A stretch of 64,000 bases of DNA, taken from Cenococcum geophilum. Taxonomy: Eukaryota. The stretch is taken from positions 20,584,001 through 20,648,000 of the forward strand of contig CP158635.1 of the NCBI GenBank assembly GCA_050273025.1, given 5' to 3'. The notes below the pieces were generated by a model. The model made no database searches and was not told the DNA's origin. It saw nothing but the letters and a program-made list of their open reading frames with translations. Shown piece after piece: positions 1 to 64,000 of this stretch (within the stretch, counting starts at the first letter, position 1; every line of letters starts with the position of its first letter). A program made the position numbers and the translations under genes.

Positions 1-2319
1 CAGCAATCGACAGAAACTTTGCAGCAGAGGATATAAAATGTGCGGCGGCTTCTCGAATCCAAATGTTCGGATGCATTGTGAAGCGTCCGACGATATCAAC
101 CAATTCCCAGGTCTTGGATCGCTGGAACAAACCAAGCTCTGCCATAGATGAGAACGATCTCAGGACCCTTTCCACAACAAACTCCTCCGGGTCCGTCAGT
201 GCCTGAACCATTAACGGCAGAATAAATTCTTCAAGACTTGGACCCCCAACATATATTGCTACACCAACGATAGTCTCGAAGAAAGCGCATTTCAACATCC
301 AATCGCGGTCATTGAGGTAGGTATTCAGATGGCTTAGTATAACGTCGTTCGCTTTAGTGCTTCCAAAAAATACACACAAAGTCGAGACAGATCCTAGCAT
401 AGCTCGTCGGACAGCCGAGTCGCTGTCTGTCAAAAGGGCTTTAGTCTGGACTTCAAATTGTGATACAAGGTCGTCTCGAGCTACATCAAAAAGAGTTTGA
501 TACACAGAATGACTCATACTGTCATCTTCAGCTTCAGGATCGCTGGTGGGTAAAGACCCGTCAGCACGTAGTGCCTGCATCATATCCAAGAACCTAGATG
601 CGGTGCTGGCCAATGTAGCCATACAAGAGGCATATGTCATTCTTACCAGGGCACTTGGTTTCGTCGGCGATCCAGGCGCGAAGGGCTGGAGTCTTGGAAG
701 TATGTATTCTGGGAAGATGTATGCGTTAATTGGCGAGACAACGGAGACAAGAGCAAGCTGTTTCACAGTAAGTTTGCTAAAAATAAAGAAAATAAAGTGA
801 AGTTGGACGAAAAGGGATACGTACAAGCTGAGTCAAAGTGCGAAGTGCTGTTACCTTTACTAGGTCTGATTTATCGTTCAAGAGTGTCATCACGTATGGT
901 AGAATACGATCAAGTTTTGCCTCATCTGTGGTTCTTTCCGCGAAGGCTAGCAATAGTTCACATGCGCGAATGCGAGCAGATGCCCTAGCTGTGCCCCTTA
1001 GGGAGGATACAACAATAGTGAGGAAGATGAGAGTTCCGTCATCTACCGATTTTCCTGAAGTAGGCGAGGCTTGGTGCTGGTAGTTCGGTATGTTGATAAA
1101 AAGTGGGAAGAGGTCATTGTCTAATTTGGAGGTAGGTTGGGGTGCTCTGCTTGGCTCTTTTCCATTCTCCTGACCCAAGAAGTATGAGATCTTGTCGAAG
1201 TCGTTATAGATCTTCTCAATCCGGTCATCGGATTCTCCAAGGTTCTCGGTTCCTGCAGTCACTGGTCTTCGACCTGAGGTAGGATCCGTAATGGTGTACA
1301 TGTACTGCTGAAGAAATCCGTAGAAGTAATCTGGGAAGGCTTTGTGACGCCAGAAGTTTAAATACTCGTCCGCTGAATATCTCGACTCAGGCTCTAATTG
1401 GATCATGTGGGAGACCATTTCGCGAATATCTTTATCGTGAATTTTGCTGAGGTGTGTGTGTTCAGGCTCATACTCACCTTGGCGATATTTAAACAGCTGG
1501 CTCAATGAGAAGATAGGGGTTTCTAGGAATAACTCCGCAATCACACACCCAACGCTGAAAATATCCATCGCCCAGGTGACACCTGTCTCTCCGGGCTGTG
1601 CTCCAGCAGATAAAAACCTCTCCGGTGCCAAATAGCATGTGCGACGCCCAGAGGTGTCAAAATAAAAAGAAAAGTCTGCAGGATTGTCCTCTGGGAGATA
1701 AGTAGGTTTAAACGACGAAGAAAAGTCTGATAGATACAACCAGTTCCAGGAAGTAACTAATGAATTTTCCGTCTTTATGTCACCGTGATATATGTTCCGA
1801 GCATGACAATCACGGACAGCACATAGTAGTTGGAACGAGAGCCATTTCTTCTCAATGTCCTCGAGAAATGGCCGAGTACTGTGTGCATCAGCTGCAGTTC
1901 AAGACAAATATTTGAAAACATACCTCATGCGATCATATAACGAACTATGAATGTATTGCCGGACTAAATATCCATTTGTGCTCGTTTCCAAGATGCGGTG
2001 GTATCCCAGAGCATTTGGAACATCAGCAAGTACCTTTCTTTCGTCTAGACGTCAAATCAGCAACCCAAGAACCAGCACAAATTAAAAATGAACCGGATGC
2101 TGTACTTAGAAGAACCCGGACATATTCGTCAAGCTTCATGCTCGAATATGGTTTCATAACTACCTTCGCAACCACGAGGCCGTCTTTGTGTCGTGCTCTG
2201 ATGGACTTCATGAAACGCGCATTTCCGAGAGACTTCTCGTATGTGAGATCAGCCAGCTCTGGGACATCGATGCCAGCCGAGCCAGCAGAGAGCGTTGTAA
2301 GGGAGTATCCTTGACCCAT
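1..2319 (-). CDS. VPS15: Phosphoinositide 3-kinase regulatory subunit 4 / Vps15 kinase, 5' part only (continues beyond the window start)
   Basis: Starts MGQGYSLTTLSAGSAGIDVPELADL (Gly2 myristoylation-type N-terminus). Kinase motifs HGDIKTEN and YFDTSGRRTCYLAPERF, then HEAT-like segments (LDRILPY). GT-AG introns near 2105-2046, 1924-1880 and ~820-760 join the frames. Confidence 0.95.
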
Positions 2320-2624
2320 GATGACTTTCGGTTGTGATGATATCTCAAGTAAAGCGGTTATGTTGCTGCCTCGACGCCCTCATATTGCGTTCTTGCACCC
2401 CTTCTAGTGCCTACAGCGGTGGGAGAGATGTTGTTAATTTCCTGAGCCTGATAATGAATCCTCGAATGGCAATGAATTATCATTTGTTTTGTCTTGGTGA
2501 AGGTAAGTGTCATGTGCAGGCAGCGGTCATCAAGGCACGCTCGGCAAACCTGCCGAATCGCCTGCGCTATCATTATTACCACATTTTCGAGAACCAGTAT
2601 CAAGCTTTCCTTAAAACAACAACC

Positions 2625-4169
2625 ATGACTTCGAAACCCCAGAATATAGTCTTCTTTCACCCCGACCTAGGCATCGGTGGTGCGGAGCGTCTTGTCATAG
2701 ATGCTGCCGTAGGCCTTCAAACCCTTGGACATAAAGTCACCATTTTTACCTCCTACTGCGATCCAAGGCACTGCTTCGATGAGGCCCGCGATGGTAAGCA
2801 CCTTGTCGAACCATCACGACAACATATCACTCATGGCTTTGAAGAAGGTAGCTGAGACTCCGCTTTTCAAACCAAAGGAACCCTCGACGTACGCGTACAC
2901 GGCAATTCCATCGTTCCCCCCACCATACTCGGCCGCCTCGCGATTCTTTGCGCGATTCTGAGGCAAATACACTTAGTACTTCAAATAGCACTTCTCTCGT
3001 CAGAGCTGCAGAAACTGAGCCCTACTGTATTTTTCGTAGATCAACTCAGTGCTAGTGTTCCGCTGCTCAAGCTACTACAGCCAAACACGCGGGTAATATT
3101 CTATTGCCATTTCCCGGACAAGCTTCTGGCAAAGAAAGGAGGTTTGTTGAAGACTTTGTACAGAGGCCCTTTTGATTGGGTGGAGAGCTGGAGCACAGGA
3201 TGCAGCGATACGATCGTAGTTAACAGCAACTTCACGAAGAGCATTTTCGAGAAGGCATTTCCAAACTTGAAATACAGAGAACCAAGAGTGGTATACCCTT
3301 GTGTAGACACGAATGCAGCGGAGGAAGTGGAAAAGGCTAAGCCACTCTGGGAAAAGAAGAAAGTGCTCCTGAGCATCAATCGGTTCGAAAAGAAAAAAGA
3401 TGTAGCCTTAGCTATAAGGGCATATGCAGGGTTGAGTCAGGAGGAGCGGAAGAGCACAAGGCTGGTGATAGCTGGTAAATATTTCACAAATATGCTATAT
3501 TGAGTAATATTGAGTAAAGCTCGCTAATATCTCTATTCCGAAGGCGGATACGACCCCCGGGTTCAGGAAAATGTTTCCACCTATGCTGAACTCTGTGGCC
3601 TTGCATCTTCTCTGCACCTCAAACATGCCACAGCGAAAACAGTCATTAGCGCTCTTTCAGTCCCTGATGATATAGCTGTCATCTTCCTCCACTCGGTTCC
3701 GAGTGCCTTCAAATCAATACTCCTATCTACATCACGTCTTCTTGTCTATACACCTCTACACGAGCACTTCGGTATTGTACCTCTCGAGGCAATGATGGCA
3801 GGAATACCTGTGCTCGCAGCCAACGAAGGCGGGCCAACAGAGACTGTGATCGATGGCCAGACCGGCTGGCTGAGAGACGTCAGAAAGGTTCAAGACTGGA
3901 CGGAGGTGATGCGTGCAGCCTTGGAGGATGGGCCTGGAGAGGAGAGGCTGAAGGAGATGGGAATGCGGGGACAGGAGAGAGTCAAGGCGGAATTTTCTAA
4001 AGAGAAAATGGCAGAGAGATTCGAGAATGAGATGCAAAATATGATGTATGCCGGAAGAGTACCCATGATAAGCATGATGGTAGTGATTGTAGGAGCAGGT
4101 CTGTTCGGGGTATTAATAGCATTGGCCTTCTACATGGTAGGCAAATCGCGCACCACAGTTTACACGTAA
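2625..4169 (+). CDS. ALG2: Alpha-1,3/1,6-mannosyltransferase (GT4)
   Basis: MTSKPQNIVFFHPDLGIGGAERLVIDAAVGLQ, FYCHFPD, LLSINRFEKKK, EHFGIVPLEAM motif and a C-terminal TM helix. Introns at ~2793-2877 and ~3475-3543. Confidence 0.95.
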
Positions 4170-4855
4170 GAGCAGCTTCAGCATCACGTTCTCGTGTATC
4201 ATACCACCATATCAGACATTGTTATTGTTCAAGGAGTTTCAAGTTTGATACAACAAGTTCGGATAGGATGAAAATGTAGCAATATGAGGATTTGTAATTA
4301 AATGAACAAAGTAGTAGAACGGTATGCTGACTAGCAAGCTGTATTGGGTTTATTACAGGCGAAGAGCAATGCAGGTGTTGACAGCGTGGTTCATACCCTG
4401 CCATGATTGCACAGCGATATTACACTGCAGGAAAAACAAACGTCAATCTGCACAGTCAGATAAGAGTATTGAATGACCTCTCACATGAACGTTTCGGACG
4501 GTGCAAGCAATTAAAGCTACAACCGCACATCTAAGTTCTGACATTAATTCAAGGCCTTGACTAAAGAACGGAAGCGGTGACGGTTCGGATAGTTAGCTCT
4601 TGGTATTCGGCGAGGTGCGAAAGTGGACCTGCCGCATCGATCGCCAATGTCAAAGTACGTCACTCACCAGGGCCAATCTAGCTGCGAAGAAATAAACGTT
4701 AGTTTTGCTTCCTAAGCGTCCGACCCTCCTGCAAACACTCTTTAACCACTCTCCATGATATAAGGGCGCCAACCGCATCCTTCCCCTCTATCAATTGACC
4801 CGTATCTTTCCCCTCAGACTCCAGATCAAGCGCGCGGCACTTCCGGAAGCTCGAC

Positions 4856-7099
4856 ATGCTGCTACGGCAGGCCGGGTTGAGCTCAGCACGCGTACTTAAC
4901 CGCAGCGCAACACGATCGCCGCTCATAAACCCCAGGATACCTCACACATTCAGTCCTTACCTAGCTATACGAGCGTCATTCAGTAATGGACGGCCTTCAG
5001 CGACCCACAAGGGCACTCAACTCCCCTCTTCGTTGGCACTCCACTCACATATAAAGTGGCGCTTCCAACGTCCACTCCTCCCCCGATACGCGTCCACAAG
5101 GCCTCTGCCAGCTCCTCAATCTCGTTTCCTTCGATATTGCTATAAAGGCCTCGCGGCATTTGGGCTATTTGTCGCCATTAGCGGCGGGCTCGTAGTCGCT
5201 TTCTTCATATACGATGCTAGTACGTACAAGGAAGGACCTTCAATTGAAGAAGATATACCTGTGTCGGAAGTCGCATTACATCCAAGGAGAGGTGGACCTA
5301 AGAATTTGCCGATTGCTGAGCACTTAGTGGACGATGACGATAGCGCAGCAAAGAAAAACCAGAAACATAAACCAAAATTGGTTATACTAGGCACAGGATG
5401 GGGGAGTGTGGCTCTTCTGAAACAATTACATCCGGACGATTATCACGTCACAGTTGTTTCACCGTCAAACCACTTCCTCTTCACTCCTATGCTCCCTTCC
5501 GCCACTGTGGGTACTTTAGAGCTTAGATCGTTAGTAGAACCGATCAGAAGGATAGTGGCAAAAGTAAATGGCCATTTCTTGAAAGGGATGGCTGAGGATG
5601 TGGACTTTTCTGAGAAGCTTGTGGAAATATCTGCAATTGGACCAACTGGGGAGAAGGAGAACTTCTATCTACCCTACGATAAGCTTGTCATAGGCGTCGG
5701 TATACAGAAAACGTCCTTTATTTGCCAGTGAGGAGCTGACAGCTGCAGGTTCTGTGACCAACCCTCATGGTGTGAAAGGTCTTGAGAATTGCCATTTTCT
5801 TAAGGACATCAGTGATGCTAGGTTGATACGAAACGCGGTGATCCGCAATCTCGAAAGCGCCTGTCTTCCAACTACTTCCGATGAGGAGCGGCGGAGGTTG
5901 CTGTCTTTTGTCATCTCTGGCGGTGGTCCTACTGGAGTTGAGTTCGCTGCTGAACTCTATGACATGCTCAACGAAGATCTAGCGAAATATTTTCCGAAGA
6001 TTCTCCGATGCGAAATCTCGGTACATGTCATCCAAAGCAGGGGCCACATTCTCAATACTTATGATGAAGCCCTCTCCAGATATGCCGAGGTGAGTATCCG
6101 ATTGTTTAGAAATATCTTAGCTTCACTAATACGTGCTGTAGCAACGTTTTGCACATGATCAAGTTGAAGTTTTAACAAATTCAAGGGTTAAAGAGGTTCA
6201 ACCGGACAAGATTCTTTTCTCTCAAAAAGATGAGAATGGGAAGATTGTTACCAAAGAGCTCCCAATGGGATTCTGTCTATGGTCAACCGGCGTTTCACAA
6301 ACGGACTTCTGCCGACGTCTAGCTGCGAAATTGGATGGACAGAACAACAAACATGCTCTTGAAACTGACACTCACCTTCGTCTTATGGGCGCTCCCCTCG
6401 GAGATGTCTACGCTATCGGCGATTGTAGCACCGTGCAAAATAACGTCTCTGATCACATTGTGACTTTCCTTCGTACTCTGGCTTGGGAGAAAGGCAAAAA
6501 CCCGGAAGAAATGCAAATCTCATTTGCCGACTGGCGAGGTGTTGCCAAACGTGTCAAATCACGCTTCCCGCAAGCTGCAGACCATCTTCGAAGACTAGAC
6601 AAGCTCTTCGAGCAGTACGACAAGGACCAAAGCGGCACGCTCGACTTTGGCGAATTACGAGAACTTTTACTCCAGATTGACTCCAAGTTGACTTCATTAC
6701 CCGCCACAGCACAGCGCGCGCATCAACAAGGCCAGTATCTGGGCCGTAAATTCAACAAAATGGCACAGATGGCACCGGGTATGCGGCTCAACCAAGTCGA
6801 CTATGGCGATCTTGACGATGCCTGCTACAAGGCCTTTGAGTATCACCATCTTGGAAGCCTGGCATATATAGGTAATGCAGCCGTCTTCGATATCAACGGA
6901 CTGAACTTTTCTGGAGGACTGCTGGCAGTGTACTTATGGCGGGGTATCTATTTCGCGCAGAGCGTGAGCCTAAGAACCCGGATTCTGTTGGCTATGGATT
7001 GGAGTAAAAGAGCACTTTTTGGAAGGGGTAAGTCTAATCTTTGAGGCATTGCAAATGGAGCACAAGCTAACGGTCGTTACAGATTTGATGAACTTTTGA
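4856..7099 (+). CDS. Mitochondrial type II (alternative, external) NAD(P)H dehydrogenase with EF-hand
   Basis: Mitochondrial-presequence-like N-terminus; ILGTGWG and ISGGGPTGVEFAAEL dinucleotide-binding motifs; YAIGDC; EF-hand DKDQSGTLDFGE; ends GRDLMNF* after a last intron. Three introns. Confidence 0.92.
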
Positions 7100-7494
7100 T
7101 GGAACAACTGTCAACATGATAGCCTTTTCCTTTTAGTCTATATATCCTTATTGCAGAGCAACCAACGCCACGAGAGCGTCTCCGTGTACAGCATTGATGT
7201 ACACATCGACACTAGACAAGATTCCCTTTTCGTGGTCACCCCAGGCGTCATCACATATGATATTCTAGCGTAGAATACATGCCTTAAAACTCTCAGAACA
7301 GTCCCCTGAAACCTTGATCGGCTCTTCCAGCCACATTGCCTCGTGACTCTAAAGGCAGTTCCGCCTGCTCAATCAAAAATGCAGAAAAGAGCTGGCGGAT
7401 AGCTTCGGTGTAAGCCAACATGCTTGACTGAAGGCATTGTGTCGTACGTTAATTAGTTTTAAATTATAAAGTCCAGCAGGATTACTTCAGCCCT

Positions 7495-9729
7495 CTAACT
7501 TCTTGCCCTCGTCTTACCCTTCACCCTCTCTACTAACTTATTTAGGTCGTCTCCAGCCGTGCCCTCCTCTAGATTATCTTTCATCTTCTTACTCTTCCTC
7601 CGTGTGCCTTCCTTATCCCCATCATCCCTCCTAGCCTTCCTTTTCCTCCTTCCCTCCTCTAACAGTGCCTTCATACCCTCTGTCCCTTTGAATTTCGGAT
7701 TCGTCGGATCAATCGCAAATTCATAGCTCTCAAACAGCCTCGCAAATCTGGGGTCCTGAACATCCATTTTAAACCCATCAGTCTTCTCTTCGACCTCCTC
7801 TTCACCTGCCCCCTTCTTCCCTCTTTTCTTCTTCCCTTTCCGCTTTTTGGCCTTCTCGACCTTCGCAACCTCATTCATGTCAAAATGCCGCATTCCCGCT
7901 CCACCTACTGCATCATCATCCACCATCAGCAACTCTAGCTCCGCCCGCTGCGCCGCGGACGCAGCCTCCTCCTTCGCGTGTTCCTCACGCTTCTTAGCCT
8001 TCTCAGCGCGGCGCGCAGCCTTAGCCAAGTCGCGCGAGACAGTGGCAGGGTCGTCGAAGAAAGGATCATCGAAGGGATCTTTCCCTTCTCCCTCATCACC
8101 TTTTTCATTCGCTCCAGCGCCCGCTTTAACATCTGCAGCTCCTGCATCAGGGTCTCCCGCATTCCGCGCCGCCTTCGCCTTCTCTTTCCTCTTCGCCTTC
8201 CGCTCTTTCTCCTTCCGCACATACTTCTCAACCGTCGTTTCGTCTGTAATCGGCTCGTTTTCGAACACCGAGCCACGCGGCGCAGCGGCGGACAGGCCGG
8301 CCGAGAAAGTGACTTGCATGTCGCCGACCGGGGCGCCGGGCTCGCGCTTCTTAGGCTTGGACGGTCGGTCCGCAGAGAGGCCGAGCGCGGCGCGGAGCGC
8401 GACCGCCTTGTCGGCCTTCTCTTTCTTGCTGCTGCTGTTGCCGTGCTTGAGAGCCGAGCGTTCGGGTTCGTCGTCGGGCTCTTCTTCTGATGAGGAGCTG
8501 TCGCTGCCGACATAAGCCATGAGGTCGTTTTCGTCGATCTCTTTCCGGGAGAAGGCGCGCTTCTGGACCTCTTTTCGCGTGTTGTCGTCAGCGTCCCAGG
8601 TCAGTTTGACTTTGCTGTGGGTTAGCGCGTCTGTGACGAACTCATTGGGTCGGTATGCGTCGGGGATGACCGTGCACTCGTCGCGCGGCCTCTCGTCGAA
8701 AGTCACGTCGTCAGGTACGAAGCGGAGGTCGAAGAAGTTGGCCGAGGAGAGGTACTCGCGGCCGTCCATGGCATCGTAGAGGGATTTAGCTACGCTAGCG
8801 GAGGAACAGGTCAGGATGGCATAGTAGTAACGTAGGCGGTCGAGTTGGTAGGTGCGTAGGGCTGTTGGGTCGAACTCCTCGCCTTTGTTCTCCTTCAGTA
8901 GATCTTTCTTGATTTCTTCATCAACGGCGTCAGAGTCGGAATCAGACGGTTCGGGAGTGCCCTCATCGTCGAAATCGGCTGTCTTGTTCGCGGCAAAGAT
9001 TTCCTTCGGAGGCCCCTCGAGCTCCTCCCTCTCTAGTCGCTCACGCCCAAACTCGCTGGGGTAAACCGTCACTTTCAGTATCCGCCCATCCGCTGACGCG
9101 AAGCTCGATGCGACAGCCATAAGGTCCACAGCACGGATGTTGTCCCAGTCAAGGTTCACCGCCGCGAGGCGTGCCGAGACCTCACCCATGGGCACGTCTG
9201 TCCCTCGTGCTAATTCGGCTTCCTCTTCAATTTCTGCTTCTTCTTCGTCCTCATCTTCATCTGACTCGCTCGTGCTCTCGTCTTCTGACGATGAAAAGCC
9301 TCCTTCGCGCGCAGGGTCATACTTCCGCTCCATTCGCCTCAATTCCTCCTGTACAGCGCCGCCCTCGTCTCCTTCATTCCCCTCTTTTCCATCCTCATCC
9401 TCGCCTTCTACCCGGTAAAACCGCTCCAGCTCTTTCCTCCCGGCGCCCTTCTCAACCTTCCGCCCATAACGATCAACGCTGGCTTTTTTCGAGAAGTCGT
9501 CATCACGCAAGATGTGCGCAAAGCGCTGGTCGAGCTTGGTGCGTGTGTTTTTCTTAGAAGGTAGGCGAAATCGCGGATCGGTTTGGATATTGGTGAAACG
9601 CGAGTCGGCTGCAAGACGTTAGCATTATAGCTCTGATGCAAGAATTAAGGCGAAGAAGAACGTACTGATGGTGGCTTCAGGCCTTGAGGGCCACGATTTC
9701 CGCGCTTTTTGCTTTGCTGGGAGAGCCAT
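7495..9729 (-). CDS. ESF1: Pre-rRNA-processing protein ESF1 (NUC153 domain)
   Basis: ATG at 9729, one intron (~9665-9609), then TDSRFTNIQTDPRFRLP, RLAAVNLDWDNIRA, YQLDRLRYYYA, FFDLRFVPDD and C-terminal DPRFARLFESYEFAIDPTNPKF. Confidence 0.95.
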
Positions 9730-9805
9730 CGTGGAGGAGAGGGGGAGTTTGCAGTCAGTTACTCCGGTAAAGAGTGCAGAAGAACCATTTTTGGTTAGAG
9801 ATCGA

Positions 9806-9833
9806 GCGCCAAGATTTCAGTCTTATCGATAAG
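9806..9833. promoter_or_regulatory. Composite motif GCGCYAAGATTTC-N4-TTATCGATAAG upstream of ESF1 (second copy at 13699-13726)
   Basis: Includes the perfect palindrome TCTTATCGATAAGA (9821-34, paired GATA sites). 23 of 24 fixed positions match the second copy. Confidence 0.5.
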
Positions 9834-9944
9834 AGAGGTTTATTAGAATGGAAGCACGCATACAAACATGTAATATCCCAATTCCAATGAACGAGTTGAA
9901 ATTATTTCCTAGGATCCCATAAGAGTCTACAACAATTATATGCC

Positions 9945-11659
9945 TCAAATCCATTCAGGCCATTCCCGTTGTGCTATGTCATCCTTCGCCGCATTTTCTC
10001 CAGCCCTCTCCCCAAATCTCACCGTCGCCTCCGCAATATCCAGCAACGGATCTGTTCCTATCCGATCTTCTCCCTCCTCGATCAGGCGATCAAGCTCCGG
10101 ATCTCTTGTTACTCTAACAACTGTGGGGAACCTGTTCGTGTATAAGCCACGGTTCTGAGCCATGGCGATCACGCCGAGGATCATGCAGACGACCGCCTAG
10201 AAAATGCTGAGACCGCTTGCAATAGCGAGGTCCCTTGGTTCGTAGGAGCATTGATTAACGAAGGGTGAGTAGGTGGCATTGGTAGTTGTATTGGATAGGG
10301 CTGCGCGGGTTGTGATGTCAAAAGGATTGGGCGCTCCGTACCGCCCACTCAACTCTCCACCAGACTTGAGCGTTTGGAGGCCCGATGCATTGAAGGCGTA
10401 ATAATTCATTTGCGGACTCCCCACTAGGGCATTCATCGTTATAAAATCTGGCTGAGATGCATTTCTTGATGGGTAACTCTGGTAACCATGCATATTAAGG
10501 CCCAGTTGGTACATGATGGACTGGTAGCTCATGGTTTGGTTAACTGCCGGTCCGACGGTAAGCCGGGGATTCTCAATCCGGCAGTGAACTAATTCAGAAA
10601 CTTAGTGTTCGCAGTGACATTCTGCTGACCGTTACTCGATAAATCAAAGTAGACAAGGTATGACGCATTACAGAAAGCGCATGAAATAAGAGCTAGATGA
10701 ACACGCATGTAAAACTTGGAAGCGTCCGTGGAGAACATGTCAAGCATATTGTACATGTTGTTGAGGTCATTGTCGACGCTAAGGACTCCGGCTTTACCGA
10801 AGGAGCCGTTCATTCCAGGACCAAACCCTAATTGGGGGGTAAATCCTGCAAAGGCTACCAATGATTGGGTTGAATTCTCGTACTCCTCAAACGCACGGTT
10901 AACATACTGTTCGGTTGTATTGTCTGCTCTGGAACAAGACACAGCAGGTCCTTCAAATCTTAATGTATAACTGACGTTAGCATCGGAGGTCTGTCGGGAG
11001 ACAGGAGTTATTACCCCTTGAATTAAACTAGGGAGGTCTGCTGGCGTCGTACTGGATGAAGCCCCACCAAACGTGGTGGTGTTGTTATCAGGATCATGGT
11101 ACTGTACATTCCAGAGATAAAGTCGCGTTGAGTGATAATGAGCAGCTGCTTATTGGTAATGATCGATGGCTGCACCACTATCGTCCCAGGAGTGACAATC
11201 GCCGACAGGGAAGAAGCCTACCAATCTATAAGCAAGAGTAGCTAGTGAAATGATGGCTTTTAGTGAACTCACCATGTCACTGCTGCCAGTAAAGCCAGCA
11301 GAGGATGGTGCAGCCAGAATCGAAGATTAGTAAATTCCCAAGCACCGAAAACATGGTATCGAGACGTTCTACTTTCGGGGTGTCTATCCTCAACTAAAAC
11401 CATAACCACTATGTATAAGCAACACTAGGCGCAGTTGCTAGAGACAATTTAACAATGAATGCAGCCGCAGTTCCAGCCCTAGTAACCCATTATTGTTGAG
11501 AGGCGTCGTTAACAATATGCTTATCCATGTGGTTGTAAAAGAAAGGATGAGCAAGAGCGCATTACCAGTAATGAAGCAGCATATCACTAATGTGGGAACC
11601 CTCCAATAGATATTACTAAGTCTGAATTTGGGCTTTGCCCTAGGAAATTTAGAAAACAT
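9945..11659 (-). pseudogene. Disrupted fungal multi-TM hypothetical membrane protein
   Basis: Manual translation gives ALAHPFFY..QQ*WVTRAGTAAAFIVK..VAYT*WLWF*LR..W|LLP/LSAIVTPG.. and YSYEP-like + TM near the end. In-frame stops at 11490-92, 11409-11, 11394-96, 10589-91 and 10197-99, plus frameshifts. One intron ~11272-11218. Confidence 0.7.
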
Positions 11660-12475
11660 TTCTAGGAGTGAGGTGATCTCCTGAGGATAAAGATTAAGAT
11701 AATTGGTGAAAGAGCCTTTCGAAGAACAAGAATATAAAAAAAGTTCTAGCGACGAATATAAAGGACAGAGTCAATGTTTAAAATATCATATATCTTAAGC
11801 TGATGAAACTGTAAGTAGCACAGCGAATTATAAATATAATCTCAACAAGATAGTGAACTTGTTGCCCTAGCTATGAAACTGGCCCCAGTGCCGAAACCAA
11901 CAGGGCTGAATATCTTGAAGAATTTTCTTCCAATAGATATTGAGGGCTTAGATTTCCGGTTAAGTCATTCCTGAAGGTTACCGCCCACTCTCAGCTATTA
12001 AGTCCTAGGATCCAGCTATTTTGTTTCACGTAGTGTTAGTCAGTGCAGCGCTTCTGCAGGGGCTCCAGTGCAAAACTGGCGCCAAGCGAAACAACTATGG
12101 ATGTAACCTGGATTGATGACAGTATCGTCCAGCTCAATTTGGACAATCGCAGTGATGTACTGAGAACGGTATAAGTCCACAGGACGATGATGAGCCTCCG
12201 TTGGTCAGCGAGAAGTTGTGGTCGTACAGGTGAGGGGCCTGCACTTTACTAAGCCAAACTATACTCGCGTCATATTTGTAAATCCGCGGAAATGGTCAAT
12301 TTACCAATTACAAAAGGAAGGATATCACCAGCTAGGAGAGTAATCAGGCATGATACTGTCATGCAAGTGCAAGTGTTTAGTTGAGCATTTCACTACAGCA
12401 TTGACTACATCAGTTTTTCAACTACATACGAGTATCACAGCAACATACCAATGCTCTGATTGAAAGGTTTTCATA

Positions 12476-13342
12476 ATGTCTCTTCCCAAAATCTCCCGCG
12501 TCCTCGCAGATGGCGTCCTAATTTTCTACCGCTACGCTGGCTCCCCAACTAACCCAACTCTCCTCCTTCTCCACGGCTATCCCAGTTCCTCATTCTACTT
12601 CCGCAATCTCATGCCACTCCTCAGCACCAAATACTATGTCGTAGCGCCTGACTACCCAGGTTTCGGCTTCACTGAAGTCCCAGGATCCCGAAACTACACC
12701 TACACCTTCGAAAACCTAACCACAACGGTCGGAAAATTCCTCGACGCTCTCCAGATCAGCAAATTCGCCCTCTACATATACGACTTCGGCGCGCCCATCG
12801 GTCTGCGTCTCGCGCTGCGACGCCCCTCCGCCATCACAGCTCTCATCACGCAAAACGGCAATGCGTACGAGGAAGGGCTAGGTGAGCGCTGGAAAGTGCC
12901 GCGCGAGTTCTGGGCGACCAACTCGCCGGACCTGCGCGCGGCCATCCGGGCCCAGGTCACAGATTTCGAGCGTACCAAGGGCCAGTACGTTAATGGGGCC
13001 GTGGACGGCGGGGCGCGCGTCGAGCCCGAGGCATATCATTTGGACTACGCGTTGTTGCAGAGACCGGGTGTTGTGGATGCTATGGTTGACTTATTTTATG
13101 ATTATCGGACAAATGTGCAGATGTATCCCGAGTTCCAGCGGTATTTGAGGGAGAGGAAACCGCCGGTTTTAGTAGCCTGGGGGAAGAATGATGTTTCTTT
13201 TATTCCCCCTGGCGCGGAGGCATTCAAAAAGGATGTACCAGATGCGGAGGTGCATTTGGTGGAGGGAGGGCACTTTGCACTTGCTGGGATTGAGGAGACG
13301 TTTGCTAAATTGATTTTGGAGTTCTTAGAGAAGAAGTTGTAA
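12476..13342 (+). CDS. Alpha/beta-fold hydrolase (epoxide hydrolase / haloalkane dehalogenase-like), intronless
   Basis: LLLHGYPSS oxyanion motif, APDYPGFG, YDFGA Asp nucleophile elbow, WGKND, GGHFAL catalytic His. Complete 288-aa ORF. Confidence 0.9.
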   Translation: MSLPKISRVLADGVLIFYRYAGSPTNPTLLLLHGYPSSSFYFRNLMPLLSTKYYVVAPDYPGFGFTEVPGSRNYTYTFENLTTTVGKFLDALQISKFALYIYDFGAPIGLRLALRRPSAITALITQNGNAYEEGLGERWKVPREFWATNSPDLRAAIRAQVTDFERTKGQYVNGAVDGGARVEPEAYHLDYALLQRPGVVDAMVDLFYDYRTNVQMYPEFQRYLRERKPPVLVAWGKNDVSFIPPGAEAFKKDVPDAEVHLVEGGHFALAGIEETFAKLILEFLEKKL

Positions 13343-13893
13343 TGGGGTGGTGTTATTTACGGTGATTGAATATATTCAATCTTGAAGCGATATTCAATTT
13401 GGAGAAAAAGCAAATAGGGAGCAAAAAAAACTCACGTTAATTATTACCTTACCTTTTATAATCAAGCACTTGTTTTAATACTGTAGCTTGGTTCCAAATC
13501 CGCAGGCCTCAAAATCCGAGCTAGTTTCTTCCGGCCGATGAATGCTATGATGATCTTCGTGGAGGCATGCCCATCTATATAACAGACACTAGTAGAGGTC
13601 CGGCCGTAATTTGTATAACCATAAGTATGTTTAAAGACTAGTATTTGAGCCATGCGCATGAAGTGCTCTGCGTTAGTCGTTGATGTAGAGTTGACCAGGC
13701 GCTAAGATTTCGAAGTTATCGATAAGGACATGTCTTGTAATATAAGCTTGGCAATCATCATAGGCGTCACTGTCGTGTGCTCAAAGGGTCCAACAGCTCA
13801 ACAACCGCCGCAACCTCTCTCTAAACCACCATCTACGCCGTAGAGCTGTTGTTAAAACTCTATTAAATATATTTAGCCGCCCCAGACGACCCA

Positions 13894-14219
13894 ATGGCTT
13901 ACACTAGCTTCTTCAAGTATGTATACCTGGTGTATTCCTTACGACCGCTTTTCATGTTCACCTCGCCTGACTAACACTTTCTTCTACGATAGCCGCCGCA
14001 ACATCGCAATATTATCCCTTATGTCCCTCGGAGGCTCATACTTTATAATGAAATCTCGAACCTTGGCGGAGAAGAAGAGGGAGCGAGCTGTAGGAGACTA
14101 CTCGGTTTCTGTGGATCGATCCGGTACGTTCGCCTCTGCGCAGCAGCTTACATAGCCTCCCTCCATCACAAACACTTCTCCAGGAGCTTACGGGATACTT
14201 TATAGGCGGTGGAATCTAA
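13894..14219 (+). CDS. Three-exon 55-aa microprotein with one hydrophobic segment
   Basis: Exons 13894-13916, 13993-14123 and 14206-14219, with GTATGT..CTAAC..TAG and GTACGT..TAG introns. Spliced product: MAYTSFFNRRNIAILSLMSLGGSYFIMKSRTLAEKKRERAVGDYSVSVDRSGGGI*. Confidence 0.75.
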
Positions 14220-14834
14220 ATGGCTCAAGAAAGCCTATCAGCACAACGTATCCTGATCACCGAAAATAATGATAACGGCAAGAAGGAATGGATATGGTGG
14301 CAACCTGACTTCAAAGGCGGAAACATGCTAACTAAAGCTCTTAATATTTTTATTTGGTCAAGATCTATCGATCTTTGGTGCAGAATTCTACATCCTAGGC
14401 GTTGAGAAGCTGTATAGCCTTACCTGAGCGCTCAAAAGAGCCCAGATTTTCTCTATTTCCTTCCAAAGTCTAAACCACCTCAACACCAAACAGAGCCAAA
14501 TCAAGATTATTGCACTTCATTCTATTCTTCGTGTTCATTTTTTATTTCACGTCTGAATATTCTAAAGTTCGCAAAAGGATAAATACCCACAAACGTCATT
14601 CGTCGCCGAGGGATTACAAGGATGGATGTGCATGACGATCACGGACTAAGCTACGCCTTACTTCTCTCACCACCCCATAATCCTACCGTCTCACTGTCCC
14701 ATGAATTTACCATCTCACTACCTCATAATCTTACCAGCTCGCTGCCCTATAGTCCTGACATCTCATTTAATTACTTCCACCATTCTGAACGGCAGTATTG
14801 GCTCGACCCCTCTCTCCAACCCCACTCACCCACC

Positions 14835-15520
14835 ACCATCTTTCTGCGACATCCACCACAGCATCCCCCTCACCCGCGCGCAGCGTGACGATCGCAGTCC
14901 AAGTCACTCACCTACACGCCACGCAATTCATGACGCCGTCGCTCTTCGTGAACATCCGGTTCACACACACCGTCCCCGAGACGCCCTCCTACGTCGGCGG
15001 GAAACCCGCCCCTCTCCGCCCCTCCCCCCTTCCCTATACCACCCTAGCAGCAAATTTCTATTCATGGCTTCTAGCGTTACAATTCGAGTTTCCATACTGG
15101 CCTTGCCTCCCATCCCTAGACGCAGCTAAACCGCATATTTCGCGCATCTCCGCGCGCGCCACGAATACCCAAACCGGCCCGAGAAGTTGTGCCCAGCGGA
15201 GATATACAACGCGCTCTGCGCGGGCACCGCCAGGATCTGGGACGAGGTCGTGCGCGCGCCCAGCAGCGACCCGTACGCCGCGCACGCCGCCGCCATCACC
15301 ACTACCGCCACCGCTTCAGCTGCGGCTGCGTCCGGCTCCGGGCACGGGCTGCGCAACCGCGTGGCGCTGCACATCATCTTCGTGCTGGCGGACGTCGACG
15401 CGGGGTGGGAGTAGGGGTTCGCGCTGCCGAAGGCCGGGGGACCGCGTGTGGATGCGGCAGCACATGACGGAGTTTGAGCGGCGGGCGGAGGAGGGGGGTC
15501 AGGATGGGGGAGCTAGTTAG
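14835..15520 (+). pseudogene. Disrupted tautomerase-superfamily (cis-CaaD-like) gene
   Basis: Fragments across frames: (P)SFCDIHHSIPLTRAQRD / IAVQVTHLHATQFMTPSLFVNIRF..YVGGKP / LNRI-FAHLR / IFVLADVDAGWE*GFALPKAG / DRVWMRQHMTEFERRAEEG. No ATG before the expected Pro1, about 3 frameshifts, stop at 15412-14 and no GT donor. Confidence 0.65.
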
Positions 15521-15760
15521 GGGGTTGAGGGCGAGGGTGGATTTGCCCGGAGGGGTTTTCGCTGAAGGATGAGAAGGGAGAGAGAAGGGAGGGGGTTTTT
15601 ATTGGTTCTATAAAGCGCATTCTCATACAACTGCAACTGCCCCCTTCTATCCAGCATCCAGCATTCAGCATCCAGCATCCAGTAATTTCCCAACGTGCTC
15701 CAAGCTCCGCGGTGTTTTCTTTGAGGGCTGTACAGCCGATATTGTTGGTTGTGAACTAAC

Positions 15761-17233
15761 CTACAACTTCTTATGCGGCTTAATGGGCGCCGGATTCGCC
15801 ACGGCGTCGATATTCCCAGCGAACTTCAGTGGCCCGACATCCGCCGTTGTCATGCGCGTATTATACTTCTTCCCGGAGATAAACTCAAACAGCATACTCA
15901 TCGGGAACCCGATATCGAACGCACTCGCCGCATCGATCTCATCGATCTCCTGCTCCGTCAGTTCCAACCCCAACGCCTCAATATTCCCCTTCAGATGCTC
16001 GACCTTCCGTCCCCCAACGATCGGGAACACGTACGGCGCCTTGTGCATGACGTACGCCAGCGCGACCGACGTGATCAGCGTGCCCTTGACCGTCGCGATC
16101 TCCTCGAGCTTCTTGGAGACCCGGATGTCTGTTTCGGACGTGCCGAGCGACTTGCGCCCTTCGTTGCGCGCGCGCTCCGCGTCGCTCTTGAAGTTGCCCC
16201 TGCCCAGTGCGCCCCACGGTGCGAGTGCCATGCCTTCGGCTTGCGCCATGGGCAGGATGTCGCGCTCGAAATCGCGCGAGGCGGCGGACCAGTGGCCTTG
16301 GTAGACGGTGAATTGGCGGAGGCCGTGGTTGCGGGCATCTGGGTGGTGGGTTAGCTGGTTACTATGTCGAGGAGGGTTGGGAGGGGAGGCGCGTCGGGCA
16401 AGAGTGTGCGGATGTTGGATATTAGACTGCAGGCAGCTTGGGTGTTCAGGTGTTTGGGTATGGGTGTGTAAAAGAGGGGGTGGTGGTATGATAGAGGGAC
16501 ACTCACATTCGTTCGCCTTGCTCACAATCCACGCCGGCGTGTCGCTCACGCCCAAATACAGCACCTTCCCCGCGGCCACCATGTCGTTGAGCGACTGCAT
16601 CAGCTCGGGGATGCTGGTCGACCAGTCCCACCAGTGCACGTACAGCAGGTCGATGTAGCTCGTCTGTAGCTTCTTCAAGCTCGCCTCGAGCGAGATATGC
16701 AGGCTCTTGGAGCTGTTACCCGCGTAGTTGACTTTCAGGGATGGTTGGCGGCTGTGCGCAGGAAAGCAGGTTGTGAACTTTGTGGCAACGACCATTTGGT
16801 CGCGCACGCCGCGCTCGGCCATCCATTCGCCGATCCAGGTCTCGCTTTCTTCGGCCTGGTAGCTGTTCGCGCTATGTCAGAGACAGGAATTAGCTTAGGT
16901 GCGGTGGAAACTGTGGTTGACGGGGTTGGTTGAGGGCTTCGTACGTGTCGATGAAGTTCCCACCGTTCTCGAAGAAGTAATCGAGGATTTCAAACGTCGT
17001 TTGCTTGTTGCACTCGCCCATCATATCTTTCCTGTATTGGGTAAGCCTTTGTATTCACAGAAGGGAAACAATAGTTGAGTAAGTACGGCTTCTTACCAGG
17101 CATCTCCAAAATTCATCGCTCCAAGGCATAGTGGCGATACTCGCACGCCCGCAGTGGGCGAGAGGATCCGATGGAAGTCGAGCAGACTCCTAGGAGTGGG
17201 GATGTCTCCGAATGGGCTGCGACTGTTAGACAT
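15761..17233 (-). CDS. Aldo-keto reductase, aryl-alcohol dehydrogenase / norsolorinic acid reductase-like
   Basis: [75 protein letters not shown]. Three introns. Confidence 0.93.
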
Positions 17234-18311
17234 GTTGACAGATGGATAAGAGGGGCTATAGAAGCTCGGCTAACGGTTAACTGGGAGGAGTAGCGGGGTG
17301 AGACGAAGGAATGCAAAGAGATGAAGAGACGAAGGGACTGAGGGACTAATGGACTTAAAGTGAGGAGTGAGGCCTTCAGCAAGAGCAGAGGCATGTTTAT
17401 ATAACTAATTTGTATGGGCATGACATCTTCGAGTTGACTCAGGTCCGTCCGGTCGAAACAGTGATGCGAGCAGCAAAGAGAGCTGCATCGCTATGGAACA
17501 GCTCTGGAACTGTCGTGCTGCTATTTCCGACCTCTATCTCCACCCCCAGTCTTTATCGACAATGAAAGAAAACCGGAGTTTCAGTTGTGCACGGATCTAC
17601 TGCATGGGCACCTTAATCACAAGCTTAGACACCCTTCACAGGCCTTAATGGAGCGAAATAGTGCTGCCGAATATGATCCGGTGTCTTGTCAGTTACAATG
17701 CGAGAGTCGCTTTGCGGAGTGTCCCCTTGTTGGGCGGGAGTGTCTTCGGAAGCGACCCCACCGATTTTAGTCCGGCCTGGATATGGGCCTGATCCGGTCC
17801 CACTCCATAACCAGCTTCAAAATTCCATCCGCATAAAGTGGTCCGGCCCGTCGATTTTAATATTGCTATATCCGACTTCTACTGCTTTTAGCAGCGTAAT
17901 TACGAACTTTACAAGCGGAGGCATTATTTATTGAGTCGAGGAATATCTTGAACTTGTGCAAACTCCGTCGACTTGAAGGATGATTACAGAGAGACCGAGA
18001 TAAGTGGGCGATGCAGAGGCATTTGCAATCCAAATCTGGTTTAACACCTCTAAAAGCCACTTTGACCGCCATGGGAAAATCGATATCTTGATCGTCTGAT
18101 AGCAGCCTTCTACATATTAACACTACCGGTAATTACATGTTGTTTCCAAGTGTTTGAAACGCCTCGAGGTGTTGACTCCTGAACACTGATCGCCGGTAAT
18201 AACTGCTTGAAGCGAGCCTTGATCCCTCCAAAAGCATTTTGAATGAAAGATTAGTTGGCCCTTTGCTGAGCGGGTTGCCGCATCATCTTGTCCGCCCTGA
18301 TACTCAGCACC

Positions 18312-20111
18312 TCACTCCGTCCGCTTCCTGACCCTGGGCAACACGAACCAGCAAATAAGCATGACCACAAAGAGTCCAATGCAGACAGGATGCAATACAT
18401 AAGTCCCCACAGCTTGCGCCAACAAACCAGTCGTGAAGGGGGCAACAGCACCTCCGGAGCTTCCAGCTGACGCAATGAACCCAACCGCCGTCATCTGAAC
18501 GTTGCGCGGCAACAGTTTGGCGAATATCGTCTGCGCGCAGGGATATACAGGGCCAAGCAGCAGACCGAGAACCGCGACTGCGACGGCATCACCGATGACG
18601 TTGGGGACGAGCCACACGAGGAGCTGAAATGCCATTGCTCCTGCCGTCATTCCAATCACGAAGGACCTTTCTCCGACTCTGTGAGCGACATGCGTGAGGA
18701 CGAATCTACCCAGGGTGATTCCCGCCTGCAATAAAATCAGCTTCTGACAACCGGATTTTCTCCAATAAACTCACCCAGAAACCTGCAGTGACATAACCGA
18801 TACGGGCTGGGTCACCGTTACGGTAGCTGATGAGGAATGAGATGACCCAACCCGAAATAGATACTTCGGCGCCTTGATATGCAAAGATGAAGAGCGCGCC
18901 GACAAGCGTGACTTGGCTCTTCAAGGCTTGTTTCATGAGTTGTGTCTTGCTCGGTTCGCCTGCCTCAATTGCTTCTCGTCGGCCCGCTGTTCGTTCCAGA
19001 GCAGTCAGTAGTCGGGTTGGAGCTTCTTCTTCGTATGACCAAAATGCCCAACCCGCAGAGGCGATACAGAAGAGTCGTAGGCCGAGGGTGATGAAGTAGA
19101 ACCGTGACCAGAGGAGCCCATGCGAGACCATGGCAGTTGCTATAATTGGCCCAATGATGCCTATACCGGGCATCAGTATCAACAGAGGGAAGAAGATGAT
19201 ATCGATCAAGAGGGTAGTCAACAGGGTCTTACCTCCAATACCATAGCTGCCATGGGCGGATCCAAGAGTTACAGTGGAAGGGTGAAGATTAGAACAGAAC
19301 ACATTATTCAAGGCAAGATTAACGGCCATTCCATAGCCCAGTAGAAAGAACCTAAATGAAGGTTAGACAGTCTTAAGTATAGGAACTAGGAAAGCTTACC
19401 CTATAACTACTACCGGAAACGGTGGAGTAGCAACAAGCATAATATATGCAGCAAGCATTAGCAGCTCTGCAAAAATTAGAGACTTTGCCCGCCCGAGGCG
19501 GCCGAGAATCATATTAGTGAAGAACGCAGCTACGATGAACCCAAGGGCATTGCTGACGAAGATAAGAGCGACAATAGCGTAGCCTATATGGTAGTGGTTT
19601 TCCATGTAGGGTATAAGAGCACCGGGAGCTGCGATGAGATCAGCTTTGATTTTTTGGAACCCCTTGGAAACTTCGAGAGAACTCAAGATGGTGGTACTTC
19701 AGGTTCTGTTCCCATAAGCTACGTACCGCTATCGTTCAGCCCATTTCCGAAGTAAATCAAGCAGCAACTCAAGACTCTCCATTTATTCATTGGTGGATTT
19801 GACCAGCTTTGGACAAGCGATGTTGCTTCATCTTGCTTTGGGGATGGAGGTCTACTCATCTCCAATTCGTTAGGACTCATTGGTGTTACTGGAGTTTGTG
19901 CTCCAGTATAGGGCGTTTGACTAGTGCGTGTGGTCTGCGTTCCGCCACAAGAATTACTTGGCCCATTGTATCGGCTGCCCCACGTATAATTATCCAACTC
20001 GAAGGCTGATGGAGGTGAATTAAGGGTTTTCTGAAGAATTGCTGGTGGGCTGGTGACGGACTTTGGGCCGGGATGAATATCAAAATACCCAGCAAAGGAA
20101 TTGGGAGGCAT
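18312..20111 (-). CDS. MFS transporter (Bsc6 / fucose-permease-like)
   Basis: GLNDSAPGALIPYME, HGSYGIGG, FIFAYQGAEVSISGWVISFL, GLLLGPVYP, SAGSSGGAVAPF. Multiple TM helices and about 4 introns. Confidence 0.9.
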
Positions 20112-20682
20112 GATGAAACATTCGCTTGATTTTTTTGTAGGCTATCAGACAGAATCTTAGGAAGGAGTTGAGATTGAGGGAAGAAGAACTCAAGCTCGTT
20201 AGTCACAAAGGCTTTAAGCAGAAGGCAGACCAAATTAGTGTTGAGAGAAGAGGTTAGGAGGAAAGAGACGGGGTGATCATCGTAAAGTTTAAAGACTATT
20301 GCAAAATATGAATCCTCCTCAGAAGTGGGATAGTGTTACGTCCCTAGACCATACATAGCTTACCGTATGATACCCCTCGTGCGGGAGGTAAGTTGATTGA
20401 TAAGACATGACGCTGGCGCTTTTCCCTACCCAGTGCCTCATGCATCGCGAGAAGATCACTCTGTTGAACAATCAGAAGAGGAAAATCTCCCCGGAACCGG
20501 AATTGATACCAAGGGGAAGCCATCCGTAAAAGTGGAGCTCGACGAAAGAACGGTTCTGATGTTGAATTAAAATAGACCTTTGATTCGAGGGCGGATTCTC
20601 GGCTCAGAAAGTTCTCGGCAAACTTTCCAGCTTCTAAAGGCGCCACCGAAGTTAGCAACCACTTTAACGCCTCTCGTGAATA

Positions 20683-21149
20683 ATGGGCCGCCCAAAACGC
20701 AACCTTCTTGCGACAGCGGAGGAGACTTTGACACCGCCAGACGCCTTGTCCGAAGGCCAGTCGATAGCGCGAGTCACGAAAGCAGCCGGCAACAACCTCT
20801 ATAATGCAGACCTCCCATCTAGCAGGCCCATCCTCGTTGAGCTGCCTTCTCGCTTTCGTTCTACCATCTGGATAAAACGGGGATCATATGTGGTCGTTGA
20901 TACCAAAGCGCTTGCAGACCGTGATAATAAGCTGGATGGAGAAATCATTAATGTGGTAAGGGACGAAAGAGAATGGAGAAAACAGAGTTATTGGTGAGTG
21001 GGAGCATGCATGGAAACTTCACCGCATTTGTTAACGTCTTTCCCAGGCCAGCTGAATTTGCGAAGAAATCCGCATATGTAGACGATGCCGACGAGGAAGA
21101 GTCTACGATTGGTAAAATGCCGCCACAAGAATCGGATGACGAATCTTGA
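20683..21149 (+). CDS. EIF1AD: eIF1A-domain (S1/OB-fold) RNA-binding protein
   Basis: GNNLY..LVELPSRFRSTIWIKRGSYVVV..KLDGEIINVV..YW|PAEF with an acidic tail. Intron 20994-21046. Confidence 0.88.
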
Positions 21150-21181
21150 AAATGTTCTACCTGCTAGGATTCTATAGGACA

Positions 21182-22593
21182 CTAATCGGTGTGCTGGTGC
21201 TGTGGTCCGCCGTTTACCATTACATCTTCGAAATCCTTCCTTGTACCCCACCACACACCCGCCACAGTTATTGCAAGAACACTCACAACCACCAACGAAC
21301 TTGCTTCTGTGCTCGGGTAAACGTTCCAGGCCCACTCTTGCACAAGCCAGAGGCAATACTGAATGATAGGATGGAAGCCGGCCCGCCATAACAGGAAGGG
21401 TGTTGTCCACGCAATATAGGCGTAGAATTGATAATGGAGGGATCTCGCACAAAGCATGCCGATTGCGTTGGCTGTCAGGATTGTAGTCATGACGAATTGG
21501 GGTGTTATTTTCCTAGAAATTCGTTCTTGGTCCCAGGGATCATTAAATACCAAATTTATGAAATCCGGGAAGGGTCGTTGTGCTGGTTTGGTCCACCGGG
21601 TGATAGTAAAGAATGAAAGGAGACCGGCGTGCGCTCCCAATAGTGACAATGAGAAGCCCTTTGATAGAAAAATTTCTTCTTTAACAAATCTCCAGTTGAC
21701 TGTCCATTTGTACAAGAACTGCCGTGTGAACTGGAATGCTCTGGATATGTATGAAGATGTGTAGTAATATAAGAACGGATATCCGTAAACGATCTATGCA
21801 CCACTTAGACCAACCGGCACATCAAATTATGATAAACGTACCGTCATCTGCCCAATAATCAAAGCCTGCGTGATTGCTCTTGATTGGCCAATAGATTGAA
21901 GTAGAACCATACCGATTGCAGGAAGAGGCAGCAAAGCTGTCATCTTAACATTAAGACCAATCGTATACAAAAACGATCCAATAGTCCACATGCGCCTTTG
22001 GTAGGCATAGATAGCTAGGAAAAGCCCCAGGACCGCAAAGCAGTCATTAAAGCAGCGCAGGATAAAGATGCTATGCAGTCGTTTTGATAAAATAAGAAGT
22101 GGAAAAACGTATGGTGGTGCCTTGCATGAGCGTTTAGTTCTTACTTGAAGCAATACAATATAGGAAAGCGTCAAACCTTTGCTAGTCTATAGCAAGCCAT
22201 TACCACGGCCAAGTTCGCCAGATATACAAGCCCAAAGATGATCTGAGCTAGGAGAATATTGGTCCCCCGATCTGTGAGCGCGTAGAGAGCGCGGTAAATA
22301 TACACGTGAACAGCGGGATAGACAAGAGGGCCTGTTCCGCCTTCAATATTTTTGTAGTCTCGTTCTCCTGTGAGATAGATCTCAACTTGCTCCATATAAG
22401 CTTGCCAGTCGATTTCGGTGTCTAATAACGGCTTAGCAGAGGTTCGGACATTCTTGGCAAGATATCACAAACAGGGGATCGTCCATATTATTAGACCGCA
22501 AAGAGCCGCGTCCGCTATGAGGAGCAATGGCGAAAGCCATCTGGTATGCTTTGGGTTCCCCGCAAGGTCGACGCTCCGTTCGATTAAATTCAT
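21182..22593 (-). CDS. ALG3: Dol-P-Man:Man5GlcNAc2-PP-Dol alpha-1,3-mannosyltransferase
   Basis: [65 protein letters not shown]. Three introns. Confidence 0.95.
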
Positions 22594-23217
22594 TGTGATA
22601 GATTTTTGTTGTGAGAAATATGGATGAGCTGATGCCTTATGGGACCTCACGGCATTATTAAAGGGGCCGTTAAGATCACGTGGCCTTAGTTGCAGGTTTC
22701 GCATGCACTCCGAAGGCATTTCTCAAGACAAATAGTGTTTCATATCAAGATTTAGGAAGCGAGAGCTTCCATCGCATTATTTTGTTCCGGATGGTCGATT
22801 TGCAGTTCTAGAACCGTTGTTATCTATTTTAGAACGTCACAAGTCACTCTAGTTCTACATGCACTGCGTATACCACCACAGATAATCTATTGTGGAGTCA
22901 CAGCTCCATACTTTTCTCTATAGGAAAAGGAATTCCCCGGTATGACTCATAAAAATCGCCCAAGAAACTTCAGCTCTCTCATATACGCTGTGCACAGAGG
23001 TGTTTATGATAACTGTGATGCTAAATGCGTGGAATCAAGTCTTCTTGCCAAACGCTAAAATTAAAAATATGATAACGAGGTTTAGAAAAACGTGAAACAA
23101 CATCATGGGTCTAGATAAAAAGGTCAGCGGGCCCCAGATACAGCACAGTACGCAAATGATGTATCCATTGTAGGAACTTACACAAGACTGAGAAAAACTT
23201 CCAGCCATGTTTTAGGC

Positions 23218-24130
23218 TTAGCACTCCCTTTCGGTGGCCTTGAGTCTTTGCATAAGATATTCCACTTCAACCTCTTTAGTCAAAGGTATGACCCAGTCCT
23301 AGTTCAGGGTCTTAGTTTCTACACCTCTAGGGGGCAGTCGGTAGTCTTACCTTATACATGGCTACCACAGCATCCACATTAATTTTGACAGGACTGTCAG
23401 ATCCTCCATCCGGATCTGTGCCATATGTCTTTGCCTTCAATCTCAACCTCTCCAAGACCTGCTTCTCCACCTTAGCATCTGTGATAGCCTCATCTATTCC
23501 CTTCCTATCCTCTGACTTTATCAGCTTTACGAAGTGGTCCTTCTCCTTCCTAAACTTTGCCTCCGCAACAAATTTTCCAAAATGTATGCGTCGAGACAGT
23601 GCTTGTAAGCATGCCACATCGCAAGTAGCTGCAGACCCGTAGTTTTCCTGAGCCTCCCCTCTCTCCTCTCTGCCAAACTGTGCGCATGCAGCTGGCAAAA
23701 TGAGTTTAATATAACATTCCTTGAGTTTCTTGTTTACATTCACATCGTTTGGGTGCAGGATTTGGGGGTAGTCTAGAGGTCTAAGGATGGGCGTCTCGAG
23801 GGCATCCGGGAAGAACGGGTATTCGTCTGGTGACTGATATCGGCGGACGAGTGAGTGGAAGCGTTCTTGCTCTCGGAGCATCCAATCAAATAGACTCAGA
23901 GAACTGTTAGGTATCCGCACGCCTCCCGGGACATAGATGGTATGGTTGAGAGGGAATTGGGCTCGCTCTATCAGGTGGAAAGTGATAGTGTCCTCAAGTC
24001 GGCTGGAAGTTGTCAGCTGGACTCAGCGTCCGCAGTTCGCACTAGGGGTTGTCACTTACATAAGTTGAAAACGAATGTTAGCAAGATCCAGAGCTTTCGA
24101 CACATCAGAGAGATCAATTGCAGAATCCAT
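23218..24130 (-). CDS. ARO7: Chorismate mutase (AroQ, eukaryotic type)
   Basis: [72 protein letters not shown]. Two introns. Confidence 0.96.
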
Positions 24131-24432
24131 AATGCCACAGCGTAGAACAGCCGAGCTAGTTAATACTGAAGAAGAGCGATTAACTTGTGTTCTTGGCTAT
24201 CTTCAACCATAGCCGATGCCGGGAAGAGAATGACGCACTATGTAAGACCGCGACCTGCAGACCGACTTCATGCGACCTCAGGCACTCATCCCAACACCGC
24301 ATGCTACCTTTTCACCAATTTCACCATTTCTTTACTAGCAGCTCCTTCCGACCATAATGACGCTCCCTACCAGCAATTAGGCCCTCCGACATACCTGCAA
24401 CCTTTTCCTTCACATTTCCTTCGCATATTCGC

Positions 24433-26561
24433 ATGGCCAGCTCCTCGAGCCGTGATGGCTCGCCGCCCCGTGGCAGATCAGGGAGCACGAGGCCAATGAC
24501 ACCGTCAGATGATGAATCTAGCATTATTGATGGTCTTCCTGTAAGCTCTTACCTGACATTTCAATATGCTGCATAAGCACAAAATCTAAACTTTTTTTTC
24601 TGGACAGACACGGCAGTTAGAAGCATTTGGGCGAAAAGTTACAGCAACTGCAGGCCACCTAATATCAGGGCCCCTGGGGGAAGGTGGTGTTAGCCAACAC
24701 TACCAAAACGCACTTGGCGAGCTTCACAAAGAACTTAGGCGTCCAATGCTCCAACGATCGGTTTTCTCCTTTGCGCAAACAACTCCTCGAGAAATAGTGC
24801 GGTCTAGAATATCCGTACCAGAAATCCAACAACGAGCTCTTTCCTACCTCCCAGACGAGCTTCTCGCCAACATCCCCGAAGACAACAATGTATATTCGCT
24901 TTTTCAGGGGTTTCAGGCTTCTATGCCAGAGGAAAATAATGGTCTCAAGAATAGGTATGGACACAACTCGCGAGGTCAACGATTGTTAGGGGAAGCTGAA
25001 GATGACCCAAACGCACCGCCGTCTCTTGTCAAATTGAGAAAGGAGAAGCACAGTATGAGCCATCGGCTGGAGATGCTCGGTGTACGGAAGCACATGTGCG
25101 CTACCGAAATCCACGAAATTGACAACAAAATCGCAAATTTGAACACAATGCGCAAGATTGTTTTGGATAGACTAGCTGGGCTTGAGCAGGATGAAATGGA
25201 CTTGGAGCGTGATATCCTAGATGTCGAAAACAGGCTTGAAGACCTCCAGGAAGAACTTGAAGATGCAGCAGCCTTGGCACCAAAGTCGCCCGATACTGGT
25301 GGAGCTCCAAGCACGGATGGGGGCTCGGGAGATTTCATGTCTGCATCTATTTATGAAAAATTGCCTTCTTCCCCGAAGTCTAAACGAAGGAAGAGACCAA
25401 GGAGGTTATCTCTGGCAATCCTACATGAGCATCTAGAGCCTGGGTCAAAGATCAAGGAATTAGAGGCACATAACGATATGATTACCGCGCTAGATTTCGA
25501 TGTGCCATGGGGCACAATGGTCACGGCTGCTTTAGATGATACAGTAAGAGTGTGGGATCTTAGTGCTGGGCGATGCATGGGTTTTCTCGAAGGCCACCTT
25601 TCATCAGTGCGCTGCTTACAAGTGGAAGACAATATTGTTGCAACGGGTTCTATGGATGCTTCCATCCGTCTTTGGGATCTGAGTCGCGCAGAATACGCCC
25701 CGTTAGATAATCGGATAAATAAAGATGGCCAGGAGGAAGAGGATGACGGTTTAACATTCGAAAACGCCGAGGACGCTCCACCACCGCCACCACCAACTAT
25801 CATGCAGGATTGTCCATTATTCTCACTTGAAGCCCACATGGACGAAGTCACGGCGCTTCATTTCCGGGGTGACACCCTTGTCTCTGGCTCAGCAGATAAA
25901 ACTCTTCGACAGTGGGATTTAGTGAAAGGCCGTTGTGTGCAAACCCTTGATGTCTTGTGGGCAGCAGCACAAGCAACAGCCACCTTAAATGCGAACAGCA
26001 GCCAATGGCGTCAGACAGGACGGTTACCTGACGCATCAGCTGATTTCGTTGGTGCTCTTCAAGTCTTCGATGCCGCACTCGCATGCGGAACTGCTGATGG
26101 TATGGTACGACTTTGGGATCTCAGAAGCGGGCAAGTGCACCGGAGCCTAGTGGGACATACAGGGCCAGTGACTTGTCTGCAGTTTGACGACGTCCATCTC
26201 GTCACGGGAAGTTTAGACAGAAGCATTCGGGTAAGCAAAACTAGTCATTATATCGATCCTCATGGCAACTGGCTGACTTAAGCAGATCTGGGATCTCCGT
26301 ACCGGCTCAATTTATGACGCCTACGCCTACGATAATCCTGTTACCAGCATGATGTTCGACGCGCGCCGCATTGTCACCGCCGCAGGTGAAGACGTCGTCA
26401 AAGTCTACGACAAGACGGACGGCCGGCACTGGAACTGCGGGCCGGGTGTCGGTGCGGACGATGAGGCTGGTGTTCTCTCCATAGTCGAGCGGGTGCGCAT
26501 CAAGGACGGCTACACAGTTGAAGGGCGCAAGAACGGCATGGTAGGCGTCTGGTCTTGTTAG
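24433..26561 (+). CDS. MDV1: Mitochondrial division protein 1 (Fis1-Dnm1 adaptor; coiled coil + WD40)
   Basis: [11 protein letters not shown] and YSLFQGF N-terminal motifs, coiled coil, WD40 repeats ([26 protein letters not shown]). Introns 24541-24608 and 26231-26285. Confidence 0.93.
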
Positions 26562-27332
26562 AGTAAAAAATGTATATAACGGGCATTTTGATGGCGCCGA
26601 CATGTTATGTATAGTATCAGGCGCATGACATCGATTTTCTTTGTAGCGCTGTTGGCTGTGCTGGGATGTGGGTGTTGGATAGACAGGTTTCGTGTTGTAA
26701 CATCAACCGTTATGACTTTTTGCTCCGACTTGTTTTGCTGTTACATGCGCAGTTTGATGAAAGCGTAAACGCGTGATACTCCACTCGTTCAGTCCGTATC
26801 ACACCATATGGACTTTATACCAGCCCTTGAAGTATGCCAAAGCTAAAGATAGAAGGGCTCATATATTCTTCTGAAACACTCAAAATCATCCACCATGGTG
26901 TAAATAGGAAACCAAATTACGTGCACACCTTAACGGAGCATGGGATACCTAGCCAGCATTCATGGCTACATTGCTGGCTGTTTGAATTGACGATTCTGGT
27001 CTCGTGAATTCTGCCTCTGGTAGCTTAAGATCCGCATTGCGTTTGGACGCCTCTGGTGACAGAAAGGCATCTTAGACGCTCGTCAACAATAATTCGAATC
27101 TCCACCGGGATTAGAAAGCAAAAGTCTGTAGTCCTGCATTAATAGAACGTGATTCTAGCACCCGTACTAACGTGTTTCACTGCTCATCCGGCCACCCCAC
27201 CAGCACCAAGACGCGTCTTCGTGCCTGTAAGAGCATATACATTAGATCCCGCAAGAGCCGCGCAAGTTCGCGAGTACTCTCTGTCTTTTTTGCCGTATGG
27301 CGACGTGGAGCGGGACACGTTACAGTACCAAA

Positions 27333-27458
27333 ATACTTTGCTTTTTAATTTTTATATATATCCACCTATAGATTTTCTAGCTATGCTTTTAGAATTCTTT
27401 ATACCTAAAAGCTCTTTAGTATCTTATAAATTCTTTTTAGTTCTCTATCCTTTTAGGT
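27333..27458. mobile_element. ~125-bp fragment of Gypsy pol (same family as the element at 53508-61467)
   Basis: Aligns without gaps to 55943-56068, including an exact 39-nt match TTCTAGCTATGCTTTTAGAATTCTTTATACCTAAAAGCT. Confidence 0.85.
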
Positions 27459-27529
27459 TACTCCAGGCACACGGGAGGAAGATTCACTTTTTGTGAGCAA
27501 AGAAAATGGGCATTGTTTAGCGTCCTCTA

Positions 27530-28986
27530 CGTAGCCGAAATAAGTGTCGGTTTGGGGCACGTGCGCGCCCCACCCAAACAAAGCCCCCTGAGCATGCCTC
27601 ACAATCATAACAAACCTCACAACACCACCATTTCGCACCCAAATTCGTTCGCCATAATTACTAATTATGACCTGAGTTACCAAGGAGCCTGCATCCCAAA
27701 AGATGCGGGCAAAACACTTTACCCCACCCCCAGAATTATACTACAACGCTAGGGAAAATAAGTATCTAAAGACTCCTCCACGTATAGGAGTTCTCTACGC
27801 CAAAATCTTTAGCCAATTACTGGGTAAGGCTATTCCTCCAGCTATTATATAGTAGGCTATTAGAATTATAGAGCGCTCTTAGCAACGTATTATGGCCTTA
27901 AAGCAATACAGAACTATATATAATTCTAGGCTAGAAATAAGAGGGAGAAATCGAGCTCTTATAAAGGAAGACACCCACGCTATTACCGTGTATTTAGACG
28001 ACCCCAATCTTAATTAAGACTTAAAATCAGCCCTATAGCAGACTATTATTTAAAAGGCCCTAAATTATAAAGATCTTTTAATGGTTCTAGCTTAAAGAAC
28101 AGGTCGCCAACCTCTTGGAAATAAGCTAAATTAAAGAGCTATAAAAAAGGATAAAGGGTATATTAATGCAAAGATAGAAGAAGAGAAGTGGCTTAACCCG
28201 GAGCAGGCAGATAGAAGAAAGAATTGGTGCTATTTACAGCTAGAAGAAAGACCCCATCCTAAGGACTGAAATAATATTGCTTTTTGTAATAAATATCACT
28301 TTGGTTTAGGTGCTAAAGAAACCCATAAAATTAAGAGAAGAAGTAGTAATCTTTACCGCTATTTACCACAGAATATTTATAGGAAGAAGGGGGTTACTAA
28401 AAAGGATAAAAAGGAGAAGGCCTAAGAGAAGAAGCATTTTAAACTGTTTAATGTCTTTATTGTTATTAGCAAGACCTAGAAGAAGTTCTTCTTATATAAG
28501 GTGGATAACTAGGTAAGTAAAATAAACTTAAAAGCCTATACCGAGCAGGTATTGCTATAGCTTCTTTTAAAGTTTAATATTAAGGGAATTACTTTATACC
28601 AGGATACAGATTCAGCGTATAAATTAAGGGAGTCTTTAGCCTAGGCAAAGGAATAGGACTTAAAGCTTCTAACATTATCTAGTTTATTACCAGATCTATT
28701 AATTATAGAGTCCTTAGCCCATCCTATTAAGAAGAAATTCCATTTAAAGCGCGTGGAAGAGGACACAGCATTGGAGCGTTTTATAGATGTTTAGGAGAAC
28801 CAAGTGGATCAGGAGAAGATTGCAGAGATGTACAGCTGGTACACGAAGCGCCTACATGAGTGCATTAGGGCCGACGGGCAGATGACTCGATATTGAATTG
28901 ATTTGGCTGTATTGTGGTATTGTGATCGTGAAGTATGATTTTGGTGGGTGCGCACGTGCCCCAAACCGACACTTATTTCGGCTACG
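27530..28986 (+). mobile_element. Tc1-like (DD34E) DNA transposon, full length, RIP-inactivated
   Basis: ~37-bp perfect TIRs CGTAGCCGAAATAAGTGTCGGTTTGGGGCACGTGCGC with TA duplications at 27528-29 and 28987-88. Transposase relic IAFC(D)(E), YQDTDSA..PDL(S)IIE with 34 residues between D and E, ending RLHECIRADGQMTRY* at 28896. Many TAA/TAG stops. Confidence 0.92.
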
Positions 28987-29185
28987 TAGAGGCGTCCAAT
29001 TCTCCACTACACTTGAAAGAGGTATATACAAAGCACTTAACATTTAAAGTATACACGGATGTGGATTGAAAACCTACATCTCCTAATACTTGCACCTTAC
29101 TATATACTCCAAATGGACACAACTTTAAAGTCTTAATGTATACACTTTGAAACCATTCTAACGTAATAATTACCCATGAAATCTA

Positions 29186-30081
29186 TCAGGTTTTGCCGTG
29201 GGCCCGGAGAATTTTAACCATGTGAGACAATTTACATAGCTCCGCAGTTTCTAGAGGAGTCTTCCCGTGCCGGCCTGTGATGTTTGGATCCGCCCCGCGT
29301 CTTAGAAGCAATTGGACACGCTCTGCGTCTTCCATTTCGACCCCCCGATGCAACGCTGTTCCTGCGAAGAGCAACTCATATATTGGATCCTTCACCTTCG
29401 TCTTCTCAACGTAATTGATATCCACCCCAGCATCCAGCAGGTACGTCATTATCTTAATCGCCTCTTGAGACCTGTCGGTGTTTGCCGATGCTGCCACCAA
29501 TGCCTCCGTGTTCTGCAGCGTCGCTCCATGTTCCACGAGAGCCTGCACAATTCCGAACATGCCGTTTACCGCAGCTCGAGTAAGCGGATCTCCACCAGGA
29601 CCCGTGTGCAGATCCGGATTAGCGCCGTGGGAGAGATGCCAGTCTACTAGCGTGGCGTTATTGTTACTGACCGCAGAGCTGTGCACCCCGTCAACGTCAG
29701 CGACTATGGGGAGTCGAAGGTGATCTTTCCATACTTGATACTCGTCATTTCCGGCCTCCCATTTATGTCCCACCCGTGGTCTAGGAATTCCTGAAACACG
29801 TCTATTGAACCGCTCTGGTGTGCGGCGTAAACAGCACGCTCATTGATTTCAGCGTTGTGGTTGAGAAGAAACCCAACCAAGGGCGCGTAGCCATTTTCGG
29901 CTGCAGATTCGAGTTGCAGTTGACAAGCGTGGCTTTTGAGGGATGCGCTGCCAGCGATGGTTGCATATTCTGGGGTACCGAGAAACCACCGATCCAGCAA
30001 AGACTGGGCCTCTTGGAGGCGTTCAGCTTGACAAGCGTCGTTTGCTGCGCGCAGAAGGGGATCGTTCGTAGTGTGACTCAT
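29186..30081 (-). CDS. Ankyrin-repeat protein (~279 aa)
   Basis: Two ORFs joined by a 56-nt intron 29734-29679 (GTATGG..GCTGAC..CAG). Ankyrin motifs LLNHNAEIN, LDHGWDIN, HGANP, GTALH, GADPN, GKTPL. Confidence 0.85.
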
Positions 30082-30103
30082 AATTCAAAAGAGAATAACA
30101 AAG

Positions 30104-31558
30104 GTTTGTTTAGTAAAAATAAAGAAGCTTTTAAAAATAAGAATGCAAATATACTGGAAGAAAAAGAGTTCCTAGAGTAGTAGTGGAAGGAAGGACCACT
30201 TAGAACACTTTATAACCTTATTAATTTAATTAATACGCCTTAGCTTATATAGCTATTTAAGCAATATTAAGTTAATAAGAACATACTTCTATAGAAAGGC
30301 TTCTAAATTAAGTAGCTTATTAAGCCTGTTAAGACCCACTAGAATAGCTACTATACTGCCTTTAAATAAGCTACTAAGCTTTAAGCGTCTCTTAATTTGT
30401 TTACTTAGTACCAGATTATAAAGTATAAAAAGGAAACGGCCTCCCTTAGATCTAAAGGCAAGGAGGTACCTAAGCCTTGCCGCTATATCGCCGTTAGCGG
30501 CTTAAATGTATATAATTAGTTAATTATTAATAAATATATGGAGATCTTTAGCCCTCTTAAAGAAGCTATAAGCTTAGTAAAAGGCAGAGGCAAGGCTAGT
30601 AAATATAGCGCGATTTAGAAGGTCATTCTTATGTTTAATTAGCTGCTTATAGTCTTTAAAGAAAAGAAGGATTATATTGCTAAAGCTATAATAGAGGACT
30701 ATCCAAATTAAGAAGCTATAGAGAATTATTTTATAATTAATCTTAACGCGGCCTAGGTAAAGCTAAATAACTACTACCTTAAGCTTAATAATACTCTAGT
30801 ATATTATGCAGTAGTCCTTTTATATTCTTATTTTAAGCGCTTCTACTAGAATACATAGAAGGATCGGCCTAATTAGATTATTAGCGGCAATACTACCTTT
30901 TAAACTCTCTAGCTTTAGTATAAAGATTATTTACTACCTTTATTAGCAGAACTAAAGGCACTATATCTAAAGTGCGTATGAGCCTCCGCTGGCCGTAATA
31001 GCTATATTAATGCCTACTCTAGTGCCTTAATACTAAGCTAGATAGTCTATAAGAATAAGTATATATAGTAGAAGTTGCTTAATCCTCTATTAAAGGAACA
31101 CCTATTGGCCTAGGATCTAATTAAGTACTAATAGTAGATATAAATTAAGTTTCTACACCTTACCTAGTTCGCTTTTAATATACTAACTATACTAGCTATA
31201 AGCTTGGATTATAAGCTTGGATTTAGTAAAGCTAGTAATCTACTAGAGCCTTATTAATTTAGGCTACAGCCAATAATAATTGCTGCTCTATAATGCACGC
31301 GTTCTTAGAAGAAGATAGGTTATAAAAAGGCCGCTAGAGAAGGTAGTAAGTCTATTAATTTATATAAAGCTAATAGCTAATAAAGGGACAGCTGCTACAC
31401 CTCCTTCCTCTGCTACAAGATTAGAGCAGATATACGTATGCAAAAGGCTATGATTGCTTCACTTGAATCAATGTTGGAAATTGAGCCAAATAATGAGAGA
31501 GCTCAATCAATGTTGGCTGCTTGTATGGTAATACTTGCAGATCTCTCCCAATCCTCTA
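30104..31558 (+). mobile_element. 5'-truncated hAT transposon relic, RIP-degraded
   Basis: De-RIP reading: LF(G)K..EAF(E)..WRKEGPL(G), PVKT(RW)NSYY, YYAVVL(HP)YFKR, and a hATC dimerisation-like segment D(P)IKY(W)..F(P)(H)L..FA(FD)ILTI(P)A..(D)LLEP. Candidate terminus CAATCCTCTA at 31549-58. Confidence 0.75.
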
Positions 31559-31759
31559 TACTACGCCAAGATCGCGATCTACGCACTGCCTTAACCGCGT
31601 CTACCTTATAAACTACCTTTAAGCCGCGCAAATAAGCTTATACCTTATACTACAATTAATTAATAGTGGAGGAGCTTAGTAGGCAAGATACTGCTACTAG
31701 GCGAAGCCATGGCGGATTTTCTATAAAACTTTAAATTCTATAGAACTTCAAATTCTATA

Positions 31760-31870
31760 CTATCTTGGCAAGTAATTAACAAGCAAGCAAGCAAGCAGAG
31801 GGCTTCTAAATCGGGTAATTAAGCAAGCAGAGGGGTGTTTTGCTTGCTTGCTTGCTTATCAGCAAGTCTG
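31760..31870. repeat. Inverted (CAAG)n/(CTTG)n arrays, probable subterminal repeats and end of a second DNA transposon
   Basis: CAAGCAAGCAAGCAAGC at ~31780-96, GCTTGCTTGCTTGCTT at ~31842-57, ending ..CAGCAAGTCTG at 31870 where the F-box pseudogene sequence begins. Confidence 0.5.
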
Positions 31871-32863
31871 CTTCTACGCCATCGTCCAGACCAGAGAAGG
31901 CACAAGGTCTGCGCCTGCCACTGCCCAACTTGAGAAAGTGAAAGGAGATGCTTTCGAGGTTGTCGAAGTCCTGCAAGTACTGAAAGATGCCTCGCCAGCT
32001 TCGATCCAGCCTGATTTGAAAGAACGTAAGGGATCGAAGGCGATGGCGACACTGTAGTAGAAGCTCAGTCAGGTTCGTCTCCGAAAAGGCACATGCTGAA
32101 ATATCAATTCCTGGATATGGGATAGGCCAATTGGCTCGAAATAGAAAGGCTCAAAAAGTTCAACTTTCCAATCAAGCTTTTGCAAATGTGCCGCTTCCGA
32201 TACTAAATTCCAAGTCCAATCGCAATGACCATCGTCAATATAGAGCCTCGGCGACAGCTCCTTAAGGTTGGACAATGCTCTCTTGAATGTTGGCCTCCTA
32301 ATTTGTTCCGAGTGAATTTGACTAATTTTGACTCAATTACCATTAGTATCTGACCCAAATTTAATATGAAATGTCTCAAGTGGTAAGCCGGTTTCCGCAA
32401 TAAGAATAAAGCCGAGTCCAGGTAAATCGCTGCATCCAATCGCATCTATCCTTGGAGAGACCATATGGTCATATTCGTATGGGGCTCCAACGTAAATAGA
32501 TCGGCAGTTGGCAAATCGAAGAATACTATCGCGTACTTGTTGTATGACTGGTAAGCCGGGGAGTACAGATTTGGAAGCGTCCCGGTCCCAAATAAGTCCA
32601 CGCCCTGCTTCTTTATCCCAGTCTAGCCGAAAGACTTTTACATGCTTGGCCCATGTAGATCTTGAGAGGTCGTCTAGCTTTCGTATACTCGCGAGTGATA
32701 GATTTGTGGTGACTTTGGTACAGTAGGTGTGTCCGAAATAGTAAGACGACATTTCTGCAAGCGCTTTTCAAGTCAATCGTAAGAAGCGCAGCTCAGCTAG
32801 CTGAAGATTTTGTGCCACGCATTCGATAATTTCTGGAGGAATTGCTGCAAGTTGAACGTTCAT
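31871..32863 (-). pseudogene. F-box-domain hypothetical protein, disrupted
   Basis: MNVQLAAIPPEIIECVAQNLQLAELRFLRLT*KAL is an F-box pattern, with TGA at 32768-70 where Cys is typical. Further frame breaks near 32340 and 32070. Confidence 0.65.
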
Positions 32864-32999
32864 ATTGTCTATGTTATGGCACCGCGCCGCGGGCATAGAA
32901 GGACAATCTCGTACTACTGAACAAGTTTATTGTAAGGTCTATCGTGTTTGACGAATAGTGAAAATATGTGAAGAAAATGAGGCACAAATATTGGGTTAA

Positions 33000-35900
33000 C
33001 TTAGGGGTAAGTTCCTACTAGTAATAAGGACTATACCCTTAATAATTAAGAACTCCTAAGGCAAAATAACAAGGTCTAGGTGCTAAATTACACACTACTA
33101 TAACAGAAGATCTTTAAGTGGAATTGTAATAATCCTATAGGCGGCTACTCTAGTTTTAACTATACCTTTAAGGTAATTATGTGGAAGTATGCTTAGAATA
33201 GCCTTACCCTTAATCTTATTAACTATCCTTAACTTAAAGATGCAAACTTTATTAAACTTAGTAGGGTCATACTTCTTAAATTTAAAGACTCCTCTTATAA
33301 TAAGACTGTCGATCTCCTACTTGTCGGATACTTAGAAAGGAGCTCCTAGGGTTATAATACGACCTTCCTTTTAAAGCTATTTTGCGAGCTTAAAGTTAGT
33401 CTTCTCTTTAGCTGTTATAAAGGCTATTAATAACTTAGCTCTATTCTTAATGGCGGTAATAAATTATTCTTTAAAATTAATAAGATATTAGCGATTTTGT
33501 AATTCCTTCGGGCGACCTCTACCGCGTTATAGTTGTGGCGTATCTACTATAATTATATTGGGATTATAGTCGCCTTCTAGAGCACGTTAATTATAGTTCT
33601 CCTCTAGGGTATCTTCTAAGGCATCCTGTAAAGGCTTAGAATTGTTATTTTTATAGTAAGGCTTAATAACAGTTAAATAGAATTAAGTGGGTCTATAAGG
33701 CATCTAAATAGTATAAGTTTAACCATTAATTGTAATAAGTTAGTGTGGGCCTAACTATTCTCCCTTTTTACGCTATATATATACTTTAGACTAAAGTAGC
33801 AGATTAAGCGTAGTTAAGGTGTTTAGGCCATTTCTTATTCCTAATATATTATTAACCTAGCGTATAGCATAGAGATATTGCACCTCCTTTATTGCCTTAT
33901 AAATAGCCTTGGCTTATTATATAATAGAGGGAGATAGTAGAGAATTATTAGTTATTTAAGGGTAGGCGCCAAAGACTAGTAACGTAGGTACGAGTCTATC
34001 TAGGCCAGCAGAATTATTAATAGCTTTAACAGCCATTTATAAGGTAAGTTTTTCGCTAGCGTCCTTTAGTTCTAAAGAGATAATCTTATATACGCGGCGT
34101 AATAGCGTATAATATTGCTTTACTTTTCTAATACTATTATATACCTTAATAGGGACTTCCTTAACCTTAATTGCTATTACCTTTATCTATTATCGGAACT
34201 CTATAAATAAGAAGTTCTTTTTTACATTATAGATAATTTAATTAGGGGGTCCTAAATAAATATTAATCTAGTATAACTAAAGGGTATTCTATACGTTTCT
34301 GGCTAATATATCTTTTAAGAAACGCGCGGCTTAGAAGGAGGTTAAGAAGTTAATAACTTAGAGTACTAGTTTGCCGCTAAAATATATAACGTTAATAATA
34401 ATATAGAAGTTAAAGTTATAGTTATCCTTAAGGGTAAACTTAAATCGGCTAGGGGACTTCTAGTTTATTTAGTAGTAATAGTAATACTTTATAAGATGCT
34501 TAATTGCCTTAACCTTAACTTTATAGCCTACTTACTAAAGAACCCTAAGTAATTAATAAACGGATAGGTAGCTAAAATAATGGTATAGTTGGCGTAACTC
34601 TAACTTAGTTAAATAGCTTTAAGTAATACTCTTTTCTAGTTAATAAAGGAGCAACTAGGGGTAACCCTACTTGCGTATAACAGGCACCCAATTATCTCCT
34701 TAAATAAGTATATTCTTAAGGTTATTAAGCTTAATACCTAATTTATTTATATCTTTAATGTAAAATAGAAATAGGGTATTTGTAGAAACAACGTAAAAAG
34801 TAATATACCCTAAGGGGGTTTAAACCCTAATTGTGCCGAGAGAGATTATAGTACCTTTACCAAAACGAATCGTATATTGGCCTACTATTAATTAGTTAAT
34901 CTAAATAGAGCTATTAAGCTACTAAAGAGCTCAAACTTAAGGTTCTCCTACTATAGATACTCTTACGGCTCCTATATCTGGCATAATACTATAAAAGACA
35001 TTTACTAAGTATCTATTGTTAAAGGAAAACGCGGAACTCTCCTTTAGCTTATTAAAGATATTTAACTTCGTAATAGAATGGAGCGTAGATTGGTTATTAA
35101 AAATAGCGACGGTTTGTATACTATTTACCTTACTATACTTAGTAAAGTATTAGTTAGGAGAGTAGTCCTTAATTTCTATATCTATAAGGAGCTATTTAGT
35201 CTTATTAACCTTACCCTTAAGATCTTCTGCGCCTTTATATTAAACCAGGAAGCTTTAAAAGTAGGCCGTAGTAACCTTACAATTTTTAACATTTTTTATA
35301 CTCTAACGGAACTTATTATATGCCTTTTTTCGCTTATTAAGGGAGTGTTTAGTTAACTGGTAATTTAGCTTCTTATAAACATAGCACTTTTTTTAGCAAT
35401 TACTTTGAAATAAACCTCTATAAGAACCTCTATAATTGCCTTATAGTTAACGTTAATTATACCCTTTACTATATTCCCTACTACGGCCACTATATATTCG
35501 GTTAGTCTAGTTATAATTATATTAGTTAGGAATACTTAGTTAGGCAGGGTTTTTAGTATAGAACTATTAAGGTTCTTATATTTGTATTACAATACCTATA
35601 GTAGAGCGTAGTTTGGTATATACTCCTTTAAATATATCCACAGATTTATATAGCGCCAAATTACACTTAAAAACACTACGGTAGGCTAAGATAACCTAGT
35701 CCCTTAAACTGTTCTTATTTTAGTAAGTTTTAGTAAAGCTATATTAGATTTTCTAAAGTTTATTAAAAAGTAGTTAAAGGCACTCTAAATAAGTCTTTAT
35801 TAGGTTAGAAGCAATAACTCTCTAGAGCGTAGTCTCCCGCTATTTAGATATATAAAGTTAGCGATTCTTATTAGTCTTAAAGTGGGCTTTAGTAAGCTAA

Positions 35901-37281
35901 AGCATTATATTAAAGTTATAGTTTTTACCCGTAATATAGTTGTAATAGAATGTTACTACCTATCCCTTTAATATAATAGAGAAAGCGTAATAGTACTAAT
36001 AGCGTTAAATTTTAACCTTATTATAACAGTTATAAAAGACCTATAGTTTTGCTCCAAGTATATTATATAATTCTCCTTTAAACTTCTTCTCTTTATCCAA
36101 ATATACCTTTATTAGATTCATAACTTCTTATAGTAAAGGCTTACCGGTTAGCTAGAGTAGAGGAGGTAGAGGCGGAGCAATTTTAAGTAGGAGAGTACCT
36201 CTAGGTAGGAGAGCAGCTTTAGGTAGGGGGTTAGCGTTCTAGGGGTTTTAATATAAATTAAAGTTGCCTTCTAAAGAATATAGGTTATTTTTAGGTTTCC
36301 GTAATTAATATATAATTTTAGCTTCTGTCTATATTAGTTCTTTTATACTAGTAATAACGGCCTAAATATTGCTAGTAATTAGGTTACTATTCTTAGTAAT
36401 ATATACCCTATTCCTACAGAGAAAGTCTTAAAAATCTTAAATAATATTAACGTTGCTAAGTGCCTAGGTATTAGCAGTCCATCCTATAAAATCCTCCCTA
36501 AAATACTCCTATAGTTGTAAATCGGCGTAGTATCTATTTCGGTAGAATATAATATAGTGTAGGAGAAAGCCGTTAACTTGTTTTACGGTATAAGTTATTA
36601 TATTAAAGGCAAATTCGTCCTAATCTTTATTAATAAGTTTTATATACTTAGCTACCCCTAGTAGTAAGGAGTCTTTCTAGTTATTTAAAATAGGCGTAGC
36701 CATGTTTTCGGAGGGAGGGAAGTGTTATTGGTATAGGGATTATCGTTTAGTACACGTTCGTAACGTGTATTTGCGGGTATAGGGCTTAGGACCAGTTTTA
36801 GCCTTAAATCGCGAAGACTCGTAAAGCGTGTTATTTTATGTAATAGACGCAAGAATCTATAATCTTAAAAAGGCTTAGGACTAGTTCTAGCCTTTAAATC
36901 CTTAGATTTTAAAGAAGAGTTCTATTTAAGGTTTAGGACTAGTTCTAACCTTAAAAGACAGTTTTCTCTAGTATAAGTAGTACTGGTATAGTAGCTTATC
37001 TCTTCTTAGTAGAATACCTAGCTGCTCTATAGTATAATAGTAAAGTTAACTACTAATCAGTATTAGTTATATAAGGTGATATTACGTAGCTACGGTTCGT
37101 AAATAGTATAATAATGGTTATTATTCTTCTTATCTTAATAAGAGAGGGCGAGGAGCTTAAGGCTCCTCGCTACGCTAGTGCCGCGGCGACACGTGACGGC
37201 AACTTGCCGCACGTAACGGCAACTTGCTATATGTGACGGCAATATGCCTTATATGGTAACCCCTTGCCTTTATTCCCAACA
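33000..37281 (-). mobile_element. Copia-like LTR retrotransposon C, 3'-truncated within RT, RIP-degraded
   Basis: LTR 37281-37061 starts TGTTGGGAAT. De-RIP gives integrase GKV(ER)Y(H)..LRR.Y(E)II near 34100 and RT start RGVF..RIFK(S)RIVN(E)IKGK near 33200-33295 (INT before RT). No second LTR seen; left boundary approximate. Confidence 0.75.
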
Positions 37282-37843
37282 CTAACTATACCTTATATTT
37301 AAAACTTTATAAAACTAGTATATACCCTAAAGCGCAATTTATCTCTAAACCCTAAAGGCTTTATATATAACCTTATAGACCTTAACGCTATTTAATCCTA
37401 TATACCCTTAAGGACTAATAAATAAAGAATATAAGCCGTAAATAGAGAATACTTTAAATATAGTAAAAAGGGATATATTAAAAGGAATTGCCAAACTTAC
37501 CCTTTTAAAAAGGTCCGCCGTAGTTCCTCTTAGTCCTTAAATTATATTTAGTTACTATAAAGCATCTCTCCTTTAGTTAACTTAGAAAATAAATTATTCT
37601 AGGGCCAAGTTACGCCTTAGGATAAGAAATGGAAGAGTATAAGTATTTAGGCTCTTTTAGCGCTAATATATAATATAACTCCCTTAATATACTTAGTAAA
37701 ATTATTACTTAAAATACTACGTACCCTATAAACATGCATATAATTATTTAAATTTAATATAATATAAATTACCCTTACTATAAACCCTAAACTAATATAA
37801 GAAAGTTATAACAGCTAATTATAGCAAAGAATGCGAAGATAAT

Positions 37844-40800
37844 TGTATAATTACAGCACCTGTTATACCAACCGCGTGCCTACGCGTTCGGTACACCAGG
37901 TACGCGTTTACGCATTTAGTGCACTAACCACTCGCTTACGCGTCTGGTGCACTTATAAAGCACTAATTAATTAGGGGGAGGACGCATTAGTATATAGACC
38001 ACGTAGTCTGCTTTATATAATTGATAGTTACTACTATCTAAACGAGCATATAATACTACACGTATTTCGTGCCCCTGGATACAACTTACTCGTACTATTA
38101 AGTTAGTATAAATACTGATTAGTGAGCGCGTATAGATCAGCAATTACTTAATACCTCCCCCCGAGCGATATATATGACAACGACCACCTATTTAGACTCC
38201 TAGTATAACCTGCTAGAAGGTTAGAAGTTGGGGATTACGGACTATCACCAACTCTGTATACTTATTTAAGTCTTAGTACGGTTTACTAAAAGTATAATAG
38301 ACGCGAATATAGACCTGTACGGAACCCCCTACCCTTAAACCTCAAACCCCTATCCCTACTACACCCTCTTTTAATACCTCTGACGTCTTTTTAGACCCCT
38401 TATAGAGACCCTCTACCCTTTTGCAAACCGTTACGGACTTATTAATTACCTTTACGGACCGTTACGGAGACCTCCTACCTTTCTGTAAACTACTACGGAT
38501 CTATTAAGACCCCTTACGGACACCTTTACCCTTCTACAAACTGCTACGGATATTAACTGCCTTTACGGACCACTACAAGACCTTTTCCACCCACTGCGTA
38601 CTATACTACACTATATAGTATAGCAGACCTAAAGAAGCAAGTTGATAAAGGCTAGGAAAAGTAGAGGTAGGGAGTTAACCTTACGTCTATACCTGACGTC
38701 AATAACTATATTAAATTTAAAGTTCTTAAATATAAATATTTTAAGCTTATAAATGTCGACCTATAGGAGCAATACTAGGAAGACTTCGCGGACTTTACGG
38801 AAGCTATCTTTAAAGTATACAACCCTACTACTATCCGTAACCTACGGACCCTCTTATATAACTAAGGTATATAGGTTAAAAGGAATAAACGAGTTACTAT
38901 TGTATAGTCCTTATATAACACAATATATAAGAAGGACCAAACAGAATAGACTAAAGAGGAAATCCTAGACTAGTTCCAAGAAATTAAAAAACTCTTTACT
39001 TCTTCTAAACTTAATATAATTGCTAGCCTTATACCTAACCCACTTAACCAAATTTGTTCTATAAACCTAAGTAGTTTTAGAATTAATTTTATGGGCTAAA
39101 GTATACCTAGTACTTAAGTTACGGACCGTAATACCCCTATAACCCAAATTACGGACTATAATACCCCCGCAAACTAAAATACGGACTAAATTACCCCCGT
39201 TATTTAAGTTATAGATCCATAAGCTATATATCCGTAAACTATATATCCGTAAGCCATATATCCATAAACTATAAATCTGTAAGTTATAGATCCGTAACCT
39301 ACCTAACTAAAGACCTACGGCAAGGAGCTAGCTAACCTAGCTAAGCTCTATACTAACGAATCTAAATATAGCGGCGAAAATAATAACTTTAACTTTAAAC
39401 TAACTATCTTTACGGACCTTTGCTAGAAGGCTAATATTCCTAAATAAGAGTTTAGCTAAGCCTACTCTACTATACTGCGCGGCCTAGCACTTGACCACTA
39501 CTACACTAACCTTAAAAGTAACCCCCTTAGTGTTTCTTTTAATAAGCTATGTAAAGCTATATATAACTACTTTAAAGGACCGGAATATAAGCGTAATATC
39601 CTTACCTAATGGAATGCGACCAAGCTATGGACCGTAATGGACAAGAACACTAAAAAATTAACCATAGAGTGCCTGCAAATCCTTATTAAAGACCTCCGCC
39701 ACCTATAGCATAGTCTTAATATTAAGCTTTAAACGGACGACTTCCTGTATAATAAACTTATTACGGCCTACTAGGAAGTAGAGCTTTATAAGTACGCCTA
39801 CTATAAGCCTGCAGATACCTTAACTAGCCTTATTAATAATCTACGCTCCTCTATTATAATGTACGAAGTCTTAAACCTACTAGGTAGCACTTAAGCCTTT
39901 ATTACGGATATTTAATATCTATAAACAGACTTAGACGTCTACTTTACGGACCGCCGCTACCGCTAGCAGCACCTGTACCGACTAAGTCCTACCTATAACC
40001 CCTATAGCAACCCCCGTATGAAAATACACCCCCATAAATAAACTAGCTAGAAGTGCTTTATATGCGGTAAGAAAGGATATTGGTTTATAAGGTATACCTA
40101 GGAAGAATATAATAAGTCTAGAAAGAGACTTAATAGCCGTATTAACTAGTTTATTTTGGAATACGAAGGAAAGAAAGTAGAAGAGCCCCCTAATAAGTTA
40201 ATAGAAGCCCTTATAATTGACTTTAACTTAGACGCTTAGGAATAAGAGACCTTAGAGATATTCCTAACTACTTTTAGACCTTTTACGGATAGCTAAGCCT
40301 TTAATATTACGACTATATTAGCCGACCGTTCCTTTATATACTTAATTGCGCCCAAAAACTATTCCGCAAGCACCCCTATTATGGATGTTATAAATTATAA
40401 GCAGGACCTATTTGCATATATTACTACAGAACGCTATACCCCTAAAGAATTCTACGGCGTTATGATCAATATAGGTGCCTTTAAGAAGTCTACCGTAGGT
40501 TACGGACAATACCTTGTATATAAAACCACCGTAAATAATAATATAGACATTAGTACTATGTAAACTGGGGCTGTAAACGTCTAATTCGGCATTAGCTTAA
40601 CTGCATTAATTAGATTAGTTAAAGTTAAGACCCTAATTGGCCTAGTTAACTTCTATATAGTAAAAGCGGACACCCCTTTTCTACTCTGCCTTGCGGATAT
40701 AGATAGATTATAGGTTTACTATAATAATGTTACGGATACCCTAATCGGCCCCGTAACTGCCCTAAGAAGTAAGTATATTACCCTACCAATTATACAATGA

Positions 40801-43800
40801 TTTAGACACCCGTTCCTTATATAGGGAGAAACTTTACAGACCTATATTTAGGAATCTTTTAACTATAACCCGTGCTACCTTACTAGTATGGAAATCCACT
40901 ACCTATACCGCCGTTTCGGCTACCTATTAGCTAAAAAGCTGCATAGAGTCCTTAAACGTTTTAGATATGACGACGTTAATAGGAAGGCAATTAACCACCT
41001 AACTAAATACTGCTCCTACTGCTAGAAATACGGACGTTCCCTAGGCCGATTTAAGTTCACCCTTTATAAGGATTTTAACTTTAACTACTTAGTATACGTA
41101 GACATTATGTATATTAACGGCAGCCTAGTACTATATATAATTAATAAGGTAACCCGTTATTAAGCCGCCCGTTAGTTATAAAATATATCCGTAAAGTATA
41201 CCTAGGATATCTTACGGACCTGCTAGATTAACACGTACGTTAGACCCCCGCAGTATATTACCTATAACGCCGGTAGAAACTTTATTAGTAAGGAATTCCA
41301 GTAATATGCTACGGCCATAGCTATCTCTATAAAAGCCGTTTTAGTTAAGGCGTATTAGTCTATTAGGCTTATTAAGTAAGCTTACCTAGCCTTACAGAGA
41401 GCTTACTAGATTATTACGGATAAATATAAGGACATTTAAAAGGAACTGGCTTTATAGATAGCCGTAAAAGCTATTAATGACACTGCTGGCCTGGATAGAC
41501 TAGTACTTACCCTCTTAGTTTACAGAGCCTATCTAAGGATAAGTAAATTAGATCCTTTTGCCCTGTATATTATAAAATAAGTAGCCGCAATATAGAAGGT
41601 AATAGCTAAGATAGTTAAGCTACGGGCTAAATAAACTGTTAATAACGCCCTATATTACCGCAACGGACCTAATATAACCCTAGTATACGACCTCCCGCTT
41701 AACTCTAAAGTCCTTATATAGCGTAAAAGCGGCAATTAGAATGGACCTTATTGCCTACTAGCCGTAAAAAACAAGACATGCTACGTATAACTCCCTAGCG
41801 GGCTAACTAGCTTTAGAAGTACGTCCGTAAAACCCTACTTTCGGCCTAAAGACAACTATGACGTCAAGCTAGACGAACTGGAAACACCCATTAAACTAGA
41901 TAAACTAAAAGCACCCCTGCCTACCTTAGAAGTCCCCTAGGAATTTACTAAACCCGTTAAACCTATAAAGTGTAGTTAAGGACGCCCCTAAAAGCACCCT
42001 ATAACTAAGAACCCCGTAATAAAGAATTACTTAACCTCTATAGGAATATCCGCAAGGCAATCTCCGCCTATAGATATATTAGTTTTAGTATAGGAATCCC
42101 CTTTTACGGACTTACGGCGTAAAGAGATTAATAGACTACTTAAAAAGGGTATCTTTACGGTTATAATAGAGAAAGACGTCCCGTAAGGCGTCCGTATATT
42201 TAACTTACGCTTTATTAATAAGATTAAGCACCCTAGTACTAATAAAGCCTTTAAGAAATTAAGGCTTATTATATAAGCTTATAACGATAAGGGAAAGGAC
42301 TTAGTCCTTATATAATTGCCTATAATTTAACGAGTTAGCCAACGGATTATACTTATACTTATGCCCGGCCTATAGTAAAGCAAACCTATAGCTCTTTACC
42401 TATAGGATATCTTATAAGCCTACGTATAGTCTAATACCTACCTAAGCAGAAATATCTTTATATAACTACCCCGTAAGCTTAACCTATAACTAAAAATAAT
42501 TTTATGGGTTATAAAACCTCTTTACGGAGTACTAGAAGCTAGAAACTATTAGTTTAAGATATACTACTAGTACTACGTTAGTAAACTTAAAATGGAACAG
42601 TCGACCTATAACCCCTACCTTTTATACAGCCTATCGAACGGCCTTAGTATTATTAAACTCTAAATAAACGATACCCTATTCCTAGCAGACTAAACCTTTA
42701 TAGACGCTAAAGAAACTAAACTATAAAAGGCTAAGTTCTTGGCAAATCCGTAAGAGTAGTTAACTAAGTAGAACCTAATTAAGTTTAATAAAGGCTTAAT
42801 TATATAAAAGGGCAACCTAATTAAGCTGACTTAGGAACGCCAAGCTTAAAACCTAAAGCCTATTATAGTAAAGCCTATAGACCTTACTAGTTCCCGCGAA
42901 GAGACCCGTAAGACCGTAAATATAAAGGACTAATATACTGTATAGTGTGTAAGAGGCGCCTATATTGCCACAGTCTGTTAGCCTAAATCTACCTATGATT
43001 TATTCTTTACGGCCTAGGTAATAGACCTATAAGAAGAAAATATTAAGCAGCTTAATAAGCGCATTTAGTGGCAAATTAATAATGCAGTAAGGGGACTTAC
43101 TTTTGTACTACTGGACCTAAGTTTTCTTAGCTTATTAGTATTTATGGACGCCTCCTTTACTAATACCAGGGACCTATTATCGCAAATTGGCTTTATAATC
43201 GTACTTACGGACTATAATTAGGACGTAAATATCCTATACTGGTCCTTAATTAAATGTAAATGGGTAACTTGTAGTGTACTAGCTTCTAAACTATATGCAC
43301 TAGCTTATAGCTTTAATATAGCAGCCGCAATTAAATTAATGGTCTAGAAGATTCTATAACTAGAGTAGTTACCCCTATTTTTATACACTAATTTAAAGTC
43401 CCTTTATAACTACCTAGTTAAACTAGATATAATATAAAAGAAGAGGCTTATAGTTAACCTAATGTGCTTATATTAGGCCTATAAATGACATAAAATTACA
43501 AAGGTTAAATAAATTAGTAGCGGAGACAACCTAGTAGACGCTATAACTAAGGTAAAGCTGTGTTAAGCCCTTAAAACCCTAATTAATATGAATAAGCTTA
43601 ACCTAAAAGTTATAAAATGGGTAGAACGGGACTAATAGAGTACCTATAGTACGCCTACGGCCCGTTAGAAGGCCGTACGGCTTATTATATGGCCTATTCT
43701 ACGGACTATAAGCTATTAGGTAGAAAACGGTAGAAAGCTATAATAAAACTTAGTGGACTTACGTGACCTACTAAATTCTACTATATTCTGCTAGGGTAGT

Positions 43801-44374
43801 TAAATTAACTAATTACGATTTTCTATCCCCGGGATGGAAAATCGCCATTAGCTTACTTAGCACTAGCGCCTTAGCGGCCCTTAAGATCTAACTTATAGCT
43901 TGTCTACTGCCCGTTAAAAGGCCTTATAGTTTATTTTATGGACCGTAAGTAGAACTTACGGCTAGCTTAGGGCACTGTTTAGAAGGTAGCCTAAACGGCA
44001 CCTTAGAGGAGTTCTCCTATGTATTTTCTTTTATATTTTATGGTTCTGTTAGAATAGTTATGGAGGCTATATATAGGTGGTTTTATTTTTTAAGTACCGC
44101 TAGTGTATAATTATAGCACCTGTTGTACTAACCGCGTGCCTACGCATTTGGTATACCAGGTACGCGTTTACGCGTTTAGTGCACTAACTACTTACTTACG
44201 CGTCTAGTGCACTTATAAAGTACTGACTAATTAGGGGGAGGACGTATTAGTATATAGACTACGTAGTCTGCTTTATATAATTGACAGTTACTACTATCTA
44301 AACGAGCATATAATACTATACGTATTTCGTGCCCCTGGATACAACTTACTCGTGCTATTAAGTTAGTACGAACA
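37844..44374 (+). mobile_element. Copia-like LTR retrotransposon A, full length, RIP-degraded
   Basis: 271-bp LTRs at 37844-38114 and 44104-44374 (TG..CA); ATAAT TSD on both sides. Domain order gag (CxxCGKKG(H)W), PR (GVMI(DT)GA ~40455), INT ((H)RRFG(HP)), RT, RNase H (F(T)DASF, SVLAS(E)LYAL, N(PA)DA(M)TK). Confidence 0.93.
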
Positions 44375-45431
44375 ATAATATATTAAAACCCCTTAAAATT
44401 TATATAATATAAGCCGCACCCTTTTATTTGTTAGTAAGGAAATAAGACTATAAGATCTTTACTATAATACTAAAAGATATTAAAAAAGTGTTAAAACTAA
44501 AGCAATATATTAACCCCTAACCTCTTATACCTAAAAAATATTATAATTTAATTAATACGTTTAAGAAATAATTTATAAACTAACTACCCCTATATTAAAA
44601 CGAGTATAATTTTAAAATAGAACTTAAACCTAGTATAACGCTAAAGTTTAGCCTATTATACGGTATATTACGAGAAAAGCTGCTTATAATATAATAATAC
44701 CTTAAAGAGTACTTAGAGAAAGGATTTATTTACCCTAGTTAATTACTATTTACCTCGCCTATATTATTTATTAAGAAACCTAAAGGAGGCTTAAGGTTCT
44801 ATATTAATTATTAAGCCTTAAATGCAATTATAATTTAAAACCAATATCTAATTTCTCTACTTTAAGAAACGCTTAACTACTTAATAAAAGTATAATACTT
44901 TATAAAGCTTAATATAGTTGCTACCTTTAATTAAATCTATATTTATAAAGGAGATAAAAAGTATATAGCTTTCTATATATAATAGAGATCTTTTAAATAT
45001 CTAATAATGCTATTTAGTGTAAAGAACGGTCCTAGTATGTTTTAGTAATATATTAATAATATACTTCGCGAATTCCTTAATCTATTTATTACCGTATATA
45101 TTAATAATATTTTAATCTATTTATCTTTACTTTTTAAGCATTAGAAGTATATCTAAATAGTTCTTAAACACCTATAAAACGCGGGCTTATAATGCAATAT
45201 TAAGAAATATAAGTTATATACTTAGGCCTAATTATATCCTATAATGGAATTAAAATAGACCCTAAAAAAATTACTGTAATTATAAACTAGGAAAGTCCTA
45301 GTAGTATATAAAATATTTAAGGATTTCTAAGATTTGCAAATTTTTATTATTAATTTATTAATTACTTTTTAAAAATTATTTAGCTATTAGTAAACTTAAT
45401 AAGGAAGAATATAAGATTTAAATAGACTACT

Positions 45432-48400
45432 TGTTCGTACTAACTTAATAGTATAAGTAAGTCGTATCCCGGGGCACGAAATACGTATAGTATTATATGC
45501 TCTTTGGGATGGTAGTAACTGTCAATTCTATTATAGTAGACTACGTAGTCTATATACTAACGCGCCTCCCCCCTAATTAGTTAGTATATAGGTGGTTAGT
45601 GCACGAACGTATAAATACGCGTTTGTATACTAGGTGCTATAATTATATACTAGCGGTACTTAGAAAATAAAATCACTTATATATAGCCTCCGTAATTGCC
45701 TTAATAGAACTATAAAATACGTAAGGAAATACATAGGAAATCCCTTTAAGGTGCCGTCTAGGCTGCCTTTTAAATGGTGCCCTAAGCTAGCCGTAAGTTC
45801 TACTTATGGTCCGTAAAATAAACCATATAGCCTTTTAACGGGCAGTAGATAAGCCATAAGTTAGATCTTAAGGGCCGCTAAGGCGCTAGTGCTAAGTGAG
45901 CTAATGGCGATTTTCCGTGCCTGGTATGGAAAATCGTAATTAGTTAATTTGACTACTGTGGCAAAATATAGTAGAATTTAGCAGGTTACGTAAGTCTACT
46001 AAGTTTCACTGTAGCTTTCTACCGTTTTCTATTTAATAGCTTATAGTCCGTAAAATAGGCTATATAATAAGCTGTACGGCCTTTTAACGGGCCGTAGGCG
46101 TACCGTAGGTACTTTGTTAGTCCCATTCTACCTATTTTATAACTTTTAGGTTAAGCCTATTTATATTAATTAGGGTTTTAAGGGCTTAATATAGCTTTAC
46201 CTTAGTTATAGCGTCTACTAGGTTATTTCCGCCGCTGATCTATTTAACTTTTATAATTTTATATCGTTTATAGGCCTAATATAAGTATATTAGGTTAACT
46301 ATAAGCCTCTTCTTTTATATTGTACCTAGTTTAACTAGGTAGTTATAGAGGGACTTTAAATCGGTATATAAAACTAGGGGTAACTACTTTAGTTATAGAA
46401 TCTTCTGGACCGTTAATTTAATTGCGGCTGCTATATTAAAGCTATAAGCTAGTATATATAGTTTAGAAGCTAGTATACTACGGGTTACCCGTTTATATTT
46501 AATTAAGGACTAATATAGAATATTTACGTCCTAATTATAGTCTGTAAGTACGATTATAAAGCCAATTTGTAATAATAGGTCCCTATTATTAGTAAAGGAG
46601 GCGTTTGTAAATACTAATAAGCTAAGGGAACTTAGGTCCAGTGGTATAAAAGTAAGTCCCCTTGCTGCATTATTAATTTGCCACTAAATGCGCTTATTAA
46701 GCTACTTAATATTTTCTTCTTACGGATCTACTACCTAGGCTATAAAGGATAAATTATAGGCAGATTTAGGCTGATAGACTATGGCAATATAGGCGCCTTT
46801 TATACGTTATGTAATGTATTAGTCCTTTATATTTACGGTTTTATAGGTCTTTCTATAGGAGCTAGTAAGGTCCGTAGGCTTTACTGTAATAGGCTTTAGG
46901 TTTTAAGCTTAGCATTCCTAAGTTAGCTTAATTAGATTGCCCTTTTATGTAATTAGGCCTCTATTAAACTTAATTAGATTCTGCTTAGTTAACTACTCTT
47001 ACAGCTTTGCTAAGAACTTAGCCTTTTATAGTTTAGTTTCTTTAGTATCTATAAAGGTCTAGTCTGCTAGGAATAAGGTATTATTTATTTAGAGTCCAAT
47101 AATACTAAGGCCGTTTAATAGGCTGTATAGGAGGTAGGGGTTATAGGTTAACTATTCCATTTTAAGCTTACTAACGTAATGCTAGTAGTATGTCTTAAAT
47201 TAATGGTTTCTAGCTTCTGGTACTTTGTAAAGAGGTTTTATAACCTATAAAATTATTCCTGGTTATAGGTTAAGCTTAAGGGGTGGCCGTATAAAGATGT
47301 CCCTATTTAGGTAGATATTAGACTGTATATAGGCTTATAAGATATCCCGTAAGTAAAGGGCTATAGATTTGGTTTGCTGTAGTCTAGGTATAAGTGCGAG
47401 TATAATCTATTAACTAACCCGTTAAATTATAGGCGATTATATAAGAACTAAGTCCTTTCTTTAGTCGTTATAGGCTTGTATAATAAGCCCTAATTTTTTA
47501 AAAGCTTTATTAGTATTAGGGTGCTTAATTTTATTAATAAAGCGTAAGTTAAATATACGGACGCCTTGCGGAACGTCTCTCTTCGTTATAACCGTAAAGA
47601 CGCCCTTCTTAAGTAGTCTGTTAATCTCTTTACGTTATAAGTCCGTAAAAGGGGTTTCCTGTACTAGAACTAATATATCTGTAGGTGGAGATTGCTTTGC
47701 GGATATGCCTGTGGAGGTTAGGTAATTCTCTATTATAGGGTTCTTATAGGGGCGTCCTCAGCTACGCTTTACGGTAGGTTTAGTAGGTTTAGTAGGTTTC
47801 TAGGGGACCTTTAGGATAAGTAAGGGTGCTTCTAGTTTGTTTAATTTGGCGGGTACTTTTAGTTTATCTAATTCGGCGGGTACTTCTAGTTTGTCTAGCT
47901 TAACGTTATAGGTATTTTTGGGCCAAAAGTAGGGTTTTACAGACGTGCTTCTGAAGCTAGTTGGCCTGCTAGGGAGTTGTACACAATACGTCTTATCTTC
48001 TACAGCTAGTAAACGGTAAGGTCTAGTCTAATTACCGCTCTCGCGCTATATAAGGACCTTAGAATTAAGCGGGAGGTTGTGTACTAAGGTTGTATTAGGT
48101 CCGTTACGGTAGTATAGAGCGTTATTAATAGTTTATTTAGCCCGTAATTTGACTATTTTAGCTATTGCCTTCCGTATTATAGCTGCTTATTCTATAATAG
48201 ATGGGGTAGGAGGGCCTAGGTTGCTTATCTTTAGGTAGGCTCTATAAACTAAGAGGGTAGGTACTAATCTGTTAGGGCTAGCAATGTTATTAATGGCTTT
48301 TATAGCTATCTGTAAAGCCAGTTCCTTTTAAATATCTTTATACTTATCTATAATAATCTAATAAGCTCTTTATAGAGCTAGGTAAGCTCGCTTAATAAGC

Positions 48401-51400
48401 CTAATAGACTAGTACGCCTTAACTGGAACGGCTTTTGTTAAAATAGCTATAGCTATAGCGTACTATTGGAATTCTTTGCTAATAAAGTTCCTACTAGCGT
48501 TATAGGTGATATAATTAGGGGGTTTAACGTATATGTTAATCTAGTAGGTCCGTAAAATGTCCTAAGTATATTTTATAGATATATTTTATAACTAACGGGC
48601 GGCTTAATAGTGGGTTGCCTTGTTAATTATATATAATACTAGGCTGCCGTTAATATATATAATGTTTATGTATACTAAGTGGTTAAAATTAAGGTCTTTA
48701 TAAAGGGTGAACTTAAATTAGCCTAGGGAACGTCCGTATTTCTAGCAAAAGGAGTAGTATTTAGTTAGGTGGTTAACTGCCTTTTTATTAACGTCGTTAT
48801 ATCTAGAGCGTTTAAGGACTCTATATAGCTTTTCGGCTAATAGGTGGCTAAAACGGCGGTATAGGCGGTAGATTTCCGTACTAGTAAGGTAGTACGGGTT
48901 ATAGTTAAAAGATTTCTAAATATAGGTTTATAAAGTCTCTCCCTATATAAGGAACGGGTGTCCAAATTGTTATATAATTGGTAAGGTAATATACTTACTT
49001 CCTAGGGTAGTTATAGGGCTAATTAGGGTGTCCGTAATATTATTATAGTATACCTATAACCTATCTATATCTGTAAGATAGAGTAGAAAGGGGGTGTCCG
49101 CTTTTACTATGTGGAAGTTAACTAGGCTAATTAGAGTCTTAACTTTAACTAATCTAATTAATGCGGTTAAGCTAATGCCGAATTAGACGTTTATGGCCCT
49201 AGTTTACGTAATATCAATGTCCGTATTATTATTTATAGTGGTCCTATATATAAGGTATTGTCTATAACCTATAGTAGACTTCTTAGAGGCACCTATATTA
49301 ATTATAACGCCGTAGAATTCTTTAGGGGTATAGCGTTCCGTAGTGATATATGTAAATAGGTCCTACTTATAATCTATAACATCTATAACGTCTATAACGG
49401 GTCCAACGGGTATACTTACGGGCTAGTTTTTAGGTGTAATTAAGTATATAAAGGAGCGGTCGGCTAATACGGTCGTAATATTAAAGGCTTAGCTGTCCGT
49501 AAAAGGTCTAAAAGTGGTTAGAAATATCTCTAAGGTCTCTTATTCCTAAGTATTTAAGTTAAAGTTAATTATAAGGGCTTCTATTAACTTATTAGGGGGC
49601 TCTTCTACTTTCTCTCCTTTATATTCCAAAATGAACTGGTTAATACGGCTATTAAGTCTCTTCCTAAACTTATTACATTCTTCCTAGGTATACCTTATAG
49701 ACTAATATCCTTTTTTACCGCACACGAAGCATTTCTGGCTGGTTTATCTATGGGGGTATATTTTCGTATAGGGGTTACTATAGGGGTTACGGGTAGGACT
49801 TAGTTGGTGCGGGTGCTGCTAGCGGTAGCGGCGGTCTATAAAGTAGACGTCTAAGTTTATTTACGGATATTAAATATCCGTAATAAAGGCTTAAGTGCTG
49901 CCTAGTTTAAGACTTTATATATTATAATAGAGGAGCGTAGATTATTAATAAGGCTAGCTAAGGTATCTATAGGCTTATAGTAGACGTACTTATAGGGCTC
50001 TACTTTCTAGTAGGCCGTAATAAGTTTATTATATAGGAAGTCGTCTATTCGAAGCTTAGCGTTAAGGCCGTGCTGTAGGTACCGGAGGTCTTTAATAAGA
50101 ATTTATAGGCACTCTATAGTCAATTTTTTAGTATTCTTGTTAATTACGGTCCGTAGCTTAGTCGCATTCTATTAGGTAAGAATATTACGCTTATATTCCG
50201 GTCCTTTAAAGTAGTTACGGGTGGCTTTATATAGCTTATTAAAGGGAACACCAAGAGGGTTGCTCTTAAGGTTAGTGTAGTAGTAGTTAAGTACTAGGCC
50301 GCGCAGTATAGTAGAGTAGGCTTGGCTAAACTCTTATTTAGGAATATTAGCCTTCTGGCAAAGGTCCGTAAAGATAGTTAGTTTAAAGTTAAAGTTATCG
50401 TTTTCACTACTATACTTAGATTTATTAGTGTAAAGGTTAGCTAGGTTAGCTAGCTCCTTACTATAGGTCTTCACTTAGGTAGATTGCAGATCTATAACTT
50501 ATAGATCTATAGCTTATGGATATATGGCTTACGGATATATAGTTTACGGATATATAGCTTGCGGATTTGTGACTTAAACAATAGGGGTAATTTGGTCCGT
50601 ATTTTGGGTTATAGGGGTATTATAGTCTATAGCGTGGTCCGTAACTTAAGAGTAGGGTATATTTTAGCTAGCAAGGTTAGCTCTAAAGCCGCTTAGGTCT
50701 ATAGGATAAATTTGGTTAAGTAGGTTAGGTATAAGGCTAGTAATCCTATTAAGTTTGGAAGAAGTAAAGAGTTCTTTAGTAGTTTTAACCTGGTCTAGGA
50801 TTTCCTCTTTAGTCCATTCTGTTTAGTTTTTTTTTATTATTATATTATATAAAGACTATATAACAGTAACTTATTTATCCCTTTTAACCTATACACCTTA
50901 GTTATGTAAAAGGGTTTGTAGTTTACGGATAGTAATAGGGTTATAGGCCTTAAAAATAGCTTCCGTAAAGTCCGTAAAGTCTTCCTGGTATTACTCCTAT
51001 AGGTTATTATTTATAAGCTTAAAGTGTTTGTATTTAAGGATTTTAAAACTAATATAGTCGTTAACGTCGTTTATAGACGTAACGTTGACTCCTTATCTCT
51101 ACTTCTTTTAACCTTTACTAACTTGCTTGCTAATGTCTGCCATACTATATAGTGTAGTGTAGTGTATATTAGGTAGTAGCAGCTTGTAACAGGTGGGGGA
51201 GGTTTTATAACAGTCCATAAAATCGATTAATAGGTCTATAATAGTTTATAGGAGGGTAAGGGGTTTCTATAAAAGGTCTAAAGAGGTTTAAGGTTTAAGG
51301 GGGTTAAGGATAGGGGTTCCCTATAGGTCTATATTCGCGTCTATAACTTCTAATAAACCGTACTAAGACTTAAATAAGTATATAGAGTTGGAGATAAGTC

Positions 51401-51754
51401 CGTAATCCCCGACTTCTGACCTTCTAGTAGGTCGTACTAGGAGTTTAAATGGGTGGTTACTGTCGTATATATCGCTCGGGGGGGGGGGGGGGGGGGGTGT
51501 TAAGTGATTGCTAATCTGTGCGCGCTTACTAATTAGTGTTTGTACTAACTTAATAGCATAAGTGAGTTGTATCCCGGGGCACGAAATACGTATAGTATTG
51601 TATGCTCTTTGGGATAGTGGTAACTGTCGATTCTATTGTGGTAGACTACGTGGTCTATATACTAACGCGCCTCCCCCCTAATTAGTCAGTATGTAGGTAG
51701 TTGGTGCACGAACGCGTAAATACGCGTTCGTATACTAGGTGCTGTAATTATATA
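45432..51754 (-). mobile_element. Copia-like LTR retrotransposon B (same family as A), full length, RIP-degraded
   Basis: 218-bp LTRs at 45432-45649 and 51537-51754; CTACT TSD at 45427-31 and 51755-59. The interior is a reverse-complement homolog of element A. Confidence 0.93.
51478..51497. repeat. Poly-G run (~20 nt) in the 5' leader of Copia B
   Basis: The equivalent position in element A (~38153-62) has only a short C-run. Confidence 0.9.
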
Positions 51755-53507
51755 CTACTAAATATAAATAAGCTTTTAATAACCTAAAATATTATTTTAT
51801 AACTACTTTAATTCTTATCTACTTTAATTTAGACCTTAAATATATTATTAAAACAGACTCGTCTAATTATATACTAGGAGGAGTATTATCGCAATATAAT
51901 AAAAACGGCGAGCTACGTCTAGTAGCCTTTCTCTCTTAGAAACTTACCCCTACTAAATTAAACTATAAAATATATAATAAGGAACTGCTTATAATTATTA
52001 AATACTTTAAATAAGAGCGTCTAGAACTTAAAGAATTATTATTTCTAATACGCGTATTAATGGATTATAAAAACCTATAGTACTTTATAACTATAAAGCA
52101 ATTAATATAACACTAAATTTGTTAGGCTAAATACCTCTTATAATTTAACTTTAAGATTACCTACTAATTTAGCAAACTTAATTAGAAGCCTAATTTATTA
52201 ATATAATAATTATAAAACTTACCTATAAACGCCTCTATTAAACGAATTATAAATTAATTATAAATTTTACTACCCTCTAAACGCTTTAAGAAACTACGCC
52301 CTATATTTTTAAATGCGGAGCTTAATAGAAATAAATTAGAAATTAATAAGTAGGATATAAAAATTAATAAATCAATAGAATATAAATATAAGAATAACCC
52401 CTAGATAGTAGATATAATAAAAGTAATTTAAATAGGGAAATAGCAATATAAGGATATTACACTCACTAAATACGAAATCTATAATAATTAGTTATACTAT
52501 TAATAAAAGATAGTAATCCCGAATTCTAAACCCTTATAATTTAAGATACTTAAATTTATATATAATTCCCTTATAGTAGGGCATCTAGGCTATATATTAA
52601 GACCTATAAAATTATCTAATAAGTATATTACTAGCCTATAATGCATAACTATATATTAAAATATGTTTGAGTATATAGAATATATATATGTAGGAAGACC
52701 TCTTATATAAAGAAGTAAAGAGTACTTTAACTATTACCAATTCCAATATAAAGATAGTGAGATATCTTAATTAACTTTATAGTTAACCTACCTAATAGTA
52801 ATAGGTTTATAAATATTATAGTAGTTATTAACTATTTTATAAAAATACAATATATAATTCCTATAGACTTAATTAATGCAATATTAGTAGCTAAATGTTT
52901 TATTAAGCACGTCTTTAAGCTATATAGTCTTCCTAATTTAATAATATCTAACTATAGAAGCTAATTTATTTTAGACTTCTAGTAAGCCCTATATAAACAA
53001 TTAAGTATATAAATACAACTCTTAACTGTATTTTATTTAGAGACAGATAGTTAAACTAAAATTATAAATACAATTATAGAACAATACCTATAAGATAACT
53101 AAAAAAAGTGGCTACCTTTAGCTAAGTTTACTATAAATAATATAAGAAATAAATTAATAGGCGTAACGCCATTCTACGCAACCTATAGATAAGACCCTTA
53201 ATTTAGATTTAAACTATAACCTGAAATTAATACAATAGGACCTATAATTAAGAGGATTTAACTAATTAACGCGTATAACTTCGCTAATTAAATAAAGTAG
53301 TTAATGGAACTATTATAAAGTAAATTAGCGTACGCTTAAATAGTATAAAAATAGTATATAAATAAAGGACAAGCTCCTATATAGGACTTTAAGGAAGGTA
53401 ATATAGTTTACCTAAATATATAAAACCTAAAGACTTAATAACCCTTAAAGAAACTTAATTAGAAGTTTATAGGCCTATATTAAATTAAGAAGAGACTAAG
53501 CCCGTAT

Positions 53508-56500
53508 TGTAACGGAACCTTATAGCAAGAACTACGGTAGGTCCTGTTATTGGGCTAGGTGTATAGGAAATGCAAATAACAATAGTCGACAAGTAATAAC
53601 AACTAGTGGAGTGGTTGCCTAACAGATTAACTCTAATTATATTCTAAGAATCACTATAAGGAAGGAACTATCTAGGTAGGGATTAAGGGTCCTTAAATAC
53701 ACAACCGTACTCCTATAAAATCCTTCTTATATATAATATACGTCTTATATATAAGGTACGTAAGTTCCTCTTATTCCTCTTGTTTAATACGTAGCATATT
53801 ATATAACCTCGGCTACTATTCCTTATCACATAGTTCTACCGATTCCATCCTAGACCGTACCTAAATTAACTAACTAGCTTCTTTTAACTCTTCCCTAAGT
53901 AGTTATAATATTATACTTAAAGCGTCCGTAACACTATCTCCCTCCTCTTTATCTTCGTCCTTAAAGATTCCTAATATCTCTAAGTTATTTACTAGAGGTA
54001 TAATATCCGTCTAATTAATTTAGTTAATATTATTACTTATTATACCTAAAGCAATTTCTTCTTTATACGCCTAACGTTATGCTTACACTATTACTGTAAT
54101 ATTATCTCTTAGTGAGATTATGCTATCTCTATGTTCTTGCTATTTGAAAGAGGGGTTGGTTTATATTATGTTAGCGAACCCATCTTCGCGACAACTGTTC
54201 TTTTACTTAAAGTGCACTAAAGCAAATATTTATTTGTCCTGTGACGTTCGCTCTACCTCTAATACTAAATATATGTGACCTATTACTCTTAATAGTTGTC
54301 TAGTTCCCTAATTAATTTATCTTAGGGTTTTATATTTAATCTGCTGCTATACGGCTAAATAGTAAACTGTCTTAAGCCCTTGCTAAGTTAGAATATTCTT
54401 ATAATGCGGAACAAAAGGCCCTAGATACTCGCATCGCGGCGTCTACTTAATTACTTCGCCTTAAGAAGGTTTGTAAGAAGGTTTGTTTTAAGGAGTAGAA
54501 ACTTATAGAATAGGGTTTACAGGAACTTAGTAATAAAAAAACAGATTCTCTTCTAATAGAGAAGGAAATAGATCCGAGTAGTTCGGTAACTGCTCTTCTT
54601 AGGTCCCCCTTAGGTGACTTATTCTTTGGCGATCCTTCTTTATTAATGCTACCTAACCTAATCTCCTCTAATACTCCTATACCTTTCCTATAGCGTTTTT
54701 TAAATTCTCTAGTAGTTCCTAGGTAGTCTTAGTGTAGCCTAACCACTTAACCTTATACTATATTTTATCGTCAACGTCCTTATAACTAATAATCCTTAAA
54801 ACTTGCTATTTATCTTCTTCTCTCCCTCTATACGTGTCTGCTTCGTAGACTAGTGGCTTAATATTCCCATATGCTAACTCTAGTATCGCGATATACTGTA
54901 CAGGGTAGATCTTTATTTTGGCTAGTAGGTTTAACTTAAATATAACTAGTGAAATCCTTTATATAATTTCGAAAGGTCCTAGTCTAATATAGTCTAACTT
55001 CTTGCTTAGTCGTTAACTCTTAAAATTTTTATATAGTAGCCATACTTTATCTCCCTCCTTAAGATCTAGTCCCTTAGATCTCTTAGCGTTATAGTACCTT
55101 TTTATCCTTTATTGTACTTCCTTAGCTGTTTCTGTAAGGTTTATATAAAGATTTATTAAAGTCTCCATTCTTTACTTAGCTCTACTACTCGTTTTCTTTG
55201 CTTGTCGTGGCAATAACGATATTCTTAGCTTATATCCGTAATTCGCCTTAAATAGTAACGTACCCATTCCTTCTTAAGGTATTATATTATATACAAACTA
55301 TATAACTAGTAATAGTAATACCCAATTGTTCTATATATGATTAATATAATATCTTAAATACTGCTCTAGTGTCTAATTTAACCTTTCTATTTAACTGTCT
55401 ATCTGCGGATAATATACAATAGAAGTTGCTGCTTAAACTCCTTGTTCCGCTAAGAATACCTCCTAAAATGCTGCTATAAATCTTAGATCTCTATCCGATA
55501 TAATCTTACTTAGTGCTCCATGTCTTATAAACACTTCTTTAATATAGATTCTAGCGACATCTTCCGCTGAGATTTCTTTTATACATGCTATAAAGTATCC
55601 CCACTTTATAAGCTTGTTTACTATTACTAAGATCGTATTATAATCTTATCCAGTAATAGGATCTCTTAACTTTAGTAACTTAATAATAAAGTCCTATAAT
55701 ATAACCTCCTATAGTCTCTCTGGTATTTTAATAGGTTATAGCCCTCTATATAGCTTATGCCTTATTAGTTTATTTTTTTAGTAATCTAAATACTCCCTTA
55801 TAACCTTCCTAGCTATTCTTTAGATTCCATTAATAATATACTCTTCTTGGAGTCTTAACACTAAGCCTATGGCTCTATTATGTTCTTAAGTTAATCCCTT
55901 ATAGAACTCTTCTATAAATTGCTTAGCTATGCTTCTTAGGATATACTTTACTTCTCGATTTTCGTATATATCTATCTATAGATCTTCTAGCTATGCTTTT
56001 AGAATTCTTTATACCTAAAAGCTTTCTAGTGCCTTATAGACTCTTTCTAGCTCCTTATCTTCCTAAGTCGCTATAATCTTTAGATAATTGTACCTAATTA
56101 ATCCATCTATATCTTTTCGTAGTAAAGCCCCTAATGGCTTCTCGTCATTTTGTAGTTTAGCTTTGCGGCTTAGAGCATCTGCCCGCGTATTATCTGTACC
56201 CTTAGTATACTAAATCTCGAAATAATATTCTGTAAGTATCTCTGCCTATCTAACCTATCTTTAGTTAAGTTCCTTTATTATTAGGAATCCTATTAGGTTC
56301 TTATAATCCGTCTTAACTATAAATAGTTTCTCTATGCCTTGCAAGAATGCTCTCTATTCCTTTAATGCTATAACTATATCTAATAACTCCTTATTATAAA
56401 TGTTATAGTTTAACTCTAGTAGTGTTATCTTCCGACTATAGTATACCACTGGGTGCTATTTATCTTAATGCTTTTATATAAAGCATGCCCCTAGTATAAA

Positions 56501-59500
56501 GTCTAATACATCTATCTTTATAACCGTCTCTAGTCCTAGTTAATAGATCTTAAGAACTAGCTCCTAGGTAAATAACCTCTTAACTTCCTTAAATAGCTCT
56601 TATTACTCTTTTCCCTATACCTATAGTTCTTCTTTCTTTATTAATTGCGTAAGTAGCTTAATATCCTTTAACTACTGCGCTATAAACCTTCTACAGTAAT
56701 TACAAAACCCTAAGAACGATCTTAATTGCGTAACGTTCTCTAGTTCTTACCAATTCACTATAGCCTCAATCTTCTTTAGATTTATACTAAGTTAGCCTAG
56801 TTTAATAATAAATCTAACAAAATCGGTCTTCCTAGTAAAGAACTCGTATTTTTTAATTACTACTAGCATCTGTTCTTTCTATAGTCTCTTTAAAACCCAT
56901 TTAACGTATTCTCTATATTCTTCCTTAGTCATTAAGTAGATAATAATATCGTTAAGATATACCATAATAAATTCATCTAAGTATTCTCCTAATATATTGT
57001 TAATACGCTTCTGGAACGTTACTAGTGCGTTTATAAGCCTAAATTATATAACTAATAGTTTATATAGTCCTTCCTTTAACCTAAAGGCTACCTTTTATTC
57101 GTCGCCTTTCTTAATCCTAATCTAATAGTACGCCCATCTTAGATCTATCTTCGTAAAGATTTACGCATTGCCTATCCTATCTTAGATTTCGCTAATTAAG
57201 GGTAAAGAATACCTATCCTTTCTTATAATGCTGTTTAACTATCTATAGTTAATATACAGCCTTAGTTTGCTATTTTTCTTTAATATAAACAGTACTAGAT
57301 AACCCGCTAATAACTGCGATGGTCTAATATATCCCTTTTATAAGTTTTCTTAGATAAACTCTTTTAGTACTCTACCTTCTTCTTTAGTAAGCTTATAGAT
57401 TAGAAAGAACCTTAGACTTATTCCTAGTTCTAATTCTATCTTATAGTCCTATACTATATACTCTAACAGCTTTTTACTCTCTAGTAACCATAGTTTCTTA
57501 CTATACTTATAGTATCTCTTTAGTACATAACTTAAGCCTTACTTAGTTTCTTTATATATCGCTCCGACTTAGTACTATACTAACTTAGCTTATTATTATA
57601 TCTTGCGGCGTTAAGTATCCCTAATATTAACCTAACCTATAATTCAATCAATCCTTAGATTATATTCCTGTAACTAAGGCATTCCTAGTACTGCCTTATT
57701 ATTCCCTAATAGTAATATATCAAAAGATATCTCAATTTATCTCCCTTTAATAGTTAACTAAATAGGTCCTATTTTAAGATTAATAATCCCTCCTCTATAG
57801 GCTATTAGATCTCCTAAAATTATCACTAATAGGTAAGGCTCCTCTTTTTATCTATAAGGTAATCCCATTCTTTTAACTATTACTAGCGAGATATAGTTCC
57901 TTATTACTCCACTATCTATTAATGCCTCAAACTATTAATCTTACTATTTAACTTATAAATTTAGGTGTTATCCTTAAATTCCTTTAAGGGTCTAAGGCTC
58001 TACCACTAGCTCCCTCTAGTCCCGTAGGCCTCTACTTTTCCTAACTATTAGCTACTTAATCTTATTACACTTAGCTTACTCTTTAGCCAATGCCTAGTTC
58101 GCTTTTTATTTTTAATATACTATAGATATATATTCTCTAGGCATTCCCACCACTGTCGTCCTTCTAAGTATTCTTCTATAAGGAATCTTCCTAGTTAAAG
58201 TATTAAATTTCCTTCCTCTTAGACTTCTGCTGGATGCCATTTGTATATATATTTAGCATTTCTATACTATTACTTATCCGTTATCTAGTATATCCTTACA
58301 AAGTATTTCCAATTCTTTTCCTTTAAATTCTTATACATTTCGCATATATCGTCCACGCACGTAATCTATAATAACATATAGTATGCTAGGTGCTTTAGGT
58401 TAACTCTTAGCTTATCTTTATCCCTAAGTTTAAACCTCTATTGTACTAATCTAAACGTTATAACTTCGTTCGCAGGTACTAAGGTGCGTCTCTTACTTCT
58501 CTAGTCCTCTAATTATTTCTTTAGATCCTTTAACGTTATAATTAAGGCTTCTTTAATATAAGTTATAGCCTTTTCTATAATCGGGTAGTCCTAGATAACT
58601 TTTTTATCTAACCACATATAGAAATCTTCCCACTTATCGTTATACCTCTGCCTATACTACTTTTAGTACAGCTGCTAGAGTATATACAGCCTATCCATAA
58701 GGAAGTATCTTTTTATTACTATATCGTAACAGCCCTTTATATGTCGTTCTTCAAACCTAATAGGAATTCCTAAATCCTCTTCGTTTTCCAGTTTGGTAAG
58801 CCACTTAGCTCTTAATGTGCCTACTCTTAGCCTATTAGTAATTCTTTATACTAGCGCTCTGTCCCTTATACGTCCTAATATACTAGATCTCTTATCTAGT
58901 TTCTATTCTTACTATGCGATAATTCTTGCTCTAAATTCGTCCATAGTTTCCTTTGGTTTGCGCCTTGCGCTTAAATCCTTAAAATCGTCTTACTTCTTAA
59001 TCTTAGTATTAACTTTTTAATCTTTAGTCCGAACACTATATTCTACTAGTAAGTCCTCTAGGTCTATATATTTGTCTCCTAGTCTAGTTACTGTTTATAT
59101 TATAGATTCTCTAATTTATAAAGAAGCTCCTTACTTCTTGCCTATAGGTGTTTTAATTTACACTCCGAATTCCTAACCCCTTAGATTCTTTAATCCTAAG
59201 CTTGCTTCTAACTTAAGCTTAGCTTCAGCCTTAGTCCAACTAGGCTTACTTAGTATTCTTATCTCATCTTAAGAGTCTTAAATTTCACTTATCTCGTCTT
59301 AAGAATCTTATACCTATGGGAATTTTCATCCCGAGCTCATTTATATGTCTTTAAACTAAGCTGCTACTCTACTCCATTAGTTATTGTCCATTATAGGTCC
59401 TTAAGCTTACCTTATCTCATCTTAAGAGTCTTAGTCGTCTCTTATCTCATCTTAAGAATCTTAAGCCTTTGGCTTCTTACCTTTATTAAGTGCCAAAGTG

Positions 59501-61467
59501 GCTCGCTGTCCTACTTCTCTTACGTCTTATAAAGCGATAGACATCGTGTCTAGTAGGGTCTTAATCCCTACTAATATTCCCTATTCTGTAGTAGAATTAT
59601 CCTCTACCTCTAGTATAACATCTCTAATAGCTACGTGTTCCTAGTAAACCGCCCTTATTGCCTTATTGTTACGAAATATTTCGCCTATATCGAATTCATT
59701 ATCCTTAATGTCCGATCTACGAACTAGTTTATTAGTTTCTTTATATTCTACAGGTACTAGCTCCTATAGCTAGTAGCTTACGCCGTACTTAGCGTCTTTA
59801 TAAATTTGGTATGCATTATTATAATAAAATGCAAAACTTTTAATTAAATACTCTTTTATTCCTTATAGCACACTATTATCCCTCTATACATATATATTAT
59901 CTACTACTAGTCTAGTTCCCTTTATTATATAGTACTTCTAACTATCTTTATAATCCCTTACAAAGTGACCCTATTTTCCGCAATTTATATAAGCTCCATC
60001 TCTAAACCATTAACTTTACTATAGAGTCCGCCTAAACATCTTCTACTATTAAGATCCCTGGTTTAGCCTCTGCTCCTTAGTCCTATAATCACTAGATCCT
60101 TAACCTCTAGGTTTTTATAGTTTCTTACTCCATCTCTTATAGGCTTCTTTAGTACTACTTAGGTCTATTAGCTCTACGCTATACTATAGTTTCTAACTTA
60201 GCTTTAGTCATTATATACTCTGCGTCTTATACGACTATAAAACTCTATCCTAACCTCTTTTAGCCTGTTCCCTTTAGTAGATCCAATTATTAATCTTAAT
60301 CGCCTAATCTATTAGTTCCCTTAGGGTATCTATATCTTCTATTAGAATAATTACGTCCTAGACTTTAGCCTTAAGTCCCTATTTATACTGTGCTATAAGC
60401 GCCCTATTATTCTACTTAACTTATATTGCTAGCGTCTAGAACTACGTTATATACTTAATTACTAACGTTCACTGCGTAATATCTTAGAGTTTTCTTTCCG
60501 CTATAGTTACTGCCTTTAGGTCTCTAAATATTTATATAAGTTACTCCACAAATCCATTCTAGCTTAAGAACATAAACCGTACCTCTTAGTTTATAGTCGT
60601 TATTCTATTTACCTGGATTTCCGTAAGGTAAGGCTTAAACTACTTAAGTGCTCTTCCTATTAGGAACAATCCCGCGTACGCTATTTAATCTATAGGTGTT
60701 ACCAGCTTAGCTCCCTCTTACGCAACCTTAAAGTGCATTTGCGTAAGGAATCCTTTAAGCTTTAATCTCTCTCCCAAGTATCTTTTAATTAATAGTAACT
60801 TAACCTTTACTGCGCCTATCCTATTAATCCTATTTTCTAACGTCGCATTATTTTCTATTAACTAGTTAACTATCTCTTATAGTTGTCCAACCGTTATAGG
60901 TTACTGTAAGTTAGTGTCTGCTATATTAGTGTCGTTACCTAACCTTAATGTAGTTGCCGCCGTTAATAGCGTTATAGTGGCTGCTTTTAGTGGCATGTTA
61001 TCTAACTTACTATATTTAATACCGTGACTAGGTAGTAATTATATAACGGAACCTTATAGCAAGAACTACGGTAGGTCCTATTATTAGGCTAGGTGTATAG
61101 GAAATATAAATAATAATAGTTAATAAGTAATAACAACTAGTAGAGTGGTTGCCTAATAGATTAACTCTAATTATATTCTAAGAATCACTATAAGGAAGGA
61201 ACTATCTAGGTAGGGACTAAGGGTCCTTAAATACACAACCGTACTCCTATAAAATCCTTCTTATACGTAATATACGTCTTATACGTAAGGTATATAAGTT
61301 CCTCTCGTTCCTCTCGTTTAATACATAGCACATTATATGACCTCGGCTACCATTCCTCGTTACATGGTTCTACCGGTTCCATTCTAGACCGTGCCTAAAT
61401 TAACCAACTAGCTTCTTCCAACTCTTCCCTAAGTAGTCGTAATATTGTACTTAAAGCGTCCGTAACA
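53508..61467 (-). mobile_element. Ty3/Gypsy chromovirus 2, full length, RIP-degraded
   Basis: 426-bp LTRs at 53508-53933 and 61042-61467; CGTAT TSD; PPT GAGGAGGGAGATAG next to the 3' LTR. gag ATG ~60997, protease ALIDSG ~57915, RT YL(D)DII ~56950, RNase H, integrase, chromodomain ~54660-54830 (Y(E)VKW.GY..TT(W)E(P).ENL). Confidence 0.93.
54042..54726 (+). pseudogene. Antisense two-exon gene inside Gypsy 2: Zn(II)2Cys6-like cluster + coiled coil, RIP-mutated
   Basis: One continuous frame across a 55-nt intron 54271-54325. Cys or Tyr (TGY>TAY) codons lie at Cx2Cx6Cx13Cx2Cx8C spacing. All stops are TAA/TAG and are consistent with C>T/G>A transitions. Start and end are approximate. Confidence 0.7.
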
Positions 61468-62646
61468 CGTATACTTCTAAGCTTAAACTACTAACTAAGA
61501 TAAAAATATATCTAACGTTTTATATAAGCTTACTATAATCTTTAAAGGGTAAACATATAACTTATAAAGTGCCGCCGCTACCTTCTATAATTATTAATAA
61601 CGGTAATAGTTCTTACTTTATTAACTTAATTAATAATATATAATAGAAAATATAATCTAAATAATTTAAACTCCTTATTAAGTAAAAAGGATATAAAATA
61701 TAAACTTAGGAAACCTATAACTAGATTAAGACTAACGCGCCTTCCCTAGTAAAAGAATTCTATAAAGACTATCCTTTATAGCCTACTCTAGCTAGATAAA
61801 TATAATATAAAGATAAAAGACTAATACCTAATATAAATATACGAAATATAATAGCAGAAAGCTTAAAATTAAAAAGAACTTAAAATATATTATAACATTT
61901 ATAATATAATTACGTAATACGTAAGATATTAAGGAACTTTAACCGCCAGTTAAAGTTATTTAATTAGTTAGATCCGCCTTACTAAAACCTACTATAAGAT
62001 ATTAGTTCTGCTTACCGCCTTAACTAAGCTAATAGCAATTTTCTATCCTAGGGATAGAAAATCCTAATTAGCCTATTTAACGATTAGAACTAGTAAAACC
62101 TTATACTACTACCTAACGCGAAAATATAATACGTAATAAGTTATAAGTCTTAACTAAAATTAAATTATTTAGACCTTTAGCTAAAAGTGGGGGTACTATA
62201 ACGAGACTAGCCTAGTTATAATAAGAATGTCTTAATAAAACACTTAATAAATAAATTCCGGCGCTTTAACCAAATTTTACTAAAGTCCGTTAAAGACCGC
62301 ATGCGTATATACACACGCATTAACTACTAAGCCCCTAACTATTTAATTATATAATTCTCTTATTATTCCTTTCTCTTCTTTATATAACGTCTTGTTCTTA
62401 GCGAGAGCTATATACCCTTAGGTTTAGATAGAATTTATATCATTCCTTTAAATCTTCCCTAAAGTCTCTTCGCGCCCTTATAGGGTTATAAACTTTGGTT
62501 AAATAGACCCTAGTTATAAATAGGCCTATTTTATAATATATAAATAGTCTATTAAGCTAGTATAGAGTAATAAACTAGTTTAGGAAGGGTGCTCTTTAAA
62601 TTAAGCTTTATTATTAGCGTACGCTATAGCTTTACCTATAAGTTTC

Positions 62647-62990
62647 TATAACGGGACTAGCCCAGTTATAGTAGGAATGTCTTAGTAAAATACTCGATAG
62701 ATAAATTCTAACGCTTTGACTAAATTCTGCTAAATTCTGCTAGCTTAATTGACTTCTGCTAAGTTCTGCTAGATGTATTGAATTTTACTAAAGTTAGTCA
62801 AAGACCGCGTATGTACGTGCGCACGTATTGACTACTAAGACCCCTAACTATTTAATATATAACCCTTTTATTATTACTTTCTCTTCTTTACGTAACGTCT
62901 TATTCTTAGCAAGAGCTATATACCCTTAGATTTAGATAGAATTTATATCATTCCTTTAAATCTTCCCCGAAGTCTCTTTGCGCCCTTATA
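62647..62990 (+). mobile_element. Second copy of the Gypsy 1 LTR, probably a solo LTR
   Basis: Homologous to 62197-62482 with extra internal AATTCTGCTA-like repeats. Flanks GTTTC / GTTGC are a near-TSD. Confidence 0.75.
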
Positions 62991-63337
62991 GTTGCCTATA
63001 AGTTACCTATAAGTCACTAGTATAACTAGGTTACATTAAAGTGTGGCTTATATAGGATATTAATAAATTACGCTTTATCCTATATATATACCGTAGTTCT
63101 TACTATAAGTATTAGCTTATTCTTTAATCCCTTAAAACGTCCTTTATTCCGCTTTAGCGTAATTATAAAAGGCTAGTCTAACCGGAACGTATAATTATCT
63201 AATTAATAGTATAGAATAAGAGTTATAGTTAAGTAGAAGATAAGGTAAGGTAGAATAATCTTTATAAATAAAGGATAAATACTTTCTAACCTCTTTTATT
63301 TAGAGACTAATTGCTAGCTCTTCTTTAAAGGAGAACT

Positions 63338-64000
63338 TGTTACAAACGCTTTAAGTACAATGTTATAACTACTTGGAGAAGAGTTGGAGGAAGCTAGTTG
63401 GTTAATATAAGCACGGTCCAGGATAGATCCGGTAGAACTATGTGACGAGGAATAGTAACCAAGTCACGTGATGTAATCTGTGTGATCTGTATAATCTGTG
63501 TAATCTGTGTAACAGAGTAAACAGAGCACACGTACCTTACGTATAAGAAGGATTTCATAGGAGTACGGTTATATATTTAAGGACCCTTAGTCCCTACCTA
63601 GATAGTTCCTTCCTTATAGTAATTCTCAGAATACAATTAGAGTTAATCTATTGGGCAACCACTCCACCAGTTATTATTACGTTATTAACTTTATATATTA
63701 CCTACACACCTAGCCTAATAACAAACCCACCGTAGTACTTGCTACAAGGTTCCGTTATATAATTACTACCTAGTTATAATATTAAAAGTTAAACAATATG
63801 CCACTAAAAGCAGCCACTATAACGCTATTGACGGCGGCAACTACTTTAAGGTTAGGAGGTAACACCAGTATAGCAGATACTAACTCATAACAACCTATAA
63901 CAGTTGAATAATTATAAGAAATAGTTAACCAGTTAATAGAAAATAATACGGTACTTAAATAAAGGGTTAATAGAATAGGAGCAGCAAAGGTTAAGTTACT
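63338..64000 (+). mobile_element. 5' LTR and gag start of another Gypsy 2-family element (runs off the window)
   Basis: LTR 63338-63759 is a reverse-complement homolog of 61042-61467, with an 11-bp TGTAATCTGTG tandem array. gag ATG at 63798 (MPLKAATITLLTAATT) matches ~60997. Confidence 0.9.

Follow-up and report, generated by a model that had tools for sequence, protein, structure and literature searches.

The interval 54042-54693 on the plus strand of the window is very probably (probability of about 0.85) a defunct copy of a real third gene carried by an ascomycete Ty3/Gypsy chromovirus family, killed by RIP-like C>T and G>A mutations. The window is the whole stretch of DNA analysed here, 64,000 nt of Cenococcum geophilum (assembly GCA_050273025.1, contig CP158635.1, positions 20,584,001-20,648,000, forward strand). 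Its two exons, separated by a short intron, lie between the chromodomain and the 3' LTR on the strand opposite to gag-pol. An antisense intron is not spliced from the genomic RNA of the element and stays in it, so that it is copied at each transposition. The features of the element and of the gene are as follows.

53510..53934, minus strand: 3' LTR, a 425-nt direct repeat, 91% identical to 61044-61468
53935..53951, minus strand: putative polypurine tract, a pyrimidine run on the plus strand just inside the LTR edge, assigned by position only
54042..54270, plus strand: exon 1 of the dead copy, with the start-codon position, a basic/hydrophobic N-terminus and the six-Cys cluster
54132..54242, plus strand: Cys cluster, C-x2-C-x6-C-x13-C-x2-C-x8-C
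54271..54325, plus strand: predicted intron of 55 nt, donor now ATATGT, acceptor TTAG
54326..54693, plus strand: exon 2, with the Trp junction codon, a coiled coil, an acidic/Ser-Pro tail and a conserved C-terminal motif
54644..54823, minus strand: chromodomain at the end of pol, 58% identical (E 9e-26) to the Pfam-Chromo part of the pol of copy L003
54824..61042, minus strand: gag-pol remnant, a single frame with many stops
61044..61468, minus strand: 5' LTR, partner of the 53510-53934 repeat

The host element is a RIP-degraded Ty3/Gypsy chromovirus. Two LTRs flank its internal region, and a Pfam search of the gag-pol read-through, with X at the stop codons, identifies RVT_1 (E 1.7e-14) and RT_RNaseH (E 3.2e-18). 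The domains follow each other in a single frame in the order gag-asp_proteas, RVT_1, RT_RNaseH and SH3_Tf2-1, which is that of a chromovirus pol; the Pfam Chromo profile itself has no match in this degraded read-through. The whole element is oriented on the minus strand, on which the putative polypurine tract reads GRR*RGGR (asterisks stand for stop codons). The window is AT-rich from 33 kb on, with a GC content of 0.22-0.38. The antisense gene lies on the strand opposite to the element, between the LTR edge at 53934 and the chromodomain, and the coordinates confirm the overlap noted in the initial annotation, the last ~50 nt of the chromodomain covering the 3' end of the gene.

The frames, letters and splice sites on which the initial annotation was built are all found in the window sequence. 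The ATA at 54042 was there taken for a former start codon, in agreement with the close relatives P0001 and P0004, which begin with Met-Pro-Lys-Ala. Exon 1 contains one stop, TAA at 54072, and the plus frame from 54075 reads ..EIMLSLCSCYLKEGLVYIMLANPSSRQLFFYLKCTKANIYLSCDVRSTSNTKYM*. The codons of the cluster are those at 54132, 54141, 54162, 54204, 54213 and 54240; the second, third and fourth encode Tyr in this copy (TAT 54141, TAT 54162 and TAC 54204). Intact relatives carry Cys at these three positions, as the proposed reversal of the mutations had predicted, and at 54142 the change A>G (TAT to TGT) is present in other genomic copies, where G makes up 49% and 41% of the depth. The Cys at 54138 (TGC), which had been read alongside them, is not a position of the cluster; relatives have Arg (CGY) there. 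The predicted intron begins with ATATGT (54271-54276), includes a branch-like CTAAT (54308-54312) and ends with TTAG (54322-54325). Its removal joins T (54270) to GG (54326-27), giving a TGG codon (Trp) at the exon junction, and the frame continues ..AEQKALDTRIAAST*LLRLKKVCKKVCFKE*KLIE*GLQEL... There are five internal stops in exon 2, at 54337, 54373, 54448, 54496 and 54511. The gene had been drawn as far as 54726, which is wrong; the stop corresponding to that of the homologues is the TAG at 54691-54693.

This copy of the gene is dead. It has ATA for a start codon, AT in place of the GT of the splice donor, three of its six Cys replaced by Tyr and five internal stops, and it consequently does nothing. 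In a comparison with intact relatives, G>A and C>T changes account for 104 of the 131 polarised differences, an excess of the RIP type. Among the contexts of this decay, CpG is as frequent as TpG/CpA.

A phmmer search with the 67-aa frame of exon 1 found 83 library proteins at E<=1e-3, with a best E value of 1.4e-13 and five proteins at E<=1e-10. In the intact proteins P0084 and P0086 all six positions are Cys, and ..SDAEW.., a coiled coil and a tail follow; intact relatives also share the Trp of the predicted exon junction and the motif at the C-terminus. Exon 2 of the window matches P0084 in BLASTP (E 2e-12). When intact relatives are compared with the window by tblastn, both exons are matched at E values of about 1e-13 to 2.5e-16 (exon 1, P0084 3.4e-13 and P0086 8e-13; exon 2, P0087 2.5e-16 and P0090 1.4e-14), with no second locus anywhere in the window. 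The coiled coil and the tail recognized in the initial annotation are homologous to those of the intact proteins. Intact relatives encode a protein of ~200 aa, with a short basic/hydrophobic N-terminus, six invariant Cys, a helix of ~75 residues and an acidic, Ser/Pro-rich tail that carries a conserved terminal motif. No longer proteins were found by a word-indexed search with the mutated frame.

The spacing of the Cys, 2-6-13-2-8, is the same in all intact relatives, which have neither Tyr nor stops at these positions and have retained the GT donor. The Cys columns are almost exclusively C or Y in 76 of 92 relatives, the rows having been chosen for at least four C/Y. In 70 of the 95 exon-1 matches in metagenome DNA, for which no C/Y threshold was applied and the C/Y-richest of overlapping layout matches was retained, all 420 Cys-column cells are C or Y. 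Genomic copies were taken from public runs and metagenome contigs. The metagenome DNA yielded 243 relatives; 79 loci were examined and there are 91 paired (two-exon) copies, 89 of them with a +1 frame jump between the exons. Intact gene models have GT..AG introns at the predicted site, of 55 nt (L002), 55 nt (L003) and 127 nt (L004).

Could the frame be a product of chance, in an AT-rich, RIP-mutated spacer rich in TAY codons? A loosened six-place C/Y pattern without stop codons occurs once in 30001-64000, at the antisense cluster, and it also occurs in 8% of 300 dinucleotide shuffles of this 34-kb AT-rich region; the C/Y pattern alone is therefore weak. In Pfam, the raw 67-aa frame gives only a sub-threshold match, to Motile_Sperm, taken as spurious. 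However, the 83 homologues (including intact ones), the match of both exons and the common anatomy of the 91 genomic copies refute this explanation, whose probability is negligible. It is also highly improbable that the sequence is foreign to the retrotransposon, a host gene or a fragment of some other element that landed here by accident. The two other LTR elements in the window are without the gene according to tblastn, which would fit such an accident, but 82 of the 84 copies with enough flanking sequence have an integrase-chromodomain on the opposite strand within 1.5 kb. Moreover, in L002 and L003 the gene belongs to a complete element, with Chromo on one side and the LTR/gag on the other, and the family is highly repeated in the DNA runs of two organisms (27411 and 14763 contig pieces).

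A spliced form of the antisense gene appears in one contig of an RNA library. In this contig, from the metatranscriptome run X15, position 54270 is joined to 54335 by nine bridging letters, for a net loss of 55 nt; exactly the length predicted for 54271-54325 in the initial annotation is missing. The contig comes from a metagenome library and has a depth of 8 and a side of 38, with alignment at 80% likeness. The contigs of the DNA runs X1 and X6 do not show the spliced joint, although its absence from DNA cannot be proved with contigs. In run X21, 31 raw RNA reads are nearly all in one orientation; they come from diverged copies, and their orientation would tell the strand only if the library was stranded.

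The substitution pattern indicates purifying selection on the antisense gene in intact copies, as had been anticipated for a functional homologue: dN/dS lies at 0.15-0.24 (0.147, 0.236 and 0.169) versus 0.088 for pol, these values being drawn from three intact copies only. Third positions of the plus frame hold 38 of the 66 differences of exon 2 (p 6e-5), and 64 of 138 and 66 of 130 changes in the other comparisons; dN/dS in this exon is 0.23 for the plus frame versus 0.73 for the minus frame. The pol frame is open across the antisense gene in four intact copies (L001, 125 residues; L002, 294; L003, 275; L019, at least 112), and some of the conservation could therefore be due to the other strand. 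When the plus-strand protein was fixed and synonymous codons were redrawn, only 111 and 136 of 5000 trials left the minus frame open; the reverse resampling left the plus frame open in just 371 and 73 of 5000.

The open pol frame, and the few redrawn sequences that preserve it, would also be expected if the signal belonged to the minus strand, as a long C-terminal extension of pol past the chromodomain with the plus frames open as a by-product. We consider this very unlikely. The third positions of the two strands differ in exon 2, with changes accumulating at those of the plus frame, and the dN/dS values of exon 2 and the reverse resampling point in the same direction. The GT..AG intron that the plus frames need is present, and its length varies (55 versus 127 nt) while the exons are conserved. 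Copy L004 has no open minus frame. The spliced contig of the RNA library, the six invariant Cys and the heptad-like helix likewise argue for a gene on the plus strand.

The initial annotation had compared the product with Zn(II)2Cys6 transcription factors. The six Cys and the coil of that comparison hold, but the match to Zn_clus (PF00172) is below the Pfam cut-off and the models of the Cys region are unreliable, so that the cluster has only a resemblance to the Gal4 type. Six of the seven intact exon-1 peptides match Zn_clus at E 0.005-0.083, the best of them with 17.3 bits (E 0.0054) for a gathering cut-off of 21 bits; E is 4 for P0084, and about 1 in 2 of 16 mutated members. DUF3716 (PF12511) matches six of the same seven peptides at E 6e-4 to 0.2, P0086 having no match; the best score, that of L003, is 20.1 bits (E 6e-4, profile 3-59 of 59) for a gathering cut-off of 22 bits. 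In the protein atlas, a cluster with DUF3716 in 28% of its members has a score of 0.75, which is a lead only, and nothing appears at a score of at least 0.9. A search of PDB sequences with a profile of 16 mostly mutated members gave no matches, and P0084 matched PDB sequences only at E>=0.06, with PPR1 at E 4.4. A likeness of the L003 Cys region to a C2H2 linker-finger in the PDB is weak and non-significant, and was rejected as an effect of composition.

In AlphaFold models, the Cys region (P0086; exon 1 alone) has a pLDDT of 44-60, whereas the helix 77-151 exceeds 95 and is predicted to form a coiled coil. The homodimer model scores 0.47 versus 0.19 for the best control, a value that supports binding and does not show it; the runs agree in at least 83% of contacts, with a partner pLDDT of at least 76. 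In calibration, which did not cover ligands riding along, 21 of 30 proteins solved as pairs attained this mark, as against none of 23 solved as single chains. Among eukaryotes it was attained by 17 of 29 pairs, though by only 1 of the 7 without an older solved relative, and by none of 30 single chains. In the model the two chains run antiparallel, residue 90 pairing with 136 and 115 with 115.

Zn_clus domains usually have the spacing C-x2-C-x6-C-x5-12-C-x2-C-x6-8-C, basic residues are typical between Cys2 and Cys3 of Gal4-type clusters, and the Gal4 coil is parallel. The antisense protein has six Cys in two C-x2-C-x6/8-C halves followed by a coiled coil, in a similar layout. It differs in its sub-threshold scores, in a middle spacer of 13 residues (one beyond the usual range), in the basic residues between Cys2 and Cys3, which are mostly missing, and in the antiparallel orientation of the model.

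We tentatively suggest, as a possibility that these data do not favour strongly, that the protein is a regulator supplied by the element, which would bind nucleic acid as a dimer and hold two zinc ions with its six Cys; its antisense transcript would start in or next to the 3' LTR. There is close to an even chance that the gene is real and its product is instead a zinc-binding coiled-coil protein serving another step of the element, such as binding of element RNA or proteins, particle assembly, nuclear entry, integration or the countering of host silencing. The Gal4-type layout of Cys spacing and coil, and the weak Zn_clus matches of the intact peptides, speak for a DNA-binding regulator. Conversely, neither Zn_clus nor any solved DNA-binding domain was matched significantly, the best sub-threshold family, DUF3716, has no assigned function, and the modelled dimer is antiparallel. 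In the available parts of the review literature, the function of antisense ORFs at such a position is called unknown (PMC7264820).

The window copy is of value as a pointer to this family, which recurs in at least 91 metagenome-contig copies and 83 protein clusters. LTR retrotransposons are usually credited with needing gag and pol alone; here a fungal Gypsy group appears to have a third gene, antisense, intron-bearing and under purifying selection. These features point to a group of fungal elements equipped with a factor of its own. Annotation has overlooked the gene, most of its copies being mutated. A DNA-binding product would enable the element to regulate expression, its own or that of host genes, and the orphan domain DUF3716 would acquire a first functional context.

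The HBZ gene of HTLV-1 is an antisense, spliced gene expressed from the 3' LTR and encodes a dimerising bZIP factor. By analogy only, its logic is the one proposed in the initial annotation for the present gene, in which the 3' end of a retroelement would carry, in antisense, a gene with an intron whose product is a nuclear factor with a coiled coil; HBZ differs in belonging to a human retrovirus and in having a basic zipper, not a Cys cluster. A broader view would be that a whole clade of ascomycete chromoviruses encodes a fungal counterpart of HBZ, a dimeric zinc-binding and DNA-binding factor from a spliced antisense 3'-LTR transcript, with a DUF3716/Zn2Cys6-like module common with class II elements such as REP9, and with double coding over a selected pol extension. 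We regard this view as speculative and rather unlikely.

DUF3716 is a fungal Cys-rich domain of ~59 residues, matched here over nearly the whole profile, and it is also borne by transposons: according to the accessible portion of the source, it occurs in Zymoseptoria tritici in REP9-1 and REP9-2, which belong to the class II transposon REP9 (PMC8232023). The differences are the scores just under the cut-off, the unmatched P0086 and the fact that REP9 is a DNA transposon. Antisense ORFs between pol and the 3' LTR, called aORF-3R, are described for maize Grande, rice RIRE2, Silene Retand and Phaseolus PvRetro13; in the portion of the review available, they have the same place and orientation and are conserved within families (PMC7264820). 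They belong to plant elements of other Gypsy lineages, and no sequence relation is expected.

On antisense zinc-cluster genes in fungal Gypsy elements, the accessible literature contained nothing on the subject. An antisense gene at such a place in a fungal Gypsy element has been described before, as far as the available texts go: the closest precedent is brtn, which reportedly goes back to a 2011 paper (Virology 417:248). The likeness of brtn to the present gene is one of position and strand, and none of the protein matches to the antisense frame is named brtn. According to the parts of the sources available, brtn is an antisense extra gene of the Boty-like elements (PMC8365987, PMC7264820, PMC4227169 and PMC5987419); the pol of such a fungal Gypsy element terminates in a chromodomain, and brtn lies between pol and the 3' LTR, on the strand opposite to gag-pol.

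The G+C content of the window drops at about 30–33 kb, from about 45–60% to 22–38% in an AT-rich block. A single minus-strand frame in this block, read with stops as X, encodes a protease, RVT_1 (E 1.7e-14), RNase H (E 3.2e-18) and an integrase SH3 domain, and is interrupted by many stops. These pol domains, together with the LTR pair and the terminal chromodomain, identify the element as a minus-strand Ty3/Gypsy chromovirus. The candidate gene lies antisense to it, with the chromodomain on one side and the 3' LTR on the other.

53510–53934 and 61044–61468: LTR pair, a 425-nt direct repeat (91% identical) bounding an element of about 8 kb in the AT-rich block
54042–54693, plus strand: antisense gene (exon 1, 54042–54270; intron, 54271–54325; exon 2, 54326–54693)
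54644–54823, minus strand: chromodomain at the end of the pol frame, 58% identical (E 9e-26) to the Pfam Chromo part of an intact relative

Two more LTR-flanked elements are present at 37844–44379 and 45432–51757 (LTR pairs of 276 and 221 nt, 91% identical); tblastn of intact relatives on the window gave no match to the antisense gene in either. A second, inverted copy of the gene-bearing family (63335–64000; LTR and start of the internal region, 78–81% identical) runs off the window end. The gag-side region of the element contains a 62-nt repeat in three copies (59258–59472; 61–85% identical). The 117-nt stretch 27333–27449, on the margin of the G+C-richer part, shares 84% identity with the integrase region 55943–56059 and probably represents a piece of a related element.

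The initial annotation had proposed here an intron-bearing antisense gene resembling a Zn(II)2Cys6 transcription factor. Its observation is confirmed and its structural reading supported: a chromovirus family carries a genuine antisense gene, with an intron and under selection, and the locus is a dead copy of it. The letters it reported are reproduced in the window, including ATATGT at 54271, CTAAT at 54308, TTAG at 54322–54325 and the Trp codon that splicing would create (T at 54270 joined to GG). An open frame of 67 aa spans 54075–54275 (plus strand). Downstream of the junction, five stops precede the homologous stop TAG at 54691–54693, so that the gene end formerly placed at 54726 was 33 nt too far. 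The proposed cluster C-x2-C-x6-C-x13-C-x2-C-x8-C has codons at 54132, 54141, 54162, 54204, 54213 and 54240, with Tyr now at the second to fourth positions. Cys or Tyr at all six positions without a stop is matched once in 30001–64000, at this locus; the same loosened pattern arises in 8% of 300 dinucleotide shuffles and by itself would not convince. The TGC codon at 54138, the second Cys codon of the window, is Arg in the relatives.

With the mutated 67-aa frame as query, phmmer found 83 proteins at E ≤ 1e-3 and five at E ≤ 1e-10 among 1.84 billion representatives (best E 1.4e-13, 62% identity); most of these hits are also mutated reads, with many Y, L and I residues. Intact proteins were reached through the least damaged match, P0056, which led to P0084 (239 aa); P0084 as query gave P0086 (152 aa). 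In both, the six predicted positions are all Cys, spaced 2-6-13-2-8, and are followed by ..SDAEW.., with Trp at the predicted junction, and then by a long helical segment, inside which P0086 ends. The tail of P0084 is acidic and Ser/Pro-containing, and its end motif is shared with the window's ..MLPNLISSNTPIPFL. With stops read as X, exon 2 of the window aligns to P0084 at E 2e-12, and tblastn of seven such proteins against the whole window identified this locus only, with E 3e-13 to 2.5e-16 over two frames. The start proposed at 54042 agrees with the relatives: ATA-CCT-AAA-GCA aligns with the Met-Pro-Lys-Ala start of close ones.

A scan of metagenome contigs gave 243 relatives, and 79 loci were retrieved. 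An exon-1 match is paired with an exon-2 match in 91 copies, from 76 of the 79 loci, and the frame offset between them is +1 in 89. Directly beyond exon 2, the integrase–chromodomain lies on the opposite strand in 82 of the 84 copies whose flank exceeds 1.5 kb. Five copies have stop-free matches, and complete gene models were obtained for three loci: L002 (209 aa), L003 (197 aa) and L004 (202 aa). In these, a GT..AG intron lies exactly at the predicted site (55, 55 and 127 nt, respectively), and the surroundings of L002 and L003 are complete elements (gag, PR, RT, RNase H, IN and Chromo).

The 55-nt introns of L002 (4275–4329) and L003 (499–553) look more conserved than the silent sites of the same gene, because they are identical at 44 of 55 positions whereas 65.8 of 154 synonymous sites differ; the L004 intron is dissimilar to both. 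In L019 (7546 nt), exon 2 is at the contig start and exon 1 at its end, and the ends share three letters within the intron. This contig is one element unit in circularly permuted form, probably through assembly collapse of repeats. L002 (7513 nt) and L003 (7505 nt) have about the same unit length, and in L002 the gag of a next unit appears past the LTR.

The window departs from the shared letter of L002 and L003 at 131 sites, and at 104 of these the change is G>A or C>T. Among the changes are the ATA at the start position, a stop at 54072, three Cys>Tyr replacements, the donor AT for GT and the five exon-2 stops, which occupy Gln, Arg or Trp codons of the relatives. Compared with L002 and L003, the C>T/G>A changes in 54030–54710 fall in CpG (40) and TpG/CpA (34 + 10) contexts at about equal frequency. 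Classic RIP in Neurospora prefers CpA; either the mutation process here has another preference, or decay of methyl-C adds to it.

The Tyr codons had been read as former Cys codons, and fully intact proteins do carry six Cys. In 76 of the 92 collected proteins, selected for at least four C/Y, the six columns are C or Y in all but seven cells; the other 16 are truncated, exon-2-only or unrelated. In metagenome DNA, 420 of 420 cells are C or Y across the 70 of 95 exon-1 matches that were selected by two anchor residues alone, with no C/Y threshold (the remaining 25 lack the anchors; of overlapping layout matches, the richest in C/Y was retained). Contigs from two DNA runs carry G at 54142, the middle base of the Tyr codon at the second Cys position, in 49% and 41% of the depth.

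Contigs or reads of four runs were aligned to 53800–54900. The family is highly repeated in two organisms (27411 and 14763 aligned contig pieces). One contig of X15, a fungal metatranscriptome (depth 8; shorter side 38 letters), joins 54270 to 54335 through nine other letters, which differ from 54326–54334 at three positions, all C/T or G/A; the contig therefore lacks exactly 54271–54325, the predicted intron. Another X15 contig runs through the intron unspliced. The joint 54270–54335 was not seen in contigs of the DNA runs, which cannot prove its absence. In run X21, 31 raw RNA reads aligned, all less than 95% alike; the first mate is almost always on the minus strand, an orientation compatible with either transcript strand depending on the library protocol.

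The spliced plus-strand genes of L002–L004 have pairwise dN/dS values (Nei–Gojobori) of 0.147, 0.236 and 0.169; pol gives 0.088 for L002 versus L003. In exon 2, where third positions of the plus and minus frames do not coincide, differences gather at plus third positions (38/66, 64/138 and 66/130; p = 6e-5, 1.5e-3 and 5e-5). Because of this, and of an exon-2 dN/dS of 0.23 in the plus frame against 0.73 in the open minus frame, the plus gene is, on three copies only, the constrained one.

In intact relatives the pol frame is open past the chromodomain, on the minus strand of L002 (3784–4848), L003 (29–1036), L001 (1196–1751) and L019 (1–517), running on for 294, 275, 125 and at least 112 residues, respectively. 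The run-on spans the antisense gene from end to end; in L002 and L003 it also passes through the polypurine tract into the LTR. When synonymous codons were resampled with the plus protein fixed, the minus pol frame was open in just 111 and 136 of 5000 trials. The overlap may be doubly coding, or selection may act merely against stops.

AlphaFold models helix 77–151 with pLDDT above 95, the Cys cluster with only 44–60 and exon 1 alone with a mean of 58. A two-copy model including zinc scores 0.47 (best control 0.19), with antiparallel contacts, at least 83% contact agreement between runs and partner pLDDT of at least 76. Of proteins with solved structures, 21 of 30 pairs and 0 of 23 single chains attain this mark; for eukaryotes, 17 of 29 pairs do so, but only one of the seven that lack an older solved relative, and 0 of 30 single chains. 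The two-copy model supports self-binding but does not show it.

Resemblance to Zn(II)2Cys6 proteins lies in the roughly Gal4-like Cys spacing, whose middle spacer of 13 residues is one longer than the usual 5–12, and does not extend to the profile score: Zn_clus is found in six of seven intact exon-1 peptides (E 0.005–0.083), the best at 17.3 bits, below the Pfam cut-off of 21. DUF3716 is also found in six of the seven (E 6e-4 to 0.2), and its best match spans nearly the whole profile at 20.1 bits, below the cut-off of 22. The cluster seems Gal4-like in spacing and DUF3716-like in profile. We infer that the protein may be of zinc-cluster nature and bind DNA, and that an LTR may serve as promoter of the gene.

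A search of one literature library for a gene of this kind, antisense and with a zinc cluster, in Gypsy elements of fungi listed nothing relevant. By description, the gene resembles brtn of the Boty-like Gypsy elements in Botrytis, an antisense additional gene that lies between pol and the 3' LTR (Zhao et al. 2011, as cited in PMC8365987, PMC7264820, PMC4227169 and PMC5987419), in having the same place and orientation in a fungal Gypsy element. DUF3716, the Pfam family nearest to the Cys cluster, occurs in two genes of REP9 of Zymoseptoria tritici, a class II transposon, one of them affecting pycnidia formation (PMC8232023). Fungal transposons may carry the DUF3716 domain recurrently.
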